DNA of 64,000 nt, from the IMG/VR virus record IMGVR_UViG_3300002026_000045, positions 32,001 to 96,000 of that record; one strand, written 5' to 3'. Numbering within the stretch: the first letter of the stretch is position 1; the number at the start of each line of letters is the position of its first letter. The stretch comes from a virus. The translations under genes and the position numbers were made by a program. The notes beneath the pieces are model-generated. The model saw only the letters and a list, made by a program, of their open reading frames with translations. It did not search any database and was not told the origin of the DNA. Positions 1 through 64,000 of this stretch are shown in pieces.

Positions 1-263
1 CCAGAGTATTTAGGGAGGAACGGATTTGCTTCATTTGCTATGCAATATTTAATCCACTCAACACCCATTCGTTGACCATCCGAAAGCTGGCCAGATGTTG
101 TCCCGCGGGTAGTTTTAAATATTTTTAGTATTTCGCCATTGGGTGCGAGGAAAGCAACTTGGTCCATTCCCTCACCTTTCATTTTATATCCTTGGCTGAC
201 CATATGACGTATTATACCTGGATATAAATCTTGTGCTTCAGTAATAAATTCTTTAGACTTCAT
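1..263 (-). CDS. Partial (runs off window) T7 gp0.7-like protein kinase with capsid-targeting N-terminus
   Basis: Manual translation from ATG 263: MKSKEFITEAQDLYPGIIRHMVSQGYKMKGEGMDQVAFLAPNGEILKIF...WIKYCIANEANPFLPKY; aligns with the kinase N-lobe in 58527..60194. Confidence 0.65.
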   Translation of the reverse strand, partial: MKSKEFITEAQDLYPGIIRHMVSQGYKMKGEGMDQVAFLAPNGEILKIFKTTRGTTSGQLSDGQRMGVEWIKYCIANEANPFLPKYS

Positions 264-271
264 GATGGTAT

Positions 272-1582
272 TTATTTGTCAAGCATTGCTGCAATTTCTG
301 CAGATTTTGATGCAAGCATTTCCTTAGTGTGATTTGCTTTGTCAATTGCCTCGGGCGATGCTGCTTTATCAAATTTTGATGACGATGCAGATTTTGTTAT
401 TTTTGCTAAGTAAATGCTTTTAACTTGTTGCAGCAAATCAGTAGCAGATTGCTTTCCTGCCATCTCTAACGTTTGAGCAATGCCTTTAAATGAGTTAATA
501 ATATCTGATATCCGTGGTTCGTCTAATGTACCAGGATACTGTTTGAGCAACGGGCTAATTTTTGCACAGCCAAAATACTTTACGATATCAATACCCCAGG
601 TGTCTGGATTATTTGTAATAGTCTGCAAAGTTGTATTTTTAACAGTTCTAAATGGAACTAATTCACCATTGACAGTTTTTGCTTGAATGCCATGACCGCC
701 GCCAAAACTTAAACTAAGAGCTTCGCCTAATGATGAATACAACGAATTGCATAGAACCCCTTTAACCTGGTAGGCTGGCCTTAGCGCACGGGTCCAATTT
801 TTGTTTTCATAGTAGCTTGCAACTAAATCTACTTGCACATACTCTTTGCCAACTTTAAGAATAATATTAGTGCCGTTGTTTGTTGAATAGTTTTGTGTAG
901 AGTCACAAAATTCCTTAATAGCAGTGCTATAGATATTGCTATTCTCGTTGTTTGTCGTGCCCTCGATGCGCGGAATGTGGAATTGCACATCAACATCGCC
1001 ATACTCGCGAGTTGGGTCTTGAGCTAAGTCTCGCTCGTAGTAAGTGGCACTGCCGCCAGGTGCTGAAATTTCAGTTGGTGCTAGACTTTTTGATGCTAAA
1101 AATTTGTTTAGCTGTGGTATGAATTGGTTAGAGAGCAGTTTCATTACATGCTGCACTAACTGCGGCGTTATCTTTGTTCCTTGTGTTTGCGTAGACGCCC
1201 ACCCACCTTCTTCTAATTTATTGCCAGTTACTTCTTGATACAATGCCCAGGCTTCTTTGTCACGGTGCAGCCCAGCTAATTTTTTAAATGTAGCTTTCTG
1301 AGCAGGCGTTGCAATTTTAAAAAACTTTGCCAAATCTATTATTCCTACATTTTTTGGGTAAGCAAGTTCTTCTAAGTCATCTTCATGCAACTTAACACCC
1401 ACAACAGATTGCATAAAGTGCCACGCTTCTTCCATCTTGCCTTCTGCTTTCAATTTCTTAAAATGTTTTTTCTGATCGTCAGTTGCAGTTTGGAAAAACT
1501 TAGTCAATTCCATGATCCCAATGTTACCTGGGTAAGCTAATTCTTTAACTACGCTTTCGCTAATGATTTCGTTTATTTTCAT
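272..1582 (-). CDS. Internal virion protein: two ~55-aa repeats plus Pol-beta-type nucleotidyltransferase domain
   Basis: MKINEIISE leader; LAYPxNxGI..L.KFF..AT repeat x2; GGS...GDVDV...QVDL catalytic pattern. Confidence 0.6.
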   Translation of the reverse strand: MKINEIISESVVKELAYPGNIGIMELTKFFQTATDDQKKHFKKLKAEGKMEEAWHFMQSVVGVKLHEDDLEELAYPKNVGIIDLAKFFKIATPAQKATFKKLAGLHRDKEAWALYQEVTGNKLEEGGWASTQTQGTKITPQLVQHVMKLLSNQFIPQLNKFLASKSLAPTEISAPGGSATYYERDLAQDPTREYGDVDVQFHIPRIEGTTNNENSNIYSTAIKEFCDSTQNYSTNNGTNIILKVGKEYVQVDLVASYYENKNWTRALRPAYQVKGVLCNSLYSSLGEALSLSFGGGHGIQAKTVNGELVPFRTVKNTTLQTITNNPDTWGIDIVKYFGCAKISPLLKQYPGTLDEPRISDIINSFKGIAQTLEMAGKQSATDLLQQVKSIYLAKITKSASSSKFDKAASPEAIDKANHTKEMLASKSAEIAAMLDK

Positions 1583-1727
1583 AATCTTTAATATTTGCTA
1601 ATGATTTCTTTTTATGCTCAATGCCTGCTTTTGCAATTTCGTCAATATGTCGTTTGCACCCAATGCAAACATTATTCTTATCTAATTTGCATATCTTAAT
1701 GCAAGGCGATGGAGCGGAACTGCTCAT
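1560..1727 (-). CDS. DUF1289-like small Cys-rich protein (55 aa)
   Basis: Manual translation MSSSAPSPCIKICKLDKNNVCIGCKRHIDEIAK...; SPC..C.LD...C.GC.R..DEI pattern. Confidence 0.7.
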   Translation of the reverse strand: MSSSAPSPCIKICKLDKNNVCIGCKRHIDEIAKAGIEHKKKSLANIKDYENKRNH

Positions 1728-1732
1728 AATTA

Positions 1733-2338
1733 TTATATATTTAACTCATAATAAAGTGCAGGTGGCAGCAAATAATATTTTTCGCAATTGAATAATACTT
1801 CATGCATTGATGCCCTTGCTGCTTGCAATGACCCATTCACGCCATATGTTTGCAACATTTCAATCAACTGAGGAGACATTTTCTTAATGTCTTCCTCATC
1901 ATAATGAAATGTACTGCCAAAACCAGTGTCAGTGAGCATTATGTCAACCGCAGAAAATAAGTCATCAATTGTGTCTGACCAGCAAAAATCAAAATCCCCA
2001 ATGGGAATAAACACATACGGAAACCCGTATTGTTTGCTTTCTGTTTCACTGCCAGTGGCAAATGTTGCTGCACTTCTCCATCTGTGACCAAGTTTAGCTG
2101 CAAACCAGTTATCTAAAAACTGATGTATCTCCAATGGCATATCCTTGGGAGAACGATTTTTTATTGTCGTGCACTCTGTAATTTCTGTGTATCGTGTATG
2201 CGTTCCCCTGAAAAATGGAATTGACAACCCGTATCTTAGATAACTTGCACAATTTGCCTGGATTAATTTAGTCGCGTGGGCAAGTTCTGACTCAGAGTGC
2301 AACGTCCCGTATTCTAAAATTATTTCGTGTGCTCGCAT
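1733..2338 (-). CDS. Capsid-targeted protein, possible ADP-ribosyltransferase fold; paralog of 61349..61963
   Basis: MRAHEIILE leader; FFRG / FATGS..YG / HEVL motifs; shares PIG.F.FCWS..I.DL and CEKYYLL with paralog. Confidence 0.5.
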   Translation of the reverse strand: MRAHEIILEYGTLHSESELAHATKLIQANCASYLRYGLSIPFFRGTHTRYTEITECTTIKNRSPKDMPLEIHQFLDNWFAAKLGHRWRSAATFATGSETESKQYGFPYVFIPIGDFDFCWSDTIDDLFSAVDIMLTDTGFGSTFHYDEEDIKKMSPQLIEMLQTYGVNGSLQAARASMHEVLFNCEKYYLLPPALYYELNI

Positions 2339-2342
2339 TTGA

Positions 2343-2999
2343 TTATCCGTAAACTAAAGAATCTATTCGTTTATATTTGATGTTGAAGGCTGACATTAGC
2401 AATTCAACCTCACGTAAACATTCCCCGCGGCCGCCGCCTACAATGTAAGCACCACTAAATTTTTTAAGCAACGCAACATCTGCCCATCCAACTGAAATGG
2501 GATCACCCATCCCAATTAAATAATCGTGTCCAAGCAATTGCTTCATACCTTCTTCGTATGTATCAGAATCCGCACCACCAAATAACTGTCTACTGTCTGT
2601 TATTTTATTTTGGTACATCATCCTAACTGCCTTGATAATAGCAGCATCAGCTACGCCTTGGTCCATCCAGCTTCTCAGGTATCCATATCCCTTGTCATAC
2701 ACTTGAAATCTTGACCAGTTAATTTGTGACGGTTGCTCAATGTATTCATCATACTCTGCTTCGCCATTTACAGTGTCTTCCCAATATTGTTTAACGTCCT
2801 GAACCGTGTCACCAGATAACCCATCACGCTCTGCGTTAACCATCAGTAATACTGGCCCAGTGGATTTAACTACAAAATTAATAATCTCTGGGAATAATGC
2901 ACTTTCCTCTCCGTCGTTCATACCAGAATACTCTGGTTGAACATCAATGCAAATAATTGGGTGTGACAACCCTTCTGTGATAAATTCGGTTGATCTCAT
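2343..2999 (-). CDS. Isochorismatase/nicotinamidase-like cysteine hydrolase, capsid-targeted
   Basis: MRSTEFITE leader; IICIDVQ, DKGYG, VGGGRGECL (Asp-Lys-Cys triad pattern). Confidence 0.6.
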   Translation of the reverse strand: MRSTEFITEGLSHPIICIDVQPEYSGMNDGEESALFPEIINFVVKSTGPVLLMVNAERDGLSGDTVQDVKQYWEDTVNGEAEYDEYIEQPSQINWSRFQVYDKGYGYLRSWMDQGVADAAIIKAVRMMYQNKITDSRQLFGGADSDTYEEGMKQLLGHDYLIGMGDPISVGWADVALLKKFSGAYIVGGGRGECLREVELLMSAFNIKYKRIDSLVYG

Positions 3000-3403
3000 A
3001 TTCTAATTACCTGCCCCTCGCCAGTCCATTTTGTATCTCGCACAGTAGTGGTTGCAACATAATTGTCTACATCACTCCTTACAACTGCAATGAATATATA
3101 TGTGTGCGGATCGTAAAACACAAAACTTGTCCCTGGCACTTTCCCTTTGAAAAACTGCATCCCACGTTTTAAAATTTTAACAATAGTTTCCATTAACTCT
3201 TTGACAGTATACAGACCAACTTTCCCGCGCTTTAGTTTTATTTGATCAAAAAAATGATTTGAAAATCTCATTTTATAACCGTGTTTGTCAAAGTAACCTT
3301 CAGCAACGTTAACTACCTGCCTAAACTCGGCCATTAACTCAGGCGTATAAAGAATATTTACATTCCAATCACTATGTTCAACCATAAACTCAGTTGAGAT
3401 CAT
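2996..3403 (-). CDS. Capsid-targeted hypothetical protein
   Basis: Start re-assigned to ATG 3403 (MISTEFMVE), which forms an ATGA overlap with the upstream stop. Confidence 0.6.
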   Translation of the reverse strand: MISTEFMVEHSDWNVNILYTPELMAEFRQVVNVAEGYFDKHGYKMRFSNHFFDQIKLKRGKVGLYTVKELMETIVKILKRGMQFFKGKVPGTSFVFYDPHTYIFIAVVRSDVDNYVATTTVRDTKWTGEGQVIRI

Positions 3404-3882
3404 CGCATGCATTCCTTCTTGATTATTTGCATTGACCTGTTATCATTGATTAAACTAACTAGTCCAGGATGTAGTGGAGACGGCCATTGGCCAAACTCAA
3501 ACCAATCTGACCCTTGAGTTTCCCAATCTGTAATTGGTGTAAATTCAGATGGAACTAATGCTAAGAAGTTGTAGTAAGTAAATCCAGACGGATGGTTAAA
3601 TGTAAACAACGGAAGCAATTTAATTGGGCCAGTATATGATGCTTCCTCACTGACCTCACGCTTAACTGCGGTTGCAGGGTCTTCACCATCATCAATTGCG
3701 CCGCCCCAAGTGCCCCAAGTATTTGGTTGCTCAACGTTATTAGACCTATGCGCAATGCAAATACGTTTTGTGTCTGCTGCAAGAAACAAACACCCAGCAC
3801 CTTGCCTACCCCAAAACCCAGTTTTCTCTAATGCAGCTTTGTGCTCTTCATCTGACTCAAATATAAATTCTGCTGCTTTCAT
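3400..3882 (-). CDS. Nudix hydrolase, capsid-targeted
   Basis: Nudix box GGAIDDGEDPATAVKREVSEEAS; MKAAEFIFE leader. Confidence 0.9.
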   Translation of the reverse strand: MKAAEFIFESDEEHKAALEKTGFWGRQGAGCLFLAADTKRICIAHRSNNVEQPNTWGTWGGAIDDGEDPATAVKREVSEEASYTGPIKLLPLFTFNHPSGFTYYNFLALVPSEFTPITDWETQGSDWFEFGQWPSPLHPGLVSLINDNRSMQIIKKECMR

Positions 3883-4751
3883 TTAATTGCCTCCCATTTT
3901 TTGCACAATGCATTTTTAAGGGCTAGCAATGTTGGAATCTTATTTTGCCGCATATACTTAATAATAGCAGTTGCTGAATCAAATCCAGTGTTTCCTGGCT
4001 TCCTTTCACTAGCAAATGAATTGCCTAACCCTGAGTCTTCATTTTCATATCTTGACCCATAGTAAACTAAATTGTATCTTAACTTATCTGCGTCTGGAGT
4101 TAATTCTGCTTTACTTTTCTTGTGTATTAACTCTATCCAAGGCTCTAGGTAATCAGTTGGTGGCCGATATTGTTTTTGTGTTGGAGTAACACCAGCCAAT
4201 AAATCACCTGCGTTCTTTACACTAATTGCTTTATTTGTATTTTGCAATCTCCATGCTTGCTCGTCGTTGTACAAGTATGTAGGAATCCTGCGCTTTTTGC
4301 CTGCTAACAAAATCCCACGTGTCAATGGGCTACGCCATTCGTCTTGCTCTTTAATGTATGCGTGAATGCCAATAACGCCGCCAAGAGGAATCTCAGGCGT
4401 TTTGCTGAATACTCTATCTTCTGCTTCACGAGTTCTGTCACCGACATTAAGCCAACTACGATCCCAGTAGTCAATTGGTTGAGTTTTATAATTATGATTT
4501 AGCCAATTACCGTCAATGACGAACATTACTGCGGCACTTCCCGTATAGCGATGATAATCACCTACTTTAGTTCGTGTAGTAGAAAAGAAATAATCATATC
4601 CTGCTGGGGCATATCGCTCTTCAGAAGGATTGCCAGTTGAGCGTGATAATTGGAAGAAACCGTCTTGCAAAATGCTAGCAGCATTACGTGTACTTGTGTA
4701 ATGATACACAATGCTTGACGCCATTTCTGTTAAGAATTCATCAGAGATCAT
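3879..4751 (-). CDS. Putative ADP-ribosyltransferase-like protein, capsid-targeted
   Basis: MISDEFLTE leader; VYHYT, FFSTTR, EAEDRV motifs in ART-like order. Confidence 0.5.
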   Translation of the reverse strand: MISDEFLTEMASSIVYHYTSTRNAASILQDGFFQLSRSTGNPSEERYAPAGYDYFFSTTRTKVGDYHRYTGSAAVMFVIDGNWLNHNYKTQPIDYWDRSWLNVGDRTREAEDRVFSKTPEIPLGGVIGIHAYIKEQDEWRSPLTRGILLAGKKRRIPTYLYNDEQAWRLQNTNKAISVKNAGDLLAGVTPTQKQYRPPTDYLEPWIELIHKKSKAELTPDADKLRYNLVYYGSRYENEDSGLGNSFASERKPGNTGFDSATAIIKYMRQNKIPTLLALKNALCKKWEAIK

Positions 4752-4752
4752 A

Positions 4753-6909
4753 TTATGACTCTTTTACTATACTAATAATCTCGCCACGATTGAGATTCTC
4801 TCCTGCCATTTTTGCTTCTGCATAGTCCCTTGCAGATACTGCTGCCTGCGTGTGATCAGCAAAATCTATAAACCATCTGCCCCATGGTCTCTGAGGTGGC
4901 TGTGCTGTTTGCTGCGGTGGTGCCGCTGGTTGTGGTTCATTTATACGATGTGGCACAACCTCAAATTCTTGTTGCACTACATTATGCCCATTGCTAGTCA
5001 ACCATCCAGCAGCCATGCGGTTTGCATCACGTTGGGTAGTTGGACCATTTAAAATATGTACTAAATTTCCTTGCTCGTCCATAATATCCCACGCATGCTC
5101 CCCTACATTTGTCAAATTAGGGGCTGTTGGTTCAATATATTTTTTTATTGCAATTGCCTTCATTGCATTGTCTGGGGCGTCAATGTCGCGTATCCCCCAT
5201 TCTTTACGGGCTACTATTTTCGCTTCATCAGCAGACGTTGCAACTACTTCAATGGAAGAAGCATGGCCAGCAATTGAAACTTTATACCAATATTTTTCAC
5301 CAGCCTCTGGGTTTCTTTCTGTTTTGCGCTGAAGTTGAACTTGTTTGACAAAACTGCGCAAAGCCGCAGCTGGCAATTCTCCAGCTGCATATTGAGCAAA
5401 ATATTTTATTGTGTCATCACCGCTGCTAGATGGCGCAAGCATTAAATATAATTTTTTTAAATATTCATTCCTTGATTTTTGTGGATCACATGCTGCATCT
5501 AACGCAACTACCATTCGAAGTAAGGTAGGCTCAATTTTATCATAAAACTTGCCAAGCCAATCATCCCCAGGGCTACGAAATTCAACATACCCTTCTTTAT
5601 TGTTAATACTGGTATATTTGTCAGTGCTGCCACTGTGAATTGCCCTACTAGCAAGTTTGTTTAGACCAGCCCGCATCTTGTCCATCATTGGCTGGGCCAA
5701 TTCAGGTCTCATTCTTGCATACCGTTTAACTTGATCCAACCCAGACTTGCAATATGTATTTGCTTCTCTCTCAAATTGTTCTAAAACGTATTGGTCCCCA
5801 AGCAAGATGGCAAGTTTAACATAATCTAAATTACTCTCGCTCATACCAGGTACACTTACATTTATGTGTAACCCAGTTGACGAGTTAGTGTAACAGCCCT
5901 GGCTATCTGCCCATGCTTTGACTTTCTTTAAGTCCGACAACATCTCTGGCAATGGAAGTGGAGGGCTAACAAATTCAACCCCACCATCACTTGAATCCTC
6001 AGGCTCATCTAAACTCGAGTCTGGCTCAACCACATACGAAACATCGTTACGTTTAGCGCCATGATATCTGTCACTTGACGCAACTGGACGCCCAATCATA
6101 CTCTCAAACTCTTTTGCAATGTCGTCAAATGACCTACTGCCGCCCCCACCACCTGAACTGTAGTGTGGCCAATCTATAGCAATCCAATCAGCGTCACACA
6201 CGTCAGTCATATTAACTAGTCCAACGTCTCTGAGCCAGTCTCGTTCTTCAGGATATGACCAATCTTCGCGGTAATCTTCTAACGCATAATCGTAAGTTCG
6301 ACCTTCAAGTTCCCATTCTTCCTCAACCATTTCTTCTAACTTAGCGTCGGCCGCGGAACACGCGGCTCTCCAATGTTTTTCATCGTCACTGTTGTAAGTT
6401 ACCTCTCCCGCGACGCGATTGTATTTTCTAGCATTGATTTGAATCCCTACTTTTTCAGCACGATTCTTCTCGTCATCACTTAGGCCCAAATCCTCTAATG
6501 CAATAGTTATTGCTTCATTTTCATCCCACAGCGAATTGTTTACTATATAGTCTCTGAGCGCGTCTTTCCCTTCATTTCTCCATTCTCTGTGAAATTCTTC
6601 GTCTGCCCATTCATAGTATCGCTCCTCTAACTTTTCTCTCATTCGTTGAATAGCATTTCCACTGTTCATACTTGTTTCGTCATTTGAGAAAAATTCAACT
6701 ATGTCGTCTATGCTGTTGGCACGTTCATCCATGTCATAATTTGGCTCGTACTCATCACCACCGTCATTGTCTGACTCAGTGTCTGGGACATACATCTCAA
6801 ATTCCATCCCAACATAGGCATCAATTGATGCAGCCATGCGTCGCAATGAGGCAGGCCCCATTGCGAGTTCGCTTAAAAGTTGTGGTTCTACAAATTGTTC
6901 TGCTCGCAT
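4753..6909 (-). CDS. Putative amidoligase (COOH-NH2 ligase type 2)
   Basis: GMEFE, PDSSL, EFVSPP, STGLHINV, KYTSIN, VEFRSPG motifs; variant leader MRAEQFVE..LLSE. Confidence 0.8.
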   Translation of the reverse strand: MRAEQFVEPQLLSELAMGPASLRRMAASIDAYVGMEFEMYVPDTESDNDGGDEYEPNYDMDERANSIDDIVEFFSNDETSMNSGNAIQRMREKLEERYYEWADEEFHREWRNEGKDALRDYIVNNSLWDENEAITIALEDLGLSDDEKNRAEKVGIQINARKYNRVAGEVTYNSDDEKHWRAACSAADAKLEEMVEEEWELEGRTYDYALEDYREDWSYPEERDWLRDVGLVNMTDVCDADWIAIDWPHYSSGGGGGSRSFDDIAKEFESMIGRPVASSDRYHGAKRNDVSYVVEPDSSLDEPEDSSDGGVEFVSPPLPLPEMLSDLKKVKAWADSQGCYTNSSTGLHINVSVPGMSESNLDYVKLAILLGDQYVLEQFEREANTYCKSGLDQVKRYARMRPELAQPMMDKMRAGLNKLASRAIHSGSTDKYTSINNKEGYVEFRSPGDDWLGKFYDKIEPTLLRMVVALDAACDPQKSRNEYLKKLYLMLAPSSSGDDTIKYFAQYAAGELPAAALRSFVKQVQLQRKTERNPEAGEKYWYKVSIAGHASSIEVVATSADEAKIVARKEWGIRDIDAPDNAMKAIAIKKYIEPTAPNLTNVGEHAWDIMDEQGNLVHILNGPTTQRDANRMAAGWLTSNGHNVVQQEFEVVPHRINEPQPAAPPQQTAQPPQRPWGRWFIDFADHTQAAVSARDYAEAKMAGENLNRGEIISIVKES

Positions 6910-6930
6910 AAGTTATTTTGTTTAATAACT

Positions 6931-6936
6931 TATTTA
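6931..6936 (-). promoter_or_regulatory. T4-like late promoter (TAAATA) upstream of the internal-protein cluster
   Basis: GATAAATA upstream of 6909; same hexamer recurs before many late-type genes. Confidence 0.6.
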
Positions 6937-6946
6937 TCTAAGCAAT

Positions 6947-7531
6947 TTACAACCTGTTAGTTACAATCTCATCTGCAAGCCCATACTCAAGGGCCACCTT
7001 AGCAGACATGAAGTTGTCACGTTCCATATCAGCAGCAAGTTGATCGAATGTTTTGCCTTTGCTGTTATGATCAACGTAGATTTGTGTTAGATTGCGTTTC
7101 ATTTCTAAAATCTCGTTGACTTGGATCAACATGTCAGTTGCTTGACCTCTAGCTCCACCTGACGGCTGGTGAATCATATGCCTTGCGTTAGGCAGCATCA
7201 TGCGCCTGCCTGGTGCGCCTGCTTGTGCAAGCAATGAGCCCATGCTACACGCTTGGCCCATAACTACTGTACGAATATCACATTTAACGAAATTCATGCA
7301 ATCATAAATCGCCATGCCAGCAGTAACTTCACCGCCTGGAGAATTCACATACATGAAAATCTCCTTGCCGGCGTCTTCTGATTCAAGAAATAGCATTTGC
7401 GCTACTACAACATGCGACATTTCAGTTGCGATGGGGCCATTTAGGAAAATAATACGGTCGCGAAGGAGCCTAGAAAATAGGTCATACGATCGCTCGCCTT
7501 TAGATGTCGTTTCAATCACAAATGGTATCAT
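6947..7531 (-). CDS. clpP: ATP-dependent Clp protease proteolytic subunit
   Basis: YDLFSRLLRDRIIFL, NSPGG, GQACSMG (Ser), MIHQP (His), MERDNFM (Asp). Confidence 0.97.
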   Translation of the reverse strand: MIPFVIETTSKGERSYDLFSRLLRDRIIFLNGPIATEMSHVVVAQMLFLESEDAGKEIFMYVNSPGGEVTAGMAIYDCMNFVKCDIRTVVMGQACSMGSLLAQAGAPGRRMMLPNARHMIHQPSGGARGQATDMLIQVNEILEMKRNLTQIYVDHNSKGKTFDQLAADMERDNFMSAKVALEYGLADEIVTNRL

Positions 7532-7555
7532 ATTCTTCTCTTTTAACTAAATAAA

Positions 7556-8506
7556 TTGTATGCTATATTAAAGGCCCACACCATTATGAAACTTTTATCA
7601 CACACTGAGTTTATTTTACACGCAACCACTATTCATTGCAAGTTATATGATTATTCATTGATCCAATTTCCAGTAACGAGATCACAACGAATTTCAGTCA
7701 TTGATCCAGAATTTGGGGTGTTTGAAACTAATGTAAATCGACATCTTGCCGGGGCTGGCCATAAAAAACGTGGGGCAATAAAATCAGCCGATACTCGCAG
7801 AATGTCAACTGCAGATTTTATTTATCGGGCAAACAAGATACATAAAAACTTTTATGACTATTCAAAAGTTGTTTATAAAAGTATGACTATAAAAATCTGC
7901 ATCGTTGATCCAGAATACGGTGAATTTTTTCAATCCCCAGCTGGGCACTTGGATGGTCAAGGCCATCCTCAGCGAGGGAACAAAAAAGCAGCAGATAAAC
8001 GAAAAATGGGGTTAAGTAAATTTATAACACAATCTCGCAGTAAACACGGTGATCTATATGATTACACCAAAGTTAATTATGTCAATTGTGACACAAAAGT
8101 ATGTATAGTTGACCCTGAATATGGAGAGTTTTGGCAAAGTCCTTGGCAACATTTAAAATCTCATGGTTGCCCAGCACGAACAAAAAATAAAAAATGGGCC
8201 ATTCATCAAGACCATATTATTCCACTGTCAATATTGCGGCAAGGAAAAGTCGTAAATAAATGGTATGAAAATCGTCCACTATTTAAATTTTTAAATAGTG
8301 GCATAAATTTAGTTAGTGTGACAGCAAAATTTAATATTGATAAAAGTGATTTTATAACAGTAAACGGCAAAAAAATTGCCGCAAGCACAATAAGAAATAA
8401 TTATGACATTATTGCTCATCTTATTAAGACATTACTTAACATTGACCCAACTTTAATTATTCAAGAAGATCAAAGTTATATAAAAGAATATTTTAATTTA
8501 ACTTAG
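7556..8506 (+). CDS. Free-standing HNH-type homing endonuclease with three ~68-aa N-terminal repeats
   Basis: Repeats H..YDY.KV.Y......ICIVDPEYGEF.QSP..HL; C-terminal DHIIPLS...NL...N..KSD; opposite strand to neighbours. Confidence 0.7.
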   Translation: MYAILKAHTIMKLLSHTEFILHATTIHCKLYDYSLIQFPVTRSQRISVIDPEFGVFETNVNRHLAGAGHKKRGAIKSADTRRMSTADFIYRANKIHKNFYDYSKVVYKSMTIKICIVDPEYGEFFQSPAGHLDGQGHPQRGNKKAADKRKMGLSKFITQSRSKHGDLYDYTKVNYVNCDTKVCIVDPEYGEFWQSPWQHLKSHGCPARTKNKKWAIHQDHIIPLSILRQGKVVNKWYENRPLFKFLNSGINLVSVTAKFNIDKSDFITVNGKKIAASTIRNNYDIIAHLIKTLLNIDPTLIIQEDQSYIKEYFNLT

Positions 8507-9222
8507 TTTTTTACTTCAACTGTCTGTATATGAGCGACCCACCGGATTGTTTTCCCAGTTTCGCCTTTAACCCAAATGCGTAATGCACCAGTTGAAACGT
8601 CAACATCAGCAGTAACGTCCCATAGAGGTGTATCTTCAGTAACTATTGTTTTGTTAAGCTTGCCTATTAGTGCTACACTAGAGACAAATGGTCCACGGTC
8701 AACACCGCCACGCAAATCATACACTGCACCCTCTGATCCTGAGTCTGTGCGTCGTCCAATAATTGATATAGAAAATGAAGTAGTTGAATTGGCTGGTATT
8801 AAAAGCCTAGCCATGCTGCTGTTAAGAAATAATTCAGTAAATGATTGGGTTGTAGTTATATTACGAGCCACATAGCTACCAATTTGCGCATCACCAGAGG
8901 CCGTAAACACTCCAGCACTTTGAACAACTGAGCCTGGCGCATGAGCATACGCTCCGTTTCCTAATGCTATTGCATCTTGTGCCCCAGATACAGGAAGCAC
9001 AGTTGGGTTCCCATTTTCTGCATATAACTTGAGTGCTACCGAACCGCCGCCACTTGTGGGAATAAAAATTGGACGGCCGTGAGGTGTAACACCGTCGCTA
9101 ATTCTTAATTCACCTGTATCTTCGTGATAAAACAATCTCCCCTGGTCACCAACATATTCAGTCGCTGGTTTTTTAACACGGCTACTGAATATTTGATGAG
9201 TTATGTTTGGATCGTTAAACAT
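8503..9222 (-). CDS. Virion structural protein (tail-fibre-associated N-terminal motif)
   Basis: GRLFYHEDTGELRISDGVTPHG motif typical of fibre N-termini; beta-rich C-terminus. Confidence 0.55.
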   Translation of the reverse strand: MFNDPNITHQIFSSRVKKPATEYVGDQGRLFYHEDTGELRISDGVTPHGRPIFIPTSGGGSVALKLYAENGNPTVLPVSGAQDAIALGNGAYAHAPGSVVQSAGVFTASGDAQIGSYVARNITTTQSFTELFLNSSMARLLIPANSTTSFSISIIGRRTDSGSEGAVYDLRGGVDRGPFVSSVALIGKLNKTIVTEDTPLWDVTADVDVSTGALRIWVKGETGKTIRWVAHIQTVEVKN

Positions 9223-9225
9223 AAA

Positions 9226-9558
9226 TTACTCATCCATCGGACCATCATCAAACATCTCTGACATTGTTAATTGTTTCTTTAACTCGTCTGCTTGTGATGG
9301 ATCAGTGCGTTGAGCTGGGCCACCTTGTTCTTGAGATTGTGACAACGTCTCATCTTTAAGTGGCACCCCAGATAATTTCTTCATCATTTCAATTTTTGCT
9401 TGCAATGGTGGGACAAATACATCATCGCGATCCATCGGATTTTCGTCGTCAGTAGTATTAATTTGCTCAGATTCTGAATTATTTTGAAGTTTAGCGTCAA
9501 TTTTCTGATCAATGAAATCAGACAGGTAACGCAAAAATTCTACTTCCATTAATGCCAT
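9226..9558 (-). CDS. Hypothetical late protein
   Basis: AGGAG RBS and TAAATA upstream. Confidence 0.6.
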   Translation of the reverse strand: MALMEVEFLRYLSDFIDQKIDAKLQNNSESEQINTTDDENPMDRDDVFVPPLQAKIEMMKKLSGVPLKDETLSQSQEQGGPAQRTDPSQADELKKQLTMSEMFDDGPMDE

Positions 9559-9602
9559 TTAAATCTCCTAATGCTTTTGTATATTTAGCGCAAATGAAAA
9601 AA

Positions 9603-10070
9603 CTAAACTTTAAACAGATCTTGAGTTTTAAACCAAATAGACTGACTGTACATTTCACCAAGTGGTATTCCAAATTCAGCTAGACGATCTTTGAATTTGT
9701 AAAAATCCCCAGTATGCAACAAAATATTGTCAAGCGGAGCCTCTTGCTGCTCCTTGGTACACGAAATCCATTGGTGCTGATGCGACATTTCGTGTGCCAA
9801 TATAAGTATAAACCATTGTATACAGTATAGAGTGTTAGAGATTTTTATCTTACCAGCCCCGTCATCCAACGCATGAAACCATCCCCATTCATTCATTGTT
9901 CGTAGATTTATTGGTAATGAGGGCAAAGTATTGTCAAATACTGCCTCGTTAAGTAACTGAAAAATTTCAGTTATTTGGTTACGGGTTGGACGGTAATTAC
10001 CTCTCCGTTGCACAGTTTTGCTTGGCAACGGAGTTTGCATTAAGGAGAGTAGGGTAAGTGCTGGCGTCAC
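9603..10070 (-). CDS. SprT-like zinc metalloprotease
   Basis: LNEAVF..LP, LAHEMSH (HExxH), downstream H..F. Confidence 0.75.
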   Translation of the reverse strand: MTPALTLLSLMQTPLPSKTVQRRGNYRPTRNQITEIFQLLNEAVFDNTLPSLPINLRTMNEWGWFHALDDGAGKIKISNTLYCIQWFILILAHEMSHQHQWISCTKEQQEAPLDNILLHTGDFYKFKDRLAEFGIPLGEMYSQSIWFKTQDLFKV

Positions 10071-10360
10071 TCATTATTTATAGATTCTACGGCCCAATCA
10101 TGTTCCTCGCACATGCCATGTTTCTTTTCAAAAAATACAATAGTGCCCGGTTGAGCAGCACACCCCCAACCTATAGTGTCACAAATTCGACTTTTATAAG
10201 CTGAATTTTTATTCCAAGGATGCCCAACTATTTTAACTTGGTTTTTGCAGTTACAGCAGCAACGCCCTTCACTGTTGCCGTCGCCACTTGCCCAGCCATC
10301 AAAACATTTGTCAGAATTTACCACAATCAACCTCGACCAATTCAGCAGTGCCAGCATCAA
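10067..10360 (-). CDS. Cys-rich hypothetical protein (start uncertain)
   Basis: CCCNC, GWGC, HGMCEEH; fits the minus-strand gene array. Confidence 0.5.
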   Translation of the reverse strand: MMLALLNWSRLIVVNSDKCFDGWASGDGNSEGRCCCNCKNQVKIVGHPWNKNSAYKSRICDTIGWGCAAQPGTIVFFEKKHGMCEEHDWAVESINNE

Positions 10361-11087
10361 GGTCAGCCTTTACTCCCATAACATAATCTTTTACTGCCAT
10401 ACGTTCTTCGTCAGTGCCGTAGAACGACAATTCCCACATGATGCCTTCAATTGCTTCTTGAAAAGAATATTCTCTGTCGCAGCTAACAAGCATTTTCAAT
10501 TCGGATATCTCTTTACCTTTGTTCCATTCTTCTTGTATTTCAAACTGTTGGTTAAGTTTAATTGGCAATCCAAGCAAAGACACCAAATCGCTAAAATCAA
10601 GTCCCCATTGAATACGGGTTCCTTTTTTATACATTACCCAGTCGCTGCCGTCTTCTGTTTTATCTTCCTTAAGAATAAACCCTTTTCCATGGAAATCAGG
10701 GCGTCCAAGACCACTAATTGTAGTAACCCCTTCATAAGTGAACAAGTCAGCACCCCAATACAATTCCAAAAATTCAATACCATCAGGATCGTATTCTTGT
10801 GTGAGCTTAATTTCGGTTTGATCAATTTTAGCCCAGCTTTTCAACAGTTGACTCACAAAGCAATTAGTAAATATGATGTCACTTACTTCTTTAGTTTTGT
10901 TCAAAAACAAAAACACGTCATTGAGAGTTACATCGTCATCAAACGAAACTGTTTGATCACGTTTGTGTATCCATTGATAATCAGTGATGTCATGCTGCAC
11001 GTACTGCCCAACACCTGCTTCCTCATCATACACCCAGTCATTGTAAATTACAATGCCACCTTTTTTAAATTCTAACGATGTGCTCAT
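10311..11087 (-). CDS. Hypothetical protein
   Basis: 258-aa ORF with AAGGA RBS. Confidence 0.7.
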   Translation of the reverse strand: MSTSLEFKKGGIVIYNDWVYDEEAGVGQYVQHDITDYQWIHKRDQTVSFDDDVTLNDVFLFLNKTKEVSDIIFTNCFVSQLLKSWAKIDQTEIKLTQEYDPDGIEFLELYWGADLFTYEGVTTISGLGRPDFHGKGFILKEDKTEDGSDWVMYKKGTRIQWGLDFSDLVSLLGLPIKLNQQFEIQEEWNKGKEISELKMLVSCDREYSFQEAIEGIMWELSFYGTDEERMAVKDYVMGVKADLDAGTAELVEVDCGKF

Positions 11088-11096
11088 TTTGTTCCT

Positions 11097-11645
11097 TTAT
11101 TTTTCTGGAAATTTAACTTGATTATTGATTACTGGGAGACCATAATTGTTCAATGGTACATGCATACCATAATAAGATCCATAGATGCTTGACCGCATTT
11201 CGCCGTTTGTAATTGCTTCTTTAGCACAGTGTATGCATACATAATGCCCATTCCAAGAACCGTGCGTACAAAATCTCATTTGGTCAATTACACCTTCTGA
11301 CATTCTAATACTTTTAAACGAAACTACTTTTTCCTTACATATATCACATGTATTTTTGATGTTATAATTATCTTTGCGCTGAAACCCAATGAAGTCTTTC
11401 TTCTCTTGAATTTTATCAAGACGTTTTACTAAACACGATGGGCATACACATTTGCCATACCCAACTCCAACAGATGGCTTGTTTGTTGTTTTGTCATTCC
11501 AAATATCAAAATATGAAAACGGTAATTTAACACCGCAGTCAATACAACGTGGGGGCGTAATATGATATTTGAAATAATTTGATACGTTATGCCACCTATA
11601 CCTGTACAACCAATTTGGTATGTCAATTGTAAAATTTACTTTCAT
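11097..11645 (-). CDS. Zinc-finger-like hypothetical protein
   Basis: Four CxxC pairs. Confidence 0.6.
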   Translation of the reverse strand: MKVNFTIDIPNWLYRYRWHNVSNYFKYHITPPRCIDCGVKLPFSYFDIWNDKTTNKPSVGVGYGKCVCPSCLVKRLDKIQEKKDFIGFQRKDNYNIKNTCDICKEKVVSFKSIRMSEGVIDQMRFCTHGSWNGHYVCIHCAKEAITNGEMRSSIYGSYYGMHVPLNNYGLPVINNQVKFPEK

Positions 11646-12224
11646 TTATTTCAACCATTTTTGTGTGATGCGCAATGCTCTTAACATTTCTATGCTTCCA
11701 AAGCCAGTGTCTGGATCAACTAACACAATGTTGTCTTCCATGTACCCATGATCTTGATTCCAAAATTTGCTTGTATGGTCCAAACTAATCCCAGAATCTG
11801 GGTCATCTAAAATCATAAATCGTTTGATTTCAGGATGCCTCATAATCCATTCGTGAATTTCTGATGCTCTTGCACAAAATGGTGTATACCCTGAGCTATA
11901 ACAACCGTAAGTATTCCCTGACATAACAATTGTCTTCCAATCCTTATGTAAGGTAAGTGGTAGTCCGTTTTGCTCAAACAAATCGTAAAAACACGATTCT
12001 TTAGAGTAGTATTTTCTCCAAGATGAACTAATTACTACTTCAAAATCTCGTGTCTCGTGCAGCAAAATCCACAAGTGCTTAAACCGCTCACACATGTGCC
12101 AGTACGATAATGATTCACCCATTTCAAAGTCACCAGGGTATGGTTTACGCTGACTTGGATGATATTGAATAACTGCGTCAGGGAAAGCAGGGCCGTCTAA
12201 ATCTAAAAAAATAATGTTTGTCAT
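11646..12224 (-). CDS. HAD-superfamily phosphatase (RNA-repair-type HAD)
   Basis: IIFLDLDG, VISSSWR, RASEI..W, ILDD. Confidence 0.8.
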   Translation of the reverse strand: MTNIIFLDLDGPAFPDAVIQYHPSQRKPYPGDFEMGESLSYWHMCERFKHLWILLHETRDFEVVISSSWRKYYSKESCFYDLFEQNGLPLTLHKDWKTIVMSGNTYGCYSSGYTPFCARASEIHEWIMRHPEIKRFMILDDPDSGISLDHTSKFWNQDHGYMEDNIVLVDPDTGFGSIEMLRALRITQKWLK

Positions 12225-12254
12225 ACGTCAAGTATAGCATAAAATTTTGTAAAT

Positions 12255-12665
12255 TCAAAGCCAATTGAGTGAAAACCATGCAGCATCTTTCTCATTTGTA
12301 AATGCTGCATACATTTGGTCTGTCCCGCCTATTTCGTTAAATTCGTCGTTACCGTTATTGTTCCATGTTCGATGAATGTCAGTTCTGTAATGCCTAATAT
12401 CATTATCTTTCATCCATTCGTCTAACGTCGAGTGAAATTTCCGGTAATTTTCATTGAACAATGTTCCGATCTTGCTATCATACGGGCATTTAACAATAAC
12501 AGCATATCCAACATAAAAGTGTTTGATATCATTTGCCCTACGATGTACTCTAGTGTCATACGCCCAATTATACTCTTGCTCAGTCTTGAATCCGCGAATT
12601 TGCCATTCCTTTTTACCTAACAAGCGAAGTATAATTGACAGCATTATGTAGCCAATGCTCCCCAC
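12255..12665 (-). CDS. Hypothetical protein, C-terminal F...DA.WF.L.W family
   Basis: Ends FTNEKDAAWFSLNWL. Confidence 0.6.
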   Translation of the reverse strand: MGSIGYIMLSIILRLLGKKEWQIRGFKTEQEYNWAYDTRVHRRANDIKHFYVGYAVIVKCPYDSKIGTLFNENYRKFHSTLDEWMKDNDIRHYRTDIHRTWNNNGNDEFNEIGGTDQMYAAFTNEKDAAWFSLNWL

Positions 12666-13063
12666 ATATCCAATTTTTCTTTTGCTGCTTCAGCGCGAGC
12701 AAACGCTCTGTTTTTCTCTGCACGGGCAGAATCTAAATCACGATTTAAATGCCTTACTTGCGAGTCTAATTTCTCAATATGAGATTGTGTGTCAGCCAAC
12801 AATTGAATTACTGTTCTATTTTCAAGACGTGTAATTTCTTTTTGCATTTCGTCCATTGTTGCTTCATTTTCAGAAAGTTGCATTTCATTAGCGTCTAATC
12901 TTTCTTTAGCAACATCTAAATCGTCACCGAACACTAATCTATATGCCGCAGCATCCGCGGCCATATCTATTAGCCTTGCCACAATGGGATTAGAGTGTAA
13001 GTTGTTTATCCACAAATATTGTATAAATTCAGAATCTGACAATTTGCATTGACTCATTGACAT
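12644..13063 (-). CDS. Coiled-coil hypothetical protein
   Basis: Heptad-rich 139-aa ORF. Confidence 0.6.
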   Translation of the reverse strand: MSMSQCKLSDSEFIQYLWINNLHSNPIVARLIDMAADAAAYRLVFGDDLDVAKERLDANEMQLSENEATMDEMQKEITRLENRTVIQLLADTQSHIEKLDSQVRHLNRDLDSARAEKNRAFARAEAAKEKLDMWGALAT

Positions 13064-13064
13064 G

Positions 13065-13310
13065 TTAGCTTCTCCATCGCAAGGTAGCTAGCGTTGCATC
13101 TGCTGGTGATCTAACAAACAAATTAACGTACCTGTGGCTAGTTACTAAGAAAGGAGTTTTGACTGCCCATTTCTTTTTACGCTTTTGGTTGTGCAGACCT
13201 TTTGGAATTGCTGGTCCGATATTGTCAACACACCAAGTGATTACGCGATCACGGCACTGATTGATAGACTCATCGTTCACTCTTACTTCTATTTTAATCA
13301 TTAGTTGCAA
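13065..13310 (-). CDS. Hypothetical protein, same small family
   Basis: WCVDNIG; ends DATLATLRWRS. Confidence 0.55.
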   Translation of the reverse strand: MQLMIKIEVRVNDESINQCRDRVITWCVDNIGPAIPKGLHNQKRKKKWAVKTPFLVTSHRYVNLFVRSPADATLATLRWRS

Positions 13311-13517
13311 TCATTTTCTGTTAAAATCTAATTCCGTTGGTTCGCATTGCAGCAAATGTGAGTCAATTGGTGTAGGGTAATCCACTAAGTACACTCTAAG
13401 TCTATACCCAGACAACCCAACATGATCAACTGTATAGATATTTCCGTTGTATTGAACTTGCGTTCCAGGGCGAAATATTTGCATATACATTAGCGGGATC
13501 TTTCTGTCAGTGTTCAT
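13311..13517 (-). CDS. Hypothetical protein
   Basis: Tightly packed ORF. Confidence 0.55.
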   Translation of the reverse strand: MNTDRKIPLMYMQIFRPGTQVQYNGNIYTVDHVGLSGYRLRVYLVDYPTPIDSHLLQCEPTELDFNRK

Positions 13518-13806
13518 CTTTTGCGTACAAATAAAATACAGTTAAGTATTTATTGTATGCTTCTGCAACAGCAGTGCTGATTTCACGAGCCTTAACATGT
13601 TTGTCGTGTTCTTCAACAATGGCTGACAATTGTTGAAGATTTGCGAGCGGCAACTCTGCTGACACAGTTGACGGCTCAGTTACAACGGCATGGTAAGAGC
13701 TCCCATACCCAGTTAAAACAGGCGTTGACTTAGGGTAAGATATATTTACGGAAATAAAGTATTTCCTGCAAAACTTGTCCACTGGTGGTTCAACGAGATG
13801 ACTCAT
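13507..13806 (-). CDS. Hypothetical protein
   Basis: Tightly packed ORF. Confidence 0.55.
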   Translation of the reverse strand: MSHLVEPPVDKFCRKYFISVNISYPKSTPVLTGYGSSYHAVVTEPSTVSAELPLANLQQLSAIVEEHDKHVKAREISTAVAEAYNKYLTVFYLYAKDEH

Positions 13807-14206
13807 TTAATAATCCTGAAACTCTATTTGCAAAATCAATAACGCCATCCATGTTTTCAGCAATTGCATCATACCCATGCATGTATGCATTATTGTATGC
13901 TTGTTCATAGCAAAGCTTAAACAGATCAGGGCGCAACTCATTATACTCTAACAGCATAGAGTCAAACCATATAGTTGCGGCTGCCATCGCCAAAGATTCT
14001 TGCTCTTGCTTAAATTTTTCTGCTGCTTCTTCTGTAATAGGATCAGCAACTTTTTCAAACATTTTAGAATGAAGTATTGCTTCTTCCTCAGACTCAAATC
14101 TAGTTGCTTGCCCATCTCTGTAAGCATACCATGAATATGATACAGGTGGGGGCTCAGCACACTCGACATAGTTTGCTTTATTGCAAGCTTCTTCCCACGT
14201 AATCAT
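13790..14206 (-). CDS. Hypothetical protein
   Basis: Tightly packed ORF. Confidence 0.6.
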   Translation of the reverse strand: MITWEEACNKANYVECAEPPPVSYSWYAYRDGQATRFESEEEAILHSKMFEKVADPITEEAAEKFKQEQESLAMAAATIWFDSMLLEYNELRPDLFKLCYEQAYNNAYMHGYDAIAENMDGVIDFANRVSGLLNESSR

Positions 14207-14535
14207 TGACCTGCCCTAACTAACGCAAGTAGAATATCAAACTTCTCTTTTGCATCCTTTAACCCAGGATGATTATTGCAAAGTTCTGTCAGTTTAGCTT
14301 CTTCAACCATTTTTTCTTTAACCCACGCAATAGCAGCACGAGTATCAGCATCAAGTTGAACCATTTGTGATGTGGTGTAATTAGTTGATACCACACCAGT
14401 GTGATCAACTATTTTAACTGCGTTAATACTGCCATCCCACACCATTGTTCCAGACAATGCCGGCAAGGTTGTATAAGTCGCATGCTCCATTCCTGCCCCA
14501 GTGATAATAGTGTTAATCATAGTTTGTTTGATCAA
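14203..14535 (-). CDS. Hypothetical protein
   Basis: Tightly packed ORF. Confidence 0.55.
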   Translation of the reverse strand: MIKQTMINTIITGAGMEHATYTTLPALSGTMVWDGSINAVKIVDHTGVVSTNYTTSQMVQLDADTRAAIAWVKEKMVEEAKLTELCNNHPGLKDAKEKFDILLALVRAGQ

Positions 14536-14746
14536 TACGAGATGGAGAGAATTCCTGTTTGTAAAAATCTACAAACTCTTGCATTTCTTTAATAATAGTA
14601 ACTACATCATTTTTTGTCAAAAATATTCGATTGCTAATCTTATCATCACCATCTACATTAGCAAAATCAATATATGGCATATTTGTGCATGCCCATTTGA
14701 TTCTAAACTCTCTGTCTTTACTTAGCTTAGTCATCATTATGTTCAC
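14513..14746 (-). CDS. Hypothetical protein
   Basis: Tightly packed ORF. Confidence 0.5.
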   Translation of the reverse strand: MNIMMTKLSKDREFRIKWACTNMPYIDFANVDGDDKISNRIFLTKNDVVTIIKEMQEFVDFYKQEFSPSRIDQTNYD

Positions 14747-14921
14747 ACACTACTTCAACTGTGCCGTCAAAAATGTAACCAACTCCGCGCAGCCATTCTT
14801 CAAATCGTGGCAGCAATTCATCCCATGTTTGCTCACCAACAATTGTGTGTTTAATTTCACGACCTGGCCCAAAGTTATCTGTTTCGGTGTCAGTCATAAT
14901 AAATTCGTATTTAATTGTCAT
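14727..14921 (-). CDS. Hypothetical protein
   Basis: GGAG RBS; FEEWLRGVGY motif. Confidence 0.55.
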   Translation of the reverse strand: MTIKYEFIMTDTETDNFGPGREIKHTIVGEQTWDELLPRFEEWLRGVGYIFDGTVEVVCEHNDD

Positions 14922-15201
14922 TTGTGATCTCCGGTGTATTGCGCAATGCTTCCATAATTCTAACTTCTTCCTCGTATTTTTCTTTGAGTGTTCGAACTAC
15001 AATAAGCGCGTCCCTGGCTACGGTAGCACAAGAATCAGCACGACCATATTCTCCATAAAGCACAATGTCACCCAACGCATTGATTGCGTGGGCGACAGCT
15101 TCTTCAAGTGGGGGGCCTGTATTTTGCTCAGCTTCTTCTTCTGGAGTTTCTTGGTTCATTTTCTCCAAGATATCCTTCATTTTATCTAGCATGTCACTCA
15201 T
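14911..15201 (-). CDS. Hypothetical protein
   Basis: GGAAGG RBS; 96-aa ORF. Confidence 0.55.
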   Translation of the reverse strand: MSDMLDKMKDILEKMNQETPEEEAEQNTGPPLEEAVAHAINALGDIVLYGEYGRADSCATVARDALIVVRTLKEKYEEEVRIMEALRNTPEITNDN

Positions 15202-15270
15202 TTTTTACCTTCCAGTGTAATAAACAATACACAGTATACGTTATATCTAAAGTAACTGCAACTTATTTGA

Positions 15271-15582
15271 TTAAACTTGGATGTTTACTATTGCACTTTG
15301 TTCTTGCTGTTGTTTAATAAAACGCTGCACATCTTTATATATTTGCAAGGATGCTTCAGATGGAATTTGAAGTTCAACTTCATGAGTTACCGAATTTGTG
15401 TACTTCATTACAGTAACCGGAGGGTCTTTACTCATTTCATAAGTTCTATTAATTTGAGCAGGCGACCGATTTATGTCAGGCGACACTTTTTCAACTGCCA
15501 ACGTTGCTGGTGACAGTTTATTGATTATGTGATTAACTAATGTTGCTGCATTTGGTGCAGTAGGTATTTGGTTTAATTGCAT
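15271..15582 (-). CDS. flaG: FlaG-like flagellar protein
   Basis: TVMKYTNSVTHEVELQIPSEASLQI resembles FlaG VVKV.D..TGEVIRQIPSEE.L; directly after flagellin; GGAGG RBS. Confidence 0.7.
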   Translation of the reverse strand: MQLNQIPTAPNAATLVNHIINKLSPATLAVEKVSPDINRSPAQINRTYEMSKDPPVTVMKYTNSVTHEVELQIPSEASLQIYKDVQRFIKQQQEQSAIVNIQV

Positions 15583-15601
15583 GTTGCACCTCCATTAAAT
15601 T

Positions 15602-15624
15602 AGTGGCCAGTAATACTGGCCACT
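15602..15624 (-). terminator. GC-rich hairpin between flagellin and flaG (terminator/attenuator or mRNA stabiliser)
   Basis: Inverted repeat AGTGGCCAGTA-a-TACTGGCCACT. Confidence 0.6.
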
Positions 15625-15629
15625 TTTAC

Positions 15630-16451
15630 TTATCTAATTAAACTAAGCAAATATTGTGGGAATTGATTGACAATTCCTAACGTAGACGACATGAGTTGTT
15701 GCCTGCTTTGTAGCAATGACAATTGATTTGACAATTCTGCAACATCAGCGTCCTCAATTGAAGAAATTGAACTCTTTAGTGAGAGCTGAGTTGTAGCAAC
15801 ATTTTCAGCAGTCTTTTTCAATCCTGAAATCTGAGAGCCAATAATTGCCTGGTTTGTTCCAACAGTAGCAGAGGCAGTGTCAAGAGCAGTCATTGCGGCA
15901 GCCGCTTTTGTCGCGTCAGTAAGATCGATTGTGGCAGCATCAATATTCAAAGTAGCGCCGTCTGATTTTGCAGTAGCAATTGTTCTTGTATCACCAGAGT
16001 TGATGCCAGTTTGAATGTCTACGGATGCAGCCGCAGCACCAATTAAATTTTGACCAAACAATTTTGCACTGTTAGCAGTATTGTCTAATTGTTTTTGCAG
16101 TTCAGCAAAAGAACTTTGCAGTGCTGTGCGTTGATCTGCAGATAACAACGATGATGATGCTTGCGTAGCCAAATCCTTCATCTGTGTAATGATAGACTGC
16201 TGGGAGTCTAATGCGCCGTCAGCAACAGACAATAACGATTGTCCTGCACTAATATTCTTAGTTACAGCATTGTAACTTGATTGCTGCATTTTAAGAGATG
16301 ACAAGATAGCCATACCTGCAGGGTCGTCAGATGCAGACAAAATACGCTTGCCAGAACTAATCTGTGCAGATACTTTTTGTAATTGAGTAGCGTTGTCGTT
16401 TAAATTGCGAGCAATAGACGAAGCTAATGTGTTGGAGTTTAGTGATAACAT
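15630..16451 (-). CDS. fliC: Flagellin (minimal D0/D1, 273 aa)
   Basis: ISSGKRILSASDDPAGMAI, DQRTALQSSFAEL, C-terminal SSIEDADVAE...NQFPQYLLSLIR. Confidence 0.92.
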   Translation of the reverse strand: MLSLNSNTLASSIARNLNDNATQLQKVSAQISSGKRILSASDDPAGMAILSSLKMQQSSYNAVTKNISAGQSLLSVADGALDSQQSIITQMKDLATQASSSLLSADQRTALQSSFAELQKQLDNTANSAKLFGQNLIGAAAASVDIQTGINSGDTRTIATAKSDGATLNIDAATIDLTDATKAAAAMTALDTASATVGTNQAIIGSQISGLKKTAENVATTQLSLKSSISSIEDADVAELSNQLSLLQSRQQLMSSTLGIVNQFPQYLLSLIR

Positions 16452-16541
16452 GATGGTTCCTTTAATATAAGAAACCGCATAGTTAAATGTGGCGGATTAT
16501 TACATCCTAATTGATAACAGAAGTTACTCTGTTAAAAATAT

Positions 16542-16868
16542 TTATCCTTCTAATGACAATACTGTAGAAATAAAACCAATTTCGTCATTAAAAGTTATTG
16601 GTGACTGATGAATTAACACTTTGGCAGTCGCTACCTTAACGAGCAACTTTGTAAAAAATTTGCTGAATATTGCAAATTCATCTGGTGGCAATGATTCGTT
16701 TAAATTGTCGCATACATACTCTAATACCTCAGCAATGTTGGCTAATGACGACAATCTAACTGCTTTGGAATTGGATGTAGTCTGAGCAATAAGCAAATGC
16801 TTTTTAATTCCAACAAACAATTGATTAGACAATTGTTGTTTGGACATTTGTTCTTGGTACGCAATCAT
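16542..16868 (-). CDS. fliS: FliS-like flagellin export chaperone
   Basis: AYQ..S..QL..QLF.G...L..A; four-helix pattern; immediately upstream of flagellin. Confidence 0.6.
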   Translation of the reverse strand: MIAYQEQMSKQQLSNQLFVGIKKHLLIAQTTSNSKAVRLSSLANIAEVLEYVCDNLNESLPPDEFAIFSKFFTKLLVKVATAKVLIHQSPITFNDEIGFISTVLSLEG

Positions 16869-17452
16869 AAATTTGCTTCTTCTTCTTGTGTTAAGTAATA
16901 CCCTTTTTCTTCAGCATGGGTATCGCACAACGTTCGTATCCAGCCGCCGCCTCTACTACGACCTACTGCGCCACAAATTTCGCAAGTCACAGATGACATT
17001 GATTCAGCCATTGAGATTAGCCCGTCAGTGAACTCGTTGCCACCGCTAACATAAAACCGCAATGCACCAAATTTCTCTTTGACTTGTGACACTACTACCT
17101 GCTCAACAACTGGTCTAATTTGTGTATCTGGCGCACGTAATAGTAGCTCTTTTTTATATTTCTCTAACGTAGACGGAGGTAATGATAGGTCAGCATAATA
17201 CTCATTAAATGGCCCCCAATCACCTGCTACCGCTGATGCTCTGCGATGCTCTGTTGCAAGATCATATGCGTTAGATTTTACACTTGAGTCAATGTGCCAT
17301 TGAATATTGCTGCATAGCTTGTCAATGATATGATACCAACCATCTTCACAATCAAACCCCCAGCACATACACGTTTCTGTCATGTCTGCATGGCGATTTT
17401 TAAAAAGCAATGGATATTTTGTGCAAAGTTTATTATCTAATTCTGGGCTCAT
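16865..17452 (-). CDS. Conserved phage hypothetical protein
   Basis: DGWY.II..L, QVKEKFGALRFY, CEICG, WIRTLC. Confidence 0.75.
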   Translation of the reverse strand: MSPELDNKLCTKYPLLFKNRHADMTETCMCWGFDCEDGWYHIIDKLCSNIQWHIDSSVKSNAYDLATEHRRASAVAGDWGPFNEYYADLSLPPSTLEKYKKELLLRAPDTQIRPVVEQVVVSQVKEKFGALRFYVSGGNEFTDGLISMAESMSSVTCEICGAVGRSRGGGWIRTLCDTHAEEKGYYLTQEEEANL

Positions 17453-17502
17453 ATTGTTTACCTGTTATTTACAGTTTAACTAATTGTGCAATAATTTGCA
17501 AC

Positions 17503-17760
17503 TTATTCGAACTCATCTGGATACACAATAGCAGAGGGTAAGGCAAGTCTGAATAAAATTGCAACATCTGGGTCTTTAATCCAAAACATATACATGTTAC
17601 CGTATGCTTTTGCCCACCATTTCATAGAGGACTTATATGGCCAGGCTGGCGGCGATGACCACAATTTCCCTTTGCCAATATTTTCACGCAACCATCTAGC
17701 GCCTTCCATGTACTGAATTAAACTATGCAGTATAATAGGCGGAATCTTTTTGGTACTCAT
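17503..17760 (-). CDS. Hypothetical protein, same small family
   Basis: WLRENIG; F.IKDPDVAILFRL. Confidence 0.55.
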   Translation of the reverse strand: MSTKKIPPIILHSLIQYMEGARWLRENIGKGKLWSSPPAWPYKSSMKWWAKAYGNMYMFWIKDPDVAILFRLALPSAIVYPDEFE

Positions 17761-17996
17761 AAAAATTTCTCATCTGGATCAGCGAACGGGCACTCAAACA
17801 TAAACCCTTGGAACTTATCTCCCCAGCCAGCAGCCGTATGCTTTAAATCTGATTTAGTAGGATAGTGGCGCAAAAGTGACGCGGCACGATGCCTAATATG
17901 TTTAGGCAGTCCAGGCGTCACTTTAGAGTCTGCTAAGTTCTTTAAGAAAATTTCAGTCTCTATAACTGCATTTGATCGTTCAAACGGTAGAGTCAT
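17757..17996 (-). CDS. BPSL0761-like protein
   Basis: MTLP.ER.NAV....FL..L....P..IR.RA..LLRHYP. Confidence 0.7.
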   Translation of the reverse strand: MTLPFERSNAVIETEIFLKNLADSKVTPGLPKHIRHRAASLLRHYPTKSDLKHTAAGWGDKFQGFMFECPFADPDEKFL

Positions 17997-18441
17997 ATCC
18001 CCACCCGTTGGCTTTTATTAGCTTAGACTTAACTCTGACATTAGGCTGCCTATGCTTTTTAGTGTCAGTAAATCCCATCATAACGCCAACCTCTGCGACT
18101 GCGCCGCTGCGGCACAACCCTGCGTGACAGTGCACGACGACATTCATGTCTTTTTCTAGTGCATGCTTCAGCAATCTCACAATCTCAACTGCTTGTGCAT
18201 CTTGAATCTTTGTTTCGTCTGGAAATTCACACTCGTTTTCCGCGTCAAGAAATTCAAAGTGATGGACTTCCCTAAACTGGTTGTATGGATTAATTACCCA
18301 CCCTGCTGGGTCGGTAATTTGAATAAGCATGCTATTATCACCAGCGTCTTTGTGACAACCATTGGCAACATCTGCTGCCGCAACATTTTGTATCCAGGCC
18401 ATTATGCAAACTCCACTTGTTGATCTGAGATAAGATTCCAA
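17980..18441 (-). CDS. Protein tyrosine/dual-specificity phosphatase-like protein
   Basis: VHCHAGLCRSGA (CX5R); true start probably MAWIQN. Confidence 0.85.
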   Translation of the reverse strand: MESYLRSTSGVCIMAWIQNVAAADVANGCHKDAGDNSMLIQITDPAGWVINPYNQFREVHHFEFLDAENECEFPDETKIQDAQAVEIVRLLKHALEKDMNVVVHCHAGLCRSGAVAEVGVMMGFTDTKKHRQPNVRVKSKLIKANGWGYDSTV

Positions 18442-19061
18442 ACTTCTAATTTATAATGCTCATCTGCCATTGCTGGAAAATCTGCTGCAAATAACTCGAT
18501 ACTGTAGTTATAGTTTCTCCCGTTACCGCTACCGCCACTACCAGTTTGTACAATTGTGCTGTCAAAGTAGTCAGAGCCACTACCATCGTATGGTCGAGGA
18601 ACTTTGTGATCGCTATACCCTGCATCAATTTGAAACTTAATTTGCCCTCTCCAACCTGGGTAACCAGTTGGTGTACCAGGTGGTGAACGGCGAGGGTCCC
18701 AATTAGTTACCCCGTTTCGGGGGCATCTATGACTGTTGCTTACGCTGTCACTCCAATGCGCAGTTATAGCAATTGCTACTAATTTGTGGGCCGTGTCCCT
18801 TGCTTTACGCCATGTGTTATGCGCAGCACCATTTGCCGCAAACCATTTCCAGTTGTCTTTAATAAACTGCTCTAAGTTGGCAATACTTGTCACAGTGTTG
18901 CCCATATCAATCATAAACTGATTTCGTTCTGCGTTAACTTTTGCGATTTTTCGATCGTCAGAACGGAATTCAGCAAGTTTACGCAAGTGTTTTAGGTACT
19001 TGCTTTTATCTTCAAACAGTTTACCGTCTGTATCACTTTTCCAAACTAATACTTGGCTCAT
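18402..19061 (-). CDS. Hypothetical protein
   Basis: 219-aa ORF. Confidence 0.65.
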   Translation of the reverse strand: MSQVLVWKSDTDGKLFEDKSKYLKHLRKLAEFRSDDRKIAKVNAERNQFMIDMGNTVTSIANLEQFIKDNWKWFAANGAAHNTWRKARDTAHKLVAIAITAHWSDSVSNSHRCPRNGVTNWDPRRSPPGTPTGYPGWRGQIKFQIDAGYSDHKVPRPYDGSGSDYFDSTIVQTGSGGSGNGRNYNYSIELFAADFPAMADEHYKLEVWNLISDQQVEFA

Positions 19062-19278
19062 AAACTTCCCACCTGTTATTTGTATAATCCCAATGCCTAG
19101 TATCGTACAGCTTTATTGATAGTTCGATTCCCAATGCACCCAATTGTAACTCTGCCCCTGCATGATCTCGTTTAAATGTCCACTCAAACGACAATTTAAA
19201 AACGGTCCCGCTAAATTTAATTGCCTCTACTTCAATTGCTTTAAACGAAGTAAGAATTATAAAATTAGCATTAATCAT
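19033..19278 (-). CDS. Hypothetical protein
   Basis: DHAG...YDTRHWDY motif. Confidence 0.55.
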   Translation of the reverse strand: MINANFIILTSFKAIEVEAIKFSGTVFKLSFEWTFKRDHAGAELQLGALGIELSIKLYDTRHWDYTNNRWEVYEPSISLEK

Positions 19279-19697
19279 GATGCTGACACTCCCAACTTTC
19301 CTAGCTCAGTTAGGAAATTACTTTTGCGATTAAACGGAATAGTCACATGCACTGACTTACCAAGTTCAGTTTCATCACACAAATCTTTTGCTTCTTTAAG
19401 CCCAAACCCAGTGTACTCACGCACTAACTTAATATATGGAATAAAATTGCCACTGTTACCAGCATTACGAGTTGCAGATTTGTAAATTACTACATTACAG
19501 TCGCCATCACCAGTCATTAGGCGAAAAAATATTGCACCCTTCAGGTCATTGCCTAATGTGTCTGCAATCGTATCCCACAGTTCCAAACCAGTGGTCGCGC
19601 CGTAGGCTTCCGTGATAGACCGCATGAACTGCAACCCAGATAATACTACTGTATCCCGGGCTGCGTCTGACAACGATTCTAAATCTAGCGGTTTCAT
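19275..19697 (-). CDS. Protein with C-terminal ribosomal bL12 (L7/L12) CTD-like domain
   Basis: IKLVREYTGFGLKEAKDLCD vs bL12 IKAVR..TGLGLKEAKDLVE. Confidence 0.75.
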   Translation of the reverse strand: MKPLDLESLSDAARDTVVLSGLQFMRSITEAYGATTGLELWDTIADTLGNDLKGAIFFRLMTGDGDCNVVIYKSATRNAGNSGNFIPYIKLVREYTGFGLKEAKDLCDETELGKSVHVTIPFNRKSNFLTELGKLGVSAS

Positions 19698-19868
19698 TTA
19701 ATCTGCGTATTCAGTGTCAACAACATCATCAGTATCTTCTTGTTCAACAATACGCACCTTGTGACCAGCGTCTTGCTGATCAGAAGCATAGTCAACAGCT
19801 TGTTGTTCAGTTTTAAAAACTTCGGAATCCAAAACTGCACCAGCGCACATTACCAAAACTTTAAACAT
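19698..19868 (-). CDS. Small acidic early protein (56 aa)
   Basis: Manual translation MFKVLVMCAGAVLDSEVFKTEQQAVDYA...; downstream of early promoter. Confidence 0.55.
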   Translation of the reverse strand: MFKVLVMCAGAVLDSEVFKTEQQAVDYASDQQDAGHKVRIVEQEDTDDVVDTEYAD

Positions 19869-19899
19869 ATTAAACTTCTTTCTTTGTTGCTAAGTGTAT

Positions 19900-19928
19900 A
19901 TTATACTGCTATCTTACCGAAATGTCAA
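19900..19928 (-). promoter_or_regulatory. Sigma70-type early promoter
   Basis: TTGACA-17-TATAAT. Confidence 0.85.
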
Positions 19929-19935
19929 CTGCTGT

Positions 19936-20241
19936 TTACATGCAGTGATAACGCTCAGTTCCGGGGTCACAGCATCCACCCAGCTCTGACTTGCGGATCA
20001 TGCACTTTTTGCCAGTCAAGATGTTAACTGTTTCAACCATTGGGTTGTAGTAGAAATTGTATTGTTCGTGGGTCATAACCAAATAGCGCCCCACTGACTC
20101 TTTCAAGCCAAACATTGCGTCGACTACCCGTGAATTCAGCCGTGTGGCAGCAATCTTCGCGCCACGCTCAGTTGGGTAAGTCATGTCACGGCATTGTTTG
20201 CGGGCAATGTATCCAGTTAAGGTGTCATAAATTACAAACAT
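19936..20241 (-). CDS. Early hypothetical protein
   Basis: AAGGA RBS; C-terminal CCDPGTERYHCM. Confidence 0.6.
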   Translation of the reverse strand: MFVIYDTLTGYIARKQCRDMTYPTERGAKIAATRLNSRVVDAMFGLKESVGRYLVMTHEQYNFYYNPMVETVNILTGKKCMIRKSELGGCCDPGTERYHCM

Positions 20242-20250
20242 GATATTTCC

Positions 20251-20460
20251 TTATTCAGTGATGCTAAGAACAGTTACTTCGTTTTCATCAAGCAGCAACG
20301 TGGTGCGTTCTGAACCGTAAATAATGATTGGGACGTCAAGTTTAACAGTGTGCTGAACTTTGCCACCGTATTTGACACGGCTAGACTGTACCATCCCAGT
20401 AACTTGGAACAATCCCAAGTAATTGGACGTAACTGCTTGACCTTCTTTGTTCCAGCTCAT
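20251..20460 (-). CDS. Early hypothetical protein
   Basis: GGAG RBS; SSRVKYGG.VQHTV.L motif. Confidence 0.65.
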   Translation of the reverse strand: MSWNKEGQAVTSNYLGLFQVTGMVQSSRVKYGGKVQHTVKLDVPIIIYGSERTTLLLDENEVTVLSITE

Positions 20461-20492
20461 TCAATGCTCCGGTTGTTTTCTGCTATGTCACT

Positions 20493-20521
20493 ATTATAGC
20501 ACCAAAATACTTGACTGTCAA
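20493..20521 (-). promoter_or_regulatory. Early promoter with palindromic -35
   Basis: TTGACA-17-TATAAT; TTGACAGTCAA at 20511-20521. Confidence 0.85.
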
Positions 20522-20914
20522 TCAAATATACATGCTAGTTTCAGCATTTTGCCTAGCAGTTTCAGCTGCATCAAAATTATGATTGCGCCAGCAAAACGTA
20601 TCCAGGTCCAACCGATGTGCCTTTTCCATACCGCGGTGACCCTTGTATGCCACGATAGTTACGCACTTGTCAGTGATCTTTGTGATTTCGCCGGTGTAGG
20701 ACAGGTTATAACTGTCGTATTCAGCAACGTCGCCAACTACAAACGAAGCACCACGCTGAGTAGAACCATCACGTTCGTCAACATAAACAGTGATACTATT
20801 GTAACCAGACTTGGAAACGCCAGTGCATTCAACTTGATACTTTGTTTCAGACGCTGGGATAGCACGGCCGTGGTATTTACGGGCTTTGGACATAACGCGG
20901 ATTAAGTTGGCCAT
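20522..20914 (-). CDS. Early hypothetical protein
   Basis: Own promoter and AGGA RBS. Confidence 0.65.
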   Translation of the reverse strand: MANLIRVMSKARKYHGRAIPASETKYQVECTGVSKSGYNSITVYVDERDGSTQRGASFVVGDVAEYDSYNLSYTGEITKITDKCVTIVAYKGHRGMEKAHRLDLDTFCWRNHNFDAAETARQNAETSMYI

Positions 20915-20945
20915 TTTAAGTTCCTTTGTTTCTTGCTATGTGTAT

Positions 20946-20974
20946 ATTATAACACCGAAATACTTGACTGTCAA
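20946..20974 (-). promoter_or_regulatory. Early promoter with palindromic -35
   Basis: TTGACA-17-TATAAT; palindrome 20964-20974. Confidence 0.85.
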
Positions 20975-20977
20975 CAA

Positions 20978-21214
20978 CTATTTCTGGCTAAGAAACATTG
21001 CATATGAAGTGTTGCACACACGGCGACAGTCAGCCAACGTACGAATAAGCATACCGCCCTTGCCGCAAACACGAAAGAACACTACATTGCCAAGTTCGTC
21101 AGTGACAGTAAGTTGAACTGCATTGATTGGTTTTTTAATTTGACCCCAACGAGCATAATAATCACCAGACGCTTCAATTGCGTTAACTGACTTATATTCT
21201 TTAGTGTATTTCAT
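20978..21214 (-). CDS. Early hypothetical protein
   Basis: Own promoter upstream. Confidence 0.6.
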   Translation of the reverse strand: MKYTKEYKSVNAIEASGDYYARWGQIKKPINAVQLTVTDELGNVVFFRVCGKGGMLIRTLADCRRVCNTSYAMFLSQK

Positions 21215-21246
21215 TTTGTGTTCCGGTCGTTTTCTGCTATGTCGTT

Positions 21247-21275
21247 ATTATAACGCCGAAAGGCTTGACTGTCAA
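21247..21275 (-). promoter_or_regulatory. Early promoter with palindromic -35
   Basis: TTGACA-17-TATAAT; palindrome 21265-21275. Confidence 0.85.
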
Positions 21276-21314
21276 CCATTAAAATATAAAAGTCGATGCT
21301 CGGATAAATAAAGT

Positions 21315-21890
21315 ATGAACAATTATTATACCTACGCTTATTTACGTGAAGATGGCACTCCGTATTACATTGGGAAAGGCAAAGGACGTCGAGCCTGGTC
21401 TGGAAGACATCGCGTACATTTACCAGTGGACAGTTCCAGAATTGTGATCTTATCTGAAGGGTTAAGTGACGACGCTGCTAAGTTAATGGAGAAAGAACTT
21501 ATCACAAAATATGGCAGAAAAGATTTAGGTACTGGTATTTTACAAAACCAAACTGACGGAGGTGATGGTGCCTGCCTCAAAGGGTCAAAAAATGGTATGC
21601 ATGGGCGTACCCATACTCCGGAGGCAAGGGCAAAAATTAAAGCAGCAAGAGCCACTCAAATTATGAAACCATGCTCTGCTGAACAGAAGCAATTCCTTAG
21701 CGATAAATTTAAAGGCAGAAAGAAACCCGACGGATGCCCAGAATTCCACTCAGATGAAACGAAAGCTAAGATTGCCGCCGCACATTTAGGCAAGCCGAAA
21801 AAGAAAGGTTATAAACAGTCCGATGAGCAAAAACAGAAAAAGTTAGAATCGTTTCGAGCCACAATGGCCGCTAAGAAGCAATCAAATTAA
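21315..21890 (+). CDS. GIY-YIG homing endonuclease with NUMOD3-like repeats
   Basis: YTYAY...PYYIGKG.G.R, N.TDGGDG, HTPEARAKI / HSDETKAKI; TAAATA at 21305-21310. Confidence 0.85.
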   Translation: MNNYYTYAYLREDGTPYYIGKGKGRRAWSGRHRVHLPVDSSRIVILSEGLSDDAAKLMEKELITKYGRKDLGTGILQNQTDGGDGACLKGSKNGMHGRTHTPEARAKIKAARATQIMKPCSAEQKQFLSDKFKGRKKPDGCPEFHSDETKAKIAAAHLGKPKKKGYKQSDEQKQKKLESFRATMAAKKQSN

Positions 21891-22080
21891 TCAACTGCTG
21901 GTTAATAGCATTCATCTCATCCTGCTCTATATACCAATCTGTCCGAGGGTCATAATATTGTCCTTCAATTGGATCGTAATACAAGACTCGACCAGAGAAC
22001 GAAAACGGACCTTCTAATCCTTTACGTGGTCCATAATTGTCACGCATGTTATCCATAACGCTTAACACCTTGTACCCCAT
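21871..22080 (-). CDS. Early hypothetical protein
   Basis: GLEGPF...GRVLYYDP.EGQYYDP motif; AAGGAG RBS. Confidence 0.65.
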   Translation of the reverse strand: MGYKVLSVMDNMRDNYGPRKGLEGPFSFSGRVLYYDPIEGQYYDPRTDWYIEQDEMNAINQQLINLIAS

Positions 22081-22106
22081 TTGACGCTCCTTGCTGGTAA
22101 GCTGGT

Positions 22107-22135
22107 ATTATAACACCAAAATGCTTGACCGTCAA
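22107..22135 (-). promoter_or_regulatory. Early promoter with palindromic -35
   Basis: TTGACG-17-TATAAT; TTGACGGTCAA. Confidence 0.8.
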
Positions 22136-22300
22136 TCAGACTTATACGCTTCTCGGTTAAGTAATTTTGCGATTTCACTCGCTATATACTCGCTCTCACA
22201 TGTGCATATAACCGTTCCATGTTTGTCAGTGACTACGTTGTCTCTAACACAAAACGGAATAAGATAACTAATATACGCTAGCTTATATATTATTTTTTTC

Positions 22301-22576
22301 TTACTGTCCATTTTGAGGGTTCCATTTAAGTGTAAACATCGTTAGCTCAGCGTCTGTTTTGAACGCAAACGAGGTAGTGTTTACTCGTTTGCCGCACCCA
22401 GTGGCGCAACACCATTTATCAACATCATCGATAAAACTAAATTTTTTTGTGTTTAGCTTAATTTTAATATAATTTGGCGTTACTATTTTCTCTACTATCT
22501 CAATGTCGTTTGTCATTTTTGGGTCTTTTGCAAACTCGTATGCTGGCGCGAACCTACTTTGTTTCATGATTGCCAC
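22301..22576 (-). CDS. Hypothetical protein, same small family
   Basis: WCC..G.G; ends FKTDAELTMFTLKWN. Confidence 0.55.
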   Translation of the reverse strand: MAIMKQSRFAPAYEFAKDPKMTNDIEIVEKIVTPNYIKIKLNTKKFSFIDDVDKWCCATGCGKRVNTTSFAFKTDAELTMFTLKWNPQNGQ

Positions 22577-23108
22577 GTAAATATTCCTTAAATAACTGTT
22601 GGAAATCGCTTTCCGTTAAATCGCCCACATCATGCCCCTCGGGCAGTAATACACGCTTATCCCCGTATCTCGCAAGTTTCAGCCCTGCTTTATCGCCTTG
22701 AACACACGCAACTTTAGTTGATGGCAACGCCTTTAACCAACTAACCAGGTGGACTGGGTTATTAGACAAGACTGCTACTGCAGGTAAGCCATACAAGTGA
22801 AGCCGGCATGCGTCAAAAACTCCTTCAGTAAGGAAAAGAACTGGATCAGCCCAATGCACTGATTCGAGCCCCCATACAGCAAGCTCGCCTGTCTTGCTTG
22901 CACAAGGCTTCGTAACCCATGTGTAATAACGGGCAAGACGCGGGTCGTCAACATGAAGCTTAGGCAAACTTGGATTATACGATTGAAATCCAACATATTG
23001 CCCTGACATGTTCCATAGTGGAAAAGTTACATAATCATCTGCGACGACGACGTTTGGATACAGTGTTGTATCAAACCAACGGCCACGGAGATGTTCTTGC
23101 ATGTTCAT
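22554..23108 (-). CDS. Toprim-domain primase-like protein
   Basis: FPL.N..G..VGFQ, LTEGVFDA, GDKAG, HDVGDL. Confidence 0.75.
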   Translation of the reverse strand: MNMQEHLRGRWFDTTLYPNVVVADDYVTFPLWNMSGQYVGFQSYNPSLPKLHVDDPRLARYYTWVTKPCASKTGELAVWGLESVHWADPVLFLTEGVFDACRLHLYGLPAVAVLSNNPVHLVSWLKALPSTKVACVQGDKAGLKLARYGDKRVLLPEGHDVGDLTESDFQQLFKEYLRGNHETK

Positions 23109-23113
23109 AATGC

Positions 23114-23142
23114 ATTATAACACCAGCAGCATCGTAAGTCAA
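23114..23142 (-). promoter_or_regulatory. Early promoter, 5 nt before ATG
   Basis: TTGACT-17-TATAAT. Confidence 0.75.
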
Positions 23143-23825
23143 TAGGTAGCAATTCTTCGATCAACAGACTTTAGCATACGTGCCTCCCAGTTGTCATAGC
23201 CTTCGACTGGCCATTGGCATCCAAATTGGTTCCCGTTGTGTTGAAATGAACTCAATTTTAAAGTTATTGTTTTGTTATTTTTTCTATCTTCAAGTAATGA
23301 CTCTACAACCTCACCATCAATTTGAAAAATATCTATCACTTTGTTTTCTGTTTTGTCGAAAGGAAGGATATATGTATCTATACCTTTCGACAATCTAGTT
23401 TCCAATGTCATGTTACTGTGGAAACTCCCCTCAAAATGGCTAGTAATTGCCGATTTACTTTTTTTATTTTCTAGATTCGTCGAATAATACAAGCCGCCAC
23501 GTTGCCCGATTGCTAATTCGTCCTGGAATATCCCACTAATCTTACTTTCAATCGGGCGTGGATATACAAGATCTCTGCCATTTTTATAATAGTAAATATA
23601 TCCGTCGGGCCCATTGGGTTCTATTGATGGCACTGCGCCAATTGCTGCGCATCCAATGATATCTGCCCATTTTGAATATAACTCGGGCATTGACACATCG
23701 CGCCCAGTAAGGTTATCTTCCCAAAATCGAATATTGGTTAAATCTGTCGGCTGGCGTTTGAGCAGCTGGCTAACGATTCTTGCATTGTTATTTTTAGCAG
23801 ACATCCACTGAGCGCGAGTCATCAT
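23139..23825 (-). CDS. PD-(D/E)xK nuclease-like protein
   Basis: GPDG...IESK motif. Confidence 0.45.
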   Translation of the reverse strand: MMTRAQWMSAKNNNARIVSQLLKRQPTDLTNIRFWEDNLTGRDVSMPELYSKWADIIGCAAIGAVPSIEPNGPDGYIYYYKNGRDLVYPRPIESKISGIFQDELAIGQRGGLYYSTNLENKKSKSAITSHFEGSFHSNMTLETRLSKGIDTYILPFDKTENKVIDIFQIDGEVVESLLEDRKNNKTITLKLSSFQHNGNQFGCQWPVEGYDNWEARMLKSVDRRIATY

Positions 23826-23850
23826 AATGCATACCTTAAATGAAAATTGT

Positions 23851-23879
23851 ATTGTAACAACGTTTATCTAAACTGTCAA
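23851..23879 (-). promoter_or_regulatory. Early promoter
   Basis: TTGACA-17-TACAAT. Confidence 0.75.
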
Positions 23880-23881
23880 TC

Positions 23882-23906
23882 AAAAGGAGAGGGCCGAAGC
23901 CCTTCT
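23882..23906 (-). terminator. Rho-independent terminator
   Basis: AGGGC-TTCG-GCCCT followed by a pyrimidine/U tract. Confidence 0.8.
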
Positions 23907-23908
23907 TT

Positions 23909-24010
23909 TTAGTACCTGTATGCGCCAGGATTACGCTTGTATCGCTCGTATCTTGCTTGTCCACATGCAGTAGCGAATGCCCAGTATGTGCTAAATATTC
24001 GCTTTAACAT
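23909..24010 (-). CDS. 33-aa basic peptide
   Basis: MLKRIFSTYWAFATACGQARYERYKRNPGAYRY; GGAAGG RBS; ends at terminator. Confidence 0.45.
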   Translation of the reverse strand: MLKRIFSTYWAFATACGQARYERYKRNPGAYRY

Positions 24011-24171
24011 AGCGCCTTCCCTCTGCTAATAGTGTCAAATTTACGAGTGTAATATTCAACATCATCCACAGTGTGTATATCTTGATTTTCAAGATATTGT
24101 TCAAGTTCAGATTTTTGTGGTTGCGACTTAAATAAGTTAGACAGCAACTCTATGGGATTCCATAGCAACAC
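24004..24171 (-). CDS. DUF3563-like small protein
   Basis: ...SELEQYLENQDIHTVDDVEYYTRKFD; start (GTG) uncertain. Confidence 0.45.
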   Translation of the reverse strand: MLLWNPIELLSNLFKSQPQKSELEQYLENQDIHTVDDVEYYTRKFDTISRGKALC

Positions 24172-24173
24172 AA

Positions 24174-24407
24174 TTAAGCCTTAGCAGTCTGTTTGCACAT
24201 TGCAGTAAATGAGCTAACAGCATTGTCAAATTGATCAGTGAAAAGTTCAACTGACGAAAAGTATGCACTAACTACTTTTTTAGTAGCATCTTTTGTTTCT
24301 TTGTGCGGAATAACTGCAATCATCGAGTCAGCAAATTGGCGATTCAATTCCAATACACGAGTAGCAGTTGGGACTTCAAATTTTGGCAAGTTAGTAAAAT
24401 TAAACAT
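24174..24407 (-). CDS. Phasin-like amphipathic helical protein (77 aa)
   Basis: Start re-assigned to ATG 24407 after AAGGAG; Ala/Phe-rich helical sequence; PhaR-type box upstream. Confidence 0.5.
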   Translation of the reverse strand: MFNFTNLPKFEVPTATRVLELNRQFADSMIAVIPHKETKDATKKVVSAYFSSVELFTDQFDNAVSSFTAMCKQTAKA

Positions 24408-24467
24408 TGTAAATCTCCTTATATAGCAAGTTTTAATTATGTAGGCCCTTATCAGCACCTACACAAT

Positions 24468-24485
24468 TATTTATGCTGCACTGCA
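24468..24485 (-). promoter_or_regulatory. PhaR-type operator abutting a late promoter
   Basis: TGCAGTGCAGCA (24485-24474) immediately followed by TAAATA (24473-24468). Confidence 0.6.
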
Positions 24486-24557
24486 ACATAGGAAATATTT
24501 ATTGTTAATTAACTACGCCAAAATCCGCCCAATTTGCTCCGCCGATATAAATATAGT

Positions 24558-25292
24558 ATGAAACCTACATATCTATATATAAAACAACATAATAAAACAG
24601 GGCTTAAATATTTTGGTAAAACAACTCAAGATCCTGAAAAATATCTTGGGTCTGGAATTAGATGGAGGAACCATCTTCGTGTGCATGGAAATGATATAAC
24701 TACTACATGGACATTATATACAAACAAAGAAGAACTAATGGCAGCAGCACTACTTTTTTCGGAAACTAACAAAATTTCTGAATCTTCTGAGTGGGCAAAT
24801 TTAAAACCAGAAAATGGGTTAGACGGCGGAGACCATGGAAAACTCACTGACGACGGTAGGAGACGCAAGTCCGAAGCAATGAAGAATAGAAAATTATCTG
24901 ACGAAACTCGGAAAAAAATTTCTGAATCTAATAAAGGAAAAACACGAACACTTGAACAAAATGCGGCAAATTCAGAACGGCAAAAAGGAAAGCCTGGCTT
25001 ACTTGGTCCTCAAAACGGGCAATACGGCAAAACACCTTGGAACAAAGGGTTATCTATACCTAGTCCAAATAAAGGCAAAAAGTACAAATCGTCAGGGCCT
25101 AATCCAAACAAAAGTCATCCAGCTTGGAATAAAGGAATGACTATGCCAAATCCAAATAAAGGTAAAAAGTATGGCCCGTCTGGTCCAAGTGGCCCAATGA
25201 CCAAATTAACTTGTCCGCACTGCAACAAAGAAGGCGGTGCGTCAATGATGAAGCGATATCATTTTGATTTGTGCAAACTTATTCAACAATAG
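24558..25292 (+). CDS. Seg-like GIY-YIG homing endonuclease with NUMOD3/PWNKG repeats
   Basis: YLYIK.H..TGLKYFGKT...YLGSG; start at ATG 24558, 4 nt after TATAAATA. Confidence 0.85.
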   Translation: MKPTYLYIKQHNKTGLKYFGKTTQDPEKYLGSGIRWRNHLRVHGNDITTTWTLYTNKEELMAAALLFSETNKISESSEWANLKPENGLDGGDHGKLTDDGRRRKSEAMKNRKLSDETRKKISESNKGKTRTLEQNAANSERQKGKPGLLGPQNGQYGKTPWNKGLSIPSPNKGKKYKSSGPNPNKSHPAWNKGMTMPNPNKGKKYGPSGPSGPMTKLTCPHCNKEGGASMMKRYHFDLCKLIQQ

Positions 25293-26361
25293 GACCGTTG
25301 GCCCAATTTGCACCGCCTATTGACATCCAAAACATTGGCTTTCCATGATCTGGTCTTTCATTGAGAACAATAGTACCCTGTTTTGCTTCGTGACGTGGAC
25401 GCTCATCTGAGCTTGTAATCTGTACTCCGCCAATCGTCAATTGTTCAATGCCCACTGAGCCATCTGGCTCCACAACAATGTTGTTTCTGCCATTGCTACT
25501 TACTACTAGACGTTGCGGGCGCATTGTACCAAAGATAGCAACATCTTTCCTCAATTTACGTGTAACAACTTCACATTCTTCATCCCATACTGCTAGCGCG
25601 CCAGCTGGTGTTTCTGTGTTAACACCAACACGTTTGTTTACTACAGTAAGAGACCCTTTATTTAAAATAGCATCGCCATTGACAGTCAGTGAACGCAATT
25701 CACCTAGTTCTTGAATATTTGTTTCTGTTACAAACGAGCCAAGCTTGTTACCAGATAAAACAGTAGTTCCATTTATGGTAAGTTTAGTTAAGTCTAAACC
25801 ATCTGCTTTAATTTTCTCAAAAACTTTATCAGCATACGCTAAGAAAAATTCTCCATCCATGGACAATTTTAACAAGCCAGCACTGTGCTCAACTAAGTCT
25901 TTGTAAAACGGCGAGTCAGTTGGGATTTCTCCAAGTAACTTCAAATCACCCTCAACTGTTAAATTCCCTTTAATAGTAGCAGCAGATGTAACAAGTTGAT
26001 TCTCAACTACTGTTGCCTGATCCATAATTGTGACTTGACATGTCGATGCATTATCTTGTATGCCTGTACTTCCAAAACTTTTTATTATCCCACTGATGAC
26101 ATTGTCACCAGACATTTTAAAATTTTGAAAGTTTATTGCTTCAGCAGGGATACTGCCTGCTGGGAAAGTAAGTTTTTTAACAAAGTCAGTGAGCTTTCTG
26201 TCAATGTAAAATTGAACTGTCTTGTTTATATCAATTTGCGCTAACTTTTGTGCTACATCAGCTGCAACTTGTTTTGCAATTTGTTCATGTAATTGTTTAA
26301 CAAATGCCTCGGTGATTTCTGACGCAATAGAGTCAATTTTATCTTTAGACATTAGTTTCAC
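25279..26361 (-). CDS. Hypothetical, probably virion-associated protein
   Basis: 360 aa; beta-rich C-terminal half with RVGVNTETP motif. Confidence 0.6.
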   Translation of the reverse strand: MKLMSKDKIDSIASEITEAFVKQLHEQIAKQVAADVAQKLAQIDINKTVQFYIDRKLTDFVKKLTFPAGSIPAEAINFQNFKMSGDNVISGIIKSFGSTGIQDNASTCQVTIMDQATVVENQLVTSAATIKGNLTVEGDLKLLGEIPTDSPFYKDLVEHSAGLLKLSMDGEFFLAYADKVFEKIKADGLDLTKLTINGTTVLSGNKLGSFVTETNIQELGELRSLTVNGDAILNKGSLTVVNKRVGVNTETPAGALAVWDEECEVVTRKLRKDVAIFGTMRPQRLVVSSNGRNNIVVEPDGSVGIEQLTIGGVQITSSDERPRHEAKQGTIVLNERPDHGKPMFWMSIGGANWANGPIVE

Positions 26362-26668
26362 CCTCAGTTAACCGAGCTAATAGAACATCGTAAAACGAAT
26401 CTACCTCACCGTTAAACACTCCACGCAAGTGACTTATCCCCTCTACCACAGTCAAAAAATCGCCTCGTTGCAACGCGTCAATTGTCGCTTTATGTAACCC
26501 AACTAGCCTAGATAAATCTTTAAGTTCATCAATTGAGATAGATTCTGGCGGCACAAGGCAGTAAGCAGTTACTGGACCGCGAATAGGTGCGTCAAAAGTT
26601 TCAAGCTCTAACAGCACGTGACGATTGCTCATTTCTTGAGCTACTTCTTTTCCAAAAATAATTTGCAT
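26345..26668 (-). CDS. Hypothetical late protein
   Basis: TATAAATA 6 nt upstream. Confidence 0.65.
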   Translation of the reverse strand: MQIIFGKEVAQEMSNRHVLLELETFDAPIRGPVTAYCLVPPESISIDELKDLSRLVGLHKATIDALQRGDFLTVVEGISHLRGVFNGEVDSFYDVLLARLTEGETNV

Positions 26669-26677
26669 AGTAAATAT

Positions 26678-27265
26678 TTATAGTTGACCAGTCTGAGATT
26701 TAAATTTCTGCATAAACAATTTATACGAAGTAATTGAATCTTTTGGTTGCTCAAATTGTTGTAATCGTTCCAATGAGACGTCTGGCATGTCGGGCCAATC
26801 TCTTCCACGAGACGGCATAAATGCGTGTGCTTCAATTTTCTGAGCAATTCTATCAGCCCGCTTAATAAGCTCTTCTTCTTCCTTACTTGGTGGTTCAATG
26901 TCAAAAGATGAATAGATTGCAGCCATTAATTTTGCTTCTAGTGCTTTAATGTGCGGGCGCAATTCTGGTATTCGCTTAATTGGACTAGGCAAATCTCCAG
27001 TATACACTTCAGCAGCATCATGCAATAATCCAAGCAATACAAGTCTGCATCTGTCTATACTTTGATCTTCAATCTCGGTGTTTAGTAACAACTCATCTGC
27101 AACGAAAATTGAGTGCTGTGCTACATTGTATGGTACTGCGGTAATAGTGTGACCACAAAAACGTGCCATTCTTGATAACCCCCACGCAATGTCTTCAATG
27201 AAGATTGAGTCTGGGTCAGGGTCAGACACGTCAACTAATCTGCCAGTAACAGTTTCTAAGAACAT
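26678..27265 (-). CDS. HD-domain 5'-deoxynucleotidase-like hydrolase
   Basis: RFCGH, VAQHS, LLHDAAEVY.GDLPSPIK, RAD. Confidence 0.85.
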   Translation of the reverse strand: MFLETVTGRLVDVSDPDPDSIFIEDIAWGLSRMARFCGHTITAVPYNVAQHSIFVADELLLNTEIEDQSIDRCRLVLLGLLHDAAEVYTGDLPSPIKRIPELRPHIKALEAKLMAAIYSSFDIEPPSKEEEELIKRADRIAQKIEAHAFMPSRGRDWPDMPDVSLERLQQFEQPKDSITSYKLFMQKFKSQTGQL

Positions 27266-27810
27266 TTTCGTACACCAAGTTGATGGAAAATATGTTGGAC
27301 ACCTACTGCTTGGGAATATGCATCAGCTAACGCATTATGCGCGTCTTTGTTGCCAGTTTTAGCTGAGTAGTCACCCATGTCGCCAATGGTACGGGAATCT
27401 CGTATTTGCCAATATTGCCAAGGTACGGGTTTACCCAACGTCTTATAAAAGTTTTCCAGTATGCAAATGTCAAACAACGGACCTTGAGCCCATATTTTGT
27501 CAACTCCCACCAAGTAGCGGCTAAGTTGGTTAGTAGCTTCGTCCATACTAACACGGTCGCCGTCGTCACCCATTGCTTCATCTTGTGACTCTTGGCTTTG
27601 TTTGCCCCACCATTCTACTGTTGAATCATCAACTGTGCGGCCACGCTCAGTTTGTTCGTCTACGTTTATTCTAAAGTAAAGTGGCGATGTAGGATCTTGC
27701 CTATCATACGGATTAAACTTTACTGCACCCAGCGTCAATACAACGCACCCATGAGTAAACCCAAGGGTTTCAATATCAATCATGCAATGCATGTTAAACC
27801 ACTGGCTCAA
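27256..27810 (-). CDS. DEDDh 3'-5' exonuclease
   Basis: MIDIETLG, FDI.IL, RDSRT, HNALADA. Confidence 0.9.
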   Translation of the reverse strand: MSQWFNMHCMIDIETLGFTHGCVVLTLGAVKFNPYDRQDPTSPLYFRINVDEQTERGRTVDDSTVEWWGKQSQESQDEAMGDDGDRVSMDEATNQLSRYLVGVDKIWAQGPLFDICILENFYKTLGKPVPWQYWQIRDSRTIGDMGDYSAKTGNKDAHNALADAYSQAVGVQHIFHQLGVRKCS

Positions 27811-28105
27811 GTCTGATTAATAGAGGAAATCCATTATTTCGAGCAAGGACTGTTGCCTCAACTCCTTTTTGCTCCGCCAATTCATATGGCAGCACTGCTA
27901 CCACTGCCGATCCAAATTCGTGAACAGCAGTACACAATTTCATCGCGTCTTCTTCTGAGTGATTAAACACTTCAGTCAAACTTGCAATTACGAACTCCAT
28001 TGTAGTCACGTCATCGTTCATGTAGATAACATTAAACATGCTTGGAGGCATAAGCCCTGTTTTAGGGACAATTTTTTCTTTTACAACTGGTTCTGCTGAC
28101 GACAT
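27794..28105 (-). CDS. clpS: N-degron adaptor ClpS
   Basis: VIYMNDDVTTMEFV, VHEFGSAVV, AEQK, GFPL. Confidence 0.93.
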   Translation of the reverse strand: MSSAEPVVKEKIVPKTGLMPPSMFNVIYMNDDVTTMEFVIASLTEVFNHSEEDAMKLCTAVHEFGSAVVAVLPYELAEQKGVEATVLARNNGFPLLIRLEPVV

Positions 28106-28154
28106 TTTATTTCCTATTTAATAGGGCAGAGAAGATCCCTGCCCTTACCCTACA

Positions 28155-28628
28155 TTATACTGTTATTTGCTTTGTAGTGCTACTCTGAATGGCAATCTTG
28201 CGGGGTTTTAATTCCTCAGGTACCACAATTTCGACACCAATAATTAGCAACCCGTTTTCAAACTTTGCATCTCGAACAACTACATGTTCCGCAAGACTTA
28301 AAGTTTTCGTAAACGATTTTGAGCTAATGCCGTGGTATAGATAATCACGCTCTGGCCTTGCCTTTTGCTCACCAGTAATCGTTAGCACATTGCTATCGAG
28401 CGAAATGGTTAACTCGTCCTCACTAAATCCAGCCGCAGCAAGCTCAATTGTATATTGCGTGTCACTGTGACGGACAATGTCGTGTGGTGGATAGTTAGTT
28501 GCGTTTGGTAAAACCGATGCAGTTCTATTTAATGTGTCAAACATTCTGTCGAACCCAATGGTCGCGCGGTTTAAATGTGCCAGCAAAGATGGGAAATCTG
28601 TGGCGGTCGTAAGATAACGTTGATTCAT
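28155..28628 (-). CDS. Small heat-shock protein (Hsp20/IbpA family)
   Basis: IGFDRMF, NYPPHDI, IELAAAGF, YHGISSKSF, ENGLL, VPEELKPRKIAI; start re-assigned to ATG 28628. Confidence 0.95.
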   Translation of the reverse strand: MNQRYLTTATDFPSLLAHLNRATIGFDRMFDTLNRTASVLPNATNYPPHDIVRHSDTQYTIELAAAGFSEDELTISLDSNVLTITGEQKARPERDYLYHGISSKSFTKTLSLAEHVVVRDAKFENGLLIIGVEIVVPEELKPRKIAIQSSTTKQITV

Positions 28629-28690
28629 AATTTTCTCCTTTAATAAGCAAGAATCATTGCAAAGCCCGATTATCGGCACCTTGCATAGTA
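28629..28690 (-). promoter_or_regulatory. ROSE-like RNA thermometer leader
   Basis: 5' hairpin then UCUUGCU-uauuaa-AGGAG-AUG, preceded by TAAATA. Confidence 0.7.
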
Positions 28691-28721
28691 TTTATTATAC
28701 AGAAAGGAGAATTAAAATAAA

Positions 28722-29102
28722 TTATTTTGGCTGATCTTGTTGAACAAAATAGTCAATTGGTTTTTCTAATCGTTGGTTGTTCATAAGAAAATTCTTCGGA
28801 CCGTAGTACCATGATTTTTTATGCACAGCCAATTTATCCTTAAACCCGCTTTGACCGTTTTGCACTGTATTAACAATAATCGATGTAGATATATTTGAAA
28901 CTTCTGACAACCATTCATTGTTGCCCATATCACTACGGTACAAATATACAGTGTAGATGTTTGGCGACGTCTTTAAGTAAAACGCCAAATCTTCTATTTC
29001 TGACACTTCTGGGTCAATGATTACCACAGTGTGCGCAACAGTGTTGACTAAATCTGGTGGCGTGACTATATTACTAAACTGTTCTTTAGTGTCGATATCC
29101 AT
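28722..29102 (-). CDS. Hypothetical protein
   Basis: AAGGA RBS. Confidence 0.6.
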   Translation of the reverse strand: MDIDTKEQFSNIVTPPDLVNTVAHTVVIIDPEVSEIEDLAFYLKTSPNIYTVYLYRSDMGNNEWLSEVSNISTSIIVNTVQNGQSGFKDKLAVHKKSWYYGPKNFLMNNQRLEKPIDYFVQQDQPK

Positions 29103-29116
29103 GTAAATTCCTTTAA

Positions 29117-31288
29117 TTAAGTTGATGTTTTGCGAAGATATTCAGCAATTTGCTCTTGCTCAGTAGGGTTAAGATCATCTATGTCATATTCCCCATTGCC
29201 TACTTTTTCTACTAACAACTTTATATATTCTTCGTCATACGCAAATGCGTCAGTATTGGTTTTATCAATTTCAATCCAACGTGTGCCTACCCACTTAAAC
29301 AACTTGCTTGGCAAAAAGTCTACTCGTAAAAACAAATCTCCACGAATTGGGTTAGATGGAAATTGAGTCCCAAAACTTGCATTGCCACCCATTGGGAATG
29401 TGTCTACTTTTGCAGTAAAATCTGGTAAACTTACTGTTTTTTTGCTTGGTAGTAACGGACCTGACGCAAGAACGTGTGGTGGCTGTACATGTGCAATAAC
29501 CTTTTCTTCCATTGGTTCAACTGGCTGTTCTACCACTGGCGGTGCAATTTCTACCTCATCAAATTGAGCAATAATTTCAGGTGGGGTAACTTCAACTGGT
29601 GGAAGTTCTACAACTTCTTCAATTACTTCTTCAATTATTGGCTCAACTACTGGCAAAATTTCTTCTATTTCTGCTACAGCTTGTGCTTCTTGTTTAATGA
29701 AGTATTTTGGCTTATCGTAAAAATAAACTGCCTCGAACGCTTTTTTTGCCACTTCAGGATTAGTTAATGTTCCACTCAGTGGCTGTTCTTCAATTATCAG
29801 CTCTACTACAGGTTCTACTACAGGAGCAACTTCTTCATTAACTTCAACTGGCGGGGCAATTTCGGTAATAAAATCTGAATAATCAATGTCATCGCTACTT
29901 GCTGCGAATGCTGTATCTGCTATAGTAACAGTCACAGGCATAGCATCAAGTTTAGTTTTTTCTACCGTATTTGTTAATTCTGCAATGAGAGAGGTAAGTT
30001 GTGAAATAGTATTTGACGATGTTGCTAATTTACTATCAAGTTTTGCTATCGCAGCAGACAACCCTTGCCGCTCCATTGTCGCAGTCTCTTTTGCTGACGC
30101 TAATTCTTGCTCAACTGTTGCCTTTAACGCTACTAACTCATCATACTCAGAAATAAGAACTGCCAATTCTTTAGTTAGTGTTTCATTTTCAGATAAGTGC
30201 GCGGAGCATTCTTCTTCTATTGCTGATTTTTCTTTTGACAAATCGTCAGACAATTTTAATATATCTGCAAGCACTAAATTAGCTGCCAATAACTCTTGTG
30301 TGGCTTTTTCTTTGGCAATAATTTGCTCTTGGATAATGGCGTCACGAAGTTTTTGCTCTGCCTCATTAGATTCAGCTGCAATAGCAGAGAACCTATTCCA
30401 TTCATCTAGTTTAACTTTTTCGTACTCAGCAGCACATTCTGCTTTGGTTACTTCAATAGCATTGTGCACTTTTTGTTGAATATTTATTTCAAGCTCTGCT
30501 ATATCTTCTTCTTCATCTATTCGTTTTCTATCAATTTTAGACCAGTCGATAGACGTAGTTGCAGCTAGGATAAGGACAATAGCAAGCGGGTCAAACACAA
30601 ACACAATAATAATAATGACCCATCTTACTGCGTCTTCTAACATATTTTGATCGGCGTTGTTTCCATAAATTAACGCTGCTATGTATTTTATAGGTCCAAC
30701 CTCTGCTTCAACTTTGCGATACTGACTAGCAATAGGTGCCCGTTTCTCTTGAAGGACTGCAATTTCTTTTTGTGCTAAATCTATGTCACCCTGTAACTTA
30801 GCTCGTTCCTTTTGCTGTGATCTACGAAGATTTGCTGCCTTAGTAGCTCCTGTTTCATCAGTAGTACGCGCAAGTAATTGATCCACTGCGCCATCCATCT
30901 GCACTAATGCCTTGCGGGATGCATCAATATTATCTCGTTGCGTTTTTATTTTCTCATCAAACAATGATACTTGTGCTTGAATATCACCAGTTGGGGTTGC
31001 TTGATCTAAGTGAGCTTTACTTAGGTAACCAAAAATGCCCATGCTTGTAATTAGCATTAGCACACCAACCGCAGTAACAAGGTACGCTTTTATCTTATAC
31101 GAAGCCCGATCCCAGTTATAGTGTAGCCACAATGTTGTCACTACTTTGCCTGCTTCCAATACTGCACCCATGGTGACGATTGGCCAGAAGGCACCTGCGA
31201 AAATTGCAGTTAAACCTACTATGCTGTAATACGCTGCGATGCCAGATATGCAAAGAGCAGTGAGAAGAGTTGTAAAACCTAGAAACAT
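29117..31288 (-). CDS. Membrane protein with long coiled coil and Glu/Pro/Val-rich linker
   Basis: 3 N-terminal TM helices plus one after the coiled coil; conserved-looking C-terminus FGTQFP..P..GDLFLRVD. Confidence 0.75.
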   Translation of the reverse strand: MFLGFTTLLTALCISGIAAYYSIVGLTAIFAGAFWPIVTMGAVLEAGKVVTTLWLHYNWDRASYKIKAYLVTAVGVLMLITSMGIFGYLSKAHLDQATPTGDIQAQVSLFDEKIKTQRDNIDASRKALVQMDGAVDQLLARTTDETGATKAANLRRSQQKERAKLQGDIDLAQKEIAVLQEKRAPIASQYRKVEAEVGPIKYIAALIYGNNADQNMLEDAVRWVIIIIVFVFDPLAIVLILAATTSIDWSKIDRKRIDEEEDIAELEINIQQKVHNAIEVTKAECAAEYEKVKLDEWNRFSAIAAESNEAEQKLRDAIIQEQIIAKEKATQELLAANLVLADILKLSDDLSKEKSAIEEECSAHLSENETLTKELAVLISEYDELVALKATVEQELASAKETATMERQGLSAAIAKLDSKLATSSNTISQLTSLIAELTNTVEKTKLDAMPVTVTIADTAFAASSDDIDYSDFITEIAPPVEVNEEVAPVVEPVVELIIEEQPLSGTLTNPEVAKKAFEAVYFYDKPKYFIKQEAQAVAEIEEILPVVEPIIEEVIEEVVELPPVEVTPPEIIAQFDEVEIAPPVVEQPVEPMEEKVIAHVQPPHVLASGPLLPSKKTVSLPDFTAKVDTFPMGGNASFGTQFPSNPIRGDLFLRVDFLPSKLFKWVGTRWIEIDKTNTDAFAYDEEYIKLLVEKVGNGEYDIDDLNPTEQEQIAEYLRKTST

Positions 31289-31354
31289 TGAATATTTATC
31301 CTTGCTAACTTAACATTTTAGCAAGAGATAACTTATAAATCAAATGCAATGAGT

Positions 31355-31522
31355 TTATTTCCAAGGTCGACCTTGGATTGGTGACTTGAGCGAAGTGTCA
31401 AGAGTATGTAGTGGGCGGTAACCTGGTGTTCCTACTGCGCTTCGTTTTGTTTTAGCCAGCGCGAGTTTGGCTGCTTTACGAGCAGCCTTTGATGGTAATG
31501 TTGATATTCCGTTTTGCGACAT
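31355..31522 (-). CDS. Small basic late protein (55 aa)
   Basis: Manual translation MSQNGISTLPSKAARKAAKLALAKTKR...GRPWK; AGGAG RBS and TAAATA. Confidence 0.65.
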   Translation of the reverse strand: MSQNGISTLPSKAARKAAKLALAKTKRSAVGTPGYRPLHTLDTSLKSPIQGRPWK

Positions 31523-31584
31523 GTAGGTAATCTCCTACATGTATTTATTACTTTTTAAGTAACCACAACATTACTACAACCACG

Positions 31585-31884
31585 TTATCTTACCTTGTTA
31601 GCAAGAGTGGCATACATTAGACGCTTATCAACCTCATCAGCAAAATCTGGAAATATAGCAAACAGTTGAAATGCATCAACCTCTTTATACTTTGATTCTT
31701 TTGTGCGCTTTACCTTCATCAGTGAAAACTGGGAATCGTGCTTTTTAAAACTAATTGCTTTGCCACGTGCTCCCCAGCCAGCGTACCACGATCCGCCAGC
31801 TTTAAATGCGGCCCATACCTTATCGTGTTTGTGGCCAGCAACTTCTTCGTTGCACCACCCAATATAATCAAAATCAATGCTCAC
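31585..31884 (-). CDS. WGR-like domain protein
   Basis: HDKVW...WGARG...K..KY. Confidence 0.55.
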   Translation of the reverse strand: MSIDFDYIGWCNEEVAGHKHDKVWAAFKAGGSWYAGWGARGKAISFKKHDSQFSLMKVKRTKESKYKEVDAFQLFAIFPDFADEVDKRLMYATLANKVR

Positions 31885-31888
31885 TCTA

Positions 31889-32080
31889 TCACCCCAATGT
31901 AAATTTCCGTAAGTATTCGCTGGCGTCTGACACGTCTAAGTCCGCATCCCAAATCTCGTTGTCTTGCGCATCCTGGATTAAAAAATCAGTGCCTGGATGC
32001 GTGTTAGCAAAAGTCGGCACTTTGGCAATAAGCCCAATGGATATCAAATATCCAAGCAATTCTCTGTCTTTGTCATTCAT
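31889..32080 (-). CDS. Hypothetical protein
   Basis: GAGG RBS. Confidence 0.5.
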   Translation of the reverse strand: MNDKDRELLGYLISIGLIAKVPTFANTHPGTDFLIQDAQDNEIWDADLDVSDASEYLRKFTLG

Positions 32081-32241
32081 TCTGTGTCCTCACTGAGCAA
32101 CTCAAACAACCCAGCCAACGCTTCTTTCTCAGCAACAGTAGTTGAAAAATCAACGGCTGGACGACCAGAAATAAGTGATTGAACAATGGATTCAAATGCA
32201 GTCATAATATACTCCTTAATACCGTTTTATCTACAGTTCAT

Positions 32242-32270
32242 ATTATAATGCCATCTAATCAAAAAGTCAA
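32242..32270 (-). promoter_or_regulatory. Early promoter
   Basis: TTGACT-17-TATAAT. Confidence 0.7.
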
Positions 32271-33316
32271 CTATTTAATTCTTTGACTACAGTCTCAACT
32301 CTGTGCCCTTGCGGGCCAGATAGCAACGTGTATTTCGTATCAGTATATTGTAGCATTTTTACAACAAAATCATGCCCTTTTTGTCTAAACACTTCATCTT
32401 GCCGTGTGCCATCTTGCACCATCGGAAAGTCAGGAGCGCATACAAACACTTTATCATAGCGGGAAAATGACTCCATAGCCAAAAAACGCAATTCCTTAGA
32501 CACAGAGGAAAACCATTCTTGTGAGTAAAACATAGTAGTTAACGCTGAGGAGTCGCATAGCAGCGGAGTATCAACTCTGCCTAACGCTAATTCTCTTTCT
32601 TCACGAGCAATTTGTGATTCTGCAATAAACTGCATTTGCTCGTATTCTAAATGGTGATCACAAAAATCATAATAATCTCTACCAAATTCGTATGCTGCGT
32701 TAGTAGATAGAAAATCAGTTAAGTATTTGATGATGGAAGTTTTTCCGGTTGATTCTCCACCCAAAAACACAACTTTTTTCCTAAAAGATGGCAACACATA
32801 CGACGGCAACATCTCTGTTATTAACTTAGTTTCAAAGTTTGATTCTCTTAATTGCGTCCCTGAAACATTAAATTCAGTTCTTTCTATATCAATTATAAGA
32901 TGCTTTACACTAAACTCTTTATTGAACTTATTTGTAAAGTATGTTGACAGAAATTGAGCAAATCCTGGTATATAAGATTCAGACCCGAATACTATTTGTA
33001 CACTAGTGTTTAACTCGTTAAACAAATAATCTGCACAGAATTGTCGGTGTGATAATTCTGAGTCATTGTCGTTAGGAATTTTAGTGGCTAATGGGTCAAT
33101 TACAACTATTTTAACACGGTGTTCTACTTTGTGATGCTTAGTAAATTTTATCAGCCAGCTTTTTCGCTCATCTGCGCTGCACTTATCTACAATCAACGAC
33201 GTGTAGCTCATCACAATAAGATTGTCGCAGACACCAAGGGCGTCAGACAATACTTTTTCGTGCCCTTTGTGAAATGGGGCAAATTTCCCTACAACTAATC
33301 CAGTATGGTAATTCAT
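32267..33316 (-). CDS. nadR: NadR-like bifunctional NMN adenylyltransferase / nicotinamide riboside kinase
   Basis: VVGKFAPFHKGH (HxGH), GGESTGKT P-loop, EFGRDY, VQDGTR; start re-assigned to ATG 33316. Confidence 0.9.
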   Translation of the reverse strand: MNYHTGLVVGKFAPFHKGHEKVLSDALGVCDNLIVMSYTSLIVDKCSADERKSWLIKFTKHHKVEHRVKIVVIDPLATKIPNDNDSELSHRQFCADYLFNELNTSVQIVFGSESYIPGFAQFLSTYFTNKFNKEFSVKHLIIDIERTEFNVSGTQLRESNFETKLITEMLPSYVLPSFRKKVVFLGGESTGKTSIIKYLTDFLSTNAAYEFGRDYYDFCDHHLEYEQMQFIAESQIAREERELALGRVDTPLLCDSSALTTMFYSQEWFSSVSKELRFLAMESFSRYDKVFVCAPDFPMVQDGTRQDEVFRQKGHDFVVKMLQYTDTKYTLLSGPQGHRVETVVKELNS

Positions 33317-33363
33317 GCCATCATTGTAGTACATTGCGAGGAAATCCGCAATCACCAATTAAA

Positions 33364-33546
33364 TCATTTATTTTCTATTTTAGCAATTAGTTCGCGCATT
33401 TGTGTAATTGCTATTGCTGCATCCTCGAGAAGGTCAGCAATTCTGTCTGGCTTTCCCTCTTGCACAGACTTTCGTGTAGAGATTTGCCGACGAATTTCAG
33501 CTCGCTTGTTCAAGCGGTAAACAATATCGTTTTCATCCATATTCAA
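33364..33546 (-). CDS. Hypothetical protein
   Basis: RAEIRRQI.TRKSVQEG.PDRIADLLE motif. Confidence 0.6.
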   Translation of the reverse strand: MNMDENDIVYRLNKRAEIRRQISTRKSVQEGKPDRIADLLEDAAIAITQMRELIAKIENK

Positions 33547-33712
33547 GTAATATTTTTAAAATAAAGATAAAATACATACATCCACGCAATGCCCACTAGG
33601 CTACCAAATGCGAGGAATATAAATTGTGATAAGGATAAATCAAACATATTTTATGTAATGTTATAATAACTGCTATTGTAGCATTACAATGTGTAAAAAT
33701 CAAATAATTTGA

Positions 33713-34672
33713 TTAGAATGTAATTGTCCAAGTGCCTGGTGTAAGCCATTGGTAAATCTTATTACCACCGACATTGGTAATCGTTGGAGATCCTGTTACA
33801 CTCACTGGATCTTTGTATGTATTGGGATAGGTAATAATAACAATTCCAGACCCTCCATTACCGCCAACGTTCTGACCGTATCCAGCACCTCCACCACTAC
33901 CGGTGTTGGCAGATCCTGGTAAGCCATTATACCCCCCACTAGTATAGGCTATGCCCCACCCTACTCCATAAAACCCAGCACCACCTGCAGCATAATACAC
34001 AACTGACCCTGTTATAGTTAGTTCTAAACTTTCACCACCATTGCCTCCACCTACTCCGTACACTGTACTAGTTCCTGCTGTTTTAGCTCCACCGCCTCCA
34101 CCACCACCACCCGCAGATGATCCCCCACCTCCACCATATCCTTGGCCAGAACTACCTGTGCCACCTACACTGCCGGCACCACGTCCGCCGCCACCAGAAC
34201 CACCTGCCGCACCATTATTAGATACTGTAGTATAACAGCCACCCCCACCCCCACCAATGCATTCTATAGTAACATGGTTCCCAGACAATAAAGAGTTGGC
34301 CCCGTTATCCCCTCGCGCCGCCTGGTTACCATTTTTCCCAGCACCGCCGCCCCCAACAGTTACAGTATAAGCAATGCCAGCAACAATATTTGACATAGTG
34401 CCTTGTAAAAGACCTCCTGCCCCACCACCTCCACCGCTAGTACCAGAAGGACTTCCACCACCCCCACCCCCACCCCCAGCAACTACTAAGTAATTTATAG
34501 AAGGTGTGGCCATTGATTTTCCATGCCCATTGCTCATAGAAATAGCGCCACTGGCTATCCCAAACAGAGTACGGACATTTGTTTGATTTAACGAAATTGC
34601 TGTAGTTGATGCTAGTCCAAGTTCTGTGTTTACTTGTGATAATGAAATTGATCCTGATGCTGGTAACGCCAT
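33713..34672 (-). CDS. Glycine-rich virion protein / adhesin-like
   Basis: MALPASGSISLSQVNTELG N-terminus; multiple polyglycine runs; late promoter. Confidence 0.75.
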   Translation of the reverse strand: MALPASGSISLSQVNTELGLASTTAISLNQTNVRTLFGIASGAISMSNGHGKSMATPSINYLVVAGGGGGGGGSPSGTSGGGGGAGGLLQGTMSNIVAGIAYTVTVGGGGAGKNGNQAARGDNGANSLLSGNHVTIECIGGGGGGCYTTVSNNGAAGGSGGGGRGAGSVGGTGSSGQGYGGGGGSSAGGGGGGGGAKTAGTSTVYGVGGGNGGESLELTITGSVVYYAAGGAGFYGVGWGIAYTSGGYNGLPGSANTGSGGGAGYGQNVGGNGGSGIVIITYPNTYKDPVSVTGSPTITNVGGNKIYQWLTPGTWTITF

Positions 34673-34713
34673 ATGATATCCTTTTGGTCACCAGTATTTA
34701 TTTGATCATTCAT

Positions 34714-34914
34714 TTATAGCTCGTGTCCACAATGTGGACATTTATTTCTCTTTCCTTGCAACAGCTTTTTCAATTTCCTGCAATCTGATACGAGATCTTT
34801 TATAATCTTCCTTGACCTATCTTTTTTAGATTTTTGCAGTTCTTGCTTTAGTTTATCCTTCATTTTAGCAAGCTTAGTTTCAAAGATTTGTATGTAACCA
34901 GTTAAATCGCTCAT
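34714..34914 (-). CDS. Small basic protein with CPHC zinc knuckle
   Basis: Coiled coil plus CPHCG. Confidence 0.55.
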   Translation of the reverse strand: MSDLTGYIQIFETKLAKMKDKLKQELQKSKKDRSRKIIKDLVSDCRKLKKLLQGKRNKCPHCGHEL

Positions 34915-35267
34915 GCAGTTTCCTTAATTTTTTGCCATACTTTATACAACACCCTCATTGAGATAGCGTCTGGATGTTCAGGTGAATGGTCTACACTATC
35001 ACAATATATTGGCTCCCATGAATACTGCCAAAGCTTAAAGTGATTCCTAATGTGGGCGCACAAAGAAAAATGATAGTCGTGCAAATCTTTAAACGACGAA
35101 TTCTTAAATACAATTTGCTCATCGACTGTTGCTTCGTCTAACCACTTCAAGACTTCAACAACCATTTCGTCATCTGTTGGTCTACTCATTATTAATGCCA
35201 AGTGTGTCAGGCGAATGGTCAAGCAAGGTGACGCCTTCACTGATGTAAAAAGCCGCATCTTCATCAC
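34911..35267 (-). CDS. Hypothetical protein (start probably MSRPT)
   Basis: H...IRNHFKLW...HPD.IS motif. Confidence 0.55.
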   Translation of the reverse strand: MMKMRLFTSVKASPCLTIRLTHLALIMSRPTDDEMVVEVLKWLDEATVDEQIVFKNSSFKDLHDYHFSLCAHIRNHFKLWQYSWEPIYCDSVDHSPEHPDAISMRVLYKVWQKIKETA

Positions 35268-35469
35268 AAATCGTTACTGTTAAATCAGAGTGAAGCAAAT
35301 CATAGTCAATAAACGACTTGTCATCATCTGAATATACACGAAAACGATATTTACCGTCCATACAGTAAATTAGTTGTCCGGTGGCTCCATTTGCAGTTTC
35401 AATTTTCATTTTTATCTCCACAATCCATACGCCATGGGCAAGTTGATAAAGCTTGCGTAGAGCAGTCAT
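35182..35469 (-). CDS. Hypothetical protein (start probably MKIETA)
   Basis: FRVY...F.DYD..H.DL...I.D motif. Confidence 0.55.
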   Translation of the reverse strand: MTALRKLYQLAHGVWIVEIKMKIETANGATGQLIYCMDGKYRFRVYSDDDKSFIDYDLLHSDLTVTICDEDAAFYISEGVTLLDHSPDTLGINNE

Positions 35470-35608
35470 CTAACCCGTAGCAATGTGGAGGCTCAGTGCC
35501 TCTAATCTCAATAATTTGCTTGACAATCATTGCTCGCGTGTTACCCAACGTTGCTTCTGTATCAAGTAGAGTTTGCATAACATCCATCTTATTCTCCGTA
35601 TTCCGCAA
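35399..35608 (-). CDS. Hypothetical Cys-rich protein
   Basis: Fits gene packing. Confidence 0.45.
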   Translation of the reverse strand: MRNTENKMDVMQTLLDTEATLGNTRAMIVKQIIEIRGTEPPHCYGLDDCSTQALSTCPWRMDCGDKNEN

Positions 35609-36173
35609 AAAATCTCTCTATATTTGCTTTTGCTTTTGCTTCAACATGCGTCCGCATAAAATCAGTGTGGTAAATGTGCTCGCGGCAATGGAGGAAGTTA
35701 ACCAGAAAATTAGCGCACTTTTTTCTGTCCTCGTTAATGTTACCGCCGTATTCTTTGATGATGTTGTCCTGGTGCCTAATAAAGTCATCCCAAGGATCAG
35801 CTAGCCTGCACAGGTCAGAGTCTAGCAGTGTAGCAATATCACCACGTAATGGCAATGAGTTTAAGTGCGTCTCAATCGTTGTGTATTCAATTAACTGGCA
35901 GGCTCGTGCAATTACATTACGGCTAATGTTAAACCGTGCTGAATCATTTTTAAGTGCGGCAGATGAACAATACTCATTTGCACCGCAGTTTGCACCTGGA
36001 ATGTAAATTGCATCGTGCCAGTGTGCAGCTAAACAAAGTTCATCCGTCACTGTGTCAATCTTTAGTGCATTGCGATACACATCCACCGCATGATCCCAGT
36101 TGTGGTAAGGGCGGTAATTAAAATTATACCAACGCTCTGCAACCATGCAAAGCTGTTCAATTTCTTTGTTCAT
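35589..36173 (-). CDS. HD-superfamily phosphohydrolase
   Basis: RPYHNWDH, WHDAIY, LDSDL. Confidence 0.8.
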   Translation of the reverse strand: MNKEIEQLCMVAERWYNFNYRPYHNWDHAVDVYRNALKIDTVTDELCLAAHWHDAIYIPGANCGANEYCSSAALKNDSARFNISRNVIARACQLIEYTTIETHLNSLPLRGDIATLLDSDLCRLADPWDDFIRHQDNIIKEYGGNINEDRKKCANFLVNFLHCREHIYHTDFMRTHVEAKAKANIERFFAEYGE

Positions 36174-36592
36174 ATTATTTCAGGTAACTCCCATTTTCCA
36201 CTTTTAACAATACCATCTAAGATATGCGGCAACGGTAGCCGTTTTCGTTTTTTGCAGCACCACACGATTGGACCATACATCTCATCTTTGGCATAATGGT
36301 CATACAGGTCTTGAAGATCCTCGTAGTTAATACTTTCTGCATCTGCACACCTGTCAAACGTATCGTTACAATTTACTGCAATAGCAAACGTTTTTTGAGC
36401 GTCAGTTGGCCAACTTTCTTTCCACCAATGTTCATTTAAAATGATAACTTCATTTGCAAGAAGAATTGCTAGAGCATTAGTTTCTTCAAATATAAGTTCA
36501 CTATCTGGTTTGTCTGGGTATAACCGTGTACCATCCGCTTTGCAGCGAGACCAATCCATTGCAAAATACGCAGACTTTATACTAGTATTCAT
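36170..36592 (-). CDS. Hypothetical protein
   Basis: 140-aa ORF. Confidence 0.6.
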   Translation of the reverse strand: MNTSIKSAYFAMDWSRCKADGTRLYPDKPDSELIFEETNALAILLANEVIILNEHWWKESWPTDAQKTFAIAVNCNDTFDRCADAESINYEDLQDLYDHYAKDEMYGPIVWCCKKRKRLPLPHILDGIVKSGKWELPEII

Positions 36593-36795
36593 TACTTATA
36601 ATCCTTTGGAATTGGTACGCCAATTATTTTGCATTTTTGATCTCGTGGTAAAGATTTTTCACATTCTGCGATAGCGTTATTATACACATTTCTTGTTGAC
36701 GTTGGCACGTATTCTGACAATGTGGCAGCGCCAACAAAACCAGCAAGAATACCCCAACAAAATATTAAAAATCCATCTCTCATTTTAATTTCCAC
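36592..36795 (-). CDS. Small membrane protein
   Basis: N-terminal TM; CEKSLPRDQKC. Confidence 0.55.
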   Translation of the reverse strand: MEIKMRDGFLIFCWGILAGFVGAATLSEYVPTSTRNVYNNAIAECEKSLPRDQKCKIIGVPIPKDYK

Positions 36796-37391
36796 GTAGT
36801 TAATTGTTCAGCATACAACCGTTTCCAGTGCTGCATAGACACAATAGCGTTAATCCAAAACGCACCATACAAGATGGAAGTCAAATACAATTCCCTTGAC
36901 CAAAATAGCGGAACAGACAACGTGTTAACTAAAATCCAAATCTTCCATGTTTGAGCACTACGCGACATAAGCAATAACTGTGCTACTACAGAAAATGCCA
37001 AAACGGTTGAGTCTACCCATGGCGCATACGCATTAGTAAATTTAGATAACAAGAAACCATATACAACTGTCACAAGCAATGCTACTGCAATATATATTGC
37101 CATTGTTTTAGTTGGCGCATAATTGATTGGCAACGACTTTCGACTATTGCTATCTTCATACCCGTATAGCCACTTTACCCAGCCAAGCACACCAGTGACA
37201 AGAAAGAAAATTTGCAATGTAGCGTCTGCATACAATTGCACATTGTAAAACATAATCCCATATAAAATGCATCCCACAATACCAGTCCACCAAGTGTGGA
37301 TATTGTTGCGACCTGCAAGAACAATGCAAACAACTGTAAAAAAGTTTGCAGCAAGTTCTAGTGGTGTCCAAGTAAACCAGTTCATAGTCAA
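36780..37391 (-). CDS. pnuC: Nicotinamide riboside transporter
   Basis: LYAD..LQ, P.VDS, AQLL, W.IWILVN. Confidence 0.9.
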   Translation of the reverse strand: MTMNWFTWTPLELAANFFTVVCIVLAGRNNIHTWWTGIVGCILYGIMFYNVQLYADATLQIFFLVTGVLGWVKWLYGYEDSNSRKSLPINYAPTKTMAIYIAVALLVTVVYGFLLSKFTNAYAPWVDSTVLAFSVVAQLLLMSRSAQTWKIWILVNTLSVPLFWSRELYLTSILYGAFWINAIVSMQHWKRLYAEQLTTWKLK

Positions 37392-37618
37392 TCCTTAATT
37401 CTTTCAAATTTACTAACATACCCCGCATACTCAGACGCTGGTATACGATACGAATCTGCATCTTTGCAAATGTTAACACATTCAGCAATAATTAATTTTG
37501 CAAACTGATTAGCAAACTCATACGGGATATACATACGGTCCATGTCTCCGTCTGGATCAGGACCATTCATGGCGTCACACATTGCTTTTGCCATTATAGA
37601 TTTAATTTTTTTGTTCAT
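37388..37618 (-). CDS. Hypothetical protein
   Basis: FAKLIIAEC motif. Confidence 0.55.
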   Translation of the reverse strand: MNKKIKSIMAKAMCDAMNGPDPDGDMDRMYIPYEFANQFAKLIIAECVNICKDADSYRIPASEYAGYVSKFERIKD

Positions 37619-37733
37619 TTTGTTTTACACACCGCCGGAGTTTGATTAAACAATACATCAACAGTTGTGGATACCCCAACTGCAAATATAATTAGCATTA
37701 GCGCCGTGCCAACTCCTTTGGCAAAATAAGGAA

Positions 37734-37982
37734 TTATGGTTCTGTCCATTGTTTTTTCTCCTCTGGACAATAATCAATTACTGGACACTGGTCACAAGTC
37801 CACACGTTGCCCAACTTAGCTGCTGACAACATACACCCCCACGCTCGGTCTGATTCTTTGCTAGGTGACGAATCGCATACTCGAGTACACAATTCTTGCA
37901 ACTTCTTCTCTGCATACAATGCTCTTGCGAGTTTTGCATTTACGAGTGATTGATACTCGTCTTCATTTAAAATGTATTGCAT
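37734..37982 (-). CDS. Hypothetical Cys-rich protein
   Basis: MQYIL.E.EY; WGC...CDQCPV..CP. Confidence 0.55.
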   Translation of the reverse strand: MQYILNEDEYQSLVNAKLARALYAEKKLQELCTRVCDSSPSKESDRAWGCMLSAAKLGNVWTCDQCPVIDYCPEEKKQWTEP

Positions 37983-37983
37983 A

Positions 37984-38178
37984 TTACAGTTTACTCTTAA
38001 TGCAACGGTATTTTTCAGTAGGTATGGCTAAGGTGCGGGCCGCATCTTCACACAGAACTTTTGATGAAGTGTATCCTGGAGCACCAGTAAATTCTCCCAT
38101 TGGCCGCCAATCATAATTTTTGTTATACTGGCCACTTACTGCCACTACTGTCCAAATTACCAAAATATAACTACCCAT
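37984..38178 (-). CDS. Small exported/membrane protein
   Basis: Hydrophobic N-terminus; two Cys. Confidence 0.5.
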   Translation of the reverse strand: MGSYILVIWTVVAVSGQYNKNYDWRPMGEFTGAPGYTSSKVLCEDAARTLAIPTEKYRCIKSKL

Positions 38179-38423
38179 TATTTTTTACTCCATACGCTGT
38201 ATGCCGGTTTAAATTTACTTGCTTGCAAAATTTTAAGCGGAACTCTACGATAGTCATACCAATCGTTGTTGTCAAGCATAGGATGTGGATGCGCCTTGTT
38301 AATTAACTGGTTGTTAATTATATACGCATGCGCAGCCAATGGGTTAGCAAATTGAACTAGCCGCTTGCCATCAGTTACAAGTCGCAAATCTTTAGTAAAC
38401 ATAACACGAATACAAAATGACAT
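38178..38423 (-). CDS. Hypothetical protein
   Basis: Fits gene packing. Confidence 0.5.
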   Translation of the reverse strand: MSFCIRVMFTKDLRLVTDGKRLVQFANPLAAHAYIINNQLINKAHPHPMLDNNDWYDYRRVPLKILQASKFKPAYSVWSKK

Positions 38424-38435
38424 GATAATCTCTTT

Positions 38436-38801
38436 TCACAGTGAGTTAATTAATGCAATCAGTTCAGCTTTGTCTGCGTCGGTAACTTCACACATATGAC
38501 CATAACCATTCTTCATGCCAGCGAACTTTTGTTCAACTGCGCTAACAATTGAATTTTTACGTTGACGTTCAACATTTGCCGCTTTTTCAGCATACACATA
38601 TTTTGCTTCAACCAGTCGCATTCCGCTGTATGATTTGCCAGCAGTGCGTTTGCTACCATGCTTGTCATACACATCGCCGTTGTCAAGATAAATGTGGCCG
38701 TGGCCGTTGATTTTTGTGACTTTGCAGATGTTAGCTGACAAGTAGCTATGCGAACTAGACCAAACAGTACCAACTTCATCGCCAACTTTAACTGCAAACA
38801 T
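38436..38801 (-). CDS. Early hypothetical protein
   Basis: Start re-assigned to ATG 38801 (GGAG RBS), downstream of promoter. Confidence 0.6.
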   Translation of the reverse strand: MFAVKVGDEVGTVWSSSHSYLSANICKVTKINGHGHIYLDNGDVYDKHGSKRTAGKSYSGMRLVEAKYVYAEKAANVERQRKNSIVSAVEQKFAGMKNGYGHMCEVTDADKAELIALINSL

Positions 38802-38832
38802 GTAAACTCCAATAATTTCTGTGTATGCGAGT

Positions 38833-38863
38833 ATTATACAGCCAAAAGGCTTGACTGTCAAGC
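38833..38863 (-). promoter_or_regulatory. Early promoter with 15-bp palindrome over -35
   Basis: GCTTGACAGTCAAGC; TTGACA-17-TATAAT. Confidence 0.85.
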
Positions 38864-38884
38864 AACGATGTTGCTGAAATACTA

Positions 38885-39085
38885 CTATTCTAATTCGTTA
38901 ATCGTCTCAAACCCAACTGTTTGCACTAGTTGATAACTTGAAATTATTCGTTCATCAAGCAACCGCTCACCCATCGTGAGCAACAATTCTCGATTGTCCT
39001 CTGTTGCTGCAACTGCTCTACTACCAGTGTTCATAAGAACTTGATTAGTAGAACCAGGGTATGTGATAATTAAGTAATATTTCAT
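38885..39085 (-). CDS. Hypothetical protein
   Basis: Fits gene packing. Confidence 0.5.
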   Translation of the reverse strand: MKYYLIITYPGSTNQVLMNTGSRAVAATEDNRELLLTMGERLLDERIISSYQLVQTVGFETINELE

Positions 39086-39094
39086 AATTTAAGG

Positions 39095-39394
39095 TTATAC
39101 ATTGGTCAAAATGTATAAAGTTTCATTTATAGTTGAATCAAATGCAATTCTTACTGGCATTGGCATTTCCAGATATCGTTCAAACCGTACGCCAGCAGGT
39201 GTAATATGAATTACTTTTTCAAAAAACGAATCCAAATCTAAATCCATTGACGTTCGTAAAATCCACGTAATACCAGTGGTATGATCATAACACTGAGTTT
39301 CAACTGCCGCCGTAAAACCATCATTTTGTACTAATACAGGATTGGTAGCTTCAAATTTACGCTGATTAACCAGCATGCCAGAATTGATCATCAT
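39095..39394 (-). CDS. Hypothetical protein
   Basis: Fits gene packing. Confidence 0.5.
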   Translation of the reverse strand: MMINSGMLVNQRKFEATNPVLVQNDGFTAAVETQCYDHTTGITWILRTSMDLDLDSFFEKVIHITPAGVRFERYLEMPMPVRIAFDSTINETLYILTNV

Positions 39395-39397
39395 AAT

Positions 39398-39595
39398 TTA
39401 ATCCTCACTTTCATACACTGCATTAATGCTCATCTCAGCAATGGCAACAATTCTGTCAATAGAACCGCAAAACATAGCATCAATTTCTTCTTCAGTCCTT
39501 GAAGGGAATGCCTTCATTATAAGTTCTTTTGACTCTTCAAGTTTCCAGATTGCTTGCTGCAAATCTGATATCATTTGTTGTCTTACTGTTGCCAT
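39398..39595 (-). CDS. Hypothetical protein
   Basis: Fits gene packing. Confidence 0.5.
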   Translation of the reverse strand: MATVRQQMISDLQQAIWKLEESKELIMKAFPSRTEEEIDAMFCGSIDRIVAIAEMSINAVYESED

Positions 39596-39966
39596 TATAG
39601 TCCAAGCAAAGTACGCTCTTCGCTGTTAAGTTTCGCAAGTGCAGCGGTGCGAACATTAGCTCTGCGCTGTGCTTCTTCTTTTTCTGCATTAGCATATCGC
39701 AGGAAACCCTCTACCCGCTCCATGTCATATTGCACTTCCCACACTGGATTAGCTGGCGCAGTTGTTTTGAGCACTACTGATTCGTAATCATATCTAAACT
39801 CATACGTTTCAGCATCAAGTTTGGTGACTGAAAACTCAGGATTGCTAACCATTTCATACATCAATGCAGCAAATCGAGTTGGGTACTCTGCTGAAAACAG
39901 AGCCCAATCTGCAAATTTTTCAGCATATTCACGCGCTTGGCGTTGTGCTTTTGTTTCTTTTGCCAT
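39595..39966 (-). CDS. Early hypothetical protein
   Basis: Start re-assigned to MAKETK (39966); ends ALAKLNSEERTLLGL. Confidence 0.65.
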   Translation of the reverse strand: MAKETKAQRQAREYAEKFADWALFSAEYPTRFAALMYEMVSNPEFSVTKLDAETYEFRYDYESVVLKTTAPANPVWEVQYDMERVEGFLRYANAEKEEAQRRANVRTAALAKLNSEERTLLGL

Positions 39967-39996
39967 ATAAATCCTTAAAATTCCACTGATGCATGC

Positions 39997-40025
39997 ATTA
40001 TACAGCCAAATAAGTGAAATGTCAA
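39997..40025 (-). promoter_or_regulatory. Early promoter
   Basis: TTGACA-17-TATAAT. Confidence 0.85.
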
Positions 40026-40028
40026 TCA

Positions 40029-40060
40029 AAAGAATGCCCTGTAATTTCAGGGCATTCTTT
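40029..40060 (-). terminator. Rho-independent terminator after rIIB
   Basis: AAAGAATGCCCTG / CAGGGCATTCTTT inverted repeat. Confidence 0.8.
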
Positions 40061-40066
40061 GTCAAA

Positions 40067-40999
40067 TTACACTTTTGGCAGCGGCCACGGTTTCCATTGC
40101 TGCTTCATTGCGCCGCTGCCTGCTGCGGCGCGTTTAGCAGCACGTTGAGCACGTTTACGAATGGCATTTGGTGTCATTGACAATGAGTTACCGTTTTTGT
40201 CATAATCTTGAGTCGTCGCCGCAGCTACGACTGGGCCGCGATTTACTTCAGGTGCTACGCTACCAACTGCTGTCACTTGCACTGGCTTATCAAAAGCATC
40301 CTGCGGCGCAACTGCAAGCTCGCTGATTACTTCGTACTTACATGCTCGGCCCTTGGCGTCGTTGTAGTCACTTGGAATAGAGACCACGTCACGTGGATTA
40401 ATCTTAAGGATCATTGTCCTGTCGCCACCAAAACTTGACAAATAACTAATGCTGCAAAAATGCAAACCCGCAGAGCAAGTACGATCTTTGTCGTCATCAA
40501 CTGCATTCCGTTCCATTGACAGCACTTTACCAACGCTATTATCCATCGTGCCAGAGTGGCAATCAAAATAGTTAGCGCGAACTTTTTTGTACGCCAAAAA
40601 GTGACCATCAGGAGTGATAGGCAAATTGCTCTTTTCCAAGAAAGGATACAACTCAGTTACTGCTCGTTTGCTTGGGTTTTGCATCAAGTTTTCCATAAAT
40701 GCAACCATTGGGTCAATTGAAAAACCTTCTTTGAGCATTTCAATCATTCTACGAGCAAGCGAAGTATCAAACACTTCACCTTTCCAGTAAAAGGTATCGC
40801 CGTCAATGGTAACATTGCCAGCACCAAATTTCACAACTGCCTTCTTAGGTTCAATCAAATCTTTGACCAAATCCCAGTCGTTAGTTTTAATAGCATCCAC
40901 TAACCGTTGATAAGTTGGGTGGCTCTTGCCAAATGTATGCGGCACGTTATCAATTACTACGACAACATTACCACCTTGCACAATATACGGGTATGACAT
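40067..40999 (-). CDS. rIIB: RIIB-like protein
   Basis: F.ENL..NPS..AV.ELY.FL, PIT.DG.FLAYKKV, CSAGLHFC, P.DVVSIPSDYN..KGRAC.YEV. Confidence 0.92.
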   Translation of the reverse strand: MSYPYIVQGGNVVVVIDNVPHTFGKSHPTYQRLVDAIKTNDWDLVKDLIEPKKAVVKFGAGNVTIDGDTFYWKGEVFDTSLARRMIEMLKEGFSIDPMVAFMENLMQNPSKRAVTELYPFLEKSNLPITPDGHFLAYKKVRANYFDCHSGTMDNSVGKVLSMERNAVDDDKDRTCSAGLHFCSISYLSSFGGDRTMILKINPRDVVSIPSDYNDAKGRACKYEVISELAVAPQDAFDKPVQVTAVGSVAPEVNRGPVVAAATTQDYDKNGNSLSMTPNAIRKRAQRAAKRAAAGSGAMKQQWKPWPLPKV

Positions 41000-41038
41000 T
41001 TTAAATCCTTAAAGTTAAGTTACTACAATAAAATTATT

Positions 41039-43252
41039 TTACGCTTCTTTTGCCACGGAGTCTACTAAATTGATGTAATCAGCGATTGTCTGTGTATGAT
41101 ATGTCATTGTATTGCTGCTAAGAATGCTTAGTAACGGATAATTTGACAGTACATGTTTAAATTCTTTAGTTAACTCATTTGTCACGTTGGTAACAGTAGT
41201 AAACAAATCTGTCGAATTATTTTTCTTATACCTAGACAAAAGCCAGCGCATAGCTGTTTCATCAACGTCTGATTTAACTGCACCAGTCAACTTAGCTAAG
41301 AACGAGCCGCAAACTCCATCTTGTGCAATAAGAAATGGGAGGACTGAACTATGATTCTTAATAATCCCGCACATTGCGTCAATTCGTAGTAGCGAGTTAA
41401 ATGCCATTTTGATAACGCTTTTGTCATCAATAGCAGCCAATCGTTTTTCAATTTCATATTCTAAGTTAATCCAATTTGGCAATTTTTTAACTGCTTCCAA
41501 ATCATTTTTACGGACTCCGTATATAGTATCTGTCAAAATTTTAGAAGAACGCAACTGGTCAGTCAACGTTGTCATATCACTGATATGAACTTTAGTAACT
41601 GGTGTAAATCCAGAAAGTGGCAAGTAGTAATATTTTGCACTACTGTCAAAGTCAGACACTGTCCCAGCGTCACGCCATACCATTTTATGACCACCGAGAC
41701 GGTTATGATATGACTGAGATTCATCTTTGCGTCGAGATTGTAAGATAGTTACGTTTTTTGCACGTTCAGCACCATCACGCTCACGCTTTTCAAGTTTGTC
41801 AGCAGTCAAAATGTGAGACTCCGGAGGAGTCATCAGCAATTTGAAAAAACTTTTCGTGTCAACAGGTTTCTTTTTATCTGCTGCATCAATGACATACACT
41901 GAATTATGATGACTACGTTGAGCAGCAATATCCTTGTTTGTCCGCCAGTGATGTTTGGCACGTGACAGAGCACCTACTTTTAACGTGTTAACAACAAAGT
42001 ATGTGTCCATACTTGGACTAATGTCATAAAATGTATCTGCTACTTTGCCCTGTGAATCATATGTATTTCGAGGGGAAATAGTTTTGCCAGTGGATGCGTT
42101 GTATATTTTAGAAAATGCACTCAACTTTATATTGTATTTTGACGCAAGAACCGCAACATCAAGTTTAAATGAGACATATGAGACATATGATGTCGAAAGA
42201 GTAGTACGAGTAATTAGAGGAAATTCAGTATCAACTATATATTTCGTGACTGCTGGCCGCCACAGAGCAGTATTTCTTTTACCGAATAAATAATGGGCAC
42301 GTTCCCACAGATTATCAATTTTATTTGCTTCGTCAGCAATATGCACAGCAAGTTGAGCGTTCAGTTGTTCCAACTTAGATTTAATTGCTTGCACAGTTTG
42401 CGGAATATAAGATAGCCCCTCCCGTGATGCTTGAAAATCAAGCTCACCAATGCCAAAGTTCATCTCCAACCCACAATCAAGCAATGCACGAAGTTCTCCC
42501 AGCGACTTGTCGCTTTGTGGAATTTCAATTGGGTACGCAATATTGCCCATAATTGCGGTACTTAGGTGGCCACCAATATGGCTTACGCCAGGAATAATAT
42601 TCTCTGTTTCGTAAGTACGTGTTCGAATCTCAAAATTGTTAACACCAGTGACAACTGGACGCAAAGAAAAATATTGATATACTGCTGATGCTTCTTGCTT
42701 AAACTTTCCGAAATCTGAATAATCGTTTACAGAAAACTTAACTTCAACTCCTGACGGCTCATCAGTCTTCCCATCAGTCATCAACGCGATGCTTGGCACA
42801 CCGCTTTCATTAATGAACGCTGTATAAATACCGCGAACGCCATCTTTGATAGCTGTTACAGTAAAATTGTCAGTGTATGAGAATGGAGATTTTGATCCAA
42901 GACCCAACGCACCAATGTATTCATTGCTGTCTGTTTTCGTAGATTCAAAATAGGTTGTGTAAATGTTAGTTACTTGATCATGTGACAACCCAGTGCCATA
43001 ATCACGGATTGAGAACCAGGGCTCGAGTTGGGATGGCAGATGAACGTCAAACGGTGTACCTTGCTTACCAGCTGCAATATGTGAGTCCACGGCATTGCAA
43101 CTTAGCTCACGCACAATTGCCTTGACCTTGTTAGCATACAGGCCAGAGCTTAGAATATTGAACGCTTTGGCAGAGTTACGAATACGGAATTCGCCAACTG
43201 CACCAACATTGGAAAGAATTGCTTCGTTTTGGGGAGTAGAGTTTAAAATCAT
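41039..43252 (-). CDS. rIIA: RIIA-like protein (GHKL ATPase N-terminus)
   Basis: LSSGLY.NK..AIVREL.CNAVDSH, IRDYGTG, STKTDSN..IG.LGLGSKSPFSY; upstream of rIIB. Confidence 0.92.
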   Translation of the reverse strand: MILNSTPQNEAILSNVGAVGEFRIRNSAKAFNILSSGLYANKVKAIVRELSCNAVDSHIAAGKQGTPFDVHLPSQLEPWFSIRDYGTGLSHDQVTNIYTTYFESTKTDSNEYIGALGLGSKSPFSYTDNFTVTAIKDGVRGIYTAFINESGVPSIALMTDGKTDEPSGVEVKFSVNDYSDFGKFKQEASAVYQYFSLRPVVTGVNNFEIRTRTYETENIIPGVSHIGGHLSTAIMGNIAYPIEIPQSDKSLGELRALLDCGLEMNFGIGELDFQASREGLSYIPQTVQAIKSKLEQLNAQLAVHIADEANKIDNLWERAHYLFGKRNTALWRPAVTKYIVDTEFPLITRTTLSTSYVSYVSFKLDVAVLASKYNIKLSAFSKIYNASTGKTISPRNTYDSQGKVADTFYDISPSMDTYFVVNTLKVGALSRAKHHWRTNKDIAAQRSHHNSVYVIDAADKKKPVDTKSFFKLLMTPPESHILTADKLEKRERDGAERAKNVTILQSRRKDESQSYHNRLGGHKMVWRDAGTVSDFDSSAKYYYLPLSGFTPVTKVHISDMTTLTDQLRSSKILTDTIYGVRKNDLEAVKKLPNWINLEYEIEKRLAAIDDKSVIKMAFNSLLRIDAMCGIIKNHSSVLPFLIAQDGVCGSFLAKLTGAVKSDVDETAMRWLLSRYKKNNSTDLFTTVTNVTNELTKEFKHVLSNYPLLSILSSNTMTYHTQTIADYINLVDSVAKEA

Positions 43253-43279
43253 CAGTAAGTCTTTCTACGCTAAAATTGT

Positions 43280-43386
43280 ATTATAACATCATTATCTTAA
43301 AGAGTCAACTAGAAGAATGCTCGTATGTGTCGGCAATTTAGTTAAATTCCGCAAGTTATTTTAACGATTTCAGCTCGGAAAGTCAA
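43280..43386 (-). promoter_or_regulatory. Two tandem early promoters for rIIA
   Basis: TTGACT-17-TAAAAT (43386-43358) and TTGACT-17-TATAAT (43308-43280). Confidence 0.7.
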
Positions 43387-43404
43387 TGATTCTGGTGAAC
43401 CACG

Positions 43405-43433
43405 TTGACTTCATTGAGGAAATACGTTATAAT
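43405..43433 (+). promoter_or_regulatory. Divergent early promoter
   Basis: TTGACT-17-TATAAT, 6 nt before ATG 43440. Confidence 0.75.
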
Positions 43434-43439
43434 ACATGC

Positions 43440-43781
43440 ATGGAACAAAACAACACTACCGTCAAACGCAAAGCACGTACAGATCGCAACCATGCTATCT
43501 ACGTTATCACTTGCGAAGTTACTGGCGAGCAGTACGTTGGTATTACAGTTGCTTCTGGCAACATTAAGATGCGTCTCAAAGTCCGTATGCAAAAGCATGC
43601 TGAACGTGCACGTAACGAAAGCAAAAACTGGGGCTTGTGCAATGCACTCCGTACACACGGCCCAGCTAACTTTACATACGGGTTGTTGGAAGTTGTGCGC
43701 GGTAAGCTTGCTGCTCACCAACGTGAAAACGACATTATCCGTGCTTATGTCCCAGCATTGAATACCGCTTACTACATTTAA
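43440..43781 (+). CDS. Minimal GIY-YIG nuclease
   Basis: AIYVI...QYVGIT...R..KH, RE...I....P.LN. Confidence 0.8.
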   Translation: MEQNNTTVKRKARTDRNHAIYVITCEVTGEQYVGITVASGNIKMRLKVRMQKHAERARNESKNWGLCNALRTHGPANFTYGLLEVVRGKLAAHQRENDIIRAYVPALNTAYYI

Positions 43782-43793
43782 GGGCTATACATT

Positions 43794-44030
43794 ATGATGA
43801 TGGAACTCAAGGTAGTTAACTGCATTGGCGATATTATGTTTATTGCCCAAGTTAGCGACATTTACGTTAACGCATTTATGCCACATGTAACTGCTTTTGT
43901 TAAAGACGTGCGCAAAGTTGAAGCGGGCACGGGCAACAGCGGCAAAAACAACGAGTATGAAACAACGTATTCAGGCAATGCAATTAAGTATCCAGAATTT
44001 GTTAAGTTAATGAACAATATCGAGCTGTAG
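43794..44030 (+). CDS. Hypothetical protein
   Basis: Co-oriented with upstream gene. Confidence 0.5.
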   Translation: MMMELKVVNCIGDIMFIAQVSDIYVNAFMPHVTAFVKDVRKVEAGTGNSGKNNEYETTYSGNAIKYPEFVKLMNNIEL

Positions 44031-44097
44031 TACGCACATCGTTAATGTGAGCATGGTAAATTAAAACAGGCATAAATACTCAAAAGAGAGTATTATT

Positions 44098-44472
44098 ATG
44101 GCGTTAGTATTAATTGTTGATGATAATCCCGTAATAAGGAAGTTTATTTACGAGATTTTAATCAAAGACTTTAACGTAATTGAAGCTTCAAACGGCAAAG
44201 ATGCCATAAACATTGCTACATTGCGAAAGCCAGACGTTATGGTTCTTGATGTAACCATGCCTGGTGGTCCTGACGGGATCAAAGTATTAGAGACTATCAA
44301 ATCTGACCCGGTGCTCACGCGCATAAAAGTGATAATGGTAACTGGGCAAGACTTTTTTGAAATATCACACTGCATTAGCAAAGGTGCAGTTGATTTTTTT
44401 ACAAAACCATTTAAACCACAACATCTAATCAAATCAATTAGGAAAGCATTACAAGAAGAATGCGTGAGCTAG
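44098..44472 (+). CDS. Stand-alone response regulator receiver (CheY-like)
   Basis: LIVDD, VLDVTMP (phospho-Asp), MVTG, FTKPF; TAAATA upstream. Confidence 0.92.
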   Translation: MALVLIVDDNPVIRKFIYEILIKDFNVIEASNGKDAINIATLRKPDVMVLDVTMPGGPDGIKVLETIKSDPVLTRIKVIMVTGQDFFEISHCISKGAVDFFTKPFKPQHLIKSIRKALQEECVS

Positions 44473-44915
44473 ACTTAAACCCACAATTTGTAATTGTTAT
44501 AGGCGGAGCAGGTTCTGGTAAAAATTATTTTATAGAACATGACTCGCAGTTATCAACGTATAAGCTTGTTGATGTGGATGCAATCAAAGGCGAGATAGGT
44601 GTGTCTGCTGCAATTACAGCAATTAAACCTATGTTGCTGTCAGCATTTGCAAATAAAGAAAACGTAGTCCATCCTACAACTGCATCAAATCTAACTGCAC
44701 AAAAGAATAAAATTAATGCTGCAAAATCAGCTGGATACACTGTAACGCTAATACTGCGAGATACGCCAGTTGATCAAGCTCTTGCTCAAGTTCGTAAACG
44801 AGTCACTGGTGGCGGGCACGATGTTGATATAAGCAAAATTGTGTCGTCTAACACTGCTGCAAGAAATAATTTTAATTTGTTATCGCCACTTGTAGACGCA
44901 TCCAAAATCGTTTAA
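44460..44915 (+). CDS. Zeta-toxin-like P-loop kinase
   Basis: GGAGSGK, DVDAI, AK.AGY.V.L, V.KRV..GGHDV. Confidence 0.75.
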   Translation: MRELDLNPQFVIVIGGAGSGKNYFIEHDSQLSTYKLVDVDAIKGEIGVSAAITAIKPMLLSAFANKENVVHPTTASNLTAQKNKINAAKSAGYTVTLILRDTPVDQALAQVRKRVTGGGHDVDISKIVSSNTAARNNFNLLSPLVDASKIV

Positions 44916-45190
44916 TGCAATTTATGAGTTACATAAGTTGTTGGGTCGCCAATTTCTAAAAGTTGAAATATTTTAGCAATCACTGGCGGGACAGACATAA
45001 TTTCTGCCGGCATAATTAACGCTTTTATGTCCCCTGCTCCGTCAAGGATAAACCCGTAGTCTGACTCATTTAAATCAAAGTCAAAGTTACTAGTCTCCTC
45101 CTCAGGAGAGGGCTCATCGCTAACGAGTTGTGCAATTTTGTCTAATTCTTTTCTGATTTTAGACGTCAGTTTCTTTTTAGATTTTGGCAT
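44912..45190 (-). CDS. Hypothetical protein
   Basis: DYGFI...G..K...P motif. Confidence 0.6.
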   Translation of the reverse strand: MPKSKKKLTSKIRKELDKIAQLVSDEPSPEEETSNFDFDLNESDYGFILDGAGDIKALIMPAEIMSVPPVIAKIFQLLEIGDPTTYVTHKLH

Positions 45191-45836
45191 GTAATTTAGA
45201 TGATAGGTTTTCGAAATACTTTACTGAATATCCTACTAGATGGTTTAGCACAATGTGATTTGCACCAAACGCATCCAAGTAAGTTTTAAATACTTGTGAC
45301 TCAGCAATGTGCTTGCTGTACAACTTCTTAGGAAAATGCTTTAAGTAAACTTCTGTAGCAATACTGTAGCCATATGCTTCAATTTCATCAGGGTTTCCTA
45401 AGTATTCTTGCAATTCTCGTCTCTCAGCATCATCACTCTTAGAGCCAAACACAATTGGCGATACATCAAAATTTCTTGATCTGTACTGCGTTTGATGAAT
45501 AATTTCATGCCCAACGCACTCAATTAGATCAATGCATAATTGATACCAATCAATATCAGTAATTCTAACTATTTTTTGCTGCGGATTATAATTTACATAC
45601 ACTGTAATTGATGGCAGCCCGTCCTCGTCGTCATCACGATCGTACATACCACTAATTATAATTTGATCCAAATCTACGTTAGCATCGCGTGATGTTTTTA
45701 ACCTAATATCATTAGATCCAACAAAATTTCGTAAAAATTTAGTAAACTCACTAACTGTGAAAGAACTGGAGTTTGGCGCTTTTGCAAACGCCACCATTTG
45801 CGTGAACAAATCTTTGGTAGTTAGTGTAGTTTCCAC
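45177..45836 (-). CDS. Zincin-like (HExxH) protein
   Basis: GHEIIHQTQ; YL..PDEIEAY. Confidence 0.7.
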   Translation of the reverse strand: METTLTTKDLFTQMVAFAKAPNSSSFTVSEFTKFLRNFVGSNDIRLKTSRDANVDLDQIIISGMYDRDDDEDGLPSITVYVNYNPQQKIVRITDIDWYQLCIDLIECVGHEIIHQTQYRSRNFDVSPIVFGSKSDDAERRELQEYLGNPDEIEAYGYSIATEVYLKHFPKKLYSKHIAESQVFKTYLDAFGANHIVLNHLVGYSVKYFENLSSKLHAKI

Positions 45837-46448
45837 TTATGAATGCTTATAAAAAATATGGTTATCGATTTTAGTTACCAACCGCAATGTCTTAGCCCAT
45901 GGTGGTTTTACATAATCTGCATGATAGTTAGTTGCACCTTCAGTGATGTCAACAATGGTATCTTGCTTAAACAACAATTCGCTTGCTGCTTTCATACTCT
46001 GTGCCCACATAGACCCGCCTTTGTCTATATTTAATCTGTCAGCGCAAGTCCAACTAAATTGACATGTCGAAGTTTTTGTGTTTTGACTTCCATCATAAAT
46101 TACACCGCAAATAGTATTTGGGTATCCATTTGCTCTAGTGCGGTTTATAACCACTTGGCCAACTGCTAATTTTCCAACGTAGCTTTGATTTCCAGCTTCG
46201 TAGTAAATATTTTCAGCCATGCACTGTAAATCGTCCTTAGGGATAACTGCTTTCGGTGAAGCAGGCAACAGTGCATTTACTGCCATTGCTTTAGCATTAG
46301 TGTATGCTGTGGGCAAGTTTAAAAATGATAAGTTTAATTTGTTTTCAAAGTTTTTAAATGATTGACTAATATTGCCGGTATATAATGTTACGGCCATCCA
46401 TAAAAAAACTGCAAATGATAACTTGTTTAGGAAAAAATTTCTTTCCAT
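45837..46448 (-). CDS. Cell wall hydrolase, SleB/Hydrolase_2 family, with N-terminal TM/signal
   Basis: CMAENIYYEA, AVGQVVINR, CQFSW, GATNYHADYV.P.W, HIFY; start MERN at 46448 (AAGGAG). Confidence 0.9.
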   Translation of the reverse strand: MERNFFLNKLSFAVFLWMAVTLYTGNISQSFKNFENKLNLSFLNLPTAYTNAKAMAVNALLPASPKAVIPKDDLQCMAENIYYEAGNQSYVGKLAVGQVVINRTRANGYPNTICGVIYDGSQNTKTSTCQFSWTCADRLNIDKGGSMWAQSMKAASELLFKQDTIVDITEGATNYHADYVKPPWAKTLRLVTKIDNHIFYKHS

Positions 46449-46573
46449 AATATGGGTCTCCTTGTTTGCAATTAACACAGGCTCGATTAACGAGCCTGTT
46501 ACTTATTTAACATAAATGCGTCAGTGTATATAATAACACACTACCAGGGGTAAATCAAATATTTTGAATACCA

Positions 46574-46906
46574 TTAATCCCCTGCAAATACAGTTGGGGA
46601 ACCTGCCCCTGCTGTATCTTCACAATCTATAGCATCCCCAATTCTATGCACATTTTTAAAATTTGCAAAAACTGTTTTTGACCCTCCTGATGCTCTACCA
46701 TCATGGCATGGTGGGGGTGGGGGTGGTTCTTCTTCAGAAAGTGGGTCAGGCGGAGGTGGTCCACAGCAATGTTCAGGATAATAATCACCAATTCGTGTAA
46801 TGCTAATTAAATCAGCAAATACATCAGGAGATCCTGTTGATGCAGGGCGCGGCTCAAAACAGTGGCCTGCACTATCATCAACACCAACTCTAGTAAGTCC
46901 TGGCAT
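46574..46906 (-). CDS. PAAR-repeat spike tip protein (T4 gp5.4-like)
   Basis: GH.F.P....GSPDVF, RIGD, HCC...CH, GSKTVFAN, RIGDAIDC, GSPTVFAG. Confidence 0.88.
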   Translation of the reverse strand: MPGLTRVGVDDSAGHCFEPRPASTGSPDVFADLISITRIGDYYPEHCCGPPPPDPLSEEEPPPPPPCHDGRASGGSKTVFANFKNVHRIGDAIDCEDTAGAGSPTVFAGD

Positions 46907-47493
46907 TAGTTACTCCTATGTGTTAATTCACGCAGAATTTTATTTTGCGAAGCCCAGTCGTACACTATGTTTAACTCAAGCCACACAGATTCGCCTCTAT
47001 CAAAATGAATTTTGATCATTGGTCTTAAAAATTGCTCTTTTGGAGCAACAAACTTCACTAGCTCAGCGGTAGATGGAAAATTTTTAGCTAAACTTGATAG
47101 GCTAGAGGCAACTGTATGCATTTCTAAATCTTCAGTGATATATGATACGCTCATTCCAAATAAAGCAGATACATTTCCCTTAACCCAAACTGTATTGCCA
47201 GAATGGTAAAAGAATAAATCATCAAGATCCCTAACAAAATCTGGGATTATCATTGCTTTAATAAAATTAGGCGCAAGACTTGGGTTGCAATACGGGTTAG
47301 GAGGATCTACCCAGCCTTCAATGGGGATTGGCCCGTCACTTTGATCTGCTTCTGATAAAATAGGGTTAAACGGCAGTGGCGGTGGTGGAGGTTTTAGTAG
47401 CTCTCCATCATCGCCATACGGCCATGGGTCAGGCTGCATAAACGGGACAATAAAAATAGACGCAGACTCTGCGTCTGTTAAAATCTCAGCCAT
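46906..47493 (-). CDS. Hypothetical proline-rich protein
   Basis: Coupled to PAAR gene. Confidence 0.6.
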   Translation of the reverse strand: MAEILTDAESASIFIVPFMQPDPWPYGDDGELLKPPPPPLPFNPILSEADQSDGPIPIEGWVDPPNPYCNPSLAPNFIKAMIIPDFVRDLDDLFFYHSGNTVWVKGNVSALFGMSVSYITEDLEMHTVASSLSSLAKNFPSTAELVKFVAPKEQFLRPMIKIHFDRGESVWLELNIVYDWASQNKILRELTHRSN

Positions 47494-47810
47494 TAAACAA
47501 TAATCCGAGTTTCGTTCCGAACAGTTTTAATCCCAGTTGTTAGCTCACGATAGTGGTCAGCAATTTGGTCAGCAGTTTTGCAATGAAGCATAACGTGTGA
47601 CTTCTCTAATTTAAAATCAGATTTTGGATCAACTGAAAACATTGACTGCATAAGCCCAATTCCTTTTTGTGATGGCATAACTGACATGGGCTGAGAAATA
47701 CCGTACGAGTCTGGATGGTCGTATACTATACGGCCAACTAACTCATCACCATTTAAAATTTTAAACGACACGATATCGTTTACGTCATATCGTTTTGTTT
47801 CAACTAGCAT
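47493..47810 (-). CDS. Conserved T4-like hypothetical protein (Sm-like fold)
   Basis: K..NGDEL.G, P, Y...TTGI. Confidence 0.6.
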   Translation of the reverse strand: MLVETKRYDVNDIVSFKILNGDELVGRIVYDHPDSYGISQPMSVMPSQKGIGLMQSMFSVDPKSDFKLEKSHVMLHCKTADQIADHYRELTTGIKTVRNETRIIV

Positions 47811-48063
47811 AATGCATATCCTTTTCTAATGCGTCTAGGCGTGCTGGGTCTACATTTAGCAATCCAATAAACCCACCTACCGCAAATACTTTACTACCCT
47901 CGTAAATTTGCGGGACAGTGCGATGGCCTTCTTGTTTAATAAAATCCATTGCATCTTTGTCCTCGTCAATTTTGATTTCTGTGAACGCGATGTGTCGCTT
48001 ATTTAAAAACTCTTTTGCTTGAGTGCAATAAGAACAATTGTTTTTAGAGTAAATAGTTAGCAT
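47800..48063 (-). CDS. Glutaredoxin (NrdH-like)
   Basis: CSYC, RTVPQI, GGF. Confidence 0.92.
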   Translation of the reverse strand: MLTIYSKNNCSYCTQAKEFLNKRHIAFTEIKIDEDKDAMDFIKQEGHRTVPQIYEGSKVFAVGGFIGLLNVDPARLDALEKDMHYAS

Positions 48064-48080
48064 TTTGTTTCCTTAGTTAA

Positions 48081-49961
48081 TTAAATTTCGCACCCACCTG
48101 CTGCGCATGACAACATTTGGGCACCTTCAACATTGTCGGTTGCTTCTATAAATTCGTCCCACATAATGTCAGGCATTTGAGCAAGCAATGCATTGTATTT
48201 TTCTTCAGTTACTTCTTGATATGGTGCTTGGCGATAGCTGTGATCACTGTGCGGTAAGAAGGACACACCACCAATGTCATCAAAATTCTTATAAACCCAA
48301 GAACCCACTTCTAACCACTCTTTTTCTCTTACATATACAGTAATAGAGGGGTTATGCTCACACCAGTTCTTTTTGTACACCAAATAGTGCTCTAATTGCT
48401 CGATTGCTGTCATATCATTGCGAAAAACAGCAGTTTCTGGCGCTTTTTGTGGGAAAGAGAACACCCAAGTTGACTCAGGCTTCATTACATCGTCTTCACA
48501 CGGAACACCTGCGTCTTTAAGAAACTTGCCTAATGGATCCTTTTTATCTTGACGCACAGTACGAATATAATATTGCGAATAACGTGCATGAATGCCAGAT
48601 GCTGAGTCAACTAACTGCGACACAGTGCCTGATGGCTTAATTGTTGTAATGGCAACGGACTGGTTAATGCCTAATTTCTCTGCCCATTCCTTGTTAGTGT
48701 CAATTGCAACTTGGCGTAAAATGTTTAACCAATCTGCAAGTTTAACATTGCCCTCGCGACCACTCATTACAACGTGGTCCATAATACCAGTAAGCGACAC
48801 GCCCAACAATCTTTCTTCTTCGCAATTCTTTTTCCAAATGTTACGGATGTATTTAAAATCCACCAATGTAGCTTGGAATGTTCCAAGAATCGTAGCATAC
48901 TTAACTTTTTCTTTAAGACGCTCTAAAGAATCGCCGTTACGAATAACTACTTCGCTAAGATTGCAAAATTCATTTGGGCGCAATAAAATCTCGCCACATG
49001 GATTAGTGCCAAATTCAATACCTTCAATTTCACGACGTCCAGTAATTTTTGCTTGTTTATTTGCTGACACACGATTAAAAATTCCACGCTCACCAGACTT
49101 GCTTTCGTATAATGCCAACCATTCCTTCATGAACACGCCAATTTCTGGCTTTTCTGTGTATGCTACACTGTTGTTAGCAAGAGAACGATGAGCAAAATCT
49201 TCCCACCATTGGCCAGTTTTTGCTCCACGCATACGTTCATCTGACAAGTTAGACAACGAAATTAATGCACTACGACGAACACCGCCAACTACTACAATTT
49301 CTCCAATCTTGCACATAATGTCATGGCATTCAAGAGAATTTAGCTTACGGCCCGCTGCTTTTCTAATAACAGAGATCACAAACATAAACAAGTCGTTAAG
49401 TGGGATTGGGCCTGAGCTACGACCACCAAATGTTTTGAGTCTTGCACCAGCAGGGCGCAATTTAGACAAGTCCCAACGTGGAATTTTACCTTGATACAGC
49501 AAAGTAACTAATTCGTGTAATGATGTTGCCCACCCTAACTTGCTGTCTTTAACAAAAATTGTTGTGTCAGTTTCGTAAAAATCTTCAGCCACAATTGGTA
49601 GTTGGTTTACATATTGGCGTTCCACAGAAAACCCTAGCCCAGTGCCATTCATCAAAATGTACAATGCTTCGCTAAACGATTTAAGGTTGTCAATTGCAAT
49701 ATATGAACAATTATATCCAGAGATGTTGTCACGCTCTAACGCTGGTCCAGCAGTCATTAGTGACCGCATAGATGGCATAACTTCCATGTCTAAGATATTT
49801 GAGCGAATACCATTCCCCAACACTGATGCATAATCTGGGAATTTATGACTGTAAAAATCTATTAGTCGTTGAACTGTTTCATCCCAGTTTTCTCGTCTTG
49901 ATTTTTCATCAATAAACCTTGCATAACGTGACTTGTGAATGTATTTGCGATAATTGTCCAT
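48081..49961 (-). CDS. nrdJ: Ribonucleotide reductase class II (B12-dependent)
   Basis: MPSMR, YNCSY, GGVRRSALI, TNPCGEI, CNLSEV, KPSGT, C-terminal CAAGGCEI. Confidence 0.92.
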   Translation of the reverse strand: MDNYRKYIHKSRYARFIDEKSRRENWDETVQRLIDFYSHKFPDYASVLGNGIRSNILDMEVMPSMRSLMTAGPALERDNISGYNCSYIAIDNLKSFSEALYILMNGTGLGFSVERQYVNQLPIVAEDFYETDTTIFVKDSKLGWATSLHELVTLLYQGKIPRWDLSKLRPAGARLKTFGGRSSGPIPLNDLFMFVISVIRKAAGRKLNSLECHDIMCKIGEIVVVGGVRRSALISLSNLSDERMRGAKTGQWWEDFAHRSLANNSVAYTEKPEIGVFMKEWLALYESKSGERGIFNRVSANKQAKITGRREIEGIEFGTNPCGEILLRPNEFCNLSEVVIRNGDSLERLKEKVKYATILGTFQATLVDFKYIRNIWKKNCEEERLLGVSLTGIMDHVVMSGREGNVKLADWLNILRQVAIDTNKEWAEKLGINQSVAITTIKPSGTVSQLVDSASGIHARYSQYYIRTVRQDKKDPLGKFLKDAGVPCEDDVMKPESTWVFSFPQKAPETAVFRNDMTAIEQLEHYLVYKKNWCEHNPSITVYVREKEWLEVGSWVYKNFDDIGGVSFLPHSDHSYRQAPYQEVTEEKYNALLAQMPDIMWDEFIEATDNVEGAQMLSCAAGGCEI

Positions 49962-50052
49962 TTTATATTTCCTTCTTGTAATGTTTAAATCGTGAGCGTA
50001 ACTTATTTACCAGTGGTGGGTGTCCCCAAAAGTATTTGTGACCGTTTTGTGT

Positions 50053-50502
50053 TTAGTATTTTCCTAATTGCAGATCGGAATCTGAATATGATTGAATGAC
50101 TTCTACCTCTGTATCAATCTGTGTTTTACTTATTACCTCGTCAAAGGTGTAATTAAGTATATATTTCTCATCGTCGATCGAGACTAAATTGTAATTTTCA
50201 AGTCCAGAACTTGCTTTTACTTTTAGAAGTTTAAATTTATGGCTTGCGCCATGTTTTGATAAATGAAGGGTATAGAGCATACCTAATGCTTTGGCTACAT
50301 CATCATAGTTATTGTCAGACAATAATTCCCATGGTGTCGGCCAATCTTTTGGTTCGCTATGATCCAAATAATGATTTATAAACGGAGCATAACTCCACAA
50401 GTGTACAGTTTTTGCAACTGCTTCGTCAAATGGAAGATCCCCAATCATTTTGCGAAAGGCCTTCCACTCTTTAAGACGATCGTCAGATCGTAAAGTCCAC
50501 AT
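50053..50502 (-). CDS. Conserved hypothetical late protein
   Basis: WPTPWELL..N.Y, ALGM.YTL. Confidence 0.65.
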   Translation of the reverse strand: MWTLRSDDRLKEWKAFRKMIGDLPFDEAVAKTVHLWSYAPFINHYLDHSEPKDWPTPWELLSDNNYDDVAKALGMLYTLHLSKHGASHKFKLLKVKASSGLENYNLVSIDDEKYILNYTFDEVISKTQIDTEVEVIQSYSDSDLQLGKY

Positions 50503-50552
50503 TTAAGATATGATTAAAATTGGTTAAAATTACCAAAACTTTGTGATATTAT

Positions 50553-50792
50553 TTACAAAGTAGGGGTTATGCTATTTGAAACAATTGATTCTGGCCCGTC
50601 GCCAGTGGAATTAGTCGCATGAACTGTAAATGTATACGAAGTTCCATTTGTTAATCCAGTGACTGTAATAGGTGATGCGGGTCCAGTGGCAGTAATTCCC
50701 TCAGGGTCACTTGTTACAGTGTAGCTAGTGACTACTGATCCGCCATCACTAAGTGGCGGATCAAATGAAACTGTAGACTGTTGACTAGCCAT
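50553..50792 (-). CDS. Fibronectin type III domain lacking strand A
   Basis: TVSFDPP..DGGS.VTSYTV...SPITVTGLTNGTSYTFTVHATN..G.GPES..SNSITP. Confidence 0.85.
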   Translation of the reverse strand: MASQQSTVSFDPPLSDGGSVVTSYTVTSDPEGITATGPASPITVTGLTNGTSYTFTVHATNSTGDGPESIVSNSITPTL

Positions 50793-50804
50793 AACTTAGC
50801 CTAG

Positions 50805-51095
50805 TTAAACTGCTACTACGTTAGTTGGTGCGCCTGGTACATCAGCAGTCGGAGTTACTGCATTAGATGGAGCAGATTCTGCACTGTTTCCAGCTGAGTT
50901 AGTTGCGTGGACTGTAAATGTGTATGATACACCGTTTGTTAATCCAGTCACAGTAATAGGGGATGCAGCGCCAGACATTGTCGTAGATGCAACTGTTGCG
51001 TTGCCCTCAAATGCTGATACTGTGTATTCTGTAATAGGGGATCCTCCATCATTCACTGGTGCGTCAAATGATACTGTTGCTTGTGCGTTTGCCAT
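50805..51095 (-). CDS. Fibronectin type III domain lacking N-terminal strand A, carrying a strand A at its C-terminus
   Basis: Starts ANAQATVSF; ends VPGAPTNVVAV; own TATAAATA and AAGGA RBS. Confidence 0.88.
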   Translation of the reverse strand: MANAQATVSFDAPVNDGGSPITEYTVSAFEGNATVASTTMSGAASPITVTGLTNGVSYTFTVHATNSAGNSAESAPSNAVTPTADVPGAPTNVVAV

Positions 51096-51139
51096 TGTAA
51101 TTTCCTTAAAATATTTATATAAAAAGTAACTGTTACTTT

Positions 51140-52969
51140 CTATACTGCTAACACGTTAGTAGGACTGTCAGGACGTCCTACTGAAATTGCCACTACATTC
51201 GTAGGGCTGTCTGGTCGGCTTATTGAAATAGCCACTACGTTAGTAGGAACGTCTGGCACTGCGATTGGCAGTGCAGTTGGTGCCCTATCACCTACTAAAG
51301 TTCTGCTAGTTAATTTTAGCACAGCATGCTTATGTAGTAACGTAGTTTTATATTTTAATTCTACCGTATTAGTATTTAGCGTCGGTAGTAAAGTAACCCC
51401 AACATCATTAGTTTCTACATAATCATCTGAAAAGATAACTGTTGATCCAATTGTAGAAATATGAATAGTGCCATTACGTTGCTCATCACCACGCAGAATT
51501 GAGTATTCTAAAATAGTAGGGTAGTCCGCAAAACCAACTACACTAGCTAACGTAGATGTAGATAAGTTGTCAGACAATTGAATGTCAACTCCACCAACTG
51601 AGTACTGTTTACCTAGCATAGTTCTGCCGTCTGACAGAGTTGCAAAACTTGCTCTACCGTTTAACTTAATCGCCGGAACAGTTGATGCAGCAGATCTGTC
51701 AACCATGTCGCCAATGCTATAGCAATTATTTCCACCTAAACTAACAATAGGAGTTACATCTACGTTTGTAGATAATCCCTTGCCAACATTTGTAAAAGTG
51801 TTAAATGCGCTTACAACGTGAGACACCCCACCATAAAAACTTGCCTCGCCATAGATTGCTTCAGCTGCAATATTAGAAAATGTTGATCCAGTTACTTTGA
51901 TTGAAGTTGGGAATGGAGCACCATCATTGCTTTGACCTAAATTTAACCCTCGATACAATCTATCAAACGAGCAATTAGCAAACGTAACATTCTCAACTTT
52001 GCTGTCAGCATAATATGCGTACACCTTACCAGAAAAATCACATTCTGTAAACACTAATCTTTCTGAAGAAACAGCATTGGTTTGTGACGACGCCATGCGA
52101 ACACAAGTTTGTGGATTTGGACTAGCACCAACTGACGTTGGACTAGCTGTATCAGATCCGTAAAAACCAACTCGGGTAAACCTTACATCAGTAACAGTGT
52201 TAAGATACATGATGTCTTTGTTGTTAATATTAACTAACGACAAATCTTCTATCTCTGCATACCCTGGCATTATTGCAGGTGGGCTACCAGAGCCAACTAT
52301 ATTTGAATCTATTGTAGTTGCGTTAACAAAATCGTAAGTAAACCCAGTATGCAACTTTGAATCACATGAACTGATCAGGCACGGTTGAGTAGAATCAACT
52401 TGAATCAAAAATGTCGAGTTTTTGCCATCACCTTTAAGGCGTACATACGGCATCAATCGTATGAAATCACCAAATATTAAATAAGTACCTGCAGGAATAT
52501 GTATTGTTCTGCGTGTTCTAGCTTCAGTGCCAAGTAACGATGCTTTATACAGCTCAATAATTGCACGGTTAATAGATCGAACTTCAAGAAGTCCATCACC
52601 TTCACCATTGCCTGATGTATCATGTAACTTGCTATCCCCTATCCCACCAAAATCACGTAAATTAGCAAAGTCATCAAACTTATCTTGCATTGACCGTGTA
52701 GTAGGAGACAACGTGCTTAGACCAGTCAGTGCAATGTAACCAGCAGCCAGTCCTTTAAACGTGTAAACACCACTTAGACTAAAAATATCGCTGTATTGAG
52801 TTAAGATTTCAGTATTACCAAGGCTTGGAGCACCTTCTTCCGTAGTACCATTGCCAATGTATAACTTTCGAGTATCTATTGCCCAGCCTAATTCAGCACT
52901 TGCTAACTGCGGTAGGTCTTCTTGTAGTCCTCTACGGTGTTGTATGCGTGAGATTTGAATTATCGCCAA
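51140..52969 (-). CDS. Virion structural protein with beta-helix (pectin-lyase-like) region
   Basis: QISRIQHRRG...LYIGNG N-terminus; DFGGIGD, IPAGTY, LKGDG; periodic beta-helix repeats. Confidence 0.75.
   Translation of the reverse strand: MAIIQISRIQHRRGLQEDLPQLASAELGWAIDTRKLYIGNGTTEEGAPSLGNTEILTQYSDIFSLSGVYTFKGLAAGYIALTGLSTLSPTTRSMQDKFDDFANLRDFGGIGDSKLHDTSGNGEGDGLLEVRSINRAIIELYKASLLGTEARTRRTIHIPAGTYLIFGDFIRLMPYVRLKGDGKNSTFLIQVDSTQPCLISSCDSKLHTGFTYDFVNATTIDSNIVGSGSPPAIMPGYAEIEDLSLVNINNKDIMYLNTVTDVRFTRVGFYGSDTASPTSVGASPNPQTCVRMASSQTNAVSSERLVFTECDFSGKVYAYYADSKVENVTFANCSFDRLYRGLNLGQSNDGAPFPTSIKVTGSTFSNIAAEAIYGEASFYGGVSHVVSAFNTFTNVGKGLSTNVDVTPIVSLGGNNCYSIGDMVDRSAASTVPAIKLNGRASFATLSDGRTMLGKQYSVGGVDIQLSDNLSTSTLASVVGFADYPTILEYSILRGDEQRNGTIHISTIGSTVIFSDDYVETNDVGVTLLPTLNTNTVELKYKTTLLHKHAVLKLTSRTLVGDRAPTALPIAVPDVPTNVVAISISRPDSPTNVVAISVGRPDSPTNVLAV
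51143..51259 (-). repeat. Three 14-aa (42-nt) FN3 strand-A repeats at C-terminus
   Basis: VPDVPTNVVAISIS / RPDSPTNVVAISVG / RPDSPTNVLAV*. Confidence 0.9.
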
Positions 52970-52988
52970 TTTGCTCTTCCTTGATCTA

Positions 52989-53669
52989 TTATGTATTTAT
53001 GCGGTAATATCTTTCTACTCGGTCCCACCATTGGTTAGTCCAGTACTCAAAATCAGCGCCCTCTACTACGAACTCTTGATATTCGCATGCCCTACTACAC
53101 ATTAACACCACGCCTTGCTGAATGTTGGTGCCATGTACATAGTTATGTGCTGCGGCGTAGGCCGCAAGTTGAATTTTGTAATCCTCAATCCATTCTTCTT
53201 TTTTAGGCTTGTTAGTTTGTTTAAAGTCTAAAATTGATTCCTTATTCTTCCACACACCTGCTAAGTCTGTAGTCCCTGCATACAATCCTGGATAATATAA
53301 TGGAAGTTCAGTGCCCCAAACTTCATTCATGTGCACTAACCCGTTTTGAATAATCTGCTGAGCCATTGGGTGTGCTATTTTTTGCACGTTGTTTGTGCCT
53401 GGAGGTTTTGCTTTACCTAAGCAATGCTCTTCTAGCATTTTGTGCATTACTGTGCCAACGCCTGCCGCTTCAGTGGTAATGACTTGAGCATTTGCATGCC
53501 CAACTCTATTGCGCCAATTCATTAACGCATCTATTTTGTCTTGAGGTTTAGTTTTATCGAGGATAGACGTCACACTAGGCAACTTGCGGCCATCCGGAGT
53601 TAAATATTTCCTCACTCCATCTTCATTTGCTCTAGACAGGGCCGCATATATGAATTTTTTAGTTACCAC
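52989..53669 (-). CDS. PD-(D/E)xK exonuclease (Cas4/RecB-like phage exonuclease)
   Basis: PSVTSIL, GT.MH..LE, AGTTD, ILDFKQT, QLAAY. Confidence 0.88.
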   Translation of the reverse strand: MVTKKFIYAALSRANEDGVRKYLTPDGRKLPSVTSILDKTKPQDKIDALMNWRNRVGHANAQVITTEAAGVGTVMHKMLEEHCLGKAKPPGTNNVQKIAHPMAQQIIQNGLVHMNEVWGTELPLYYPGLYAGTTDLAGVWKNKESILDFKQTNKPKKEEWIEDYKIQLAAYAAAHNYVHGTNIQQGVVLMCSRACEYQEFVVEGADFEYWTNQWWDRVERYYRINT

Positions 53670-54414
53670 TTAGTTTCTTAGCCTTATATTCAGTTGTGTT
53701 AAGTGCCGTAGCGGCTGCTTTAATTGATTCGTACGTCGTCTCATTTATAGTTATTGGCTTACTATTAGGAGGAGGCAGCATACTTTTCTTTCGACGAATT
53801 TCATCTGCCATTTCTTTCCCGTAAATTTCTTCATTTGTTTTCCCTATTCTCCAAGATTTACTTAGTATAGCAGATTGAGACTGCTTTAGTCTAGTATCAG
53901 CAGTAACTATTTTTCCGGTATGAGTTCGTTTTGCTGCTTCTCGCATCTTATCTGTTACTACTCTACTTCCAGATTGATATGCATTGCACAACGATTCGGC
54001 ACGGACTTTCCTTTCAGCGTCTGATTGTACTCGACCCTTGTTAATCGTATTACCTAGCATCATAATTCTATATTTTTCTCTTCTGGCAGGTGAAAATATT
54101 GCCTTAGCCCGTTGAATGTTTATACCAAGTCCTGTTTCAATTTGATGATTTGCCCAATCCCTTGAGTTAACAATGTCGTGCGACCTAGAAAACGCCGTTG
54201 CTTCCTCAAATAACTCATCTTTGTCAGTAAACAAGTGACACCAAATAGTAGTAACATTATTTCCGTGCTTTTGTAGATGACTAAGCCAATGGACACCAGA
54301 CCCTTTATACTTAGAAGGGTTATCACTAACAGTTTTCCCAAAATACATTAACCCAGTATCGATATGTTTTTTAATGTAAAGCCAAGTTGGTTTGAAATTA
54401 GCGTATTTGTTCAT
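53659..54414 (-). CDS. Seg-like GIY-YIG homing endonuclease
   Basis: WLYIKKH..TGL.YFGKT...YKGSG; C-terminal YESIKAAA helix-turn-helix; paralog of 24558..25292. Confidence 0.85.
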   Translation of the reverse strand: MNKYANFKPTWLYIKKHIDTGLMYFGKTVSDNPSKYKGSGVHWLSHLQKHGNNVTTIWCHLFTDKDELFEEATAFSRSHDIVNSRDWANHQIETGLGINIQRAKAIFSPARREKYRIMMLGNTINKGRVQSDAERKVRAESLCNAYQSGSRVVTDKMREAAKRTHTGKIVTADTRLKQSQSAILSKSWRIGKTNEEIYGKEMADEIRRKKSMLPPPNSKPITINETTYESIKAAATALNTTEYKAKKLSGN

Positions 54415-54507
54415 GCCATCGTTTCCTGTTACTACTATATTTAGTAAAACTAAATTTTAGTTAAAGAAAAAGATGCATGGTGCATCGTTTTCAGATTGAC
54501 GCAAATA

Positions 54508-54903
54508 CTACATGCGTTTGTTTGTTGCCCGTTTAGCCATTTGATCAACTGTATCCTCTGGATTTTGCGCAACATTAGATTCATCACCATGCATTTCATT
54601 GTCATCATCTGTATCAAAATCTGATTTAAGGATGACTTCATTTTCATTGAAACTTTTAATTAGTTCTTTAACTGCTTCATCAGACTCATGTGCCGCAACT
54701 AACGTCTCATAATCAAAGGTAACATCACCAGCGTTTTTAACAAGGCGAATTAAACTGTCAGTTCTAAGCTTAGGGGTTAGTTCTTTGTCTTCACTTCTGT
54801 TTCGCAAAAACATTAGCACAGGAACTAAATTTGCAGAAAGAGATGAGCTAGACAATTGCTCGCTAGCACTTACATCTTCGTTAATGATTTCACTTATTTT
54901 CAT
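54508..54903 (-). CDS. Putative head core/internal protein
   Basis: MKISEIINE leader; TVDQMAKRA. Confidence 0.6.
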   Translation of the reverse strand: MKISEIINEDVSASEQLSSSSLSANLVPVLMFLRNRSEDKELTPKLRTDSLIRLVKNAGDVTFDYETLVAAHESDEAVKELIKSFNENEVILKSDFDTDDDNEMHGDESNVAQNPEDTVDQMAKRATNKRM

Positions 54904-55343
54904 TATACTCCGCGGCTGCGGCCCGCTGCTCGTCCTGCCATTGCGCCAACGGTTGCATCTTTTTTGTCAGCTGCTTTATTTGGGTCTTCATTTTTAACTG
55001 ACATATTTTTAAACTTAACTTTTTTCTCGTCAATACTGTCAATCATACTTTGAATTTCTTGTGACTTTTTGTTAATAGCAATTAAGTCAGCTAAGTTAAC
55101 AGGCTTTCCAGCAATTTCAATTACTTTAGTTAAGAACGGCAGCAATTCAACTTGAGCGTGTCCTTGCCCTTTGTACATGTCACAAACTTTTTTAACTGCA
55201 TTGATCATCTTAGTATCAGCGTTGGAAGATAATTCCATCTCTAATTCTTTATCACCTGCCCAGTCCGAATCCATTCCATCGTGACCCATCACGCCGTGAT
55301 CAAAATCACGGAATCCTTCAGTAATAATTTCATTTATTTTCAT
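54903..55343 (-). CDS. Putative head core/internal protein, paralog of 54508..54903
   Basis: Start re-assigned to MKINEIITE (55343); TVGAMAGRA. Confidence 0.6.
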   Translation of the reverse strand: MKINEIITEGFRDFDHGVMGHDGMDSDWAGDKELEMELSSNADTKMINAVKKVCDMYKGQGHAQVELLPFLTKVIEIAGKPVNLADLIAINKKSQEIQSMIDSIDEKKVKFKNMSVKNEDPNKAADKKDATVGAMAGRAAGRSRGV

Positions 55344-55344
55344 A

Positions 55345-56067
55345 TTAACGACGTTCCCGTCCCAATTCTTCAGTGCCACCAGCTGCTGCGTCTGCACCGC
55401 CAAATTCATCAGGAGGAGCCTCTGCGCCTAAATCATCCATGCCGCCATCATCTAATGCAGGGTCAGCAGGTACATCACCCATCTCACCACCTGGGACTGG
55501 ACCACCTGGCATTGGCATTGCTGCATCCTGTTCTCCAGTCAATGCACGGGCGCCACTGTCTAACGATTCGCGTCCTTGACCAAGCTGTTGAGACAATGTA
55601 GTTAACGCCATGCCTACAGAATTTTTAAATGCATCAGCTTGTGCGCTACCAATTTGGTCACGAATAGAGTCAATTAATGCTGGCAATTGCTCATTTTGCA
55701 TTTTGCCAACTTTCTCAATCATATCCTGCACTGTGTCAACCATGTCTTTTGCAGCTAAGATTGCCTCAGCCTGCCCTAACTCACCTTCTTTTAATTTACG
55801 ACGTGTTTGCTGCTCTTTATAAGCATCAATCCAACGCGACAGCCCTTCATATACAACAAGCATTTCTAAATACTTAGGATTTTTCTCTGCTGTATGTACT
55901 GCACTGCTATTGCGGATACTGGTAACAGTTTCATAAATTTTGCTTCTCATTGCCTGGGCTTTTGGCAAAGTAATTGAATTATAATCAATATTAACTCCGA
56001 ATCTAGATTCGGCAATTTTGTTAAGTTTTTGTAAAGATGGTTTGCGGATCATGTTTGATAATTTCAT
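55345..56067 (-). CDS. Putative prohead core/scaffold-like protein
   Basis: Helical, internal LKE site, acidic Gly/Pro tail ending LGRERR. Confidence 0.55.
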   Translation of the reverse strand: MKLSNMIRKPSLQKLNKIAESRFGVNIDYNSITLPKAQAMRSKIYETVTSIRNSSAVHTAEKNPKYLEMLVVYEGLSRWIDAYKEQQTRRKLKEGELGQAEAILAAKDMVDTVQDMIEKVGKMQNEQLPALIDSIRDQIGSAQADAFKNSVGMALTTLSQQLGQGRESLDSGARALTGEQDAAMPMPGGPVPGGEMGDVPADPALDDGGMDDLGAEAPPDEFGGADAAAGGTEELGRERR

Positions 56068-56077
56068 TGTCTATTCC

Positions 56078-56608
56078 TCAAGAGTTGACTTGTATATATT
56101 TAGCCGTTGTAATAATTTTTTCCAAATCTTTTTTAGCTGCGGCTAAATTACGTTTTGATTCGTCAAACCGACTTTGTAATAAGTCAATTCTAAAATTGTC
56201 ACGTTTCTCATGTGCAGCGTCTAATCGAGATCTAAAAATTGTTTTGTCTATGTCAAATTTTGACACACGCTGATCAATAGCATACATTGCATCTGCTTCC
56301 TTAATCATGCATCGATGCTTTAGTGCACAATAAAAAATTGCACTACGTTTGTCAGCAAATTCCTTATCACCAACTCTCCATACAGTTTGCGCTAATTTTT
56401 CAACCAAATACGTCGCGACCTTGTAACCGCCATTGCTAAGAGGCACTACAATAGGCAGTTTGCTTGATTGTTGTAAGTCAGTTAACTCAGCGTGAGCCCA
56501 GTTTACTACATACCGCAATCCTTCATCTACGATAGAGTTTAAAATCTTATCGGATTTTTTTCGCAAAGGTAAGTTTACCTTCACTGTTTTTGGTGCGTTT
56601 AAGGACAT
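56078..56608 (-). CDS. Hypothetical protein (start uncertain)
   Basis: C-terminal coiled coil. Confidence 0.55.
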   Translation of the reverse strand: MSLNAPKTVKVNLPLRKKSDKILNSIVDEGLRYVVNWAHAELTDLQQSSKLPIVVPLSNGGYKVATYLVEKLAQTVWRVGDKEFADKRSAIFYCALKHRCMIKEADAMYAIDQRVSKFDIDKTIFRSRLDAAHEKRDNFRIDLLQSRFDESKRNLAAAKKDLEKIITTAKYIQVNS

Positions 56609-56759
56609 CTTTAGTTACCAGGTTATTAGCCAGCAGTTGTTCCCTAGGATCTAGGTCTGCTTTAAGTATAACACCACCCTCGTTAAACTTACTAAGAATT
56701 GACGCTTCTTCGTTAGTTAAGGGGATGCTGATATTGTTAAGGAGTTCTACTATTTTCAT
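56547..56759 (-). CDS. Small late protein
   Basis: TAAATA 5 nt upstream; LTNEEA, REQ.LA..LV.KDVL.R. Confidence 0.6.
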   Translation of the reverse strand: MKIVELLNNISIPLTNEEASILSKFNEGGVILKADLDPREQLLANNLVTKDVLKRTKNSEGKLTFAKKIR

Positions 56760-56770
56760 TTAAATATTTA

Positions 56771-57205
56771 TCAAAATTTAAGTTGTTCAAAGTATATGTT
56801 TTTATGCGGCCCAGTGACAACAAAAATAGGCTGTGGTATAATTGTTGTCTCGTCTAACCCAGTGATGATTGGCACATTAATAAAATCGCTCTCTAATGTA
56901 CCATGTGAACTATTTTGATTTGCAAAAACTGCTTCCTGCTCTACGCCAAAGGTAAATGACCAAACTTTATGCTTGCCTTTATATGCTACACCAAAATTAG
57001 TTGTAGCAGTGTCAACTTCCTTCATATCTGGTGTGCTTAGTGTTATTAACTGTGCACGAAGACCTAATACCTGCACCAAAGTCTCCCAATTCCGTTGTTG
57101 ATGGCGGGCTTTGTTGTTTGCTATTCCAGATACCTCGTTGGTTTTAGTTATGTCGATCAACGTGTATCCTATAGAAAGACGCAATGTTGATGAAGAGTCG
57201 TTCAT
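56771..57205 (-). CDS. Conserved late hypothetical protein
   Basis: TLIDIT.T, QQRNWET..Q..GLRAQ, VPIITGLDET, NIYF. Confidence 0.65.
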   Translation of the reverse strand: MNDSSSTLRLSIGYTLIDITKTNEVSGIANNKARHQQRNWETLVQVLGLRAQLITLSTPDMKEVDTATTNFGVAYKGKHKVWSFTFGVEQEAVFANQNSSHGTLESDFINVPIITGLDETTIIPQPIFVVTGPHKNIYFEQLKF

Positions 57206-57236
57206 GCAGTATTTATAAACACGAGTTTTCAGTCAT

Positions 57237-57264
57237 AAAAATAGGGACCTAAGTCCCTATTTTT
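57237..57264 (-). terminator. Rho-independent terminator
   Basis: AAAAATAGGGAC-ttag-GTCCCTATTTTT. Confidence 0.85.
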
Positions 57265-57281
57265 AAGTTAAAATTTAACTA

Positions 57282-57644
57282 TTAAGCAAGTTTCAAGCCA
57301 CCAGCTGAAGTTACAGTTGTACCTGCACCTAAAACCAATACCATTGCTGCTTCTAAGTCAGCATCAACCCAGCCAGTTGCGTCAACAACAATGCTCAATT
57401 GTGCGTCATCAACTTGGTAAGCCAATGTAGATGCTGCGATTTGCAATGTGCGAATTGCTGTTTCAACTTTACCACCAACGCCCATCTCAGCTACCAACGA
57501 TGCTGGTGCTACGATTTTGTATGCGGTTGGGTGACGGCCAATACCATTGCTGATAATTTTACCAACTGAAGATACGCCATGAATGCTAATGTCATAATTA
57601 ACGATACCATTTGCATCGCCATTTACTCGTGCTACGTTTGCCAT
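57282..57644 (-). CDS. Small structural (possible capsid decoration) protein
   Basis: Late promoter, AGGAG RBS, own terminator, Ala/Gly/Val-rich. Confidence 0.6.
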   Translation of the reverse strand: MANVARVNGDANGIVNYDISIHGVSSVGKIISNGIGRHPTAYKIVAPASLVAEMGVGGKVETAIRTLQIAASTLAYQVDDAQLSIVVDATGWVDADLEAAMVLVLGAGTTVTSAGGLKLA

Positions 57645-57723
57645 TTTAAATACTCCTAATAATGTTACAAGACACTTTGTTCCTGCATATATTTATTTAT
57701 ACAGGTTGCTAAAAATTAGCAAA

Positions 57724-58113
57724 TTACTTGCTGTGATCCTTTTGCGACCAAAACTGTTTCCCCATGCTTGTCTGTAACTTAGAAGGGGCAATGTCGTTAC
57801 CTAATTCACGTGCCATTTTATACATTTCAGTTGCAATACCTTTTCTGCGATGAGCTGGCTGTATAGACAAGTCCAATGCTTCCAACTTGCCATCGTGCAC
57901 TTCAAAGTTTACCCAGCCACACTCTACACCTTTTTCTGTGCGGGCAGTAATACGAAACTGGTCGCTCTTATGTGAGTTTTTAGAGCCATACGACACATAC
58001 CCAGCAGTGGCAGTTAACGTATAAGCACCATTCAAGATAGGTTTCTTTTGATTAAAGTCTGTGTAAAAGACTTTATCATTTACTTTTTCATCTACAATTT
58101 CAGTTGCTCGCAT
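57724..58113 (-). CDS. GNAT acetyltransferase, capsid-targeted
   Basis: MRATEIVDE; IQPAHRRKGIATEMY; QT..GK.FW. Confidence 0.85.
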   Translation of the reverse strand: MRATEIVDEKVNDKVFYTDFNQKKPILNGAYTLTATAGYVSYGSKNSHKSDQFRITARTEKGVECGWVNFEVHDGKLEALDLSIQPAHRRKGIATEMYKMARELGNDIAPSKLQTSMGKQFWSQKDHSK

Positions 58114-58114
58114 A

Positions 58115-58525
58115 TTATTTTTTAGAACTTATCAATGATTGCAAGATAAACATTAAAAATCTCCCTAGATTTAACGCTAAGTTTTTTAACGCATTATCTC
58201 TGTCACGCTGCGGTATACTACGCCATCTTTCAACAAACGCCCTAGCAAAATAAGTTAAATATGGTACTATTTTTTCAATGACAGTTCGATTAGCTTCTGC
58301 CGCCTCCGCCGCCAATCGTTTAGCACGTTCACCTTCCATAAATTTTGCAACTAGTATTGCAGCAACATCATCTGGTAAATTTGTTGGTGCTCTTTTTCGT
58401 GCCATCTCAATATCCATCGGCCTTGGTTTTGGCACATTTAAAAAATCATCTATTTTTTTAAATATATAATCGCCTAACCCTTCTGAGATAATCTCAGACT
58501 CATTAATAAATTCTATTGATTTCAT
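58115..58525 (-). CDS. Capsid-targeted helical protein
   Basis: Start re-assigned to MKSIEFINESEIISE (58525). Confidence 0.6.
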   Translation of the reverse strand: MKSIEFINESEIISEGLGDYIFKKIDDFLNVPKPRPMDIEMARKRAPTNLPDDVAAILVAKFMEGERAKRLAAEAAEANRTVIEKIVPYLTYFARAFVERWRSIPQRDRDNALKNLALNLGRFLMFILQSLISSKK

Positions 58526-58526
58526 T

Positions 58527-60194
58527 TTATTTCTCCGCAAACCAAGGATCAACAATCACTAACTGACCGTTACTGCGTTGCATTACATTTTCTGTATGTA
58601 AATCCCACCACATGTCATTAATTTTACCTGTTGCAAAAAGCATTTGCATCACATTAAATAAAATACCATAAGTGGAGTTAAACTTAGGATTAGTTGCCAT
58701 TTTCTTAATAACAGTCCCAAAGTCATCGAGTTCTATACCAGGAAAATCATTCCAAAATGGTGACCACGACATTCTCGAAACTGCATTTTCCCATCTGTCT
58801 ATAGTATCATCAGCTGCCAAGTCTGATAACGCCCACACTAGTTTCTCTTCAATTGACCCACTTTTAATATGTGATAGCCGTTCCATTGCAATCTGCCTAT
58901 ATTGTGTGTTCCCAATTGTGAACGGTGCATGGTGTAATCCCTGCACCTCTCTAAATTTTGGCAAGCATGGGACATTTTGATGAGCCATGCAAAACTCGTA
59001 AAATCCTAGGAAAATACGCTCTGCTTCACCTACTGATGGATCGTTGGGCATGAGTATCTTAATAACTGTTGCTTCGTCCTTGGCCCACACTGTAGCATCA
59101 GCACCGCTGCCCAATTTTTTATATCCTAGCGCCTTAAGTTTAGCGTATATTATTTTTGCATTTGGAGTACCAACCTCTGATTCGTCAACAGGCTCTTCTT
59201 TCATTAGGTGCTCTGCATCACCTCTTTTCCGCCATGATCTCCACATGTTTCTACCATCAGGTAATTGATGCCCACTGGGTTCAATAGTATTGCCTAACAT
59301 TCTAGCATACGCATACATAGTAGACGCTATACCTTGCCGTTGATAGAGCGGGTCAACAGAGGTTAATGCACTGATCAATGATTCTCCGTATGCAGAGTAA
59401 AACTGAGCTTCACCAACTTTGGTTTCTCCGTCAAAGCATCGCACAATAAGTTGCGGTGTTTTGCTATAACCAGCAACTTGCATGTGGGCCGTATATCGAT
59501 AATCCCCAATCTCCTGCTCGTCCTTAAATCGTGGATCAAGAATGTCAGGGTTAATTTCTTCCTTCATTAACTTAGTAACACGCGGTTTAAACAACTGCAC
59601 ATCGCCTTTGTTTGTTTTTAACACTGGCTGATTGTGCTTATCTTTCTTAAAGCCTTTGATCTCTGCGGGAGAGTTTTTAAACTTGCCCTTGAGAATTTTA
59701 TCCCCAACTTCAAGTGATGGAGGCTGATAGGTTTCACTCTCAGCAACACCTAGTGTTTTGTTATCCCAATGTTTATCCCATGCTTTACCAACTAAGTCTT
59801 CTTCTTTAGCCCAAGTGCCCAATGGTTTCCACCCTGCAGATGGCCCATACCGCTTTTCATTTTCGTTTGGTTCTTTGTCGCGATGATATTTGTATGCTTG
59901 CACAACTTTAGTGCCACCATACGAGAATGTAAACTCTACCATAATTAGTGGACGAATTTTTCCTTCAGCAGTTCTATGTATTTCAGGAAAAAACGAGAAT
60001 ACATCAACCTTAGTAAACCCAACACTTGACACTCCATGCTTATAAGCGTGGTGATAGTTGCGATACTCTTGGAACCACGGATGTTTAATTAAGGAATTCA
60101 TTTTGCCTTTTCCTAGCAATTTCTGTAACTCTTGGTCAGTACATTGCGTCATTGGCTTCTCAGCACCTTCAGTAATAAATTGTTTTGATCTCAT
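58527..60194 (-). CDS. Multidomain internal protein: unknown + SH3/KOW-like + GNAT + T7 gp0.7-like kinase
   Basis: MRSKQFITE; VDPLYQRQGIASTMY; LGSGADA.V, VIKI, DLHTENVM, IVDPW. Confidence 0.8.
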   Translation of the reverse strand: MRSKQFITEGAEKPMTQCTDQELQKLLGKGKMNSLIKHPWFQEYRNYHHAYKHGVSSVGFTKVDVFSFFPEIHRTAEGKIRPLIMVEFTFSYGGTKVVQAYKYHRDKEPNENEKRYGPSAGWKPLGTWAKEEDLVGKAWDKHWDNKTLGVAESETYQPPSLEVGDKILKGKFKNSPAEIKGFKKDKHNQPVLKTNKGDVQLFKPRVTKLMKEEINPDILDPRFKDEQEIGDYRYTAHMQVAGYSKTPQLIVRCFDGETKVGEAQFYSAYGESLISALTSVDPLYQRQGIASTMYAYARMLGNTIEPSGHQLPDGRNMWRSWRKRGDAEHLMKEEPVDESEVGTPNAKIIYAKLKALGYKKLGSGADATVWAKDEATVIKILMPNDPSVGEAERIFLGFYEFCMAHQNVPCLPKFREVQGLHHAPFTIGNTQYRQIAMERLSHIKSGSIEEKLVWALSDLAADDTIDRWENAVSRMSWSPFWNDFPGIELDDFGTVIKKMATNPKFNSTYGILFNVMQMLFATGKINDMWWDLHTENVMQRSNGQLVIVDPWFAEK

Positions 60195-60904
60195 TCAATC
60201 CACCTTGCTAGCATTGATGTTCTCCATAATCCACCTATTGGGCTATAACTGTTGTGATACACGTCAATACTGTTTTTAATTGTAGCTGCTAACTCTTGCT
60301 TAGTGACCTTCAACGGAAAGATAAACCAATGCTTGTCTTTGAACTTCCCTTGATAATCGCACCCAATTGACATAAGGTCGTTAACAATCTTGCCCACTTT
60401 GTCATTATGCTTCTTTTTAACTGCTGGGCTTTCCTGTGGCTTAGGGTCAGTAAAGTGCCAATCGCCAATTTCTAATGCTCCTACTACTTCACACCCTGGG
60501 ATCTTAGATAAACTAACCCAGTTCCGCCTACCGTCTGGAGTCTGTGAGCTACCAGATTGTAAATTCATGCGTTTAACTGTCAATGCAATACCGTAAAGTG
60601 CTTTAGCAAGTCCACGCCCACGGTAATCTTCGTCTACTGTAATAACACCAACTGAATAAGTGTTAGGTAGAAAAAAGTTACGAACTTTATGCAAAATCAA
60701 CTTACCAACAACTTTATTCGTGTCAACAATGTAAATTGTAAGATCCCCATGCATATTACTGTAAAAACCATATACTAAACCACTCCCACCTGGAAGCGGG
60801 TATGTTTTAGTAGGCTTCCCATCATGCCGTAAACTTTGCTTGCCACCCTCATAATCGTACGAGTTTAATCGCTCTATTTCTGTAATAAATTGAGTTGAAA
60901 GCAT
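60191..60904 (-). CDS. GNAT acetyltransferase, capsid-targeted
   Basis: MLSTQFITE; VDEDYRGRGLAKALY; QTPDGRRNW. Confidence 0.85.
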   Translation of the reverse strand: MLSTQFITEIERLNSYDYEGGKQSLRHDGKPTKTYPLPGGSGLVYGFYSNMHGDLTIYIVDTNKVVGKLILHKVRNFFLPNTYSVGVITVDEDYRGRGLAKALYGIALTVKRMNLQSGSSQTPDGRRNWVSLSKIPGCEVVGALEIGDWHFTDPKPQESPAVKKKHNDKVGKIVNDLMSIGCDYQGKFKDKHWFIFPLKVTKQELAATIKNSIDVYHNSYSPIGGLWRTSMLARWIE

Positions 60905-60905
60905 C

Positions 60906-61352
60906 CTATACCTTTATAATAGAAAAATAATCATCAGATGATCCATGATCAGTAATGACTGAATGTGTATACCCTGGAACTTTGATTTTAGACAGCATAC
61001 GCTTATACAACTTTGTTCTATTACCGTCTGCTTTGTGCGAGCTAAATGTAATTTCGTCAGGTGAAAATCGAGCAATAAGCTCATTGATTGACGCTATAGC
61101 AAATGAAAACACTTGCATTTCTCCACCGCTGCCAGTTTTAGCAAAAGTAGCGCCAGGATGATCTTTAGCTTTTTCTGAAAAATCAACTTCCCAAATTGTC
61201 CTGCCATTGTTATCACTATAACTAGCACAATTTACAGTTATAAACCTACCATTTATTTCTGCTCGTGTCGTAAACAAGTCGCTACTAGAGCGAACAATTT
61301 GCATTGGTACTTGACTTGAAAACGACTCTAATATAAATTCAAGTGATCTCAT
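60906..61352 (-). CDS. Capsid-targeted hypothetical protein
   Basis: MRSLEFILE; TG.G....VF, R.KLY.RM. Confidence 0.65.
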   Translation of the reverse strand: MRSLEFILESFSSQVPMQIVRSSSDLFTTRAEINGRFITVNCASYSDNNGRTIWEVDFSEKAKDHPGATFAKTGSGGEMQVFSFAIASINELIARFSPDEITFSSHKADGNRTKLYKRMLSKIKVPGYTHSVITDHGSSDDYFSIIKV

Positions 61353-61963
61353 TGCATTGCCTGCGTTAATATTTCAATGTAATCATAAGTTTTTACTTGA
61401 AGTAAGTAGTATTTTTCACATTTAACCATTATTTCATGCTGTGCGTTAATTGCTGCTTGAAGGTCAGTAACACGAAAATCGCCATCTTCTAAAATTTTAA
61501 TTATAGCTGGTGCTCGCTCACTTGAGTCAAGAGGAATATCTTTTACTCTTGGTACTGCGTCAGTTAAATCTTTGATTTTAGGAGACCAACAAAAAGAAAA
61601 ATTACCAATGGGAACAAACCGATGTAAATCACCATACGATCCTGCAGACTTAAAGTTACCAGAACAAAATGCAACTCTATCGCTTCTAAATGCAATACCA
61701 AATTTTTGTTTAAACCAAGCATCAACGACTTGCTGATCTGGCTTGTAAGAGTCCAATGGCTCTCTATATGATCTAGTAGTCCCTATTTTAACACGCGGAG
61801 TTACTTCAAATAAAGGAGTACCATAGCCAACACCTCGGTACAAAGAGTCAGAGGACCCTCGCATCTCTGTCAAAAACGGCTGGCAATGTTGTTTCAACAT
61901 TACTGCTATCTCGTTGATTTGGTCGTCCAACCTATTTTCAAGTAAAATCTCATTTATTCTCAT
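61349..61963 (-). CDS. Capsid-targeted protein, possible ART fold; paralog of 1733..2338
   Basis: MRINEILLE; LYRG, FCSG...A..YG, HEIM. Confidence 0.5.
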   Translation of the reverse strand: MRINEILLENRLDDQINEIAVMLKQHCQPFLTEMRGSSDSLYRGVGYGTPLFEVTPRVKIGTTRSYREPLDSYKPDQQVVDAWFKQKFGIAFRSDRVAFCSGNFKSAGSYGDLHRFVPIGNFSFCWSPKIKDLTDAVPRVKDIPLDSSERAPAIIKILEDGDFRVTDLQAAINAQHEIMVKCEKYYLLQVKTYDYIEILTQAMQ

Positions 61964-61982
61964 CGAGTATTTATTACAGATA

Positions 61983-62008
61983 AGAAAAGCGACAAAAGTC
62001 GCTTTTCT
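61983..62008 (-). terminator. Rho-independent terminator
   Basis: AGAAAAGCGAC-tttt-GTCGCTTTTCT. Confidence 0.8.
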
Positions 62009-62027
62009 AAGTTCAATCTATTGGTTC

Positions 62028-62489
62028 TTAGAACGAATATTTTGCACCAATGGACACTGTGTTTCCACTGTATTCAGTGACACGTTGTTGACCAATCTTA
62101 TAAGCATAATCTGCCACTAAGCTGACTTGCTTAGTAATAGGCAACGATGCCCCAACGCCTACTGTCAATGCATAACCGTTAACGCCAACAGTTGGATCAA
62201 TAAATGAGCCGCCAACTTTAGCTGCAAACGTAGTGCCATACCCGGTAGCGACTGGGTAAGACCCAGTTAACGAGTATTCGCTAACTGATGTAGCACCAAC
62301 CATTGCGCGGTCGTATGCAAGTTCAGCGCCAAAAGCACCAAGCTTAGTGCCCAACGTTACACCAGTTGCAGTGATGCCAGCATTGTTTGGCTCATGACCG
62401 CCGCTGCGGCTAACGCGAAGCCCAATGTCTGTTGCTGATGCTGCCATTGTAGCAGTAGCCAATAATGCAATAATTGCTAATTTCTTCAT
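62028..62489 (-). CDS. Outer-membrane beta-barrel protein (8-stranded, OmpA/OmpW-like)
   Basis: Sec signal MKKLAIIALLATATMAASA; amphipathic strands; C-terminal GAKYSF beta-signal. Confidence 0.85.
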   Translation of the reverse strand: MKKLAIIALLATATMAASATDIGLRVSRSGGHEPNNAGITATGVTLGTKLGAFGAELAYDRAMVGATSVSEYSLTGSYPVATGYGTTFAAKVGGSFIDPTVGVNGYALTVGVGASLPITKQVSLVADYAYKIGQQRVTEYSGNTVSIGAKYSF

Positions 62490-62577
62490 AAGTTTTCCTT
62501 TGTTTTAAAATAAGCTCCTTAAAGAAGCCAGAATAATATTTACCTCACCAAACTGGTTTAGTTATATTATGTTATCG

Positions 62578-62601
62578 AAAAAGATAGGGCCGAAGCCCTA
62601 T
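62578..62601 (-). terminator. Terminator closing tmRNA transcript
   Basis: ATAGGGC-TTCG-GCCCTAT-CTTTTT. Confidence 0.85.
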
Positions 62602-63010
62602 ACTTTTGATTATGTTGGTTTACAAGGCCTTTTCTGCCCCGCTGGTTTCGCTGTTTAGGCGAAAGCTGCTTCAGTTGCAGCAACTTTGGAACCGCCGAAA
62701 CGGAAGCCTTTAGCTACTGTCATCTTCACACCAGATGTTACATTTGCGTTTGCATTTGCTTTGGTTTTGCTTTTTCGACTAGGTTACCCCAATCCTACGG
62801 CTTTCACATTGCCGAGCGATAAAATCCGTACTTAGTGTTTGGGCGATTCCGGATGTGCCCCATCAAAAACACACTGCCAATTAGTCTTTCGACATTATCT
62901 GAAACGACCTGGCATATGACCCCCAGGCTCAATGTGTTGTTGGTGGAGCACAGGAGATTCGAACTCCTTTGTCAACCACTGTTCTCTATTTTACTTTACG
63001 CTGTTACTAA
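62602..63010 (-). ncRNA. ssrA: Circularly permuted (two-piece) tmRNA
   Basis: T-arm AGGAG-TTCGAAT-CTCCT + GTGCTCC-A-CCA ending 62941 precedes 5' strand GGGGCAC (62861-62855; G3.U70); tag ORF 62759-62655; adjacent smpB. Confidence 0.88.
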
Positions 63011-63014
63011 CTAT

Positions 63015-63440
63015 TTATGCTATCTTTTGGCTCTTCACAATTCTTCTGTTATCTAGGTCAATATCACGATTCTTTGTTGTCTCGCGTTTATCATATTCCT
63101 TTTTGCCTCGGGCAACCCCAATTGACAATTTAAACTTGCCGTTCTTTTGGTAAATACGTAACGGAACTAAGGTTAACCCTTTCTCTTTCACTTTACCAAC
63201 TAACCGTGCAATTTCTTTCTTATGCAGCAACAACGTTCGTGACCGTTGCATGTCATTATCTGACGACCCAATGTTTGCCCCAACTAATATTACTACATCG
63301 TCTTTAATTATACAATGCGATCCTGCGATAGAGCAAGAGTTCTGAGCAATCGCTTTAACTTCCCAAGCCTCAAGTTTCATGCCGCTCTCATATTCTTCAA
63401 TAATTTCATAATCAAAAAATGCTTTTTTATTGGATATCAT
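63015..63440 (-). CDS. smpB: SsrA-binding protein
   Basis: NKKAFFDYEI.E..E.G..L..WEVKA, R.LLLHKKEI, GLTLVPL, GKKEYDKRET; start probably ATG 63440. Confidence 0.95.
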   Translation of the reverse strand: MISNKKAFFDYEIIEEYESGMKLEAWEVKAIAQNSCSIAGSHCIIKDDVVILVGANIGSSDNDMQRSRTLLLHKKEIARLVGKVKEKGLTLVPLRIYQKNGKFKLSIGVARGKKEYDKRETTKNRDIDLDNRRIVKSQKIA

Positions 63441-63483
63441 GCAGTATGATAACACGGTCAAAGCCCACCTGCAACTATTTTGA

Positions 63484-63984
63484 TTAAGTAGTGGTCAATT
63501 TCTTCCACCCAACATACAGACCAAGAGTGCCAGTTAGTAAAGCAATCAATTTAGTTAAATTTTCAAGGAATGAGCTACTATTCACCACAACTGTCTTGCT
63601 TTGAATTTCCCCTGCCTCGTTGTACACTAAAGTAACTGTCTCATTTTTAGTTGCTGCAACTGCTGACGTCATAACTGCGTCAGTAACTTTTTTGGCCACT
63701 TTAGACATAGTATACACAGGCTTAGAAGCTGGGGGTACACTAGTTATTGGTCTTGCCTTAATATCCCCACCGTAAGTTAAGGTACCAATTGTTGTTTCAT
63801 CCAATGGCATAAATGCAAAAGCTGGTGGTACTGACGACATTCCCGGAGTACGATCACGGATAGCTTCTTCTGCTAAGTTAACAGGAACCTCTGTCACTAC
63901 TGGAGGTTCTGACATAACAGGCATCGTAACTGAGGCACACCCTGCCAATACAGTTACATAGCTAAGTAATAAAATTTTAATCAT
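63484..63984 (-). CDS. Lipoprotein with C-terminal hydrophobic helix
   Basis: Lipobox LAGC; C-terminal LIALLTGTLGLYVGW. Confidence 0.65.
   Translation of the reverse strand: MIKILLLSYVTVLAGCASVTMPVMSEPPVVTEVPVNLAEEAIRDRTPGMSSVPPAFAFMPLDETTIGTLTYGGDIKARPITSVPPASKPVYTMSKVAKKVTDAVMTSAVAATKNETVTLVYNEAGEIQSKTVVVNSSSFLENLTKLIALLTGTLGLYVGWKKLTTT

Positions 63985-64000: not shown

Follow-up and report, generated by a model that had tools for sequence, protein, structure and literature searches.

The locus studied here, a 64,000-nucleotide window (bases 32001-96000) on a viral contig of 104,158 bp (IMG/VR record IMGVR_UViG_3300002026_000045), raises the question of why some 20 mostly unrelated enzymes of one uncultured giant phage of the T4 type should begin with the same nine amino acids. 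An initial annotation had listed 15 ORFs with such a start and read it as a capsid address on swappable cargo. As the same tag, a near copy of that of T4, recurs on all of these proteins, an unusually large virion cargo appears to be the most likely explanation.

A shared nine-residue N-terminus

We scanned a six-frame translation of the whole 104-kb contig with the pattern M-x3-[EQ]-[FILMV]-[ILMVF]-x-E and recovered 19 matches, all 19 at the N-termini of minus-strand ORFs and four of them past the right edge of the window. The narrower form M-x3-[EQ]-[FIV]-[ILVM]-x-E likewise gives 19. Glu9 is invariant in all 19, while position 7 is occupied by I, L, V or M. Only about 0.07 N-terminal matches would be expected among the 179 called genes (Poisson P ~3e-40). 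The comparison with shuffled controls proposed in the initial annotation gave a mean of 0.46 matches (maximum 3) for residue-shuffled proteins and of 0.38 (maximum 4) for codon-block shuffles of the genome, so that no shuffle rose above 4. Three variant tags bring the contig to 22 tagged proteins, all carrying the tag N-terminally, in about 15 families distinguishable by BLAST. The earlier description of the tagged ORFs as otherwise unrelated holds only in part, since the 22 proteins include paralogs, namely five members of the phrog_11975 family, a kinase-like pair and two to three GNATs.

All 15 starts named at the outset, seven in cluster A and eight in cluster B (Table 1), proved to be real minus-strand ATGs, each opening an ORF of 123-555 aa with the peptide given. 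The variant start at 6909 (MRAEQFVEPQLLSE) was likewise confirmed, and the interval between 7 kb and 54 kb of the window, in which no tag had been noticed, contains zero matches. Three tagged starts (3403, 55343 and 58525) lie inside the longest ORF, and hence the tag helps to locate the true start.

In T4, the capsid-targeting sequence (CTS) MKTYQEFIAE is found on IPI, IPII, IPIII and Alt and is removed by the prohead protease gp21; F7 is needed for targeting, and I8 and E10 for processing. The present tag shares with this CTS its E-F-I-x-E end, including the F, the I and the final E. Its last three residues fit (I/L)-x-E, the consensus for cleavage by gp21, in which Glu is the P1 residue.

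Table 1. Features of clusters A and B and their surroundings (window coordinates)
Coordinates	Strand	Feature	N-terminus	Remarks
3..263	-	Kinase-like 222-aa tagged protein, N-terminal part	MKSKEFITE	Crosses left edge of window; contig 31595-32263
272..1582	-	436-aa tagged protein	MKINEIISE	Two N-terminal repeats, then probable NTase domain
1560..1727	-	55-aa DUF1289 ORF within cluster A	untagged	Pfam PF06945, E 5e-12
1733..2338	-	201-aa tagged phrog_11975 member	MRAHEIILE	PHROG E 1e-25
2343..2999	-	218-aa tagged protein	MRSTEFITE	Weak isochorismatase lead, score 0.86
2996..3403	-	135-aa tagged protein	MISTEFMVE	True start ATG 3403, not 3412
3400..3882	-	160-aa tagged Nudix hydrolase	MKAAEFIFE	Pfam NUDIX and PHROG MutT/NUDIX
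3879..4751	-	290-aa tagged protein, putative ADP-ribosyltransferase (ART)-fold N-terminal domain	MISDEFLTE	AF2 and Foldseek
4753..6909	-	718-aa amidoligase-domain protein	MRAEQFVEPQLLSE	Variant tag; first gene of cluster A
6931..6937	-	ATAAATA, T4 late-promoter core		28 nt upstream of amidoligase ATG
6947..7531	-	ClpP protease subunit	untagged	Immediately upstream of cluster A
54508..54903	-	131-aa tagged protein	MKISEIINE	Cluster B
54903..55343	-	146-aa tagged protein	MKINEIITE	Cluster B
57724..58113	-	129-aa tagged GNAT-like protein	MRATEIVDE	Weak Pfam GNAT matches, E 2e-4
58115..58525	-	136-aa tagged protein	MKSIEFINE	Cluster B
58527..60194	-	555-aa tagged protein, C-terminal kinase-like domain	MRSKQFITE	phrog_15752, E 7e-7
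60191..60904	-	237-aa tagged GNAT acetyltransferase	MLSTQFITE	Pfam Acetyltransf_1, E 1.5e-5
60906..61352	-	148-aa tagged protein	MRSLEFILE	Cluster B
61349..61963	-	204-aa tagged phrog_11975 paralog	MRINEILLE	First gene of run

The tagged proteins

The enzyme types named in the initial annotation were borne out to different degrees: 1) The 160-aa protein matches Pfam NUDIX (E 1.5e-12, residues 27-136, 48.1 bits against a cut-off of 21.1) and PHROG MutT/NUDIX (E 2.4e-22), and its translation contains the Nudix box G-x5-E-x7-REVxEE. 2) The 718-aa protein contains a Pfam Amidoligase_2 domain (E 1.8e-7). 3) The 222-aa protein, a paralog of the C-terminal part of the 555-aa protein of cluster B, matches phrog_15752 (T7 gp0.7-type protein kinase) with E 1.5e-6. 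4) The AF2 model of the 290-aa protein (pLDDT 85.8; residues 1-7 disordered, pLDDT <50) has ARTs as all its best Foldseek matches (DarT, Tpt1/KptA, pierisin; E ~3e-4, TM 0.34-0.48), while the family profile found no usable match among PDB sequences. H17, S57 and E109/E111, putative catalytic residues and candidate counterparts of the NAD-site His or Arg, Ser/Thr and Glu of the ART beta-sandwich, are invariant in 46 homologs, and the tag or a close variant opens most among the 120 homologs listed. 5) The 436-aa protein probably carries a pol-beta-type nucleotidyltransferase domain, as Atlas leads point toward nucleotidyltransferase clusters and NTase-like folds; Pfam, PHROG and PDB sequence searches and tblastn against phages returned no match. 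6) The supposed cysteine hydrolase at 2343-2999 retains the weak isochorismatase lead of Table 1, with no Pfam, PHROG or PDB match.

The model of the 201-aa phrog_11975 protein (pLDDT 80.6; residues 1-11 disordered, pLDDT <50) had no significant Foldseek match, and VIA-align gave mixed, weak matches at Z of at most 5.8, including several ART folds; the label ART-like is thus unproven for this family. In this model as in that of the 290-aa protein, the disordered tag precedes well-folded domains. At the DNA level, similarity between positions 1-7600 of the window and cultured phages was confined to the ClpP gene.

Among potential control elements, ATAAATA is the commonest coding-strand 7-mer in intergenic DNA (16 occurrences versus 3 on the opposite strand), and such late-type motifs precede both clusters as well as the tail genes and structural genes. 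On the strength of this motif, the tagged genes are assigned candidate late promoters. Scans for sigma-70 promoters showed no enrichment in cluster A or cluster B. Upstream of the 204-aa gene of cluster B is a hairpin together with TAATAAATA.

Head modules and lineage-specific tags in relatives

No genes for Peptidase_S77, scaffold or capsid were found on this contig, and as it is only about 55% complete according to CheckV, the phage's own protease would be out of sight. Relatives about 50% identical in rIIA combine the same tag with a module of portal, Peptidase_S77 protease, scaffold and major capsid protein (MCP). Peptidase_S77 is encoded in three of them (G001, G002 and G005), with the order portal-protease-scaffold-MCP in G001. 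The scan of relatives that had been proposed with the initial annotation detected the tag 3-7 times in each of these three genomes as against 0-1 times for a control pattern. Arrays of tagged and variant-tagged genes also occur in G001 and in IMG/VR loci, and among the roughly 1,400 ORFs that surround rIIA in relatives none is tagged. The strict form MRAxEFIxE is present in at least 120 IMG/VR stretches, and the phrog_11975 cargo family, clustered at 50% identity, yields over 6,000 clusters, many of them tagged.

In genome scans of PA5oct, CBB, Vibrio 2.275.O, Phosso and Slickus01 the exact motif is at background level only, and hence this tag sequence is not universal among the cultured Rak2-like phages. 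For Atu_ph07 and Slickus01, lineage-specific tags account for this. Members of the 290-aa cargo family in Alishewanella phage Slickus01 and Vibrio phage K566 display other tags ending in (L/I)xE, and a homolog in Dickeya phage JA11 has no tag; Slickus01, K566 and PA5oct also encode a Peptidase_S77.

The most telling new evidence comes from the cultured Agrobacterium jumbo phage Atu_ph07, whose virion proteins were identified by ESI-MS/MS, with the relevant array annotated as hypothetical (Attai et al. 2018, PMC6102473). We found that its gp054-gp062 and gp408 begin with M[KR]WxQLxE (10 matches, control 0), and that all 10 of these genes are among the approximately 140 virion proteins of Supplementary Table S5 (PMC6102473; hypergeometric P ~1e-7), although the preparation behind this list was only PEG-purified, and some entries, among them ribonucleotide reductase and topoisomerase, are likely contaminants. 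BLASTP with the 201-aa protein (window 1733-2338) recovers Atu_ph07 gp054, gp057 and gp060-gp063 (E 1e-11 to 1e-15), with gp059 marginal (E 0.001), so that six of the 10 tagged genes (gp054, gp057, gp060-gp062 and, marginally, gp059) are detectable homologs. In the virions these homologs had 12-47% sequence coverage and were assigned to gel bands of about 30 kDa, near full length (PMC6102473). The tag itself is not described by Attai et al. (2018, PMC6102473), and our literature search brought up no account of the present tag, nor of arrays like these in phages of the Rak2 type.

Weighing the alternatives

The codons for the conserved tag residues vary synonymously, the DNA upstream of tagged genes is unconserved and Shine-Dalgarno-like sequences occur at equal frequency in tagged (7/22) and untagged (61/160) genes, which together indicate selection on the peptide. 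Amino acid changes within the tag are conservative (F/I, I/L/V, E/Q, K/R), and it is kept across homologs only 50-60% identical. These data bear on the idea that the shared start is an mRNA or DNA feature, a translation-initiation enhancer or a recombination cassette, of which the peptide is a by-product. This idea could draw on the low count of Shine-Dalgarno-like sequences in tagged genes, on the TAAATA found 5-12 nt from the ATG in many of them, which suggests very short 5' leaders, and on the potential of conserved 5' ends to favor an exchange of cassettes, which has been proposed to occur at the internal-protein loci of T-even phages. However, with untagged genes showing the same Shine-Dalgarno frequency, synonymous codons free at conserved positions and the analogous Atu_ph07 tag encoded by an unrelated nucleotide sequence, we consider it extremely unlikely.

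It is also very unlikely that the tag is a signal for proteolysis or chaperoning by the Clp system (a degron or a ClpS/ClpX tag) unrelated to capsid loading, even though cluster A is immediately preceded by a bona fide ClpP gene (Pfam CLP_protease, E 5.8e-75, 251.6 bits, profile positions 2-181 of 182) and the single tag-like gene of PA5oct, EST35_0271, adjoins ClpP in a genome that further encodes ClpX, ClpA and ClpS. Here a late-type promoter motif separates ClpP from cluster A, the tagged clusters B and C are distant from it, the tag matches the T4 CTS down to the Glu at the gp21 P1 position, and tagged homologs are stable enough for detection in Atu_ph07 virions; the ClpP is probably not the tag-processing enzyme either. 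A third proposal is that the tag does target the prohead but marks parts of the scaffold or core, comparable to T4 gp67 and gp68, which would be degraded or persist as structural internal proteins and would not be enzymes delivered into the host. T4 core proteins are cut to fragments by the same protease, many tagged proteins contain 1-12 further [LIV]-x-E sites, and some are small and without a match to known families. Recognizable enzyme families in the cargo (amidoligase, GNAT, kinase-like, putative ART fold, and Nudix complete with the box) speak against this proposal, and the near-full-length homologs in Atu_ph07 virions argue against degradation to small peptides, which makes it unlikely.

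A probable T4-type address on an enzyme-rich cargo

We therefore regard it as probable that packaged cargo carries, in the N-terminus M-[KR]-x-x-[EQ]-[FI]-[ILV]-x-E, a capsid-targeting propeptide of the T4 type. The match to the T4 CTS, the head module of relatives, the lineage-specific tags and the Atu_ph07 virions all support the original notion of a capsid address on swappable cargo, and none of our results contradicts it. By analogy with T4 we infer the following course of events: the tagged genes would be transcribed late; binding of the tag to the scaffold core while the prohead assembles would enclose the attached protein; and a gp21-type (Peptidase_S77) prohead protease would cut after Glu9 at (I/L/V)-x-E and free the mature cargo in the head. 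Besides other proteins, this cargo would include GNATs, two gp0.7-like kinases, an amidoligase, a Nudix hydrolase, a probable nucleotidyltransferase and at least one putative ART-fold protein, perhaps several. Carried along with the DNA, it would, by analogy with T4 Alt and IPI, probably be delivered to the host upon infection and there act on targets of the host or its defenses, possibly before phage gene expression.

More tentatively, short lineage-specific N-terminal codes co-evolving with the prohead core may specify every enzyme that jumbo phages of the T4 superfamily package and deliver to the host, a generalization that we hold to be possible but somewhat doubtful. If it is true, the injected proteome could be read from sequence, here more than 20 enzymes acting before any phage gene expression, and cargo could be swapped between phages by exchanging 8-13 residues. 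If the tag works as in T4, a single regular expression would pick out the proteins packaged by a large clade of giant phages, most of them uncultured, and would indicate dozens of candidate host-takeover or anti-defense enzymes that the cell would contain as soon as it is infected. A testable rule, consistent with the Atu_ph07 virion proteome, is the co-occurrence of a lineage-specific tag ending in (I/L)xE with a gp21-type protease. Short portable tags of this kind might also be used to bring foreign proteins into the capsids of jumbo phages, following the practice with T4.

Comparison with known systems

We class the system as an expanded, enzyme-rich variant of that of T4. Both have a short N-terminal propeptide common to unrelated proteins, with an E-F-I-x-E core and an (I/L)-x-E end, relatives of this phage possess a gp21-family protease and a T4-type head module, and the cargo includes a putative ART-fold protein, Alt being an ART in T4. 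In contrast to T4, the tag has nine residues instead of ten and lacks the Tyr4 position, half a genome carries at least 19-22 tagged genes and not a handful, and the phage belongs to the Rak2/PA5oct/Atu_ph07-like jumbo group (MCP 65-71% identical). The cargo proteins, mostly enzymes, reach a length of 718 aa and are in many cases acidic, and several are both large and acidic (pI 4.5-5.3), unlike the small, basic, DNA-binding internal proteins of T4.

The phiKZ-like phages (phiKZ, SPN3US) likewise load many head-internal proteins, ejection and inner-body proteins among them, via N-terminal propeptides that a T4-related protease cuts after Glu; however, these propeptides are non-uniform and span some 100 residues or more, cleavage takes place at A/S-x-E, and the cargo includes a virion RNA polymerase. 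Such long leaders are not seen here. The polyvalent proteins of phages and conjugative elements (Iyer et al., cited in PMC7824862) resemble the present cargo in bringing injected ART, GNAT, nucleotide-targeting and other conflict domains, but fuse them in one giant polypeptide, whereas here the genes are separate and each is tagged; a 2,645-aa database protein holds five copies of the phrog_11975 domain. A further parallel is Atu_ph07, in which gp053-gp063 and gp408 comprise tandem phrog_11975 paralogs with a uniform 8-residue tag ending in L-x-E, gp21 and gp23 homologs are encoded, and proteins of the array were detected in particles. It differs in the tag itself (M[KR]WxQLxE versus M[KR]xxEFIxE) and in that the exact tag sits there on an array consisting for the most part of one paralogous family, whereas here it extends over about 15.

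The tag array and its distribution among relatives

A six-frame search of the whole contig, a linear viral sequence (IMG/VR) of 104,158 bp on which the minus strand carries nearly all genes, recovered 19 copies of the motif M-x3-[EQ]-[FILMV]-[ILMVF]-x-E. All 19 are ORF N-termini, with 7 in cluster A, 8 in cluster B and 4 just past the right edge of the window, which spans contig bases 32001-96000. Each start site listed in the initial annotation is an ATG on the minus strand, and the ORF it opens carries the peptide reported for it; the scan of N-termini proposed there gave 19 copies against about 0.07 expected (Poisson 3e-40), with at most 4 in shuffled controls. The tag array is confirmed, far above chance. 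Residue 9 is glutamate in every copy; residue 2 is K (10), R (6), I (2) or L (1), residue 5 is E (17) or Q (2), residue 6 is F (11), I (7) or V (1), and residue 7 is I (12), L (4), V (2) or M (1). The contig has three more variant tags, MRAEQFVEPQLLSE, MKNFPFLQELTE and MRLYEIDSS, the last of which starts a paralogue of tagged proteins.

The contig also encodes rIIA, rIIB, a ribonucleotide reductase, tail-fibre-like and virion proteins, and a genuine ClpP. Searches with rIIA recovered numerous uncultured relatives with identities near 50%. Long relative contigs contain a T4-type head module. Its major capsid protein shares 65-71% identity with the counterparts in PA5oct, CBB, Phosso and Vibrio 2.275.O, which assigns the phage to the Rak2/Atu_ph07-like jumbo group. 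In the relative G001 the head module reads portal, 278-aa protein, protease, scaffold and major capsid. A gene for the gp21-type Peptidase_S77 was not found on the contig, which is incomplete (about 55% by CheckV); it is present in G001 and in two further relatives, G002 and G005 (complete, 363 kb). The same tag recurs in these three genomes, with 3-7 exact copies versus 0-1 for a control pattern (e.g. MRAKEFITE, MKIQEIITE). Arrays of tagged genes were likewise seen in G001 and in IMG/VR loci, and at one locus (L083) about ten consecutive genes are tagged or variant-tagged. The strict form MRAxEFIxE occurs in at least 120 IMG/VR stretches, and 138 of the 145 matches listed mark the beginning of an ORF of 60 aa or more, which identifies them as gene starts rather than chance occurrences. 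Among about 1,400 ORFs around rIIA in 57 related loci the tag was not found. Some IMG/VR relatives (L080, L084 and L086) display, at about 7.1-10.9 kb, a plus-strand island of three tagged genes within a minus-strand block (MRFNEIISE, MNFKELLEG and MRATEFIAE), which resembles an inserted cassette.

Cargo identities and modularity of the tag

The description of the cargo as otherwise unrelated holds for most of the proteins, the exceptions being five phrog_11975 paralogues, two kinase-like proteins and two to three GNATs. From the enzyme list of the initial annotation we recovered, in cluster A, the kinase-like cargo (phrog_15752, T7 gp0.7 type; E 1.5e-6), the Nudix cargo (Pfam 1.5e-12, with the Nudix box present) and the amidoligase (Pfam 1.8e-7). 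The ART fold proposed there is supported for the 290-aa protein by an AF2 model (pLDDT 85.8), whose best Foldseek matches are DarT, Tpt1 and pierisin (E 3e-4). The nucleotidyltransferase domain of the 436-aa protein and the isochorismatase-type hydrolase (218 aa) are candidates to be treated as leads only, as is a possible ART-like fold in phrog_11975 (Z at most 5.8). Two tandem repeats of about 50 aa (ELAYPxNxGIxxLxKFF...), each closed by an (L/V)xE site, precede the NTase-like domain of the 436-aa protein, so processing could split the chain into several products; the protein's structure neighbour in the Atlas is a 990-aa viral DUF6267 protein.

Coordinates of features on the contig and in PA5oct
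Feature	Coordinates	Remarks
ATAAATA	window 275	before kinase-like gene, 11-33 nt upstream
ATAAATA	window 6937	before amidoligase gene heading cluster A, 11-33 nt upstream
ATAAATA	window 61974	after hairpin; before first gene of cluster-B run, 11-33 nt upstream
436-aa protein	window 272-1582	tagged cargo
DUF1289 ORF	window 1560-1727	55 aa, Cys-rich, untagged, inside cluster A; 23-nt overlap with start of 436-aa gene
phrog_11975 protein	window 1733-2338	one of five copies on contig
290-aa protein	window 3879-4751	tagged cargo
ClpP	window 6947-7531	directly upstream of cluster A
ORF with flagellin-like N-terminus	window 15630-16451	273 aa, among untagged middle-region genes
Collagen-like ORF (GxY repeat)	contig 100910-102097	395 aa, amid tagged genes of cluster C, past right edge of window
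PA5oct EST35_0271 beside ClpP	locus L077, 14882-16021	MKIKEIILE

Most of the 120 listed among the 223 database homologues of the 290-aa cargo start with the tag or a close variant, and a conserved strand, AATxIVYHY, directly follows it. A second xILDE site occurs in some of these homologues, and in some the cargo follows another fused domain across an (I/L)xE junction. Distant homologues form an array starting MKIDxLYESLLEE in Alishewanella phage Slickus01, and start with MKKFNEFANELAE in the T4-like Vibrio phage K566 and with only MNLNES in Salicola SCTP-2; the Dickeya JA11 homologue has no leader at all. Slickus01, K566 and PA5oct encode Peptidase_S77. By these comparisons the tag is an add-on to its cargo. 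This supports the earlier idea of a swappable leader: the tag is uniform per genome and lineage-specific, ends in (L/I)xE, and its cargo has homologues with other leaders or none.

Tagged homologues in the Atu_ph07 virion

A phrog_11975 profile search recovered 6,385 representative clusters, most with a CTS-like peptide at the start; among cultured phages the family is found in Atu_ph07 and SCTP-2. In Atu_ph07, gp054-gp062 form a tandem array, each starting M[KR]WxQLxE, and exactly 10 such starts occur genome-wide (the tenth being gp408) versus 0 for a control. About 140 virion-associated proteins of this phage were detected by ESI-MS/MS (Supplementary Table S5 of Attai et al. 2018, PMC6102473), and all 10 tagged proteins are in that list with 3-15 unique peptides each (hypergeometric P ~1e-7, for ~140 of ~700 proteins detected), the preparation being PEG-only and the list including some evident contaminants. 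It also contains the variant-tagged neighbours gp053 and gp063, and gp064 and gp065. The phrog_11975 protein in cluster A matches gp054, gp057 and gp060-gp063 (E 1e-11 to 1e-15) and, marginally, gp059 (E 0.001); a variant-tagged 432-aa protein of the contig aligns with gp064. The Atu_ph07 proteome is the first evidence that goes past sequence logic. A database protein of 2,645 aa (P0129) has five phrog_11975 domain copies in one chain, a polyvalent-protein-like fusion of cargo that the contig encodes as separate tagged genes.

Timing of expression

ATAAATA, which forms the core of the T4 late-promoter sequence TATAAATA, tops the 7-mer counts for the coding strand in intergenic DNA (16 versus 3 on the opposite strand). 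Copies stand 11-33 nt ahead of tail, fibre and virion genes as well as before the tagged clusters. A promoter scan showed no enrichment of sigma-70-type promoters in the clusters, and Atu_ph07 has a candidate gp55-like late sigma (Table S3, PMC6102473). These observations make late expression of the tagged clusters plausible. In many genes TAAATA or ATAAATA is just 5-12 nt ahead of the ATG (window 275 and 61974; contig 99056, 99664 and 100302), and the motif-to-ATG distances fall into two groups (11-16 nt and 23-33 nt), which points to some late mRNAs having no leader or almost none.

Alternative explanations and comparison with T4

The conserved start might be read as an mRNA feature or a recombination cassette, but the codon data disfavour this: synonymous codons vary at the conserved tag residues and replacements are conservative. 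Conservation of the tag sits in the peptide. The DNA upstream of tagged genes is not conserved, and Shine-Dalgarno-like sequences precede tagged genes (7 of 22) as often as others (61 of 160). AlphaFold models built for two cargo families show a disordered tag (pLDDT <50 at residues 1-7 and 1-11, respectively) followed by a confidently folded domain.

The position of ClpP, a neighbour of cluster A here and of the sole tag-like gene in PA5oct, raises the reading of the tag as a degron tied to this protease; against it, the contig tag matches the T4 CTS, clusters B and C are distant from ClpP, and tagged homologues are present in Atu_ph07 virions. The PA5oct gene, the only one there with the contig's tag, is divergent from its ClpP neighbor, whose record bears an ESI-MS/MS flag; the shared adjacency could reflect either retained gene order or chance. 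Of the three alternatives weighed, the strongest has the tagged proteins entering the head to serve as core or scaffold material and not as delivered enzymes; the intact enzyme signatures of the cargo and near full-length recovery from Atu_ph07 particles weigh against it. We consider it likely that the tag directs targeting and packaging, as an enlarged and enzyme-rich version of T4 capsid targeting in an uncultured Rak2/Atu_ph07-like giant phage; that the cargo would also be injected and act early is less probable.

In T4, the CTS MKTYQEFIAE is enough to bring foreign proteins into the head, with residues 4 and 7 needed for targeting and residues 8 and 10 for processing, and gp21 cleaves after its last Glu. 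Replacing that Glu with Asp in T4 prevents processing yet leaves targeting intact. The contig tag is the same peptide, albeit one residue shorter, with F6, I7 and E9, where conservation is highest, matching T4 F7, I8 and E10. The mechanism is of an already-known kind; the novelty lies in how large and how enzymatic the arsenal is, in a tag code that differs by lineage, and in the tie to an existing virion proteome.

Follow-up and report, generated by a model that had tools for sequence, protein, structure and literature searches.

An old flagellin module with FliS-like and FlaG-like genes in T4-like jumbo phages, and the proposal that it feeds the host filament

A large T4-like phage of microbial mat origin carries a complete minimal flagellin gene between a FliS-like chaperone gene and a FlaG-like gene. 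The three ORFs lie on the minus strand of the window, by which we mean the whole 64,000-nt stretch of DNA that was analyzed (positions 32,001 to 96,000 of the IMG/VR virus record IMGVR_UViG_3300002026_000045). Their positions (Table 1) are those given in an earlier note that was made from the letters alone. We argue that they form an old, selected phage module that is a clade-wide feature of T4-like jumbo phages. It is neither an assembly chimera nor a recent capture. The reading we favor, to which we give somewhat better than even chances, is that the phage feeds its own flagellin subunit into the swimming filament of its host during infection. The module would then be a filament kit owned by the phage, with its flagellin exported through the host system. 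The earlier note lacked the age of the module across the clade, the alternation of FlaG-like and FlgK-like genes within it and the conserved, structured leader of the flagellin gene.

Table 1. Features of the flagellin module, in coordinates of the window
Feature	Position	Strand	Basis or placement
FlaG-like gene, 103 aa, own GGAGG ribosome-binding site	15271..15582	-	family profile
Stem-loop, 10 pairs (6 G-C)	15602..15624	-	directly after flagellin stop, before FlaG-like gene
Minimal flagellin gene, 273 aa, D0-D1 type	15630..16451	-	Pfam Flagellin_N and Flagellin_C
Leader hairpin 2, loop UUUAACU	16475..16492	-	covariation and RNAalifold prediction
Leader hairpin 1, 4-bp stem, loop GUAAUA	16494..16507	-	covariation
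Second hairpin, GUAAC loop	16515-16534	-	leader
ATAAATA motif, T4 late-promoter type	16539..16545	-	overlaps FliS-like stop codon, 94 nt before flagellin ATG
FliS-like chaperone gene, 108 aa	16542..16868	-	predicted fold, profiles, flagellin adjacency

Both ends of the flagellin are recognized by Pfam. Flagellin_N (PF00669) matches at 94.5 bits (cut-off 26.6; E 7.7e-27) and Flagellin_C (PF00700) at 45.7 bits (cut-off 23; E 8.6e-12). Solved filament subunits of 270-276 aa can be aligned over residues 3-272, and the best of these matches is FljL of Caulobacter (9cem, E 1.9e-21). The Caulobacter minimal flagellins FljJ to FljO (270-273 aa; 9cem, 8uxn, 6xky) have the same length and the same D0-D1-only layout. 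They are the best matches among solved structures, significant but distant, and we found no close bacterial relative of the phage gene. The Caulobacter genes are chromosomal and under the control of FlbT and FlaF. The phage protein ends in LSLIR, and an LxL(I/L)(R/K) end is conserved across the 16 genes compared. The dN/dS check proposed in the earlier note was run against relatives. It gives 0 at dS 0.016 and 0.06, about 0.17-0.21 at dS 0.13-0.17 and 0.10 where dS is saturated. This range of 0-0.2 implies purifying selection on the flagellin. It is a genuine, intact, phage-borne minimal flagellin that has been kept by selection.

The earlier note had read the two flanking ORFs as FliS-like and FlaG-like. 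Both were compared with those folds: the predicted model of the first fits FliS, and that of the second is compatible with FlaG. The 108-aa protein of the window has no Pfam match and no PHROG match, so we name it FliS-like and do not call it a member of Pfam FliS. The FliS family model (PF02561) scores one of its 14 relatives (E 0.085) and does not score the window protein. The AlphaFold2 model is a four-helix bundle with a pLDDT of 90.6, and its top Foldseek match is FliS (6gow_E, TM 0.74). With VIA-align, FliS structures fill the top eight places (Z 10.9-14.5), while generic bundles reach 10.5 at most. The best FliS match has Z 14.5 with an rmsd of 4.6 A over 106 residues, and the next ones have Z 12.7-10.9 with 2.1-2.7 A over 95-103 residues. 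For a helical bundle such Z scores are suggestive of FliS identity and not proof of it. The four-helix bundle is a common fold, and that counts against a firm identification. When the family is aligned to about 60 bacterial FliS sequences, hhalign gives a probability of 62.6% (E 7.2e-5) with 93 columns in register. The family profile has a sole bacterial match (E 0.0058), which is itself Pfam FliS at 6.7e-30. In bacterial FliS it is Y7 and Y10 that dock the chaperone into the cleft of FlhA (PMC11536152). The window protein has Tyr4, and an N-terminal tyrosine is found in 13 of the 14 relatives (12 aligned and one, L009, read by eye). Prediction of a complex between the FliS-like protein and the C-terminal part of the flagellin gives 0.38 against 0.22 for the control, which carries no weight for or against binding.

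The FlaG-like protein of the window reaches 16.6 bits with Pfam FlaG (PF03646), for which the cut-off is 23.8 (E 0.009). Two of its relatives exceed this cut-off, L015 (E 2.9e-12) and L010 (E 1.1e-5). The family profile finds nine bacterial ORFs at E 2.3e-7 to 0.03, mostly directly after flagellin genes, and all four of those that were checked are Pfam FlaG at 1e-21 to 1e-23. Its top PDB match is YvyC of B. subtilis (2hc5, E 0.016). Judged by these profiles, the 103-aa ORF is a putative divergent FlaG. The fold is taken from a model with a pLDDT of 61, which is too poor for a structure search; the three strands and C-terminal helix that it predicts are compatible with FlaG. FlaG has a single described role, competition with complexes of FliS and flagellin at the FlhA gate (PMC11536152). 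The FlaG-like gene therefore points to the export route and not to a use in the cytoplasm or the virion.

The module is embedded among phage genes, as had been claimed. The window holds rIIA, a NadR-like gene and a ribonucleotide reductase of class II; the rest of the contig has an RnlA-like RNA ligase, a DNA ligase and collagen-like tail-fibre genes. The gene content is T4-type, with rIIA here and Gp23 in relatives. CheckV puts the completeness of the contig, which is a virus record, at about 55%. G+C is uniform at 38-42%. The start of the FliS-like gene overlaps the stop of an upstream 195-aa phage ORF (ATGA). We considered this ORF as a further member and left it out of the module because its hypothetical family, though widespread, is confined to phages and is not linked to flagella. 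Four samples of one study yielded contigs over the module and its flanks, with zero differences and at even depth. They span from the flagellin through the FliS-like gene to the next phage gene, and from the FlaG-like gene to the phage genes downstream. The earlier note had raised the possibility of an assembly chimera with bacterial DNA, and this fails since contigs from independent samples bridge the junctions evenly.

The flagellin has 116 relatives at 40-86% identity or more. They range over 226-407 aa and are mostly 271-275 aa. All copies found are on viral or short metagenome contigs. More than 20 contigs carry the module beside shared phage genes, and the clade includes a terminal-repeat-complete T4-like genome of 328 kb. 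The Gp23 capsid matches of relatives have E values of 1e-81 to 1e-145. These relatives are T4-like jumbo phages. A phylogeny against bacterial flagellins was another check that had been proposed. In a FastTree tree the phage flagellins are one group (SH-like support 87) with no bacterial genome inside it. The best bacterial flagellin is 35-38% identical among the matches listed in two collection scans, and 33-34% identical in a 400-genome sample. A DNA search of the cultured-phage collection found no match, and a protein search of it found just four fragmentary records at 31-37% identity.

The FliS-like gene adjoins the flagellin in 22 of the 22 related loci that hold this flank. The earlier note had taken retention of the chaperone as an argument for function, and its presence in every relative backs that argument. 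The third gene of the module varies. It is a compact FlgK-like gene in 12 relatives and a FlaG-like gene in at least four, plus the window. FliD was not found in five related records, two of which are 91% and 100% complete, so a cap from the host would be needed. A FliD_C match (E 0.002, below the cut-off) and a weak second Flagellin_N match in a 318-kb relative (E 0.0097) were both treated as noise. The flagellin lies among small accessory genes, and in three relatives 39-80 kb separate it from the gene for the Gp23 capsid protein.

It is worth considering how the module is expressed. The earlier note had placed a phage-type motif over the fliS stop, and ATAAATA is what reads there. It had also seen no sigma-28 promoter, and by eye the -10 element CGATAA is indeed absent from the 94-nt leader. 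Genome-wide there are 29 copies of ATAAATA on the coding strand and 8 on the other. Intergenic sequence is 6% of the total, and 23 of the 29 coding-strand copies touch it; 24 of the 29 have a gene start within 120 nt. All seven copies of the full TATAAATA element, of the T4 late-promoter type, are intergenic. Most relatives carry ATAAATA upstream of the flagellin. The motif is promoter-like. By its likeness to T4, and by that only, the module would be expressed late.

We propose the following route for the flagellin. The phage's own ATAAATA promoter, of the T4 late type, would transcribe the complete minimal flagellin, and since this promoter belongs to the phage its expression would be independent of the host's flagellar sigma-factor hierarchy. 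The FliS-like protein would bind the C-terminal helix of the flagellin, keep it a monomer and dock at the FlhA export gate of the host. The flagellin would then leave by host flagellar type III secretion and polymerize on host hooks or filaments under the host cap. The FlaG-like protein would tune the amount of flagellin exported at the gate; many relatives have a compact FlgK-like junction protein in this third position instead. The hairpins of the long leader may provide post-transcriptional control of flagellin synthesis. As a net effect the infected cell would keep, or alter, its own filament. The pay-off could be motility sustained after host gene shut-off. It could also be a filament that goes unrecognized by flagellum-binding phages, be they competitors or the phage's own progeny. 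The earlier note had suggested that the module remodels or poisons the filament, excludes flagellotropic phages or acts as a decoy, and any of these could be its role. Expression timing, chaperone binding, export, assembly and selective benefit are what we infer here.

Some points stand against export. The flagellin is at most about 35-38% identical to bacterial ones among the matches listed. The FliS-like protein is below the Pfam FliS threshold, and the hhalign probability is only that given above. A lytic phage may also leave little time for a filament to grow. There is a precedent, however. FRphi is a temperate phage of Enterobacter whose prophage-encoded flagellin, FliC_P, replaces the host subunit in the filament, and it has been described as the first known prophage-encoded flagellin (PMC13418256). 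This means a phage flagellin can replace that of the host.

An alternative that we hold unlikely is that the flagellin is made and not assembled, and works as a decoy or blocker within the cell or at the gate. Together with the FliS-like and FlaG-like proteins it would saturate or jam FlhA, or titrate regulators by which the host senses flagellin, such as FliW-CsrA or FlbT-FlaF. Host flagellar export would be switched off or host regulation rewired, and the energy saved would go to phage production. FlaG does antagonize flagellin delivery at FlhA (PMC11536152). The promoter motif, a strong ribosome-binding site and the 3' hairpin suggest strong expression of the flagellin, and the lack of a cap gene in the five related records also suits a blocker. 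Two FliS-like relatives have faint Pfam FlaF matches that would fit as well (E about 0.1), but these are far below threshold. A blocker needs no complete flagellin, yet both polymerization ends are conserved across a clade in which identity falls to 45%. In twelve relatives the flagellin is paired with the FlgK-like junction protein, and this makes sense only for assembly.

It is quite improbable that the flagellin is a structural or assembly protein of the phage that does without host secretion and polymerizes into a fibre, either on the virion or inside the cell. The FliS-like protein would prevent premature polymerization and the FlgK-like protein of relatives would be the nucleator. We give equally little credence to the claim that T4-like jumbo phages use flagellin as their own building material and do not borrow the host flagellum. 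There the FliS-like protein would keep flagellin soluble, and the FlgK-like protein would nucleate, or the FlaG-like protein regulate, a filament that the phage makes on its virion or inside the infected cell, with no type III secretion system involved. The late-type promoter motif is also found at large, probable structural genes, and the chaperone gene is always retained. The failure to find FliD in the five records and the distance of these flagellins from all bacterial ones among the matches listed would suit a structural or assembly role too. However, no role of FlaG is known other than at the export gate, and the FliS tyrosine for docking on FlhA is retained (both roles from PMC11536152). 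The position among accessory genes, tens of kilobases from Gp23, does not suit a structural gene, and the flagellin retains the ordinary D0-D1 layout of exported subunits. A last reading is an assembly chimera, or a host operon captured recently and without function. In its favor, one does not expect a phage to have flagellar genes, and this metagenome assembly is only about 55% complete. It is nevertheless largely refuted and hardly credible given the bridged junctions, the spread of the module up to a terminal-repeat-complete genome, the uniform G+C and low dN/dS, bacterial flagellins at 38% identity or less among the matches listed, and a phage promoter motif in place of any host promoter.

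The cassette can be set beside several known systems. In the literature we searched, which is a limited collection, FRphi is the only published phage flagellin found, and this cassette is undescribed for jumbo, huge or T4-like phages. Both phages have their own flagellin. FRphi is a temperate siphovirus that forms lysogens in which host fliC is silenced by TldR and a guide RNA, and FliS has 0 occurrences in its paper. The present phage, in contrast, is a large T4-like phage with rIIA, and its minimal flagellin has a dedicated chaperone, a FlaG or FlgK partner, a phage promoter motif and a structured leader. A system of the TldR-FliC_P type was considered here and rejected: between 11087 and 24534 (about 4 kb or more around the flagellin) every neighboring ORF is shorter than 250 aa, and Pfam finds no TnpB-derived TldR domain in the neighbor ORFs scanned.

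The same three protein types are linked in the bacterial filament operons of polar flagellates (flagellin-flaG-fliD-fliS in Campylobacter, Vibrio and Pseudomonas; yvyC-fliD-fliS in B. subtilis). FlaG comes directly after flagellin, as it does in the bacterial loci retrieved here, and the FliS tyrosine that docks on FlhA is shared. The phage cassette differs in that it has no fliD, no sigma-28 or sigma-54 promoter, and a chaperone gene upstream of the flagellin. Unlike their counterparts in the bacterial operons, the FliS-like and FlaG-like proteins of the window have diverged beyond the Pfam thresholds. Cyanophage psbA offers a functional analogy only. There a lytic phage supplies a high-turnover part so that a host machine runs after host expression stops. 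The machine is a different one, and a benefit of this kind from the flagellin cassette would be by analogy.

The published phage flagellin belongs to a temperate gut phage and was presented as lysogenic conversion, and the new cassette differs from it. Here large T4-like phages from the environment, an old and diversified lineage, have retained a self-contained kit: a subunit, a dedicated chaperone and either a gate regulator or a junction protein. This kit is placed under a phage promoter motif and has an RNA leader of its own. If the export reading is true, control of motility or of the flagellar surface in lytic infection would be a widespread phage strategy. It would bear on competition between phages at the flagellum and on the behavior of infected cells in mats and lakes. 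It would also bear on how much divergence flagellin, FliS and FlaG tolerate before they can no longer use the host export gate.

The leader of the flagellin gene is unusually long, conserved and structured. Hairpin 1 is 100% paired in 10 sequences, and three of its four pairs covary with changes on both sides; in controls, slid positions pair at 27-55%. RNAalifold also predicts this hairpin independently. In hairpin 2, compared over seven distinct sequences, both partners vary in four of the six pairs, and pairing holds in 87.8% of cells. A single-sequence fold pairs the 3' arm of hairpin 2 with the ribosome-binding site instead. We considered and rejected the idea that a complementary segment upstream buries the ribosome-binding site; this occurs in most single-sequence folds, yet overall it does not go beyond shuffled controls. 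The site is unpaired at a mean of 0.48 against 0.56 when shuffled, with just 3 of 16 leaders at 10/100 or below. A hairpin with a GUAAYN loop was also rejected as a general element of the genome (11 found against 6.5 expected). Only two such hairpins precede a gene, and both are in the flagellin leader. Rfam gives nothing at gathering scores in the whole window. The stem-loop after the flagellin stop does not have the coding-strand T-run of a canonical intrinsic terminator. Most relatives have a strong hairpin at the same place.

By its sequence, the middle ORF of the module is unambiguously a flagellin. It matches both Pfam domains (Flagellin_N, E 7.7e-27; Flagellin_C, E 8.6e-12) and ends in LSLIR, a common kind of flagellin ending. 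Solved filament subunits of 270-276 aa match its residues 3-272, the top one being Caulobacter FljL (9cem, E 1.9e-21), which makes it a minimal D0-D1 flagellin. The earlier note had read it as a clear minimal flagellin, and the domains and the alignment to solved subunits bear this out.

Features of the phage flagellin module and of the alternative third gene in its relatives
Feature	Position	Strand	Basis
Module, three ORFs	15271-16868	-	ORF calling
Flagellin, 273 aa, middle ORF	15630-16451	-	Pfam Flagellin_N and Flagellin_C
FliS-like ORF, 108 aa	16542-16868	-	fold, position, key residue
FlaG-like ORF, 103 aa	15271-15582	-	family profile, weak Pfam FlaG
FlgK-like gene after flagellin	L001:10864-11886; L005:10860-11882; ten other related loci		

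The upstream ORF has no match in Pfam or PHROG, and a PDB sequence search with a profile of its 14 relatives returned nothing. An AlphaFold2 model based on the alignment of these relatives is a four-helix bundle (pLDDT 90.6). FliS makes up 8 of its 10 best Foldseek matches in the PDB (top 6gow_E, TM 0.74). In VIA-align the first eight matches are FliS chains (Z 14.5 to 10.9), with generic bundles at 10.5 or below. Out of every ORF in 80 bacterial flagellin loci, the family profile matches one (E 0.0058), which is a Pfam FliS (6.7e-30). Aligning the family with about 60 bacterial FliS in hhalign gave a probability of 62.6% with 93 columns in register. The gene adjoins the flagellin in each of the 22 related loci where this flank is present. 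Of the 14 relatives, 13 retain an N-terminal tyrosine; bacterial FliS docks in the FlhA cleft through Y7 and Y10 (PMC11536152). We argue that this protein is FliS-like, as predicted fold, position and key residue fit, with the Pfam threshold not reached. The FliS-like flank proposed earlier fits, short of a Pfam FliS match.

The downstream ORF alone scores E 0.009 with Pfam FlaG, which is under the cut-off. The first PDB match of its family profile is B. subtilis YvyC (E 0.016). This profile also matches nine bacterial ORFs, mostly directly 3' of flagellin genes (best E 2.3e-7), and the four that were checked are all Pfam FlaG (1e-21 to 1e-23). Two phage relatives of the protein pass Pfam FlaG themselves. 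Judged by its profile the ORF is a divergent FlaG, in line with the FlaG-like flank noted earlier.

There are 116 relatives of the flagellin, with identities of 40-86% or more and lengths of 226-407 aa (mostly 271-275 aa). Members of this clade lie on sixteen IMG/VR viral contigs, and the records that bear them include one of 318 kb (91% complete) and one of 328 kb (terminal repeats, 100% complete). The relatives' genomes encode a T4-type Gp23 capsid protein (E 1e-81 to 1e-145), and their loci have further genes in common with this contig. The third position of the module varies. A profile search finds a FlaG-like gene there in the window and in the related loci L006 and L015; L010 and L116 also have one by Pfam, missed by that search. 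In 12 loci it is taken by a FlgK-like gene of a compact 340 aa, with the rod N- and C-terminal motifs (Pfam Flg_bb_rod and Flg_bbr_C) and a weak match to FlgK_D1. The usual FlgK is much longer. No FlgK-like gene was found on this contig, and no FliD in five related records. One relative (L120:642-1862) is a 406-aa clade flagellin with an insert between conserved ends, so surface-domain variation is also explored within the phage clade.

Two of the checks proposed earlier were run, dN/dS and a phylogeny, the latter with bacterial flagellins. Clade members are at least 45% identical, and the best other flagellin, among the matches listed, is at 35% with one genome per prokaryote species. The best non-clade flagellin among the matches listed in a metagenome scan is at 38%. 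Among 400 genomes sampled from the class to which the nearest bacterial locus belongs, none went above 33-34%. A FastTree of 187 flagellins puts the clade in one group (SH-like support 87), and no flagellin of the species genomes falls inside it. Across a long branch, two genuine bacterial flagellar loci (flgA-flgM-flagellin) form its sister, at only about 31-33% identity to the phage flagellin. In this pair (L048 1-5319; L158) the flgA-flgM locus is followed by flagellins; L048, assigned by binning to an uncultured betaproteobacterial MAG, is a contig with four flagellin-size ORFs in tandem, and the two checked are flagellins. Within the clade dN/dS runs from 0 (at dS 0.016 and 0.06) to about 0.17-0.21 (at dS 0.13-0.17), and is 0.10 between the window and its relative L113, where dS is saturated. 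The identity gap, the single clade and the low dN/dS mark the module as old and passed down among phages, with purifying selection acting on it.

The FliS-like stop codon, 94 nt ahead of the flagellin ATG, is overlapped by ATAAATA; the earlier note had a TAAATA at this stop. Read by eye, the leader shows no sigma-28 element, and the note likewise saw no sigma28 promoter. In this genome the motif has 29 copies on the coding strand against 8 on the other. Intergenic sequence (6% of the total) is touched by 23 of the 29, and a gene begins no more than 120 nt from 24 of them. The motif behaves like a T4 late-type promoter element. It is strand-specific, intergenic and promoter-like across the contig (the window and L102-L104). 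It probably marks a late regulon with several large ORFs among its members, e.g. 51140-52969, 29117-31288 and 4753-6909. The motif is also upstream of the flagellin in most relatives.

Among the 24 motif-gene pairs the leader is longest for the flagellin, and it is structured (z-score -3.76 relative to shuffled sequences). Hairpin 1 consists of a 4-bp stem closed by the loop GUAAUA or GUAACA. All ten sequences having it, which were chosen by eye, pair there, and 3 of 4 pairs differ on both sides, compared with 27-55% pairing in slid controls; six clade leaders are without this hairpin motif. Four of the six pairs of hairpin 2 are changed on both sides. RNAalifold predicts both hairpins unaided. 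Hairpins of the hairpin 1 type are not a general feature of this genome. A strong stem-loop lies directly 3' of the flagellin stop in the window and most relatives. In single-sequence folds the 3' arm of hairpin 2 can pair with the ribosome-binding site (16455-16476, minus strand; GGUUUCUU with AAGGAACC), and this alternative pairing would be a switch. Shuffle controls across the clade do not support such a switch as a general clade feature.

We argue the module most likely uses the host flagellar export system. We infer export, assembly, timing and benefit as follows. A complete subunit with both polymerisation ends would be delivered through host flagellar export, with the FliS-like chaperone, which retains the FlhA-docking tyrosine, leading it to the host gate. 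FlaG fits this route, as the only role known for it is at the FlhA gate, in competition with FliS-flagellin complexes (PMC11536152). In the relatives the FlgK-like gene would supply a junction protein in its stead. The cap would have to be the host's, since no cap gene was found. The phage promoter would make subunit supply independent of the host flagellar hierarchy. The infected cell could be kept motile, or an altered filament surface could exclude flagellum-binding phages or keep progeny from being trapped. One rival reading is a gate-blocking or regulatory decoy role, and a second is a phage fibre independent of secretion. The third, an artefact, is largely refuted, since contigs from the four samples of one microbial-mat study that hold this stretch span every module junction with no differences and even depth, and the chimera with bacterial DNA considered earlier is not borne out.

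The only published phage flagellin found in the literature searched is FliC_P of the temperate Enterobacter phage FRphi, which works with the RNA-guided repressor TldR and was termed the first known prophage-encoded flagellin (PMC13418256). The window cassette is instead carried by a T4-like large phage. Its type has FliS-like and FlaG or FlgK partners rather than TldR, and no TldR-sized ORF is near the window flagellin. Control in FRphi is by RNA-guided TldR, whereas the window has a phage promoter motif and a structured leader. No description of a flagellin/FliS-like/FlaG phage cassette was found in the literature searched.

The window is part of a single 104,158-bp virus record (CheckV 55% complete) with even G+C of 38-42%. 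Phage-side genes in the window are rIIA, a NadR-like gene and a ribonucleotide reductase of class II; an RnlA-like RNA ligase, a DNA ligase and collagen-like fibre genes lie beyond it. ARAGORN calls a permuted (two-piece) tmRNA at 62564-63034 (minus strand) with a tag peptide ending AATEAAFA, for which Rfam has no match at gathering scores; it might hint at the host lineage. A 153-aa ORF 1.1 kb upstream of the module (17980-18441, minus strand) has dual-specificity / tyrosine phosphatase signatures (Pfam Tc-R-P, E 2.7e-6; phrog_5614), and a homologue is near the flagellin in the related locus L014. The stop of a 195-aa ORF (16865-17452, minus strand), itself preceded by TAAATA, overlaps the FliS-like start (ATGA). 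Its family is widespread, phage-only and hypothetical (Atlas score 0.98, structure TM 0.89), and L006 has a homologue two genes upstream of its module.

Follow-up and report, generated by a model that had tools for sequence, protein, structure and literature searches.

The window analyzed here is a 64,000-nt stretch of DNA from an uncultured T4-like phage. Its minus strand, on which all features described below lie, carries three genes: a tailspike-like anchor of 609 amino acids (51140..52969), an FN3 protein of 96 amino acids, here called the extender (50805..51095), and a second FN3 protein of 79 amino acids, here called the cap (50553..50792). The parts of the split FN3 are small and cysteine-free, and the neighboring genes are an exonuclease, a 149-aa phage gene, and ribonucleotide reductase. 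The downstream 149-aa gene was considered as a helper specific to the split and ruled out, since about 70 loci without FN3 genes also have it after the anchor.

The anchor ORF comprises an Mtd_N N-terminus and a beta-helix body, with a beta-sandwich and a plug tail on the C-terminal side. The Mtd_N domain (residues 9–43; 52841..52945) matches Pfam PF18454 at 33.4 bits (threshold 26.3; E 4e-8) and is likely the end by which the anchor attaches to the particle. The parallel beta-helix body (approximately residues 150–420; 51710..52522) appears as a ladder of strands in the AF2 monomer model (pLDDT ~85–96 in this region, mean 78 overall). Foldseek comparison of this model with the PDB returns tailspikes as the top matches (6c72, E 1e-10; 8oq0; 6f7k), with E-values from 1e-10 to 1e-8 and a probability of 1.0 at global TM-scores that are low, 0.26–0.32; the Pfam family Pect-lyase_RHGA_epim matches below threshold (22 vs 27 bits). 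A tailspike is recognized by a right-handed parallel beta-helix body together with an N-terminal particle-binding domain, and the anchor has the former in its AF2 model and the latter as an Mtd_N match above the cut-off. Both features favor the label of virion protein given in the original prediction, a label that we nevertheless infer.

The last residues of the anchor form a tail, or rope, of three tandem FN3 A strands that belong to no domain in the same chain (51143..51259). These orphan strands, which we call plugs, occupy residues 571–584, 585–598, and 599–609 with a 14-residue period, and read VPDVPTNVVAISIS / RPDSPTNVVAISVG / RPDSPTNVLAV; their presence at the end of the 609-aa protein was part of the original prediction and is borne out by the sequence. 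Of the 11 codons compared between repeats 2 and 3, 6 carry synonymous and 2 non-synonymous differences, and the rope is disordered in the AF2 monomer model. An AU-rich 13-bp hairpin spans the anchor stop codon (51117..51145; RNA fold −9.9 kcal/mol, z −2.54, with 1 of 200 shuffles folding as well). It is possibly a weak terminator or a stability element; it was not among the calls of the terminator scan.

Both of the smaller genes encode FN3 strands B to G. The extender matches Pfam fn3 with 49.7 bits (cut-off 25) over profile positions 15–83 of 84, and the cap with 47.5 bits (cut-off 25) over positions 14–81. Because these matches begin only at positions 15 and 14, strand A is missing from the front of both proteins, which start directly at strand B with MANAQATVSF and MASQQSTVSF, respectively. 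Neither chain has the seven strands in A-to-G order: the extender carries its A strand at the C-terminus, as a plug of residues 85–96 (DVPGAPTNVVAV; 50808..50843) that ends in VPGAPTNVVAV and is recognized by its conservation in the family and its pairing with strand B of the cap in a complex model, and the cap ends in ...ITPTL and has no plug. Fused FN3 relatives read through the split point as ...VPGAPTNVTAVAGNAQATVSF.... The predicted architecture of both proteins, with a strand-B start in each and a new A strand closing only the extender, thus holds by sequence and by profile.

The anchor and extender are separated by 44 nt and lie in different frames. The extender–cap junction (50793..50804) is 12 nt long and in frame, and reads TAA CTA GGC TAA GTT ATG, thereby containing another TAA as well as AGG, a Shine-Dalgarno-like triplet; no slippery heptamer was found near the anchor stop. 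These junction features are as originally described. The extender was also said to have its own TATAAATA element and Shine-Dalgarno. Both are there (51103..51119), as TATAAATA at 51112–51119 and AAGGA at 51103–51107, and the second part of the claim stands; TATAAATA is not enriched in the 64,000-nt window (7 found vs 5.3 expected), so that a promoter role is only putative. Scans for sigma-70 promoters and terminators gave nothing above chance, and no RNA data containing this stretch were listed.

The cut between strands A and B recurs well beyond the window. Proteins of 87–96 amino acids with a strand-B start and a ...VPGAPTNVVAV end make up at least 27 distinct metagenomic clusters (90% identity), confirming that relatives keep the split. 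Members begin M-x-x-Q-x-A-x-VSF, share 60–75% identity with the extender, and conserve the plug residues P87, A89, P90, T91, and A95 at 90% or more each. Among the best 120 anchor relatives, about 110 are tail-less and end one residue past ...SRTL, and about 10 add a linker and one to five plugs. Within IMG/VR, 76 of the 77 complete anchor loci lack a tail and show no FN3 match within 3 kb; the single tailed anchor locus, L001, has four plugs, followed 15 nt downstream by a 77-aa FN3 gene lacking strand A. This gene (L001 5147–5380) and P0101 are the cap-type relatives. For five anchor–extender pairs and one extender–cap pair the longest contigs are exactly equal in size, which suggests that the members of each pair share one contig, a relationship that does not imply adjacency. 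The window and L001 may have one common origin, in which case the co-occurrence table counts a single event.

Extender-type genes also stand before other proteins: a 1518-aa fiber beginning at strand B (L133), a 230-aa protein (L096), and a 105-aa protein (L132), and the contig of L133 carries an orphan plug within a 226-aa fiber-locus protein. The junction spacers in the window and its relatives measure 44, 12, 15, 3, 8, and 18 nt, with an ATGA overlap in addition, and three junctions (the extender–cap junction of the window, L133, and L132) contain tandem in-frame stops. Together, the spacers and the tandem stops indicate that separate chains are enforced.

The pattern 'APTN[VI]VAx-stop' picked out a single true locus in each of two collections, L089 in IMG/VR and L096 in JGI metagenomes, and none in genome_contigs. 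A plug-pattern search of the L132 record (139 kb, ~52% complete) returned only the extender's own plug and none for the extender's own socket; that of the L176 record was empty, and a plug seen there by eye, VPDAPTGVHAA, falls outside the pattern used. FN3 scans of IMG/VR (L007–L086 and most of L132–L211) yielded ordinary fused FN3, with strand-B starts in only six ORFs, and a search for longer proteins was dominated by giant multi-FN3 proteins, with a strand-B start in 3 of the 120 matches listed. INPHARED phages gave no DNA match, no anchor relative at E 1e-8, and, for the extender, solely fused FN3 domains of the ordinary kind, none above 45% identity. Apparent splits in the Gracilibacteria locus L100 were rejected as TGA recoding.

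The geometry of a joint between the two FN3 proteins was modeled. The predicted complex of extender and cap scores an ipSAE of 0.66 (best control 0.00), a mark that 58 of 80 solved complexes and 2 of 110 mismatched pairs attained, counts that hold roughly given alignments built here. Runs share at least 95% of their contacts, with partner pLDDT of 85 or more. Extender residues 84–96 contact cap residues 6–19 and 53–75 in an antiparallel register (95:8, 93:9–10, 90:11), and the plug sits along strand B of the cap exactly at the place of strand A, as a check of the original prediction by complex modeling called for. Because each chain is one half of a split domain, this pass may stem from what the model has learned of FN3 folds in general. 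In the AF2 monomer of the extender, residues 81–96 are unstructured (pLDDT 61 dropping to 43). The core without strand A is modeled at fair confidence (pLDDT 76.6), so that a need for the plug is only putative.

The conservation of the A/B split, and selection for it, are supported by these data, as is the co-occurrence of plug tails with FN3 genes that lack strand A. Complementation in trans, by which FN3 beads made as separate chains are attached to a tailspike at its distal end, is in our judgment the probable explanation. In such a scheme, for which we infer the binding, the trimeric state, the location on the virion, and the order and number of beads, the joint would be a non-covalent plug and socket made from a naturally split FN3. 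The anchor, probably a trimer by analogy with tailspikes, which are homotrimers that cleave or bind glycans, would be held on the particle through its N-terminal Mtd_N domain, and its flexible C-terminal rope would offer three A-strand plugs. Extender and cap would be the sockets, FN3 domains made without strand A, in which a plug from another chain, lying antiparallel to strand B, could rebuild a normal FN3 from two polypeptides. Since the plugs recur at 14-residue intervals, the beads bound to them should line up head to tail, much as domains do in ordinary FN3 arrays. An extender, having its own plug, could recruit at least one more bead; the cap lacks a plug, and the chain would end there. 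The function would probably be to extend the reach of the spike or to provide weak adhesion at its distal end. Donor-strand complementation as originally proposed is thus partly supported, by the conserved split, the co-occurrence, and the modeled geometry.

The original prediction went further, to an extender that polymerizes with itself to a length set by the ratio of extender to cap. In the fullest form of this idea, each anchor plug (three per chain, nine per trimer) would seed a non-covalent, chaperone-free FN3 filament in the cytoplasm; donor strands at the C-terminus would lengthen it until a cap is bound, and the same ratio would also set the branching. We consider this extension rather doubtful. 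L001, with four plugs and only a cap-type gene, indicates that a rope threading beads would work without a polymer.

The same observations could come from gene fission without any joint: a fused FN3 array would have been cut by stops and restarts, the domains would act alone (e.g., in decoration or adhesion), and the tails would be leftovers. Four of the seven junctions are in frame (12, 15, 3, and 18 nt), as in-frame fission predicts, and the fair model of the extender core lacking strand A fits a domain that stands alone. Leftover tails should decay, however, yet conservation of the plug residues is 90% or higher across at least 27 clusters; moreover, the plugs of the anchors, as many as five per chain, have diverged at synonymous sites, and plug tails are absent where FN3 genes are absent. 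We therefore regard fission of this kind as unlikely.

Two further explanations fare considerably worse. The extender contains all seven strands in permuted order and might be a self-complementing circular permutant, a closed monomer in which the C-terminal A strand folds onto strand B of its own chain. That is hard to reconcile with the approximately three residues between strand G and the plug, the length of an ordinary linker in a tandem array; the known FN3 topology requires strand A to begin at the domain's opposite pole. The plug is also unstructured in the AF2 monomer, and the orphan plugs of the anchor and the plug-less cap would be left unexplained. The circular permutant, which the original prediction had itself disfavored, is accordingly very improbable on account of the short gap and the unstructured plug. 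Recoding would make the split only apparent, with readthrough or frameshifting giving one fused anchor-FN3-FN3 protein. The in-frame extender–cap junction, an extender frame that is open for 60 nt upstream of its ATG and reaches the last codons of the anchor, and the position of the hairpin at the anchor stop would all suit it. Against this, three junctions would require reading through two or more in-frame stops, spacers and frames vary among relatives (out-of-frame spacers of 44 and 8 nt, an ATGA overlap), the slippery heptamer is absent near the anchor stop, and each gene has its own ATG and Shine-Dalgarno-like motif, leaving recoding with very little chance of being correct. That an assembly or sequencing artefact made the stops in this metagenome-derived window has a negligible probability, since a check for a continuous ORF found the DNA across both junctions identical in Logan contigs from three other samples (n = 3, zero differences), which excludes assembly error, and the same gene ends occur in many independent assemblies.

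Donor-strand assembly is known in pili, TasA, and archaeal threads. In chaperone-usher pili (Fim, Pap), the next subunit donates the strand that makes an incomplete Ig-like subunit whole, and terminator subunits exist; the pilins lack the C-terminal G strand, the donor is an N-terminal extension, and a periplasmic chaperone and an usher are required. The split FN3 differs in that the N-terminal A strand is missing and the donor is C-terminal, which places it outside this class; its proteins begin at strand B with no signal peptide, and no chaperone or usher genes lie alongside. Chaperone-usher pili have been contrasted with the type V pili of Bacteroidota (FimA, Mfa1), in which a C-terminal donor strand replaces the N-terminal strand of the next subunit to give non-covalent head-to-tail chains, terminated by a subunit that is unable to continue (PMC13655056). 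The polarity is that proposed for the split FN3, where this donor geometry is seen in the model only, as extender residues 84–96 against strand B of the cap. Type V pilins are two-domain, self-complemented lipoproteins whose N-terminal anchor strand is removed by a protease outside the cell (PMC13655056); in the split FN3, by contrast, the N-terminal strand is never encoded, there is a single FN3 domain and no lipobox or signal peptide, and assembly would be cytoplasmic.

Parts of the principle are also found in phages. The podophages GP4, VP1, and A1002 have a rope with tandem docking segments, each bound by small separate subunits through beta-sheet augmentation, with 5 dimers in GP4 and 11 in A1002 (PMC13730344). 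The anchor tail, with three 14-residue plugs (one to five in relatives), resembles this rope, the docking here being predicted. The podophage beads differ in being dimers of 140–171-aa fiber proteins rather than strand-less FN3, and none has a plug of its own; sequence comparison with gp80-type fiber subunits and gp77 showed no relation (Pfam Gp77 matches of 20.7 and 14.1 bits vs a cut-off of 27). In the baseplate tripod of the Lactococcus phage Tuc2009, a C-terminal extension of one protein of the BppU–BppA pair completes the beta-sheet of the other, and the composite resembles a titin Ig domain, a solved case of an Ig-like domain built from two chains (PMC4742702). It differs in using a two-strand hairpin at a single joint, with no tandem plugs, self-propagating subunit, cap, or cut at the FN3 A/B turn. 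Sheaths of contractile tails and injection systems donate N- and C-terminal strands to neighboring subunits (PMC13266070); this exchange forms a mesh of one protein type inside a helical sheath, not a modular joint between fiber proteins. The literature on donor-strand and strand complementation in phage fibers yielded no paper on a split FN3, in a search whose incomplete coverage makes it weak evidence for novelty. Since Tuc2009, GP4/VP1/A1002, and type V pili each share part of the principle, the original suggestion that the arrangement had not been described before is softened accordingly.

If the binding is confirmed, these proteins would be a natural phage counterpart of engineered split-domain tags, with a plug of 10–14 residues and a socket of 80 residues, and the parts could become orthogonal protein connectors. 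The proposed joint, if true, would also offer a simple annotation rule, in which a P-x-x-P-T-N-V-V-A end near an M-A-x-Q-x-A-x-V-S-F start marks two partners in one fiber. For the phage, it would mean that many beads can be made from one 90-codon gene, that repeated FN3 arrays can be had without recombination-prone DNA repeats, and that exchange of small cassettes can lengthen a fiber or give it a new tip, with no recombination inside large genes. Donor-strand assembly would then extend to virus particles, without chaperone, usher, or protease, and, should the extender indeed polymerize with itself, the particle would bear a pilus-like polymer.

The virus record containing the window spans 104 kb in IMG/VR and the phage is T4-like, with a RIIA homologue (41039-43252; PHROG E 3e-128), a ribonucleotide-reductase-like ORF (48081-49961) and an exonuclease (52989-53669). 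Three minus-strand genes form the locus considered here: a 609-aa tailspike-like protein, the anchor (51140-52969); a 96-aa FN3 protein, the extender (50805-51095; N-terminus MANAQATVSF, C-terminus DVPGAPTNVVAV); and a 79-aa FN3 protein, the cap (50553-50792; N-terminus MASQQSTVSF, C-terminus ...ITPTL). The anchor ends in three tandem 14-residue units (VPDVPTNVVAISIS, RPDSPTNVVAISVG and RPDSPTNVLAV), a rope of orphan FN3 A strands, hereafter plugs. Extender and cap both score well over the Pfam fn3 cut-off, their matches beginning at positions 15 and 14, respectively, of the 84-position profile, and fused FN3 relatives run ...VPGAPTNVTAVAGNAQATVSF... through the point where the window's genes are cut. 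The cut thus falls precisely on the A/B turn, confirming the split FN3 domains of the original prediction; a domain that starts at strand B is hereafter a socket. The junctions, too, are as first read: 44 nt separate the anchor from the extender, which is in another frame, and the second junction reads TAA CTA GGC TAA GTT ATG. An AU-rich 13-bp hairpin covers the anchor stop codon, and the octamer TATAAATA precedes the extender together with AAGGA; it is not enriched within the window, and a late promoter here is a guess.

Four runs of a single microbial-mat metagenome study contain the stretch, identical in all at 50400-53000, and contigs of three samples other than its likely source show zero differences and zero gaps against the window. 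Single contigs bridge both junctions (50571-52081 and 50400-51259).

Relatives keep the split, a check that the original prediction had proposed: at least 27 protein clusters run from strand B to a plug. Many proteins of about 90 aa align with the extender end to end at 60–75% identity, and in this family conservation of the plug residues P87, A89, P90, T91 and A95 is 90% or more, equal to that of core positions, which would be surprising in a vestigial tail. Proteins of the cap type are found repeatedly as well, with lengths of 77 aa (locus L001) and 85 aa (protein P0101).

Modelled alone, the extender has a folded FN3 core and unstructured residues 81-96. Between strand G and the plug lie only about three residues, as in a normal inter-domain linker, and FN3 topology puts the extender's own socket out of the plug's reach. 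The original prediction had proposed modelling the extender with the cap; this complex places extender residues 84-96 against cap residues 6-19 and 53-75 in antiparallel register (95 with 8, 93 with 9-10, 90 with 11), so that the modelled plug occupies the strand A site of a whole FN3 domain. Its ipSAE is 0.66, vs 0.00 for the best of three controls, at least 95% of contacts are common to three runs, and partner pLDDT is at least 85. In calibration, 58 of 80 solved complexes scored at this ipSAE mark, as did 2 of 110 mismatched pairs; because our own alignments were used, these counts apply only roughly. The model supports rather than demonstrates extender-cap binding; its pass may come from the network's memory of the fold, since the two chains are halves of a known one.

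The anchor carries an N-terminal Mtd_N domain (Pfam, over cut-off); AlphaFold2 (mean pLDDT 78) models the protein as a long beta-helix plus a C-terminal beta-sandwich to residue 558, with a disordered tail behind it. Phage tailspikes are the top Foldseek matches in the PDB (6c72, E 1e-10), with low global TM-scores. The family is large, with 1713 matches at E 1e-10 or better among 8000 candidates scored; none was found in the INPHARED cultured phages. Roughly 110 of the 120 best relatives end one residue past a conserved ...SRTL, and 10 of the 120 continue into a proline-rich linker and one to five plugs. One of the tailed relatives (P0122, 634 aa) is 76% identical in its body and has four or five variant plugs (VP[YF]PPTQVIATLNAT) at a 15-residue period; its tail has diverged far beyond its body, a hint of co-evolution with sockets yet unseen. 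Repeats 2 and 3 of the window's tail differ across eleven codons by six synonymous and two non-synonymous changes, and this mostly synonymous pattern indicates that the plug repeats are old and constrained at the peptide level.

Tails and sockets were compared across complete IMG/VR anchor loci and their 3-kb flanks. Both a plug tail and an FN3 match are absent from 76 of these loci, and the sole tailed locus, L001, has four plugs and, 15 nt after the anchor, one strand-A-less, plug-less FN3 gene. L002 and L003, which are about as far from the window as L001, have neither tail nor FN3 genes. This two-by-two table should not be taken for many independent trials, as the window and L001 may represent one event. 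A 149-aa gene (50053-50502, minus strand), without a match in Pfam or PHROG, follows the anchor as a conserved downstream neighbour in about 70 related loci; its product may act with the tailspike-like protein as a partner or help to assemble it. Because the FN3 genes lie between these two genes in both the window and L001, the tail and FN3 cassette seem to have been inserted into a gene pair that is older. Among the database proteins, longest contigs of equal size for tailed anchors and extenders (4537, 145207, 400338, 9265 and 25846) and for one extender and cap (1788) suggest that the paired proteins sit on shared contigs. Separately, the ribonucleotide reductase after the L002 anchor (5726-8556, plus strand) is two ORFs: the first closes with an intein-like N part (..NLCLTGNT..), the second opens with ..VLVHNCQEI.., and the gene looks intein-interrupted or like a split-intein gene.

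The module also occurs elsewhere. In L133/L089 a 90-aa extender is followed by TAA TAG and a 1518-aa fibre protein beginning at strand B, and the same 18-kb contig encodes a 226-aa protein inside which an orphan plug lies. L096 has an extender ahead of a 230-aa protein with a strand-A-less FN3 where the 226-aa homologue has its plug, and the extender of L132 is followed by a 105-aa strand-A-less FN3 protein and a 1136-aa fibre protein. Homologous fibre-locus proteins of L127 (990-1670, minus strand) and L096 (434-1126, plus strand) share IGLPSISAG-type repeats and carry, near the N-terminus, an orphan plug in one and a strand-A-less FN3 in the other, as if plug and socket had been exchanged between lineages. 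L141 (4753-8858, plus strand) has an 80-aa ORF with an internal plug (TVPGPPTNVIATL), then a 1288-aa nine-FN3 protein whose start codon is GTG and whose first strand is B.

Six junctions have spacers (44, 12, 15, 3, 8 and 18 nt), three of them with tandem in-frame stops; the inconsistent frames and reinforced termination argue against recoding and for separate chains. A seventh, without spacer, is an ATGA overlap: in L176 (4594-7622, plus strand) the TGA of a 136-aa protein ending in the plug VPDAPTGVHAA shares bases with the ATG that opens an 873-aa five-FN3 protein beginning at strand B. This could be one more split joint, or else a frameshift of one base that a single-base error would explain. 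In L100, a Gracilibacteria MAG, FN3 arrays look split only because TGA is read as stop. This lineage is known to recode TGA, for which split-domain searches must watch.

The principle of the proposed joint is donor-strand complementation. Its polarity, a C-terminal donor for an N-terminal strand, is that of type V pili and unlike that of chaperone-usher pili (PMC13655056); in contrast to type V pili, the window's system has no signal peptide, protease step or pilin fold. Within phages, the principle has a precedent in Tuc2009, where BppU completes an Ig-like domain of BppA (PMC4742702), and the rope with beads in the fibres of GP4, VP1 and A1002, in which a rope and separately encoded beads are joined by sheet augmentation (PMC13730344). 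Our literature search found no description of fibre joints made from FN3 domains that are split at the A/B turn, or of a plug-bearing extender together with a cap.

We consider complementation of the split FN3 domains in trans the best reading, and a probable one. Plugs of the anchor rope and of extenders would complete the sockets of extenders and caps, threading FN3 beads on the distal end of the tailspike-like protein, presumably one bead per plug at 14-residue spacing and arranged head to tail as ordinary FN3 arrays are. That the extender:cap ratio controls length, as originally proposed, remains a hypothesis, and to us a rather unlikely one. Several beads could be reached by more rope plugs with cap-type beads only, as in L001, or by a single plug with an extender bearing the next, as in the anchor relatives P0124, P0136 and P0140, provided that the contigs inferred for them are right; both arrangements are present in the window.
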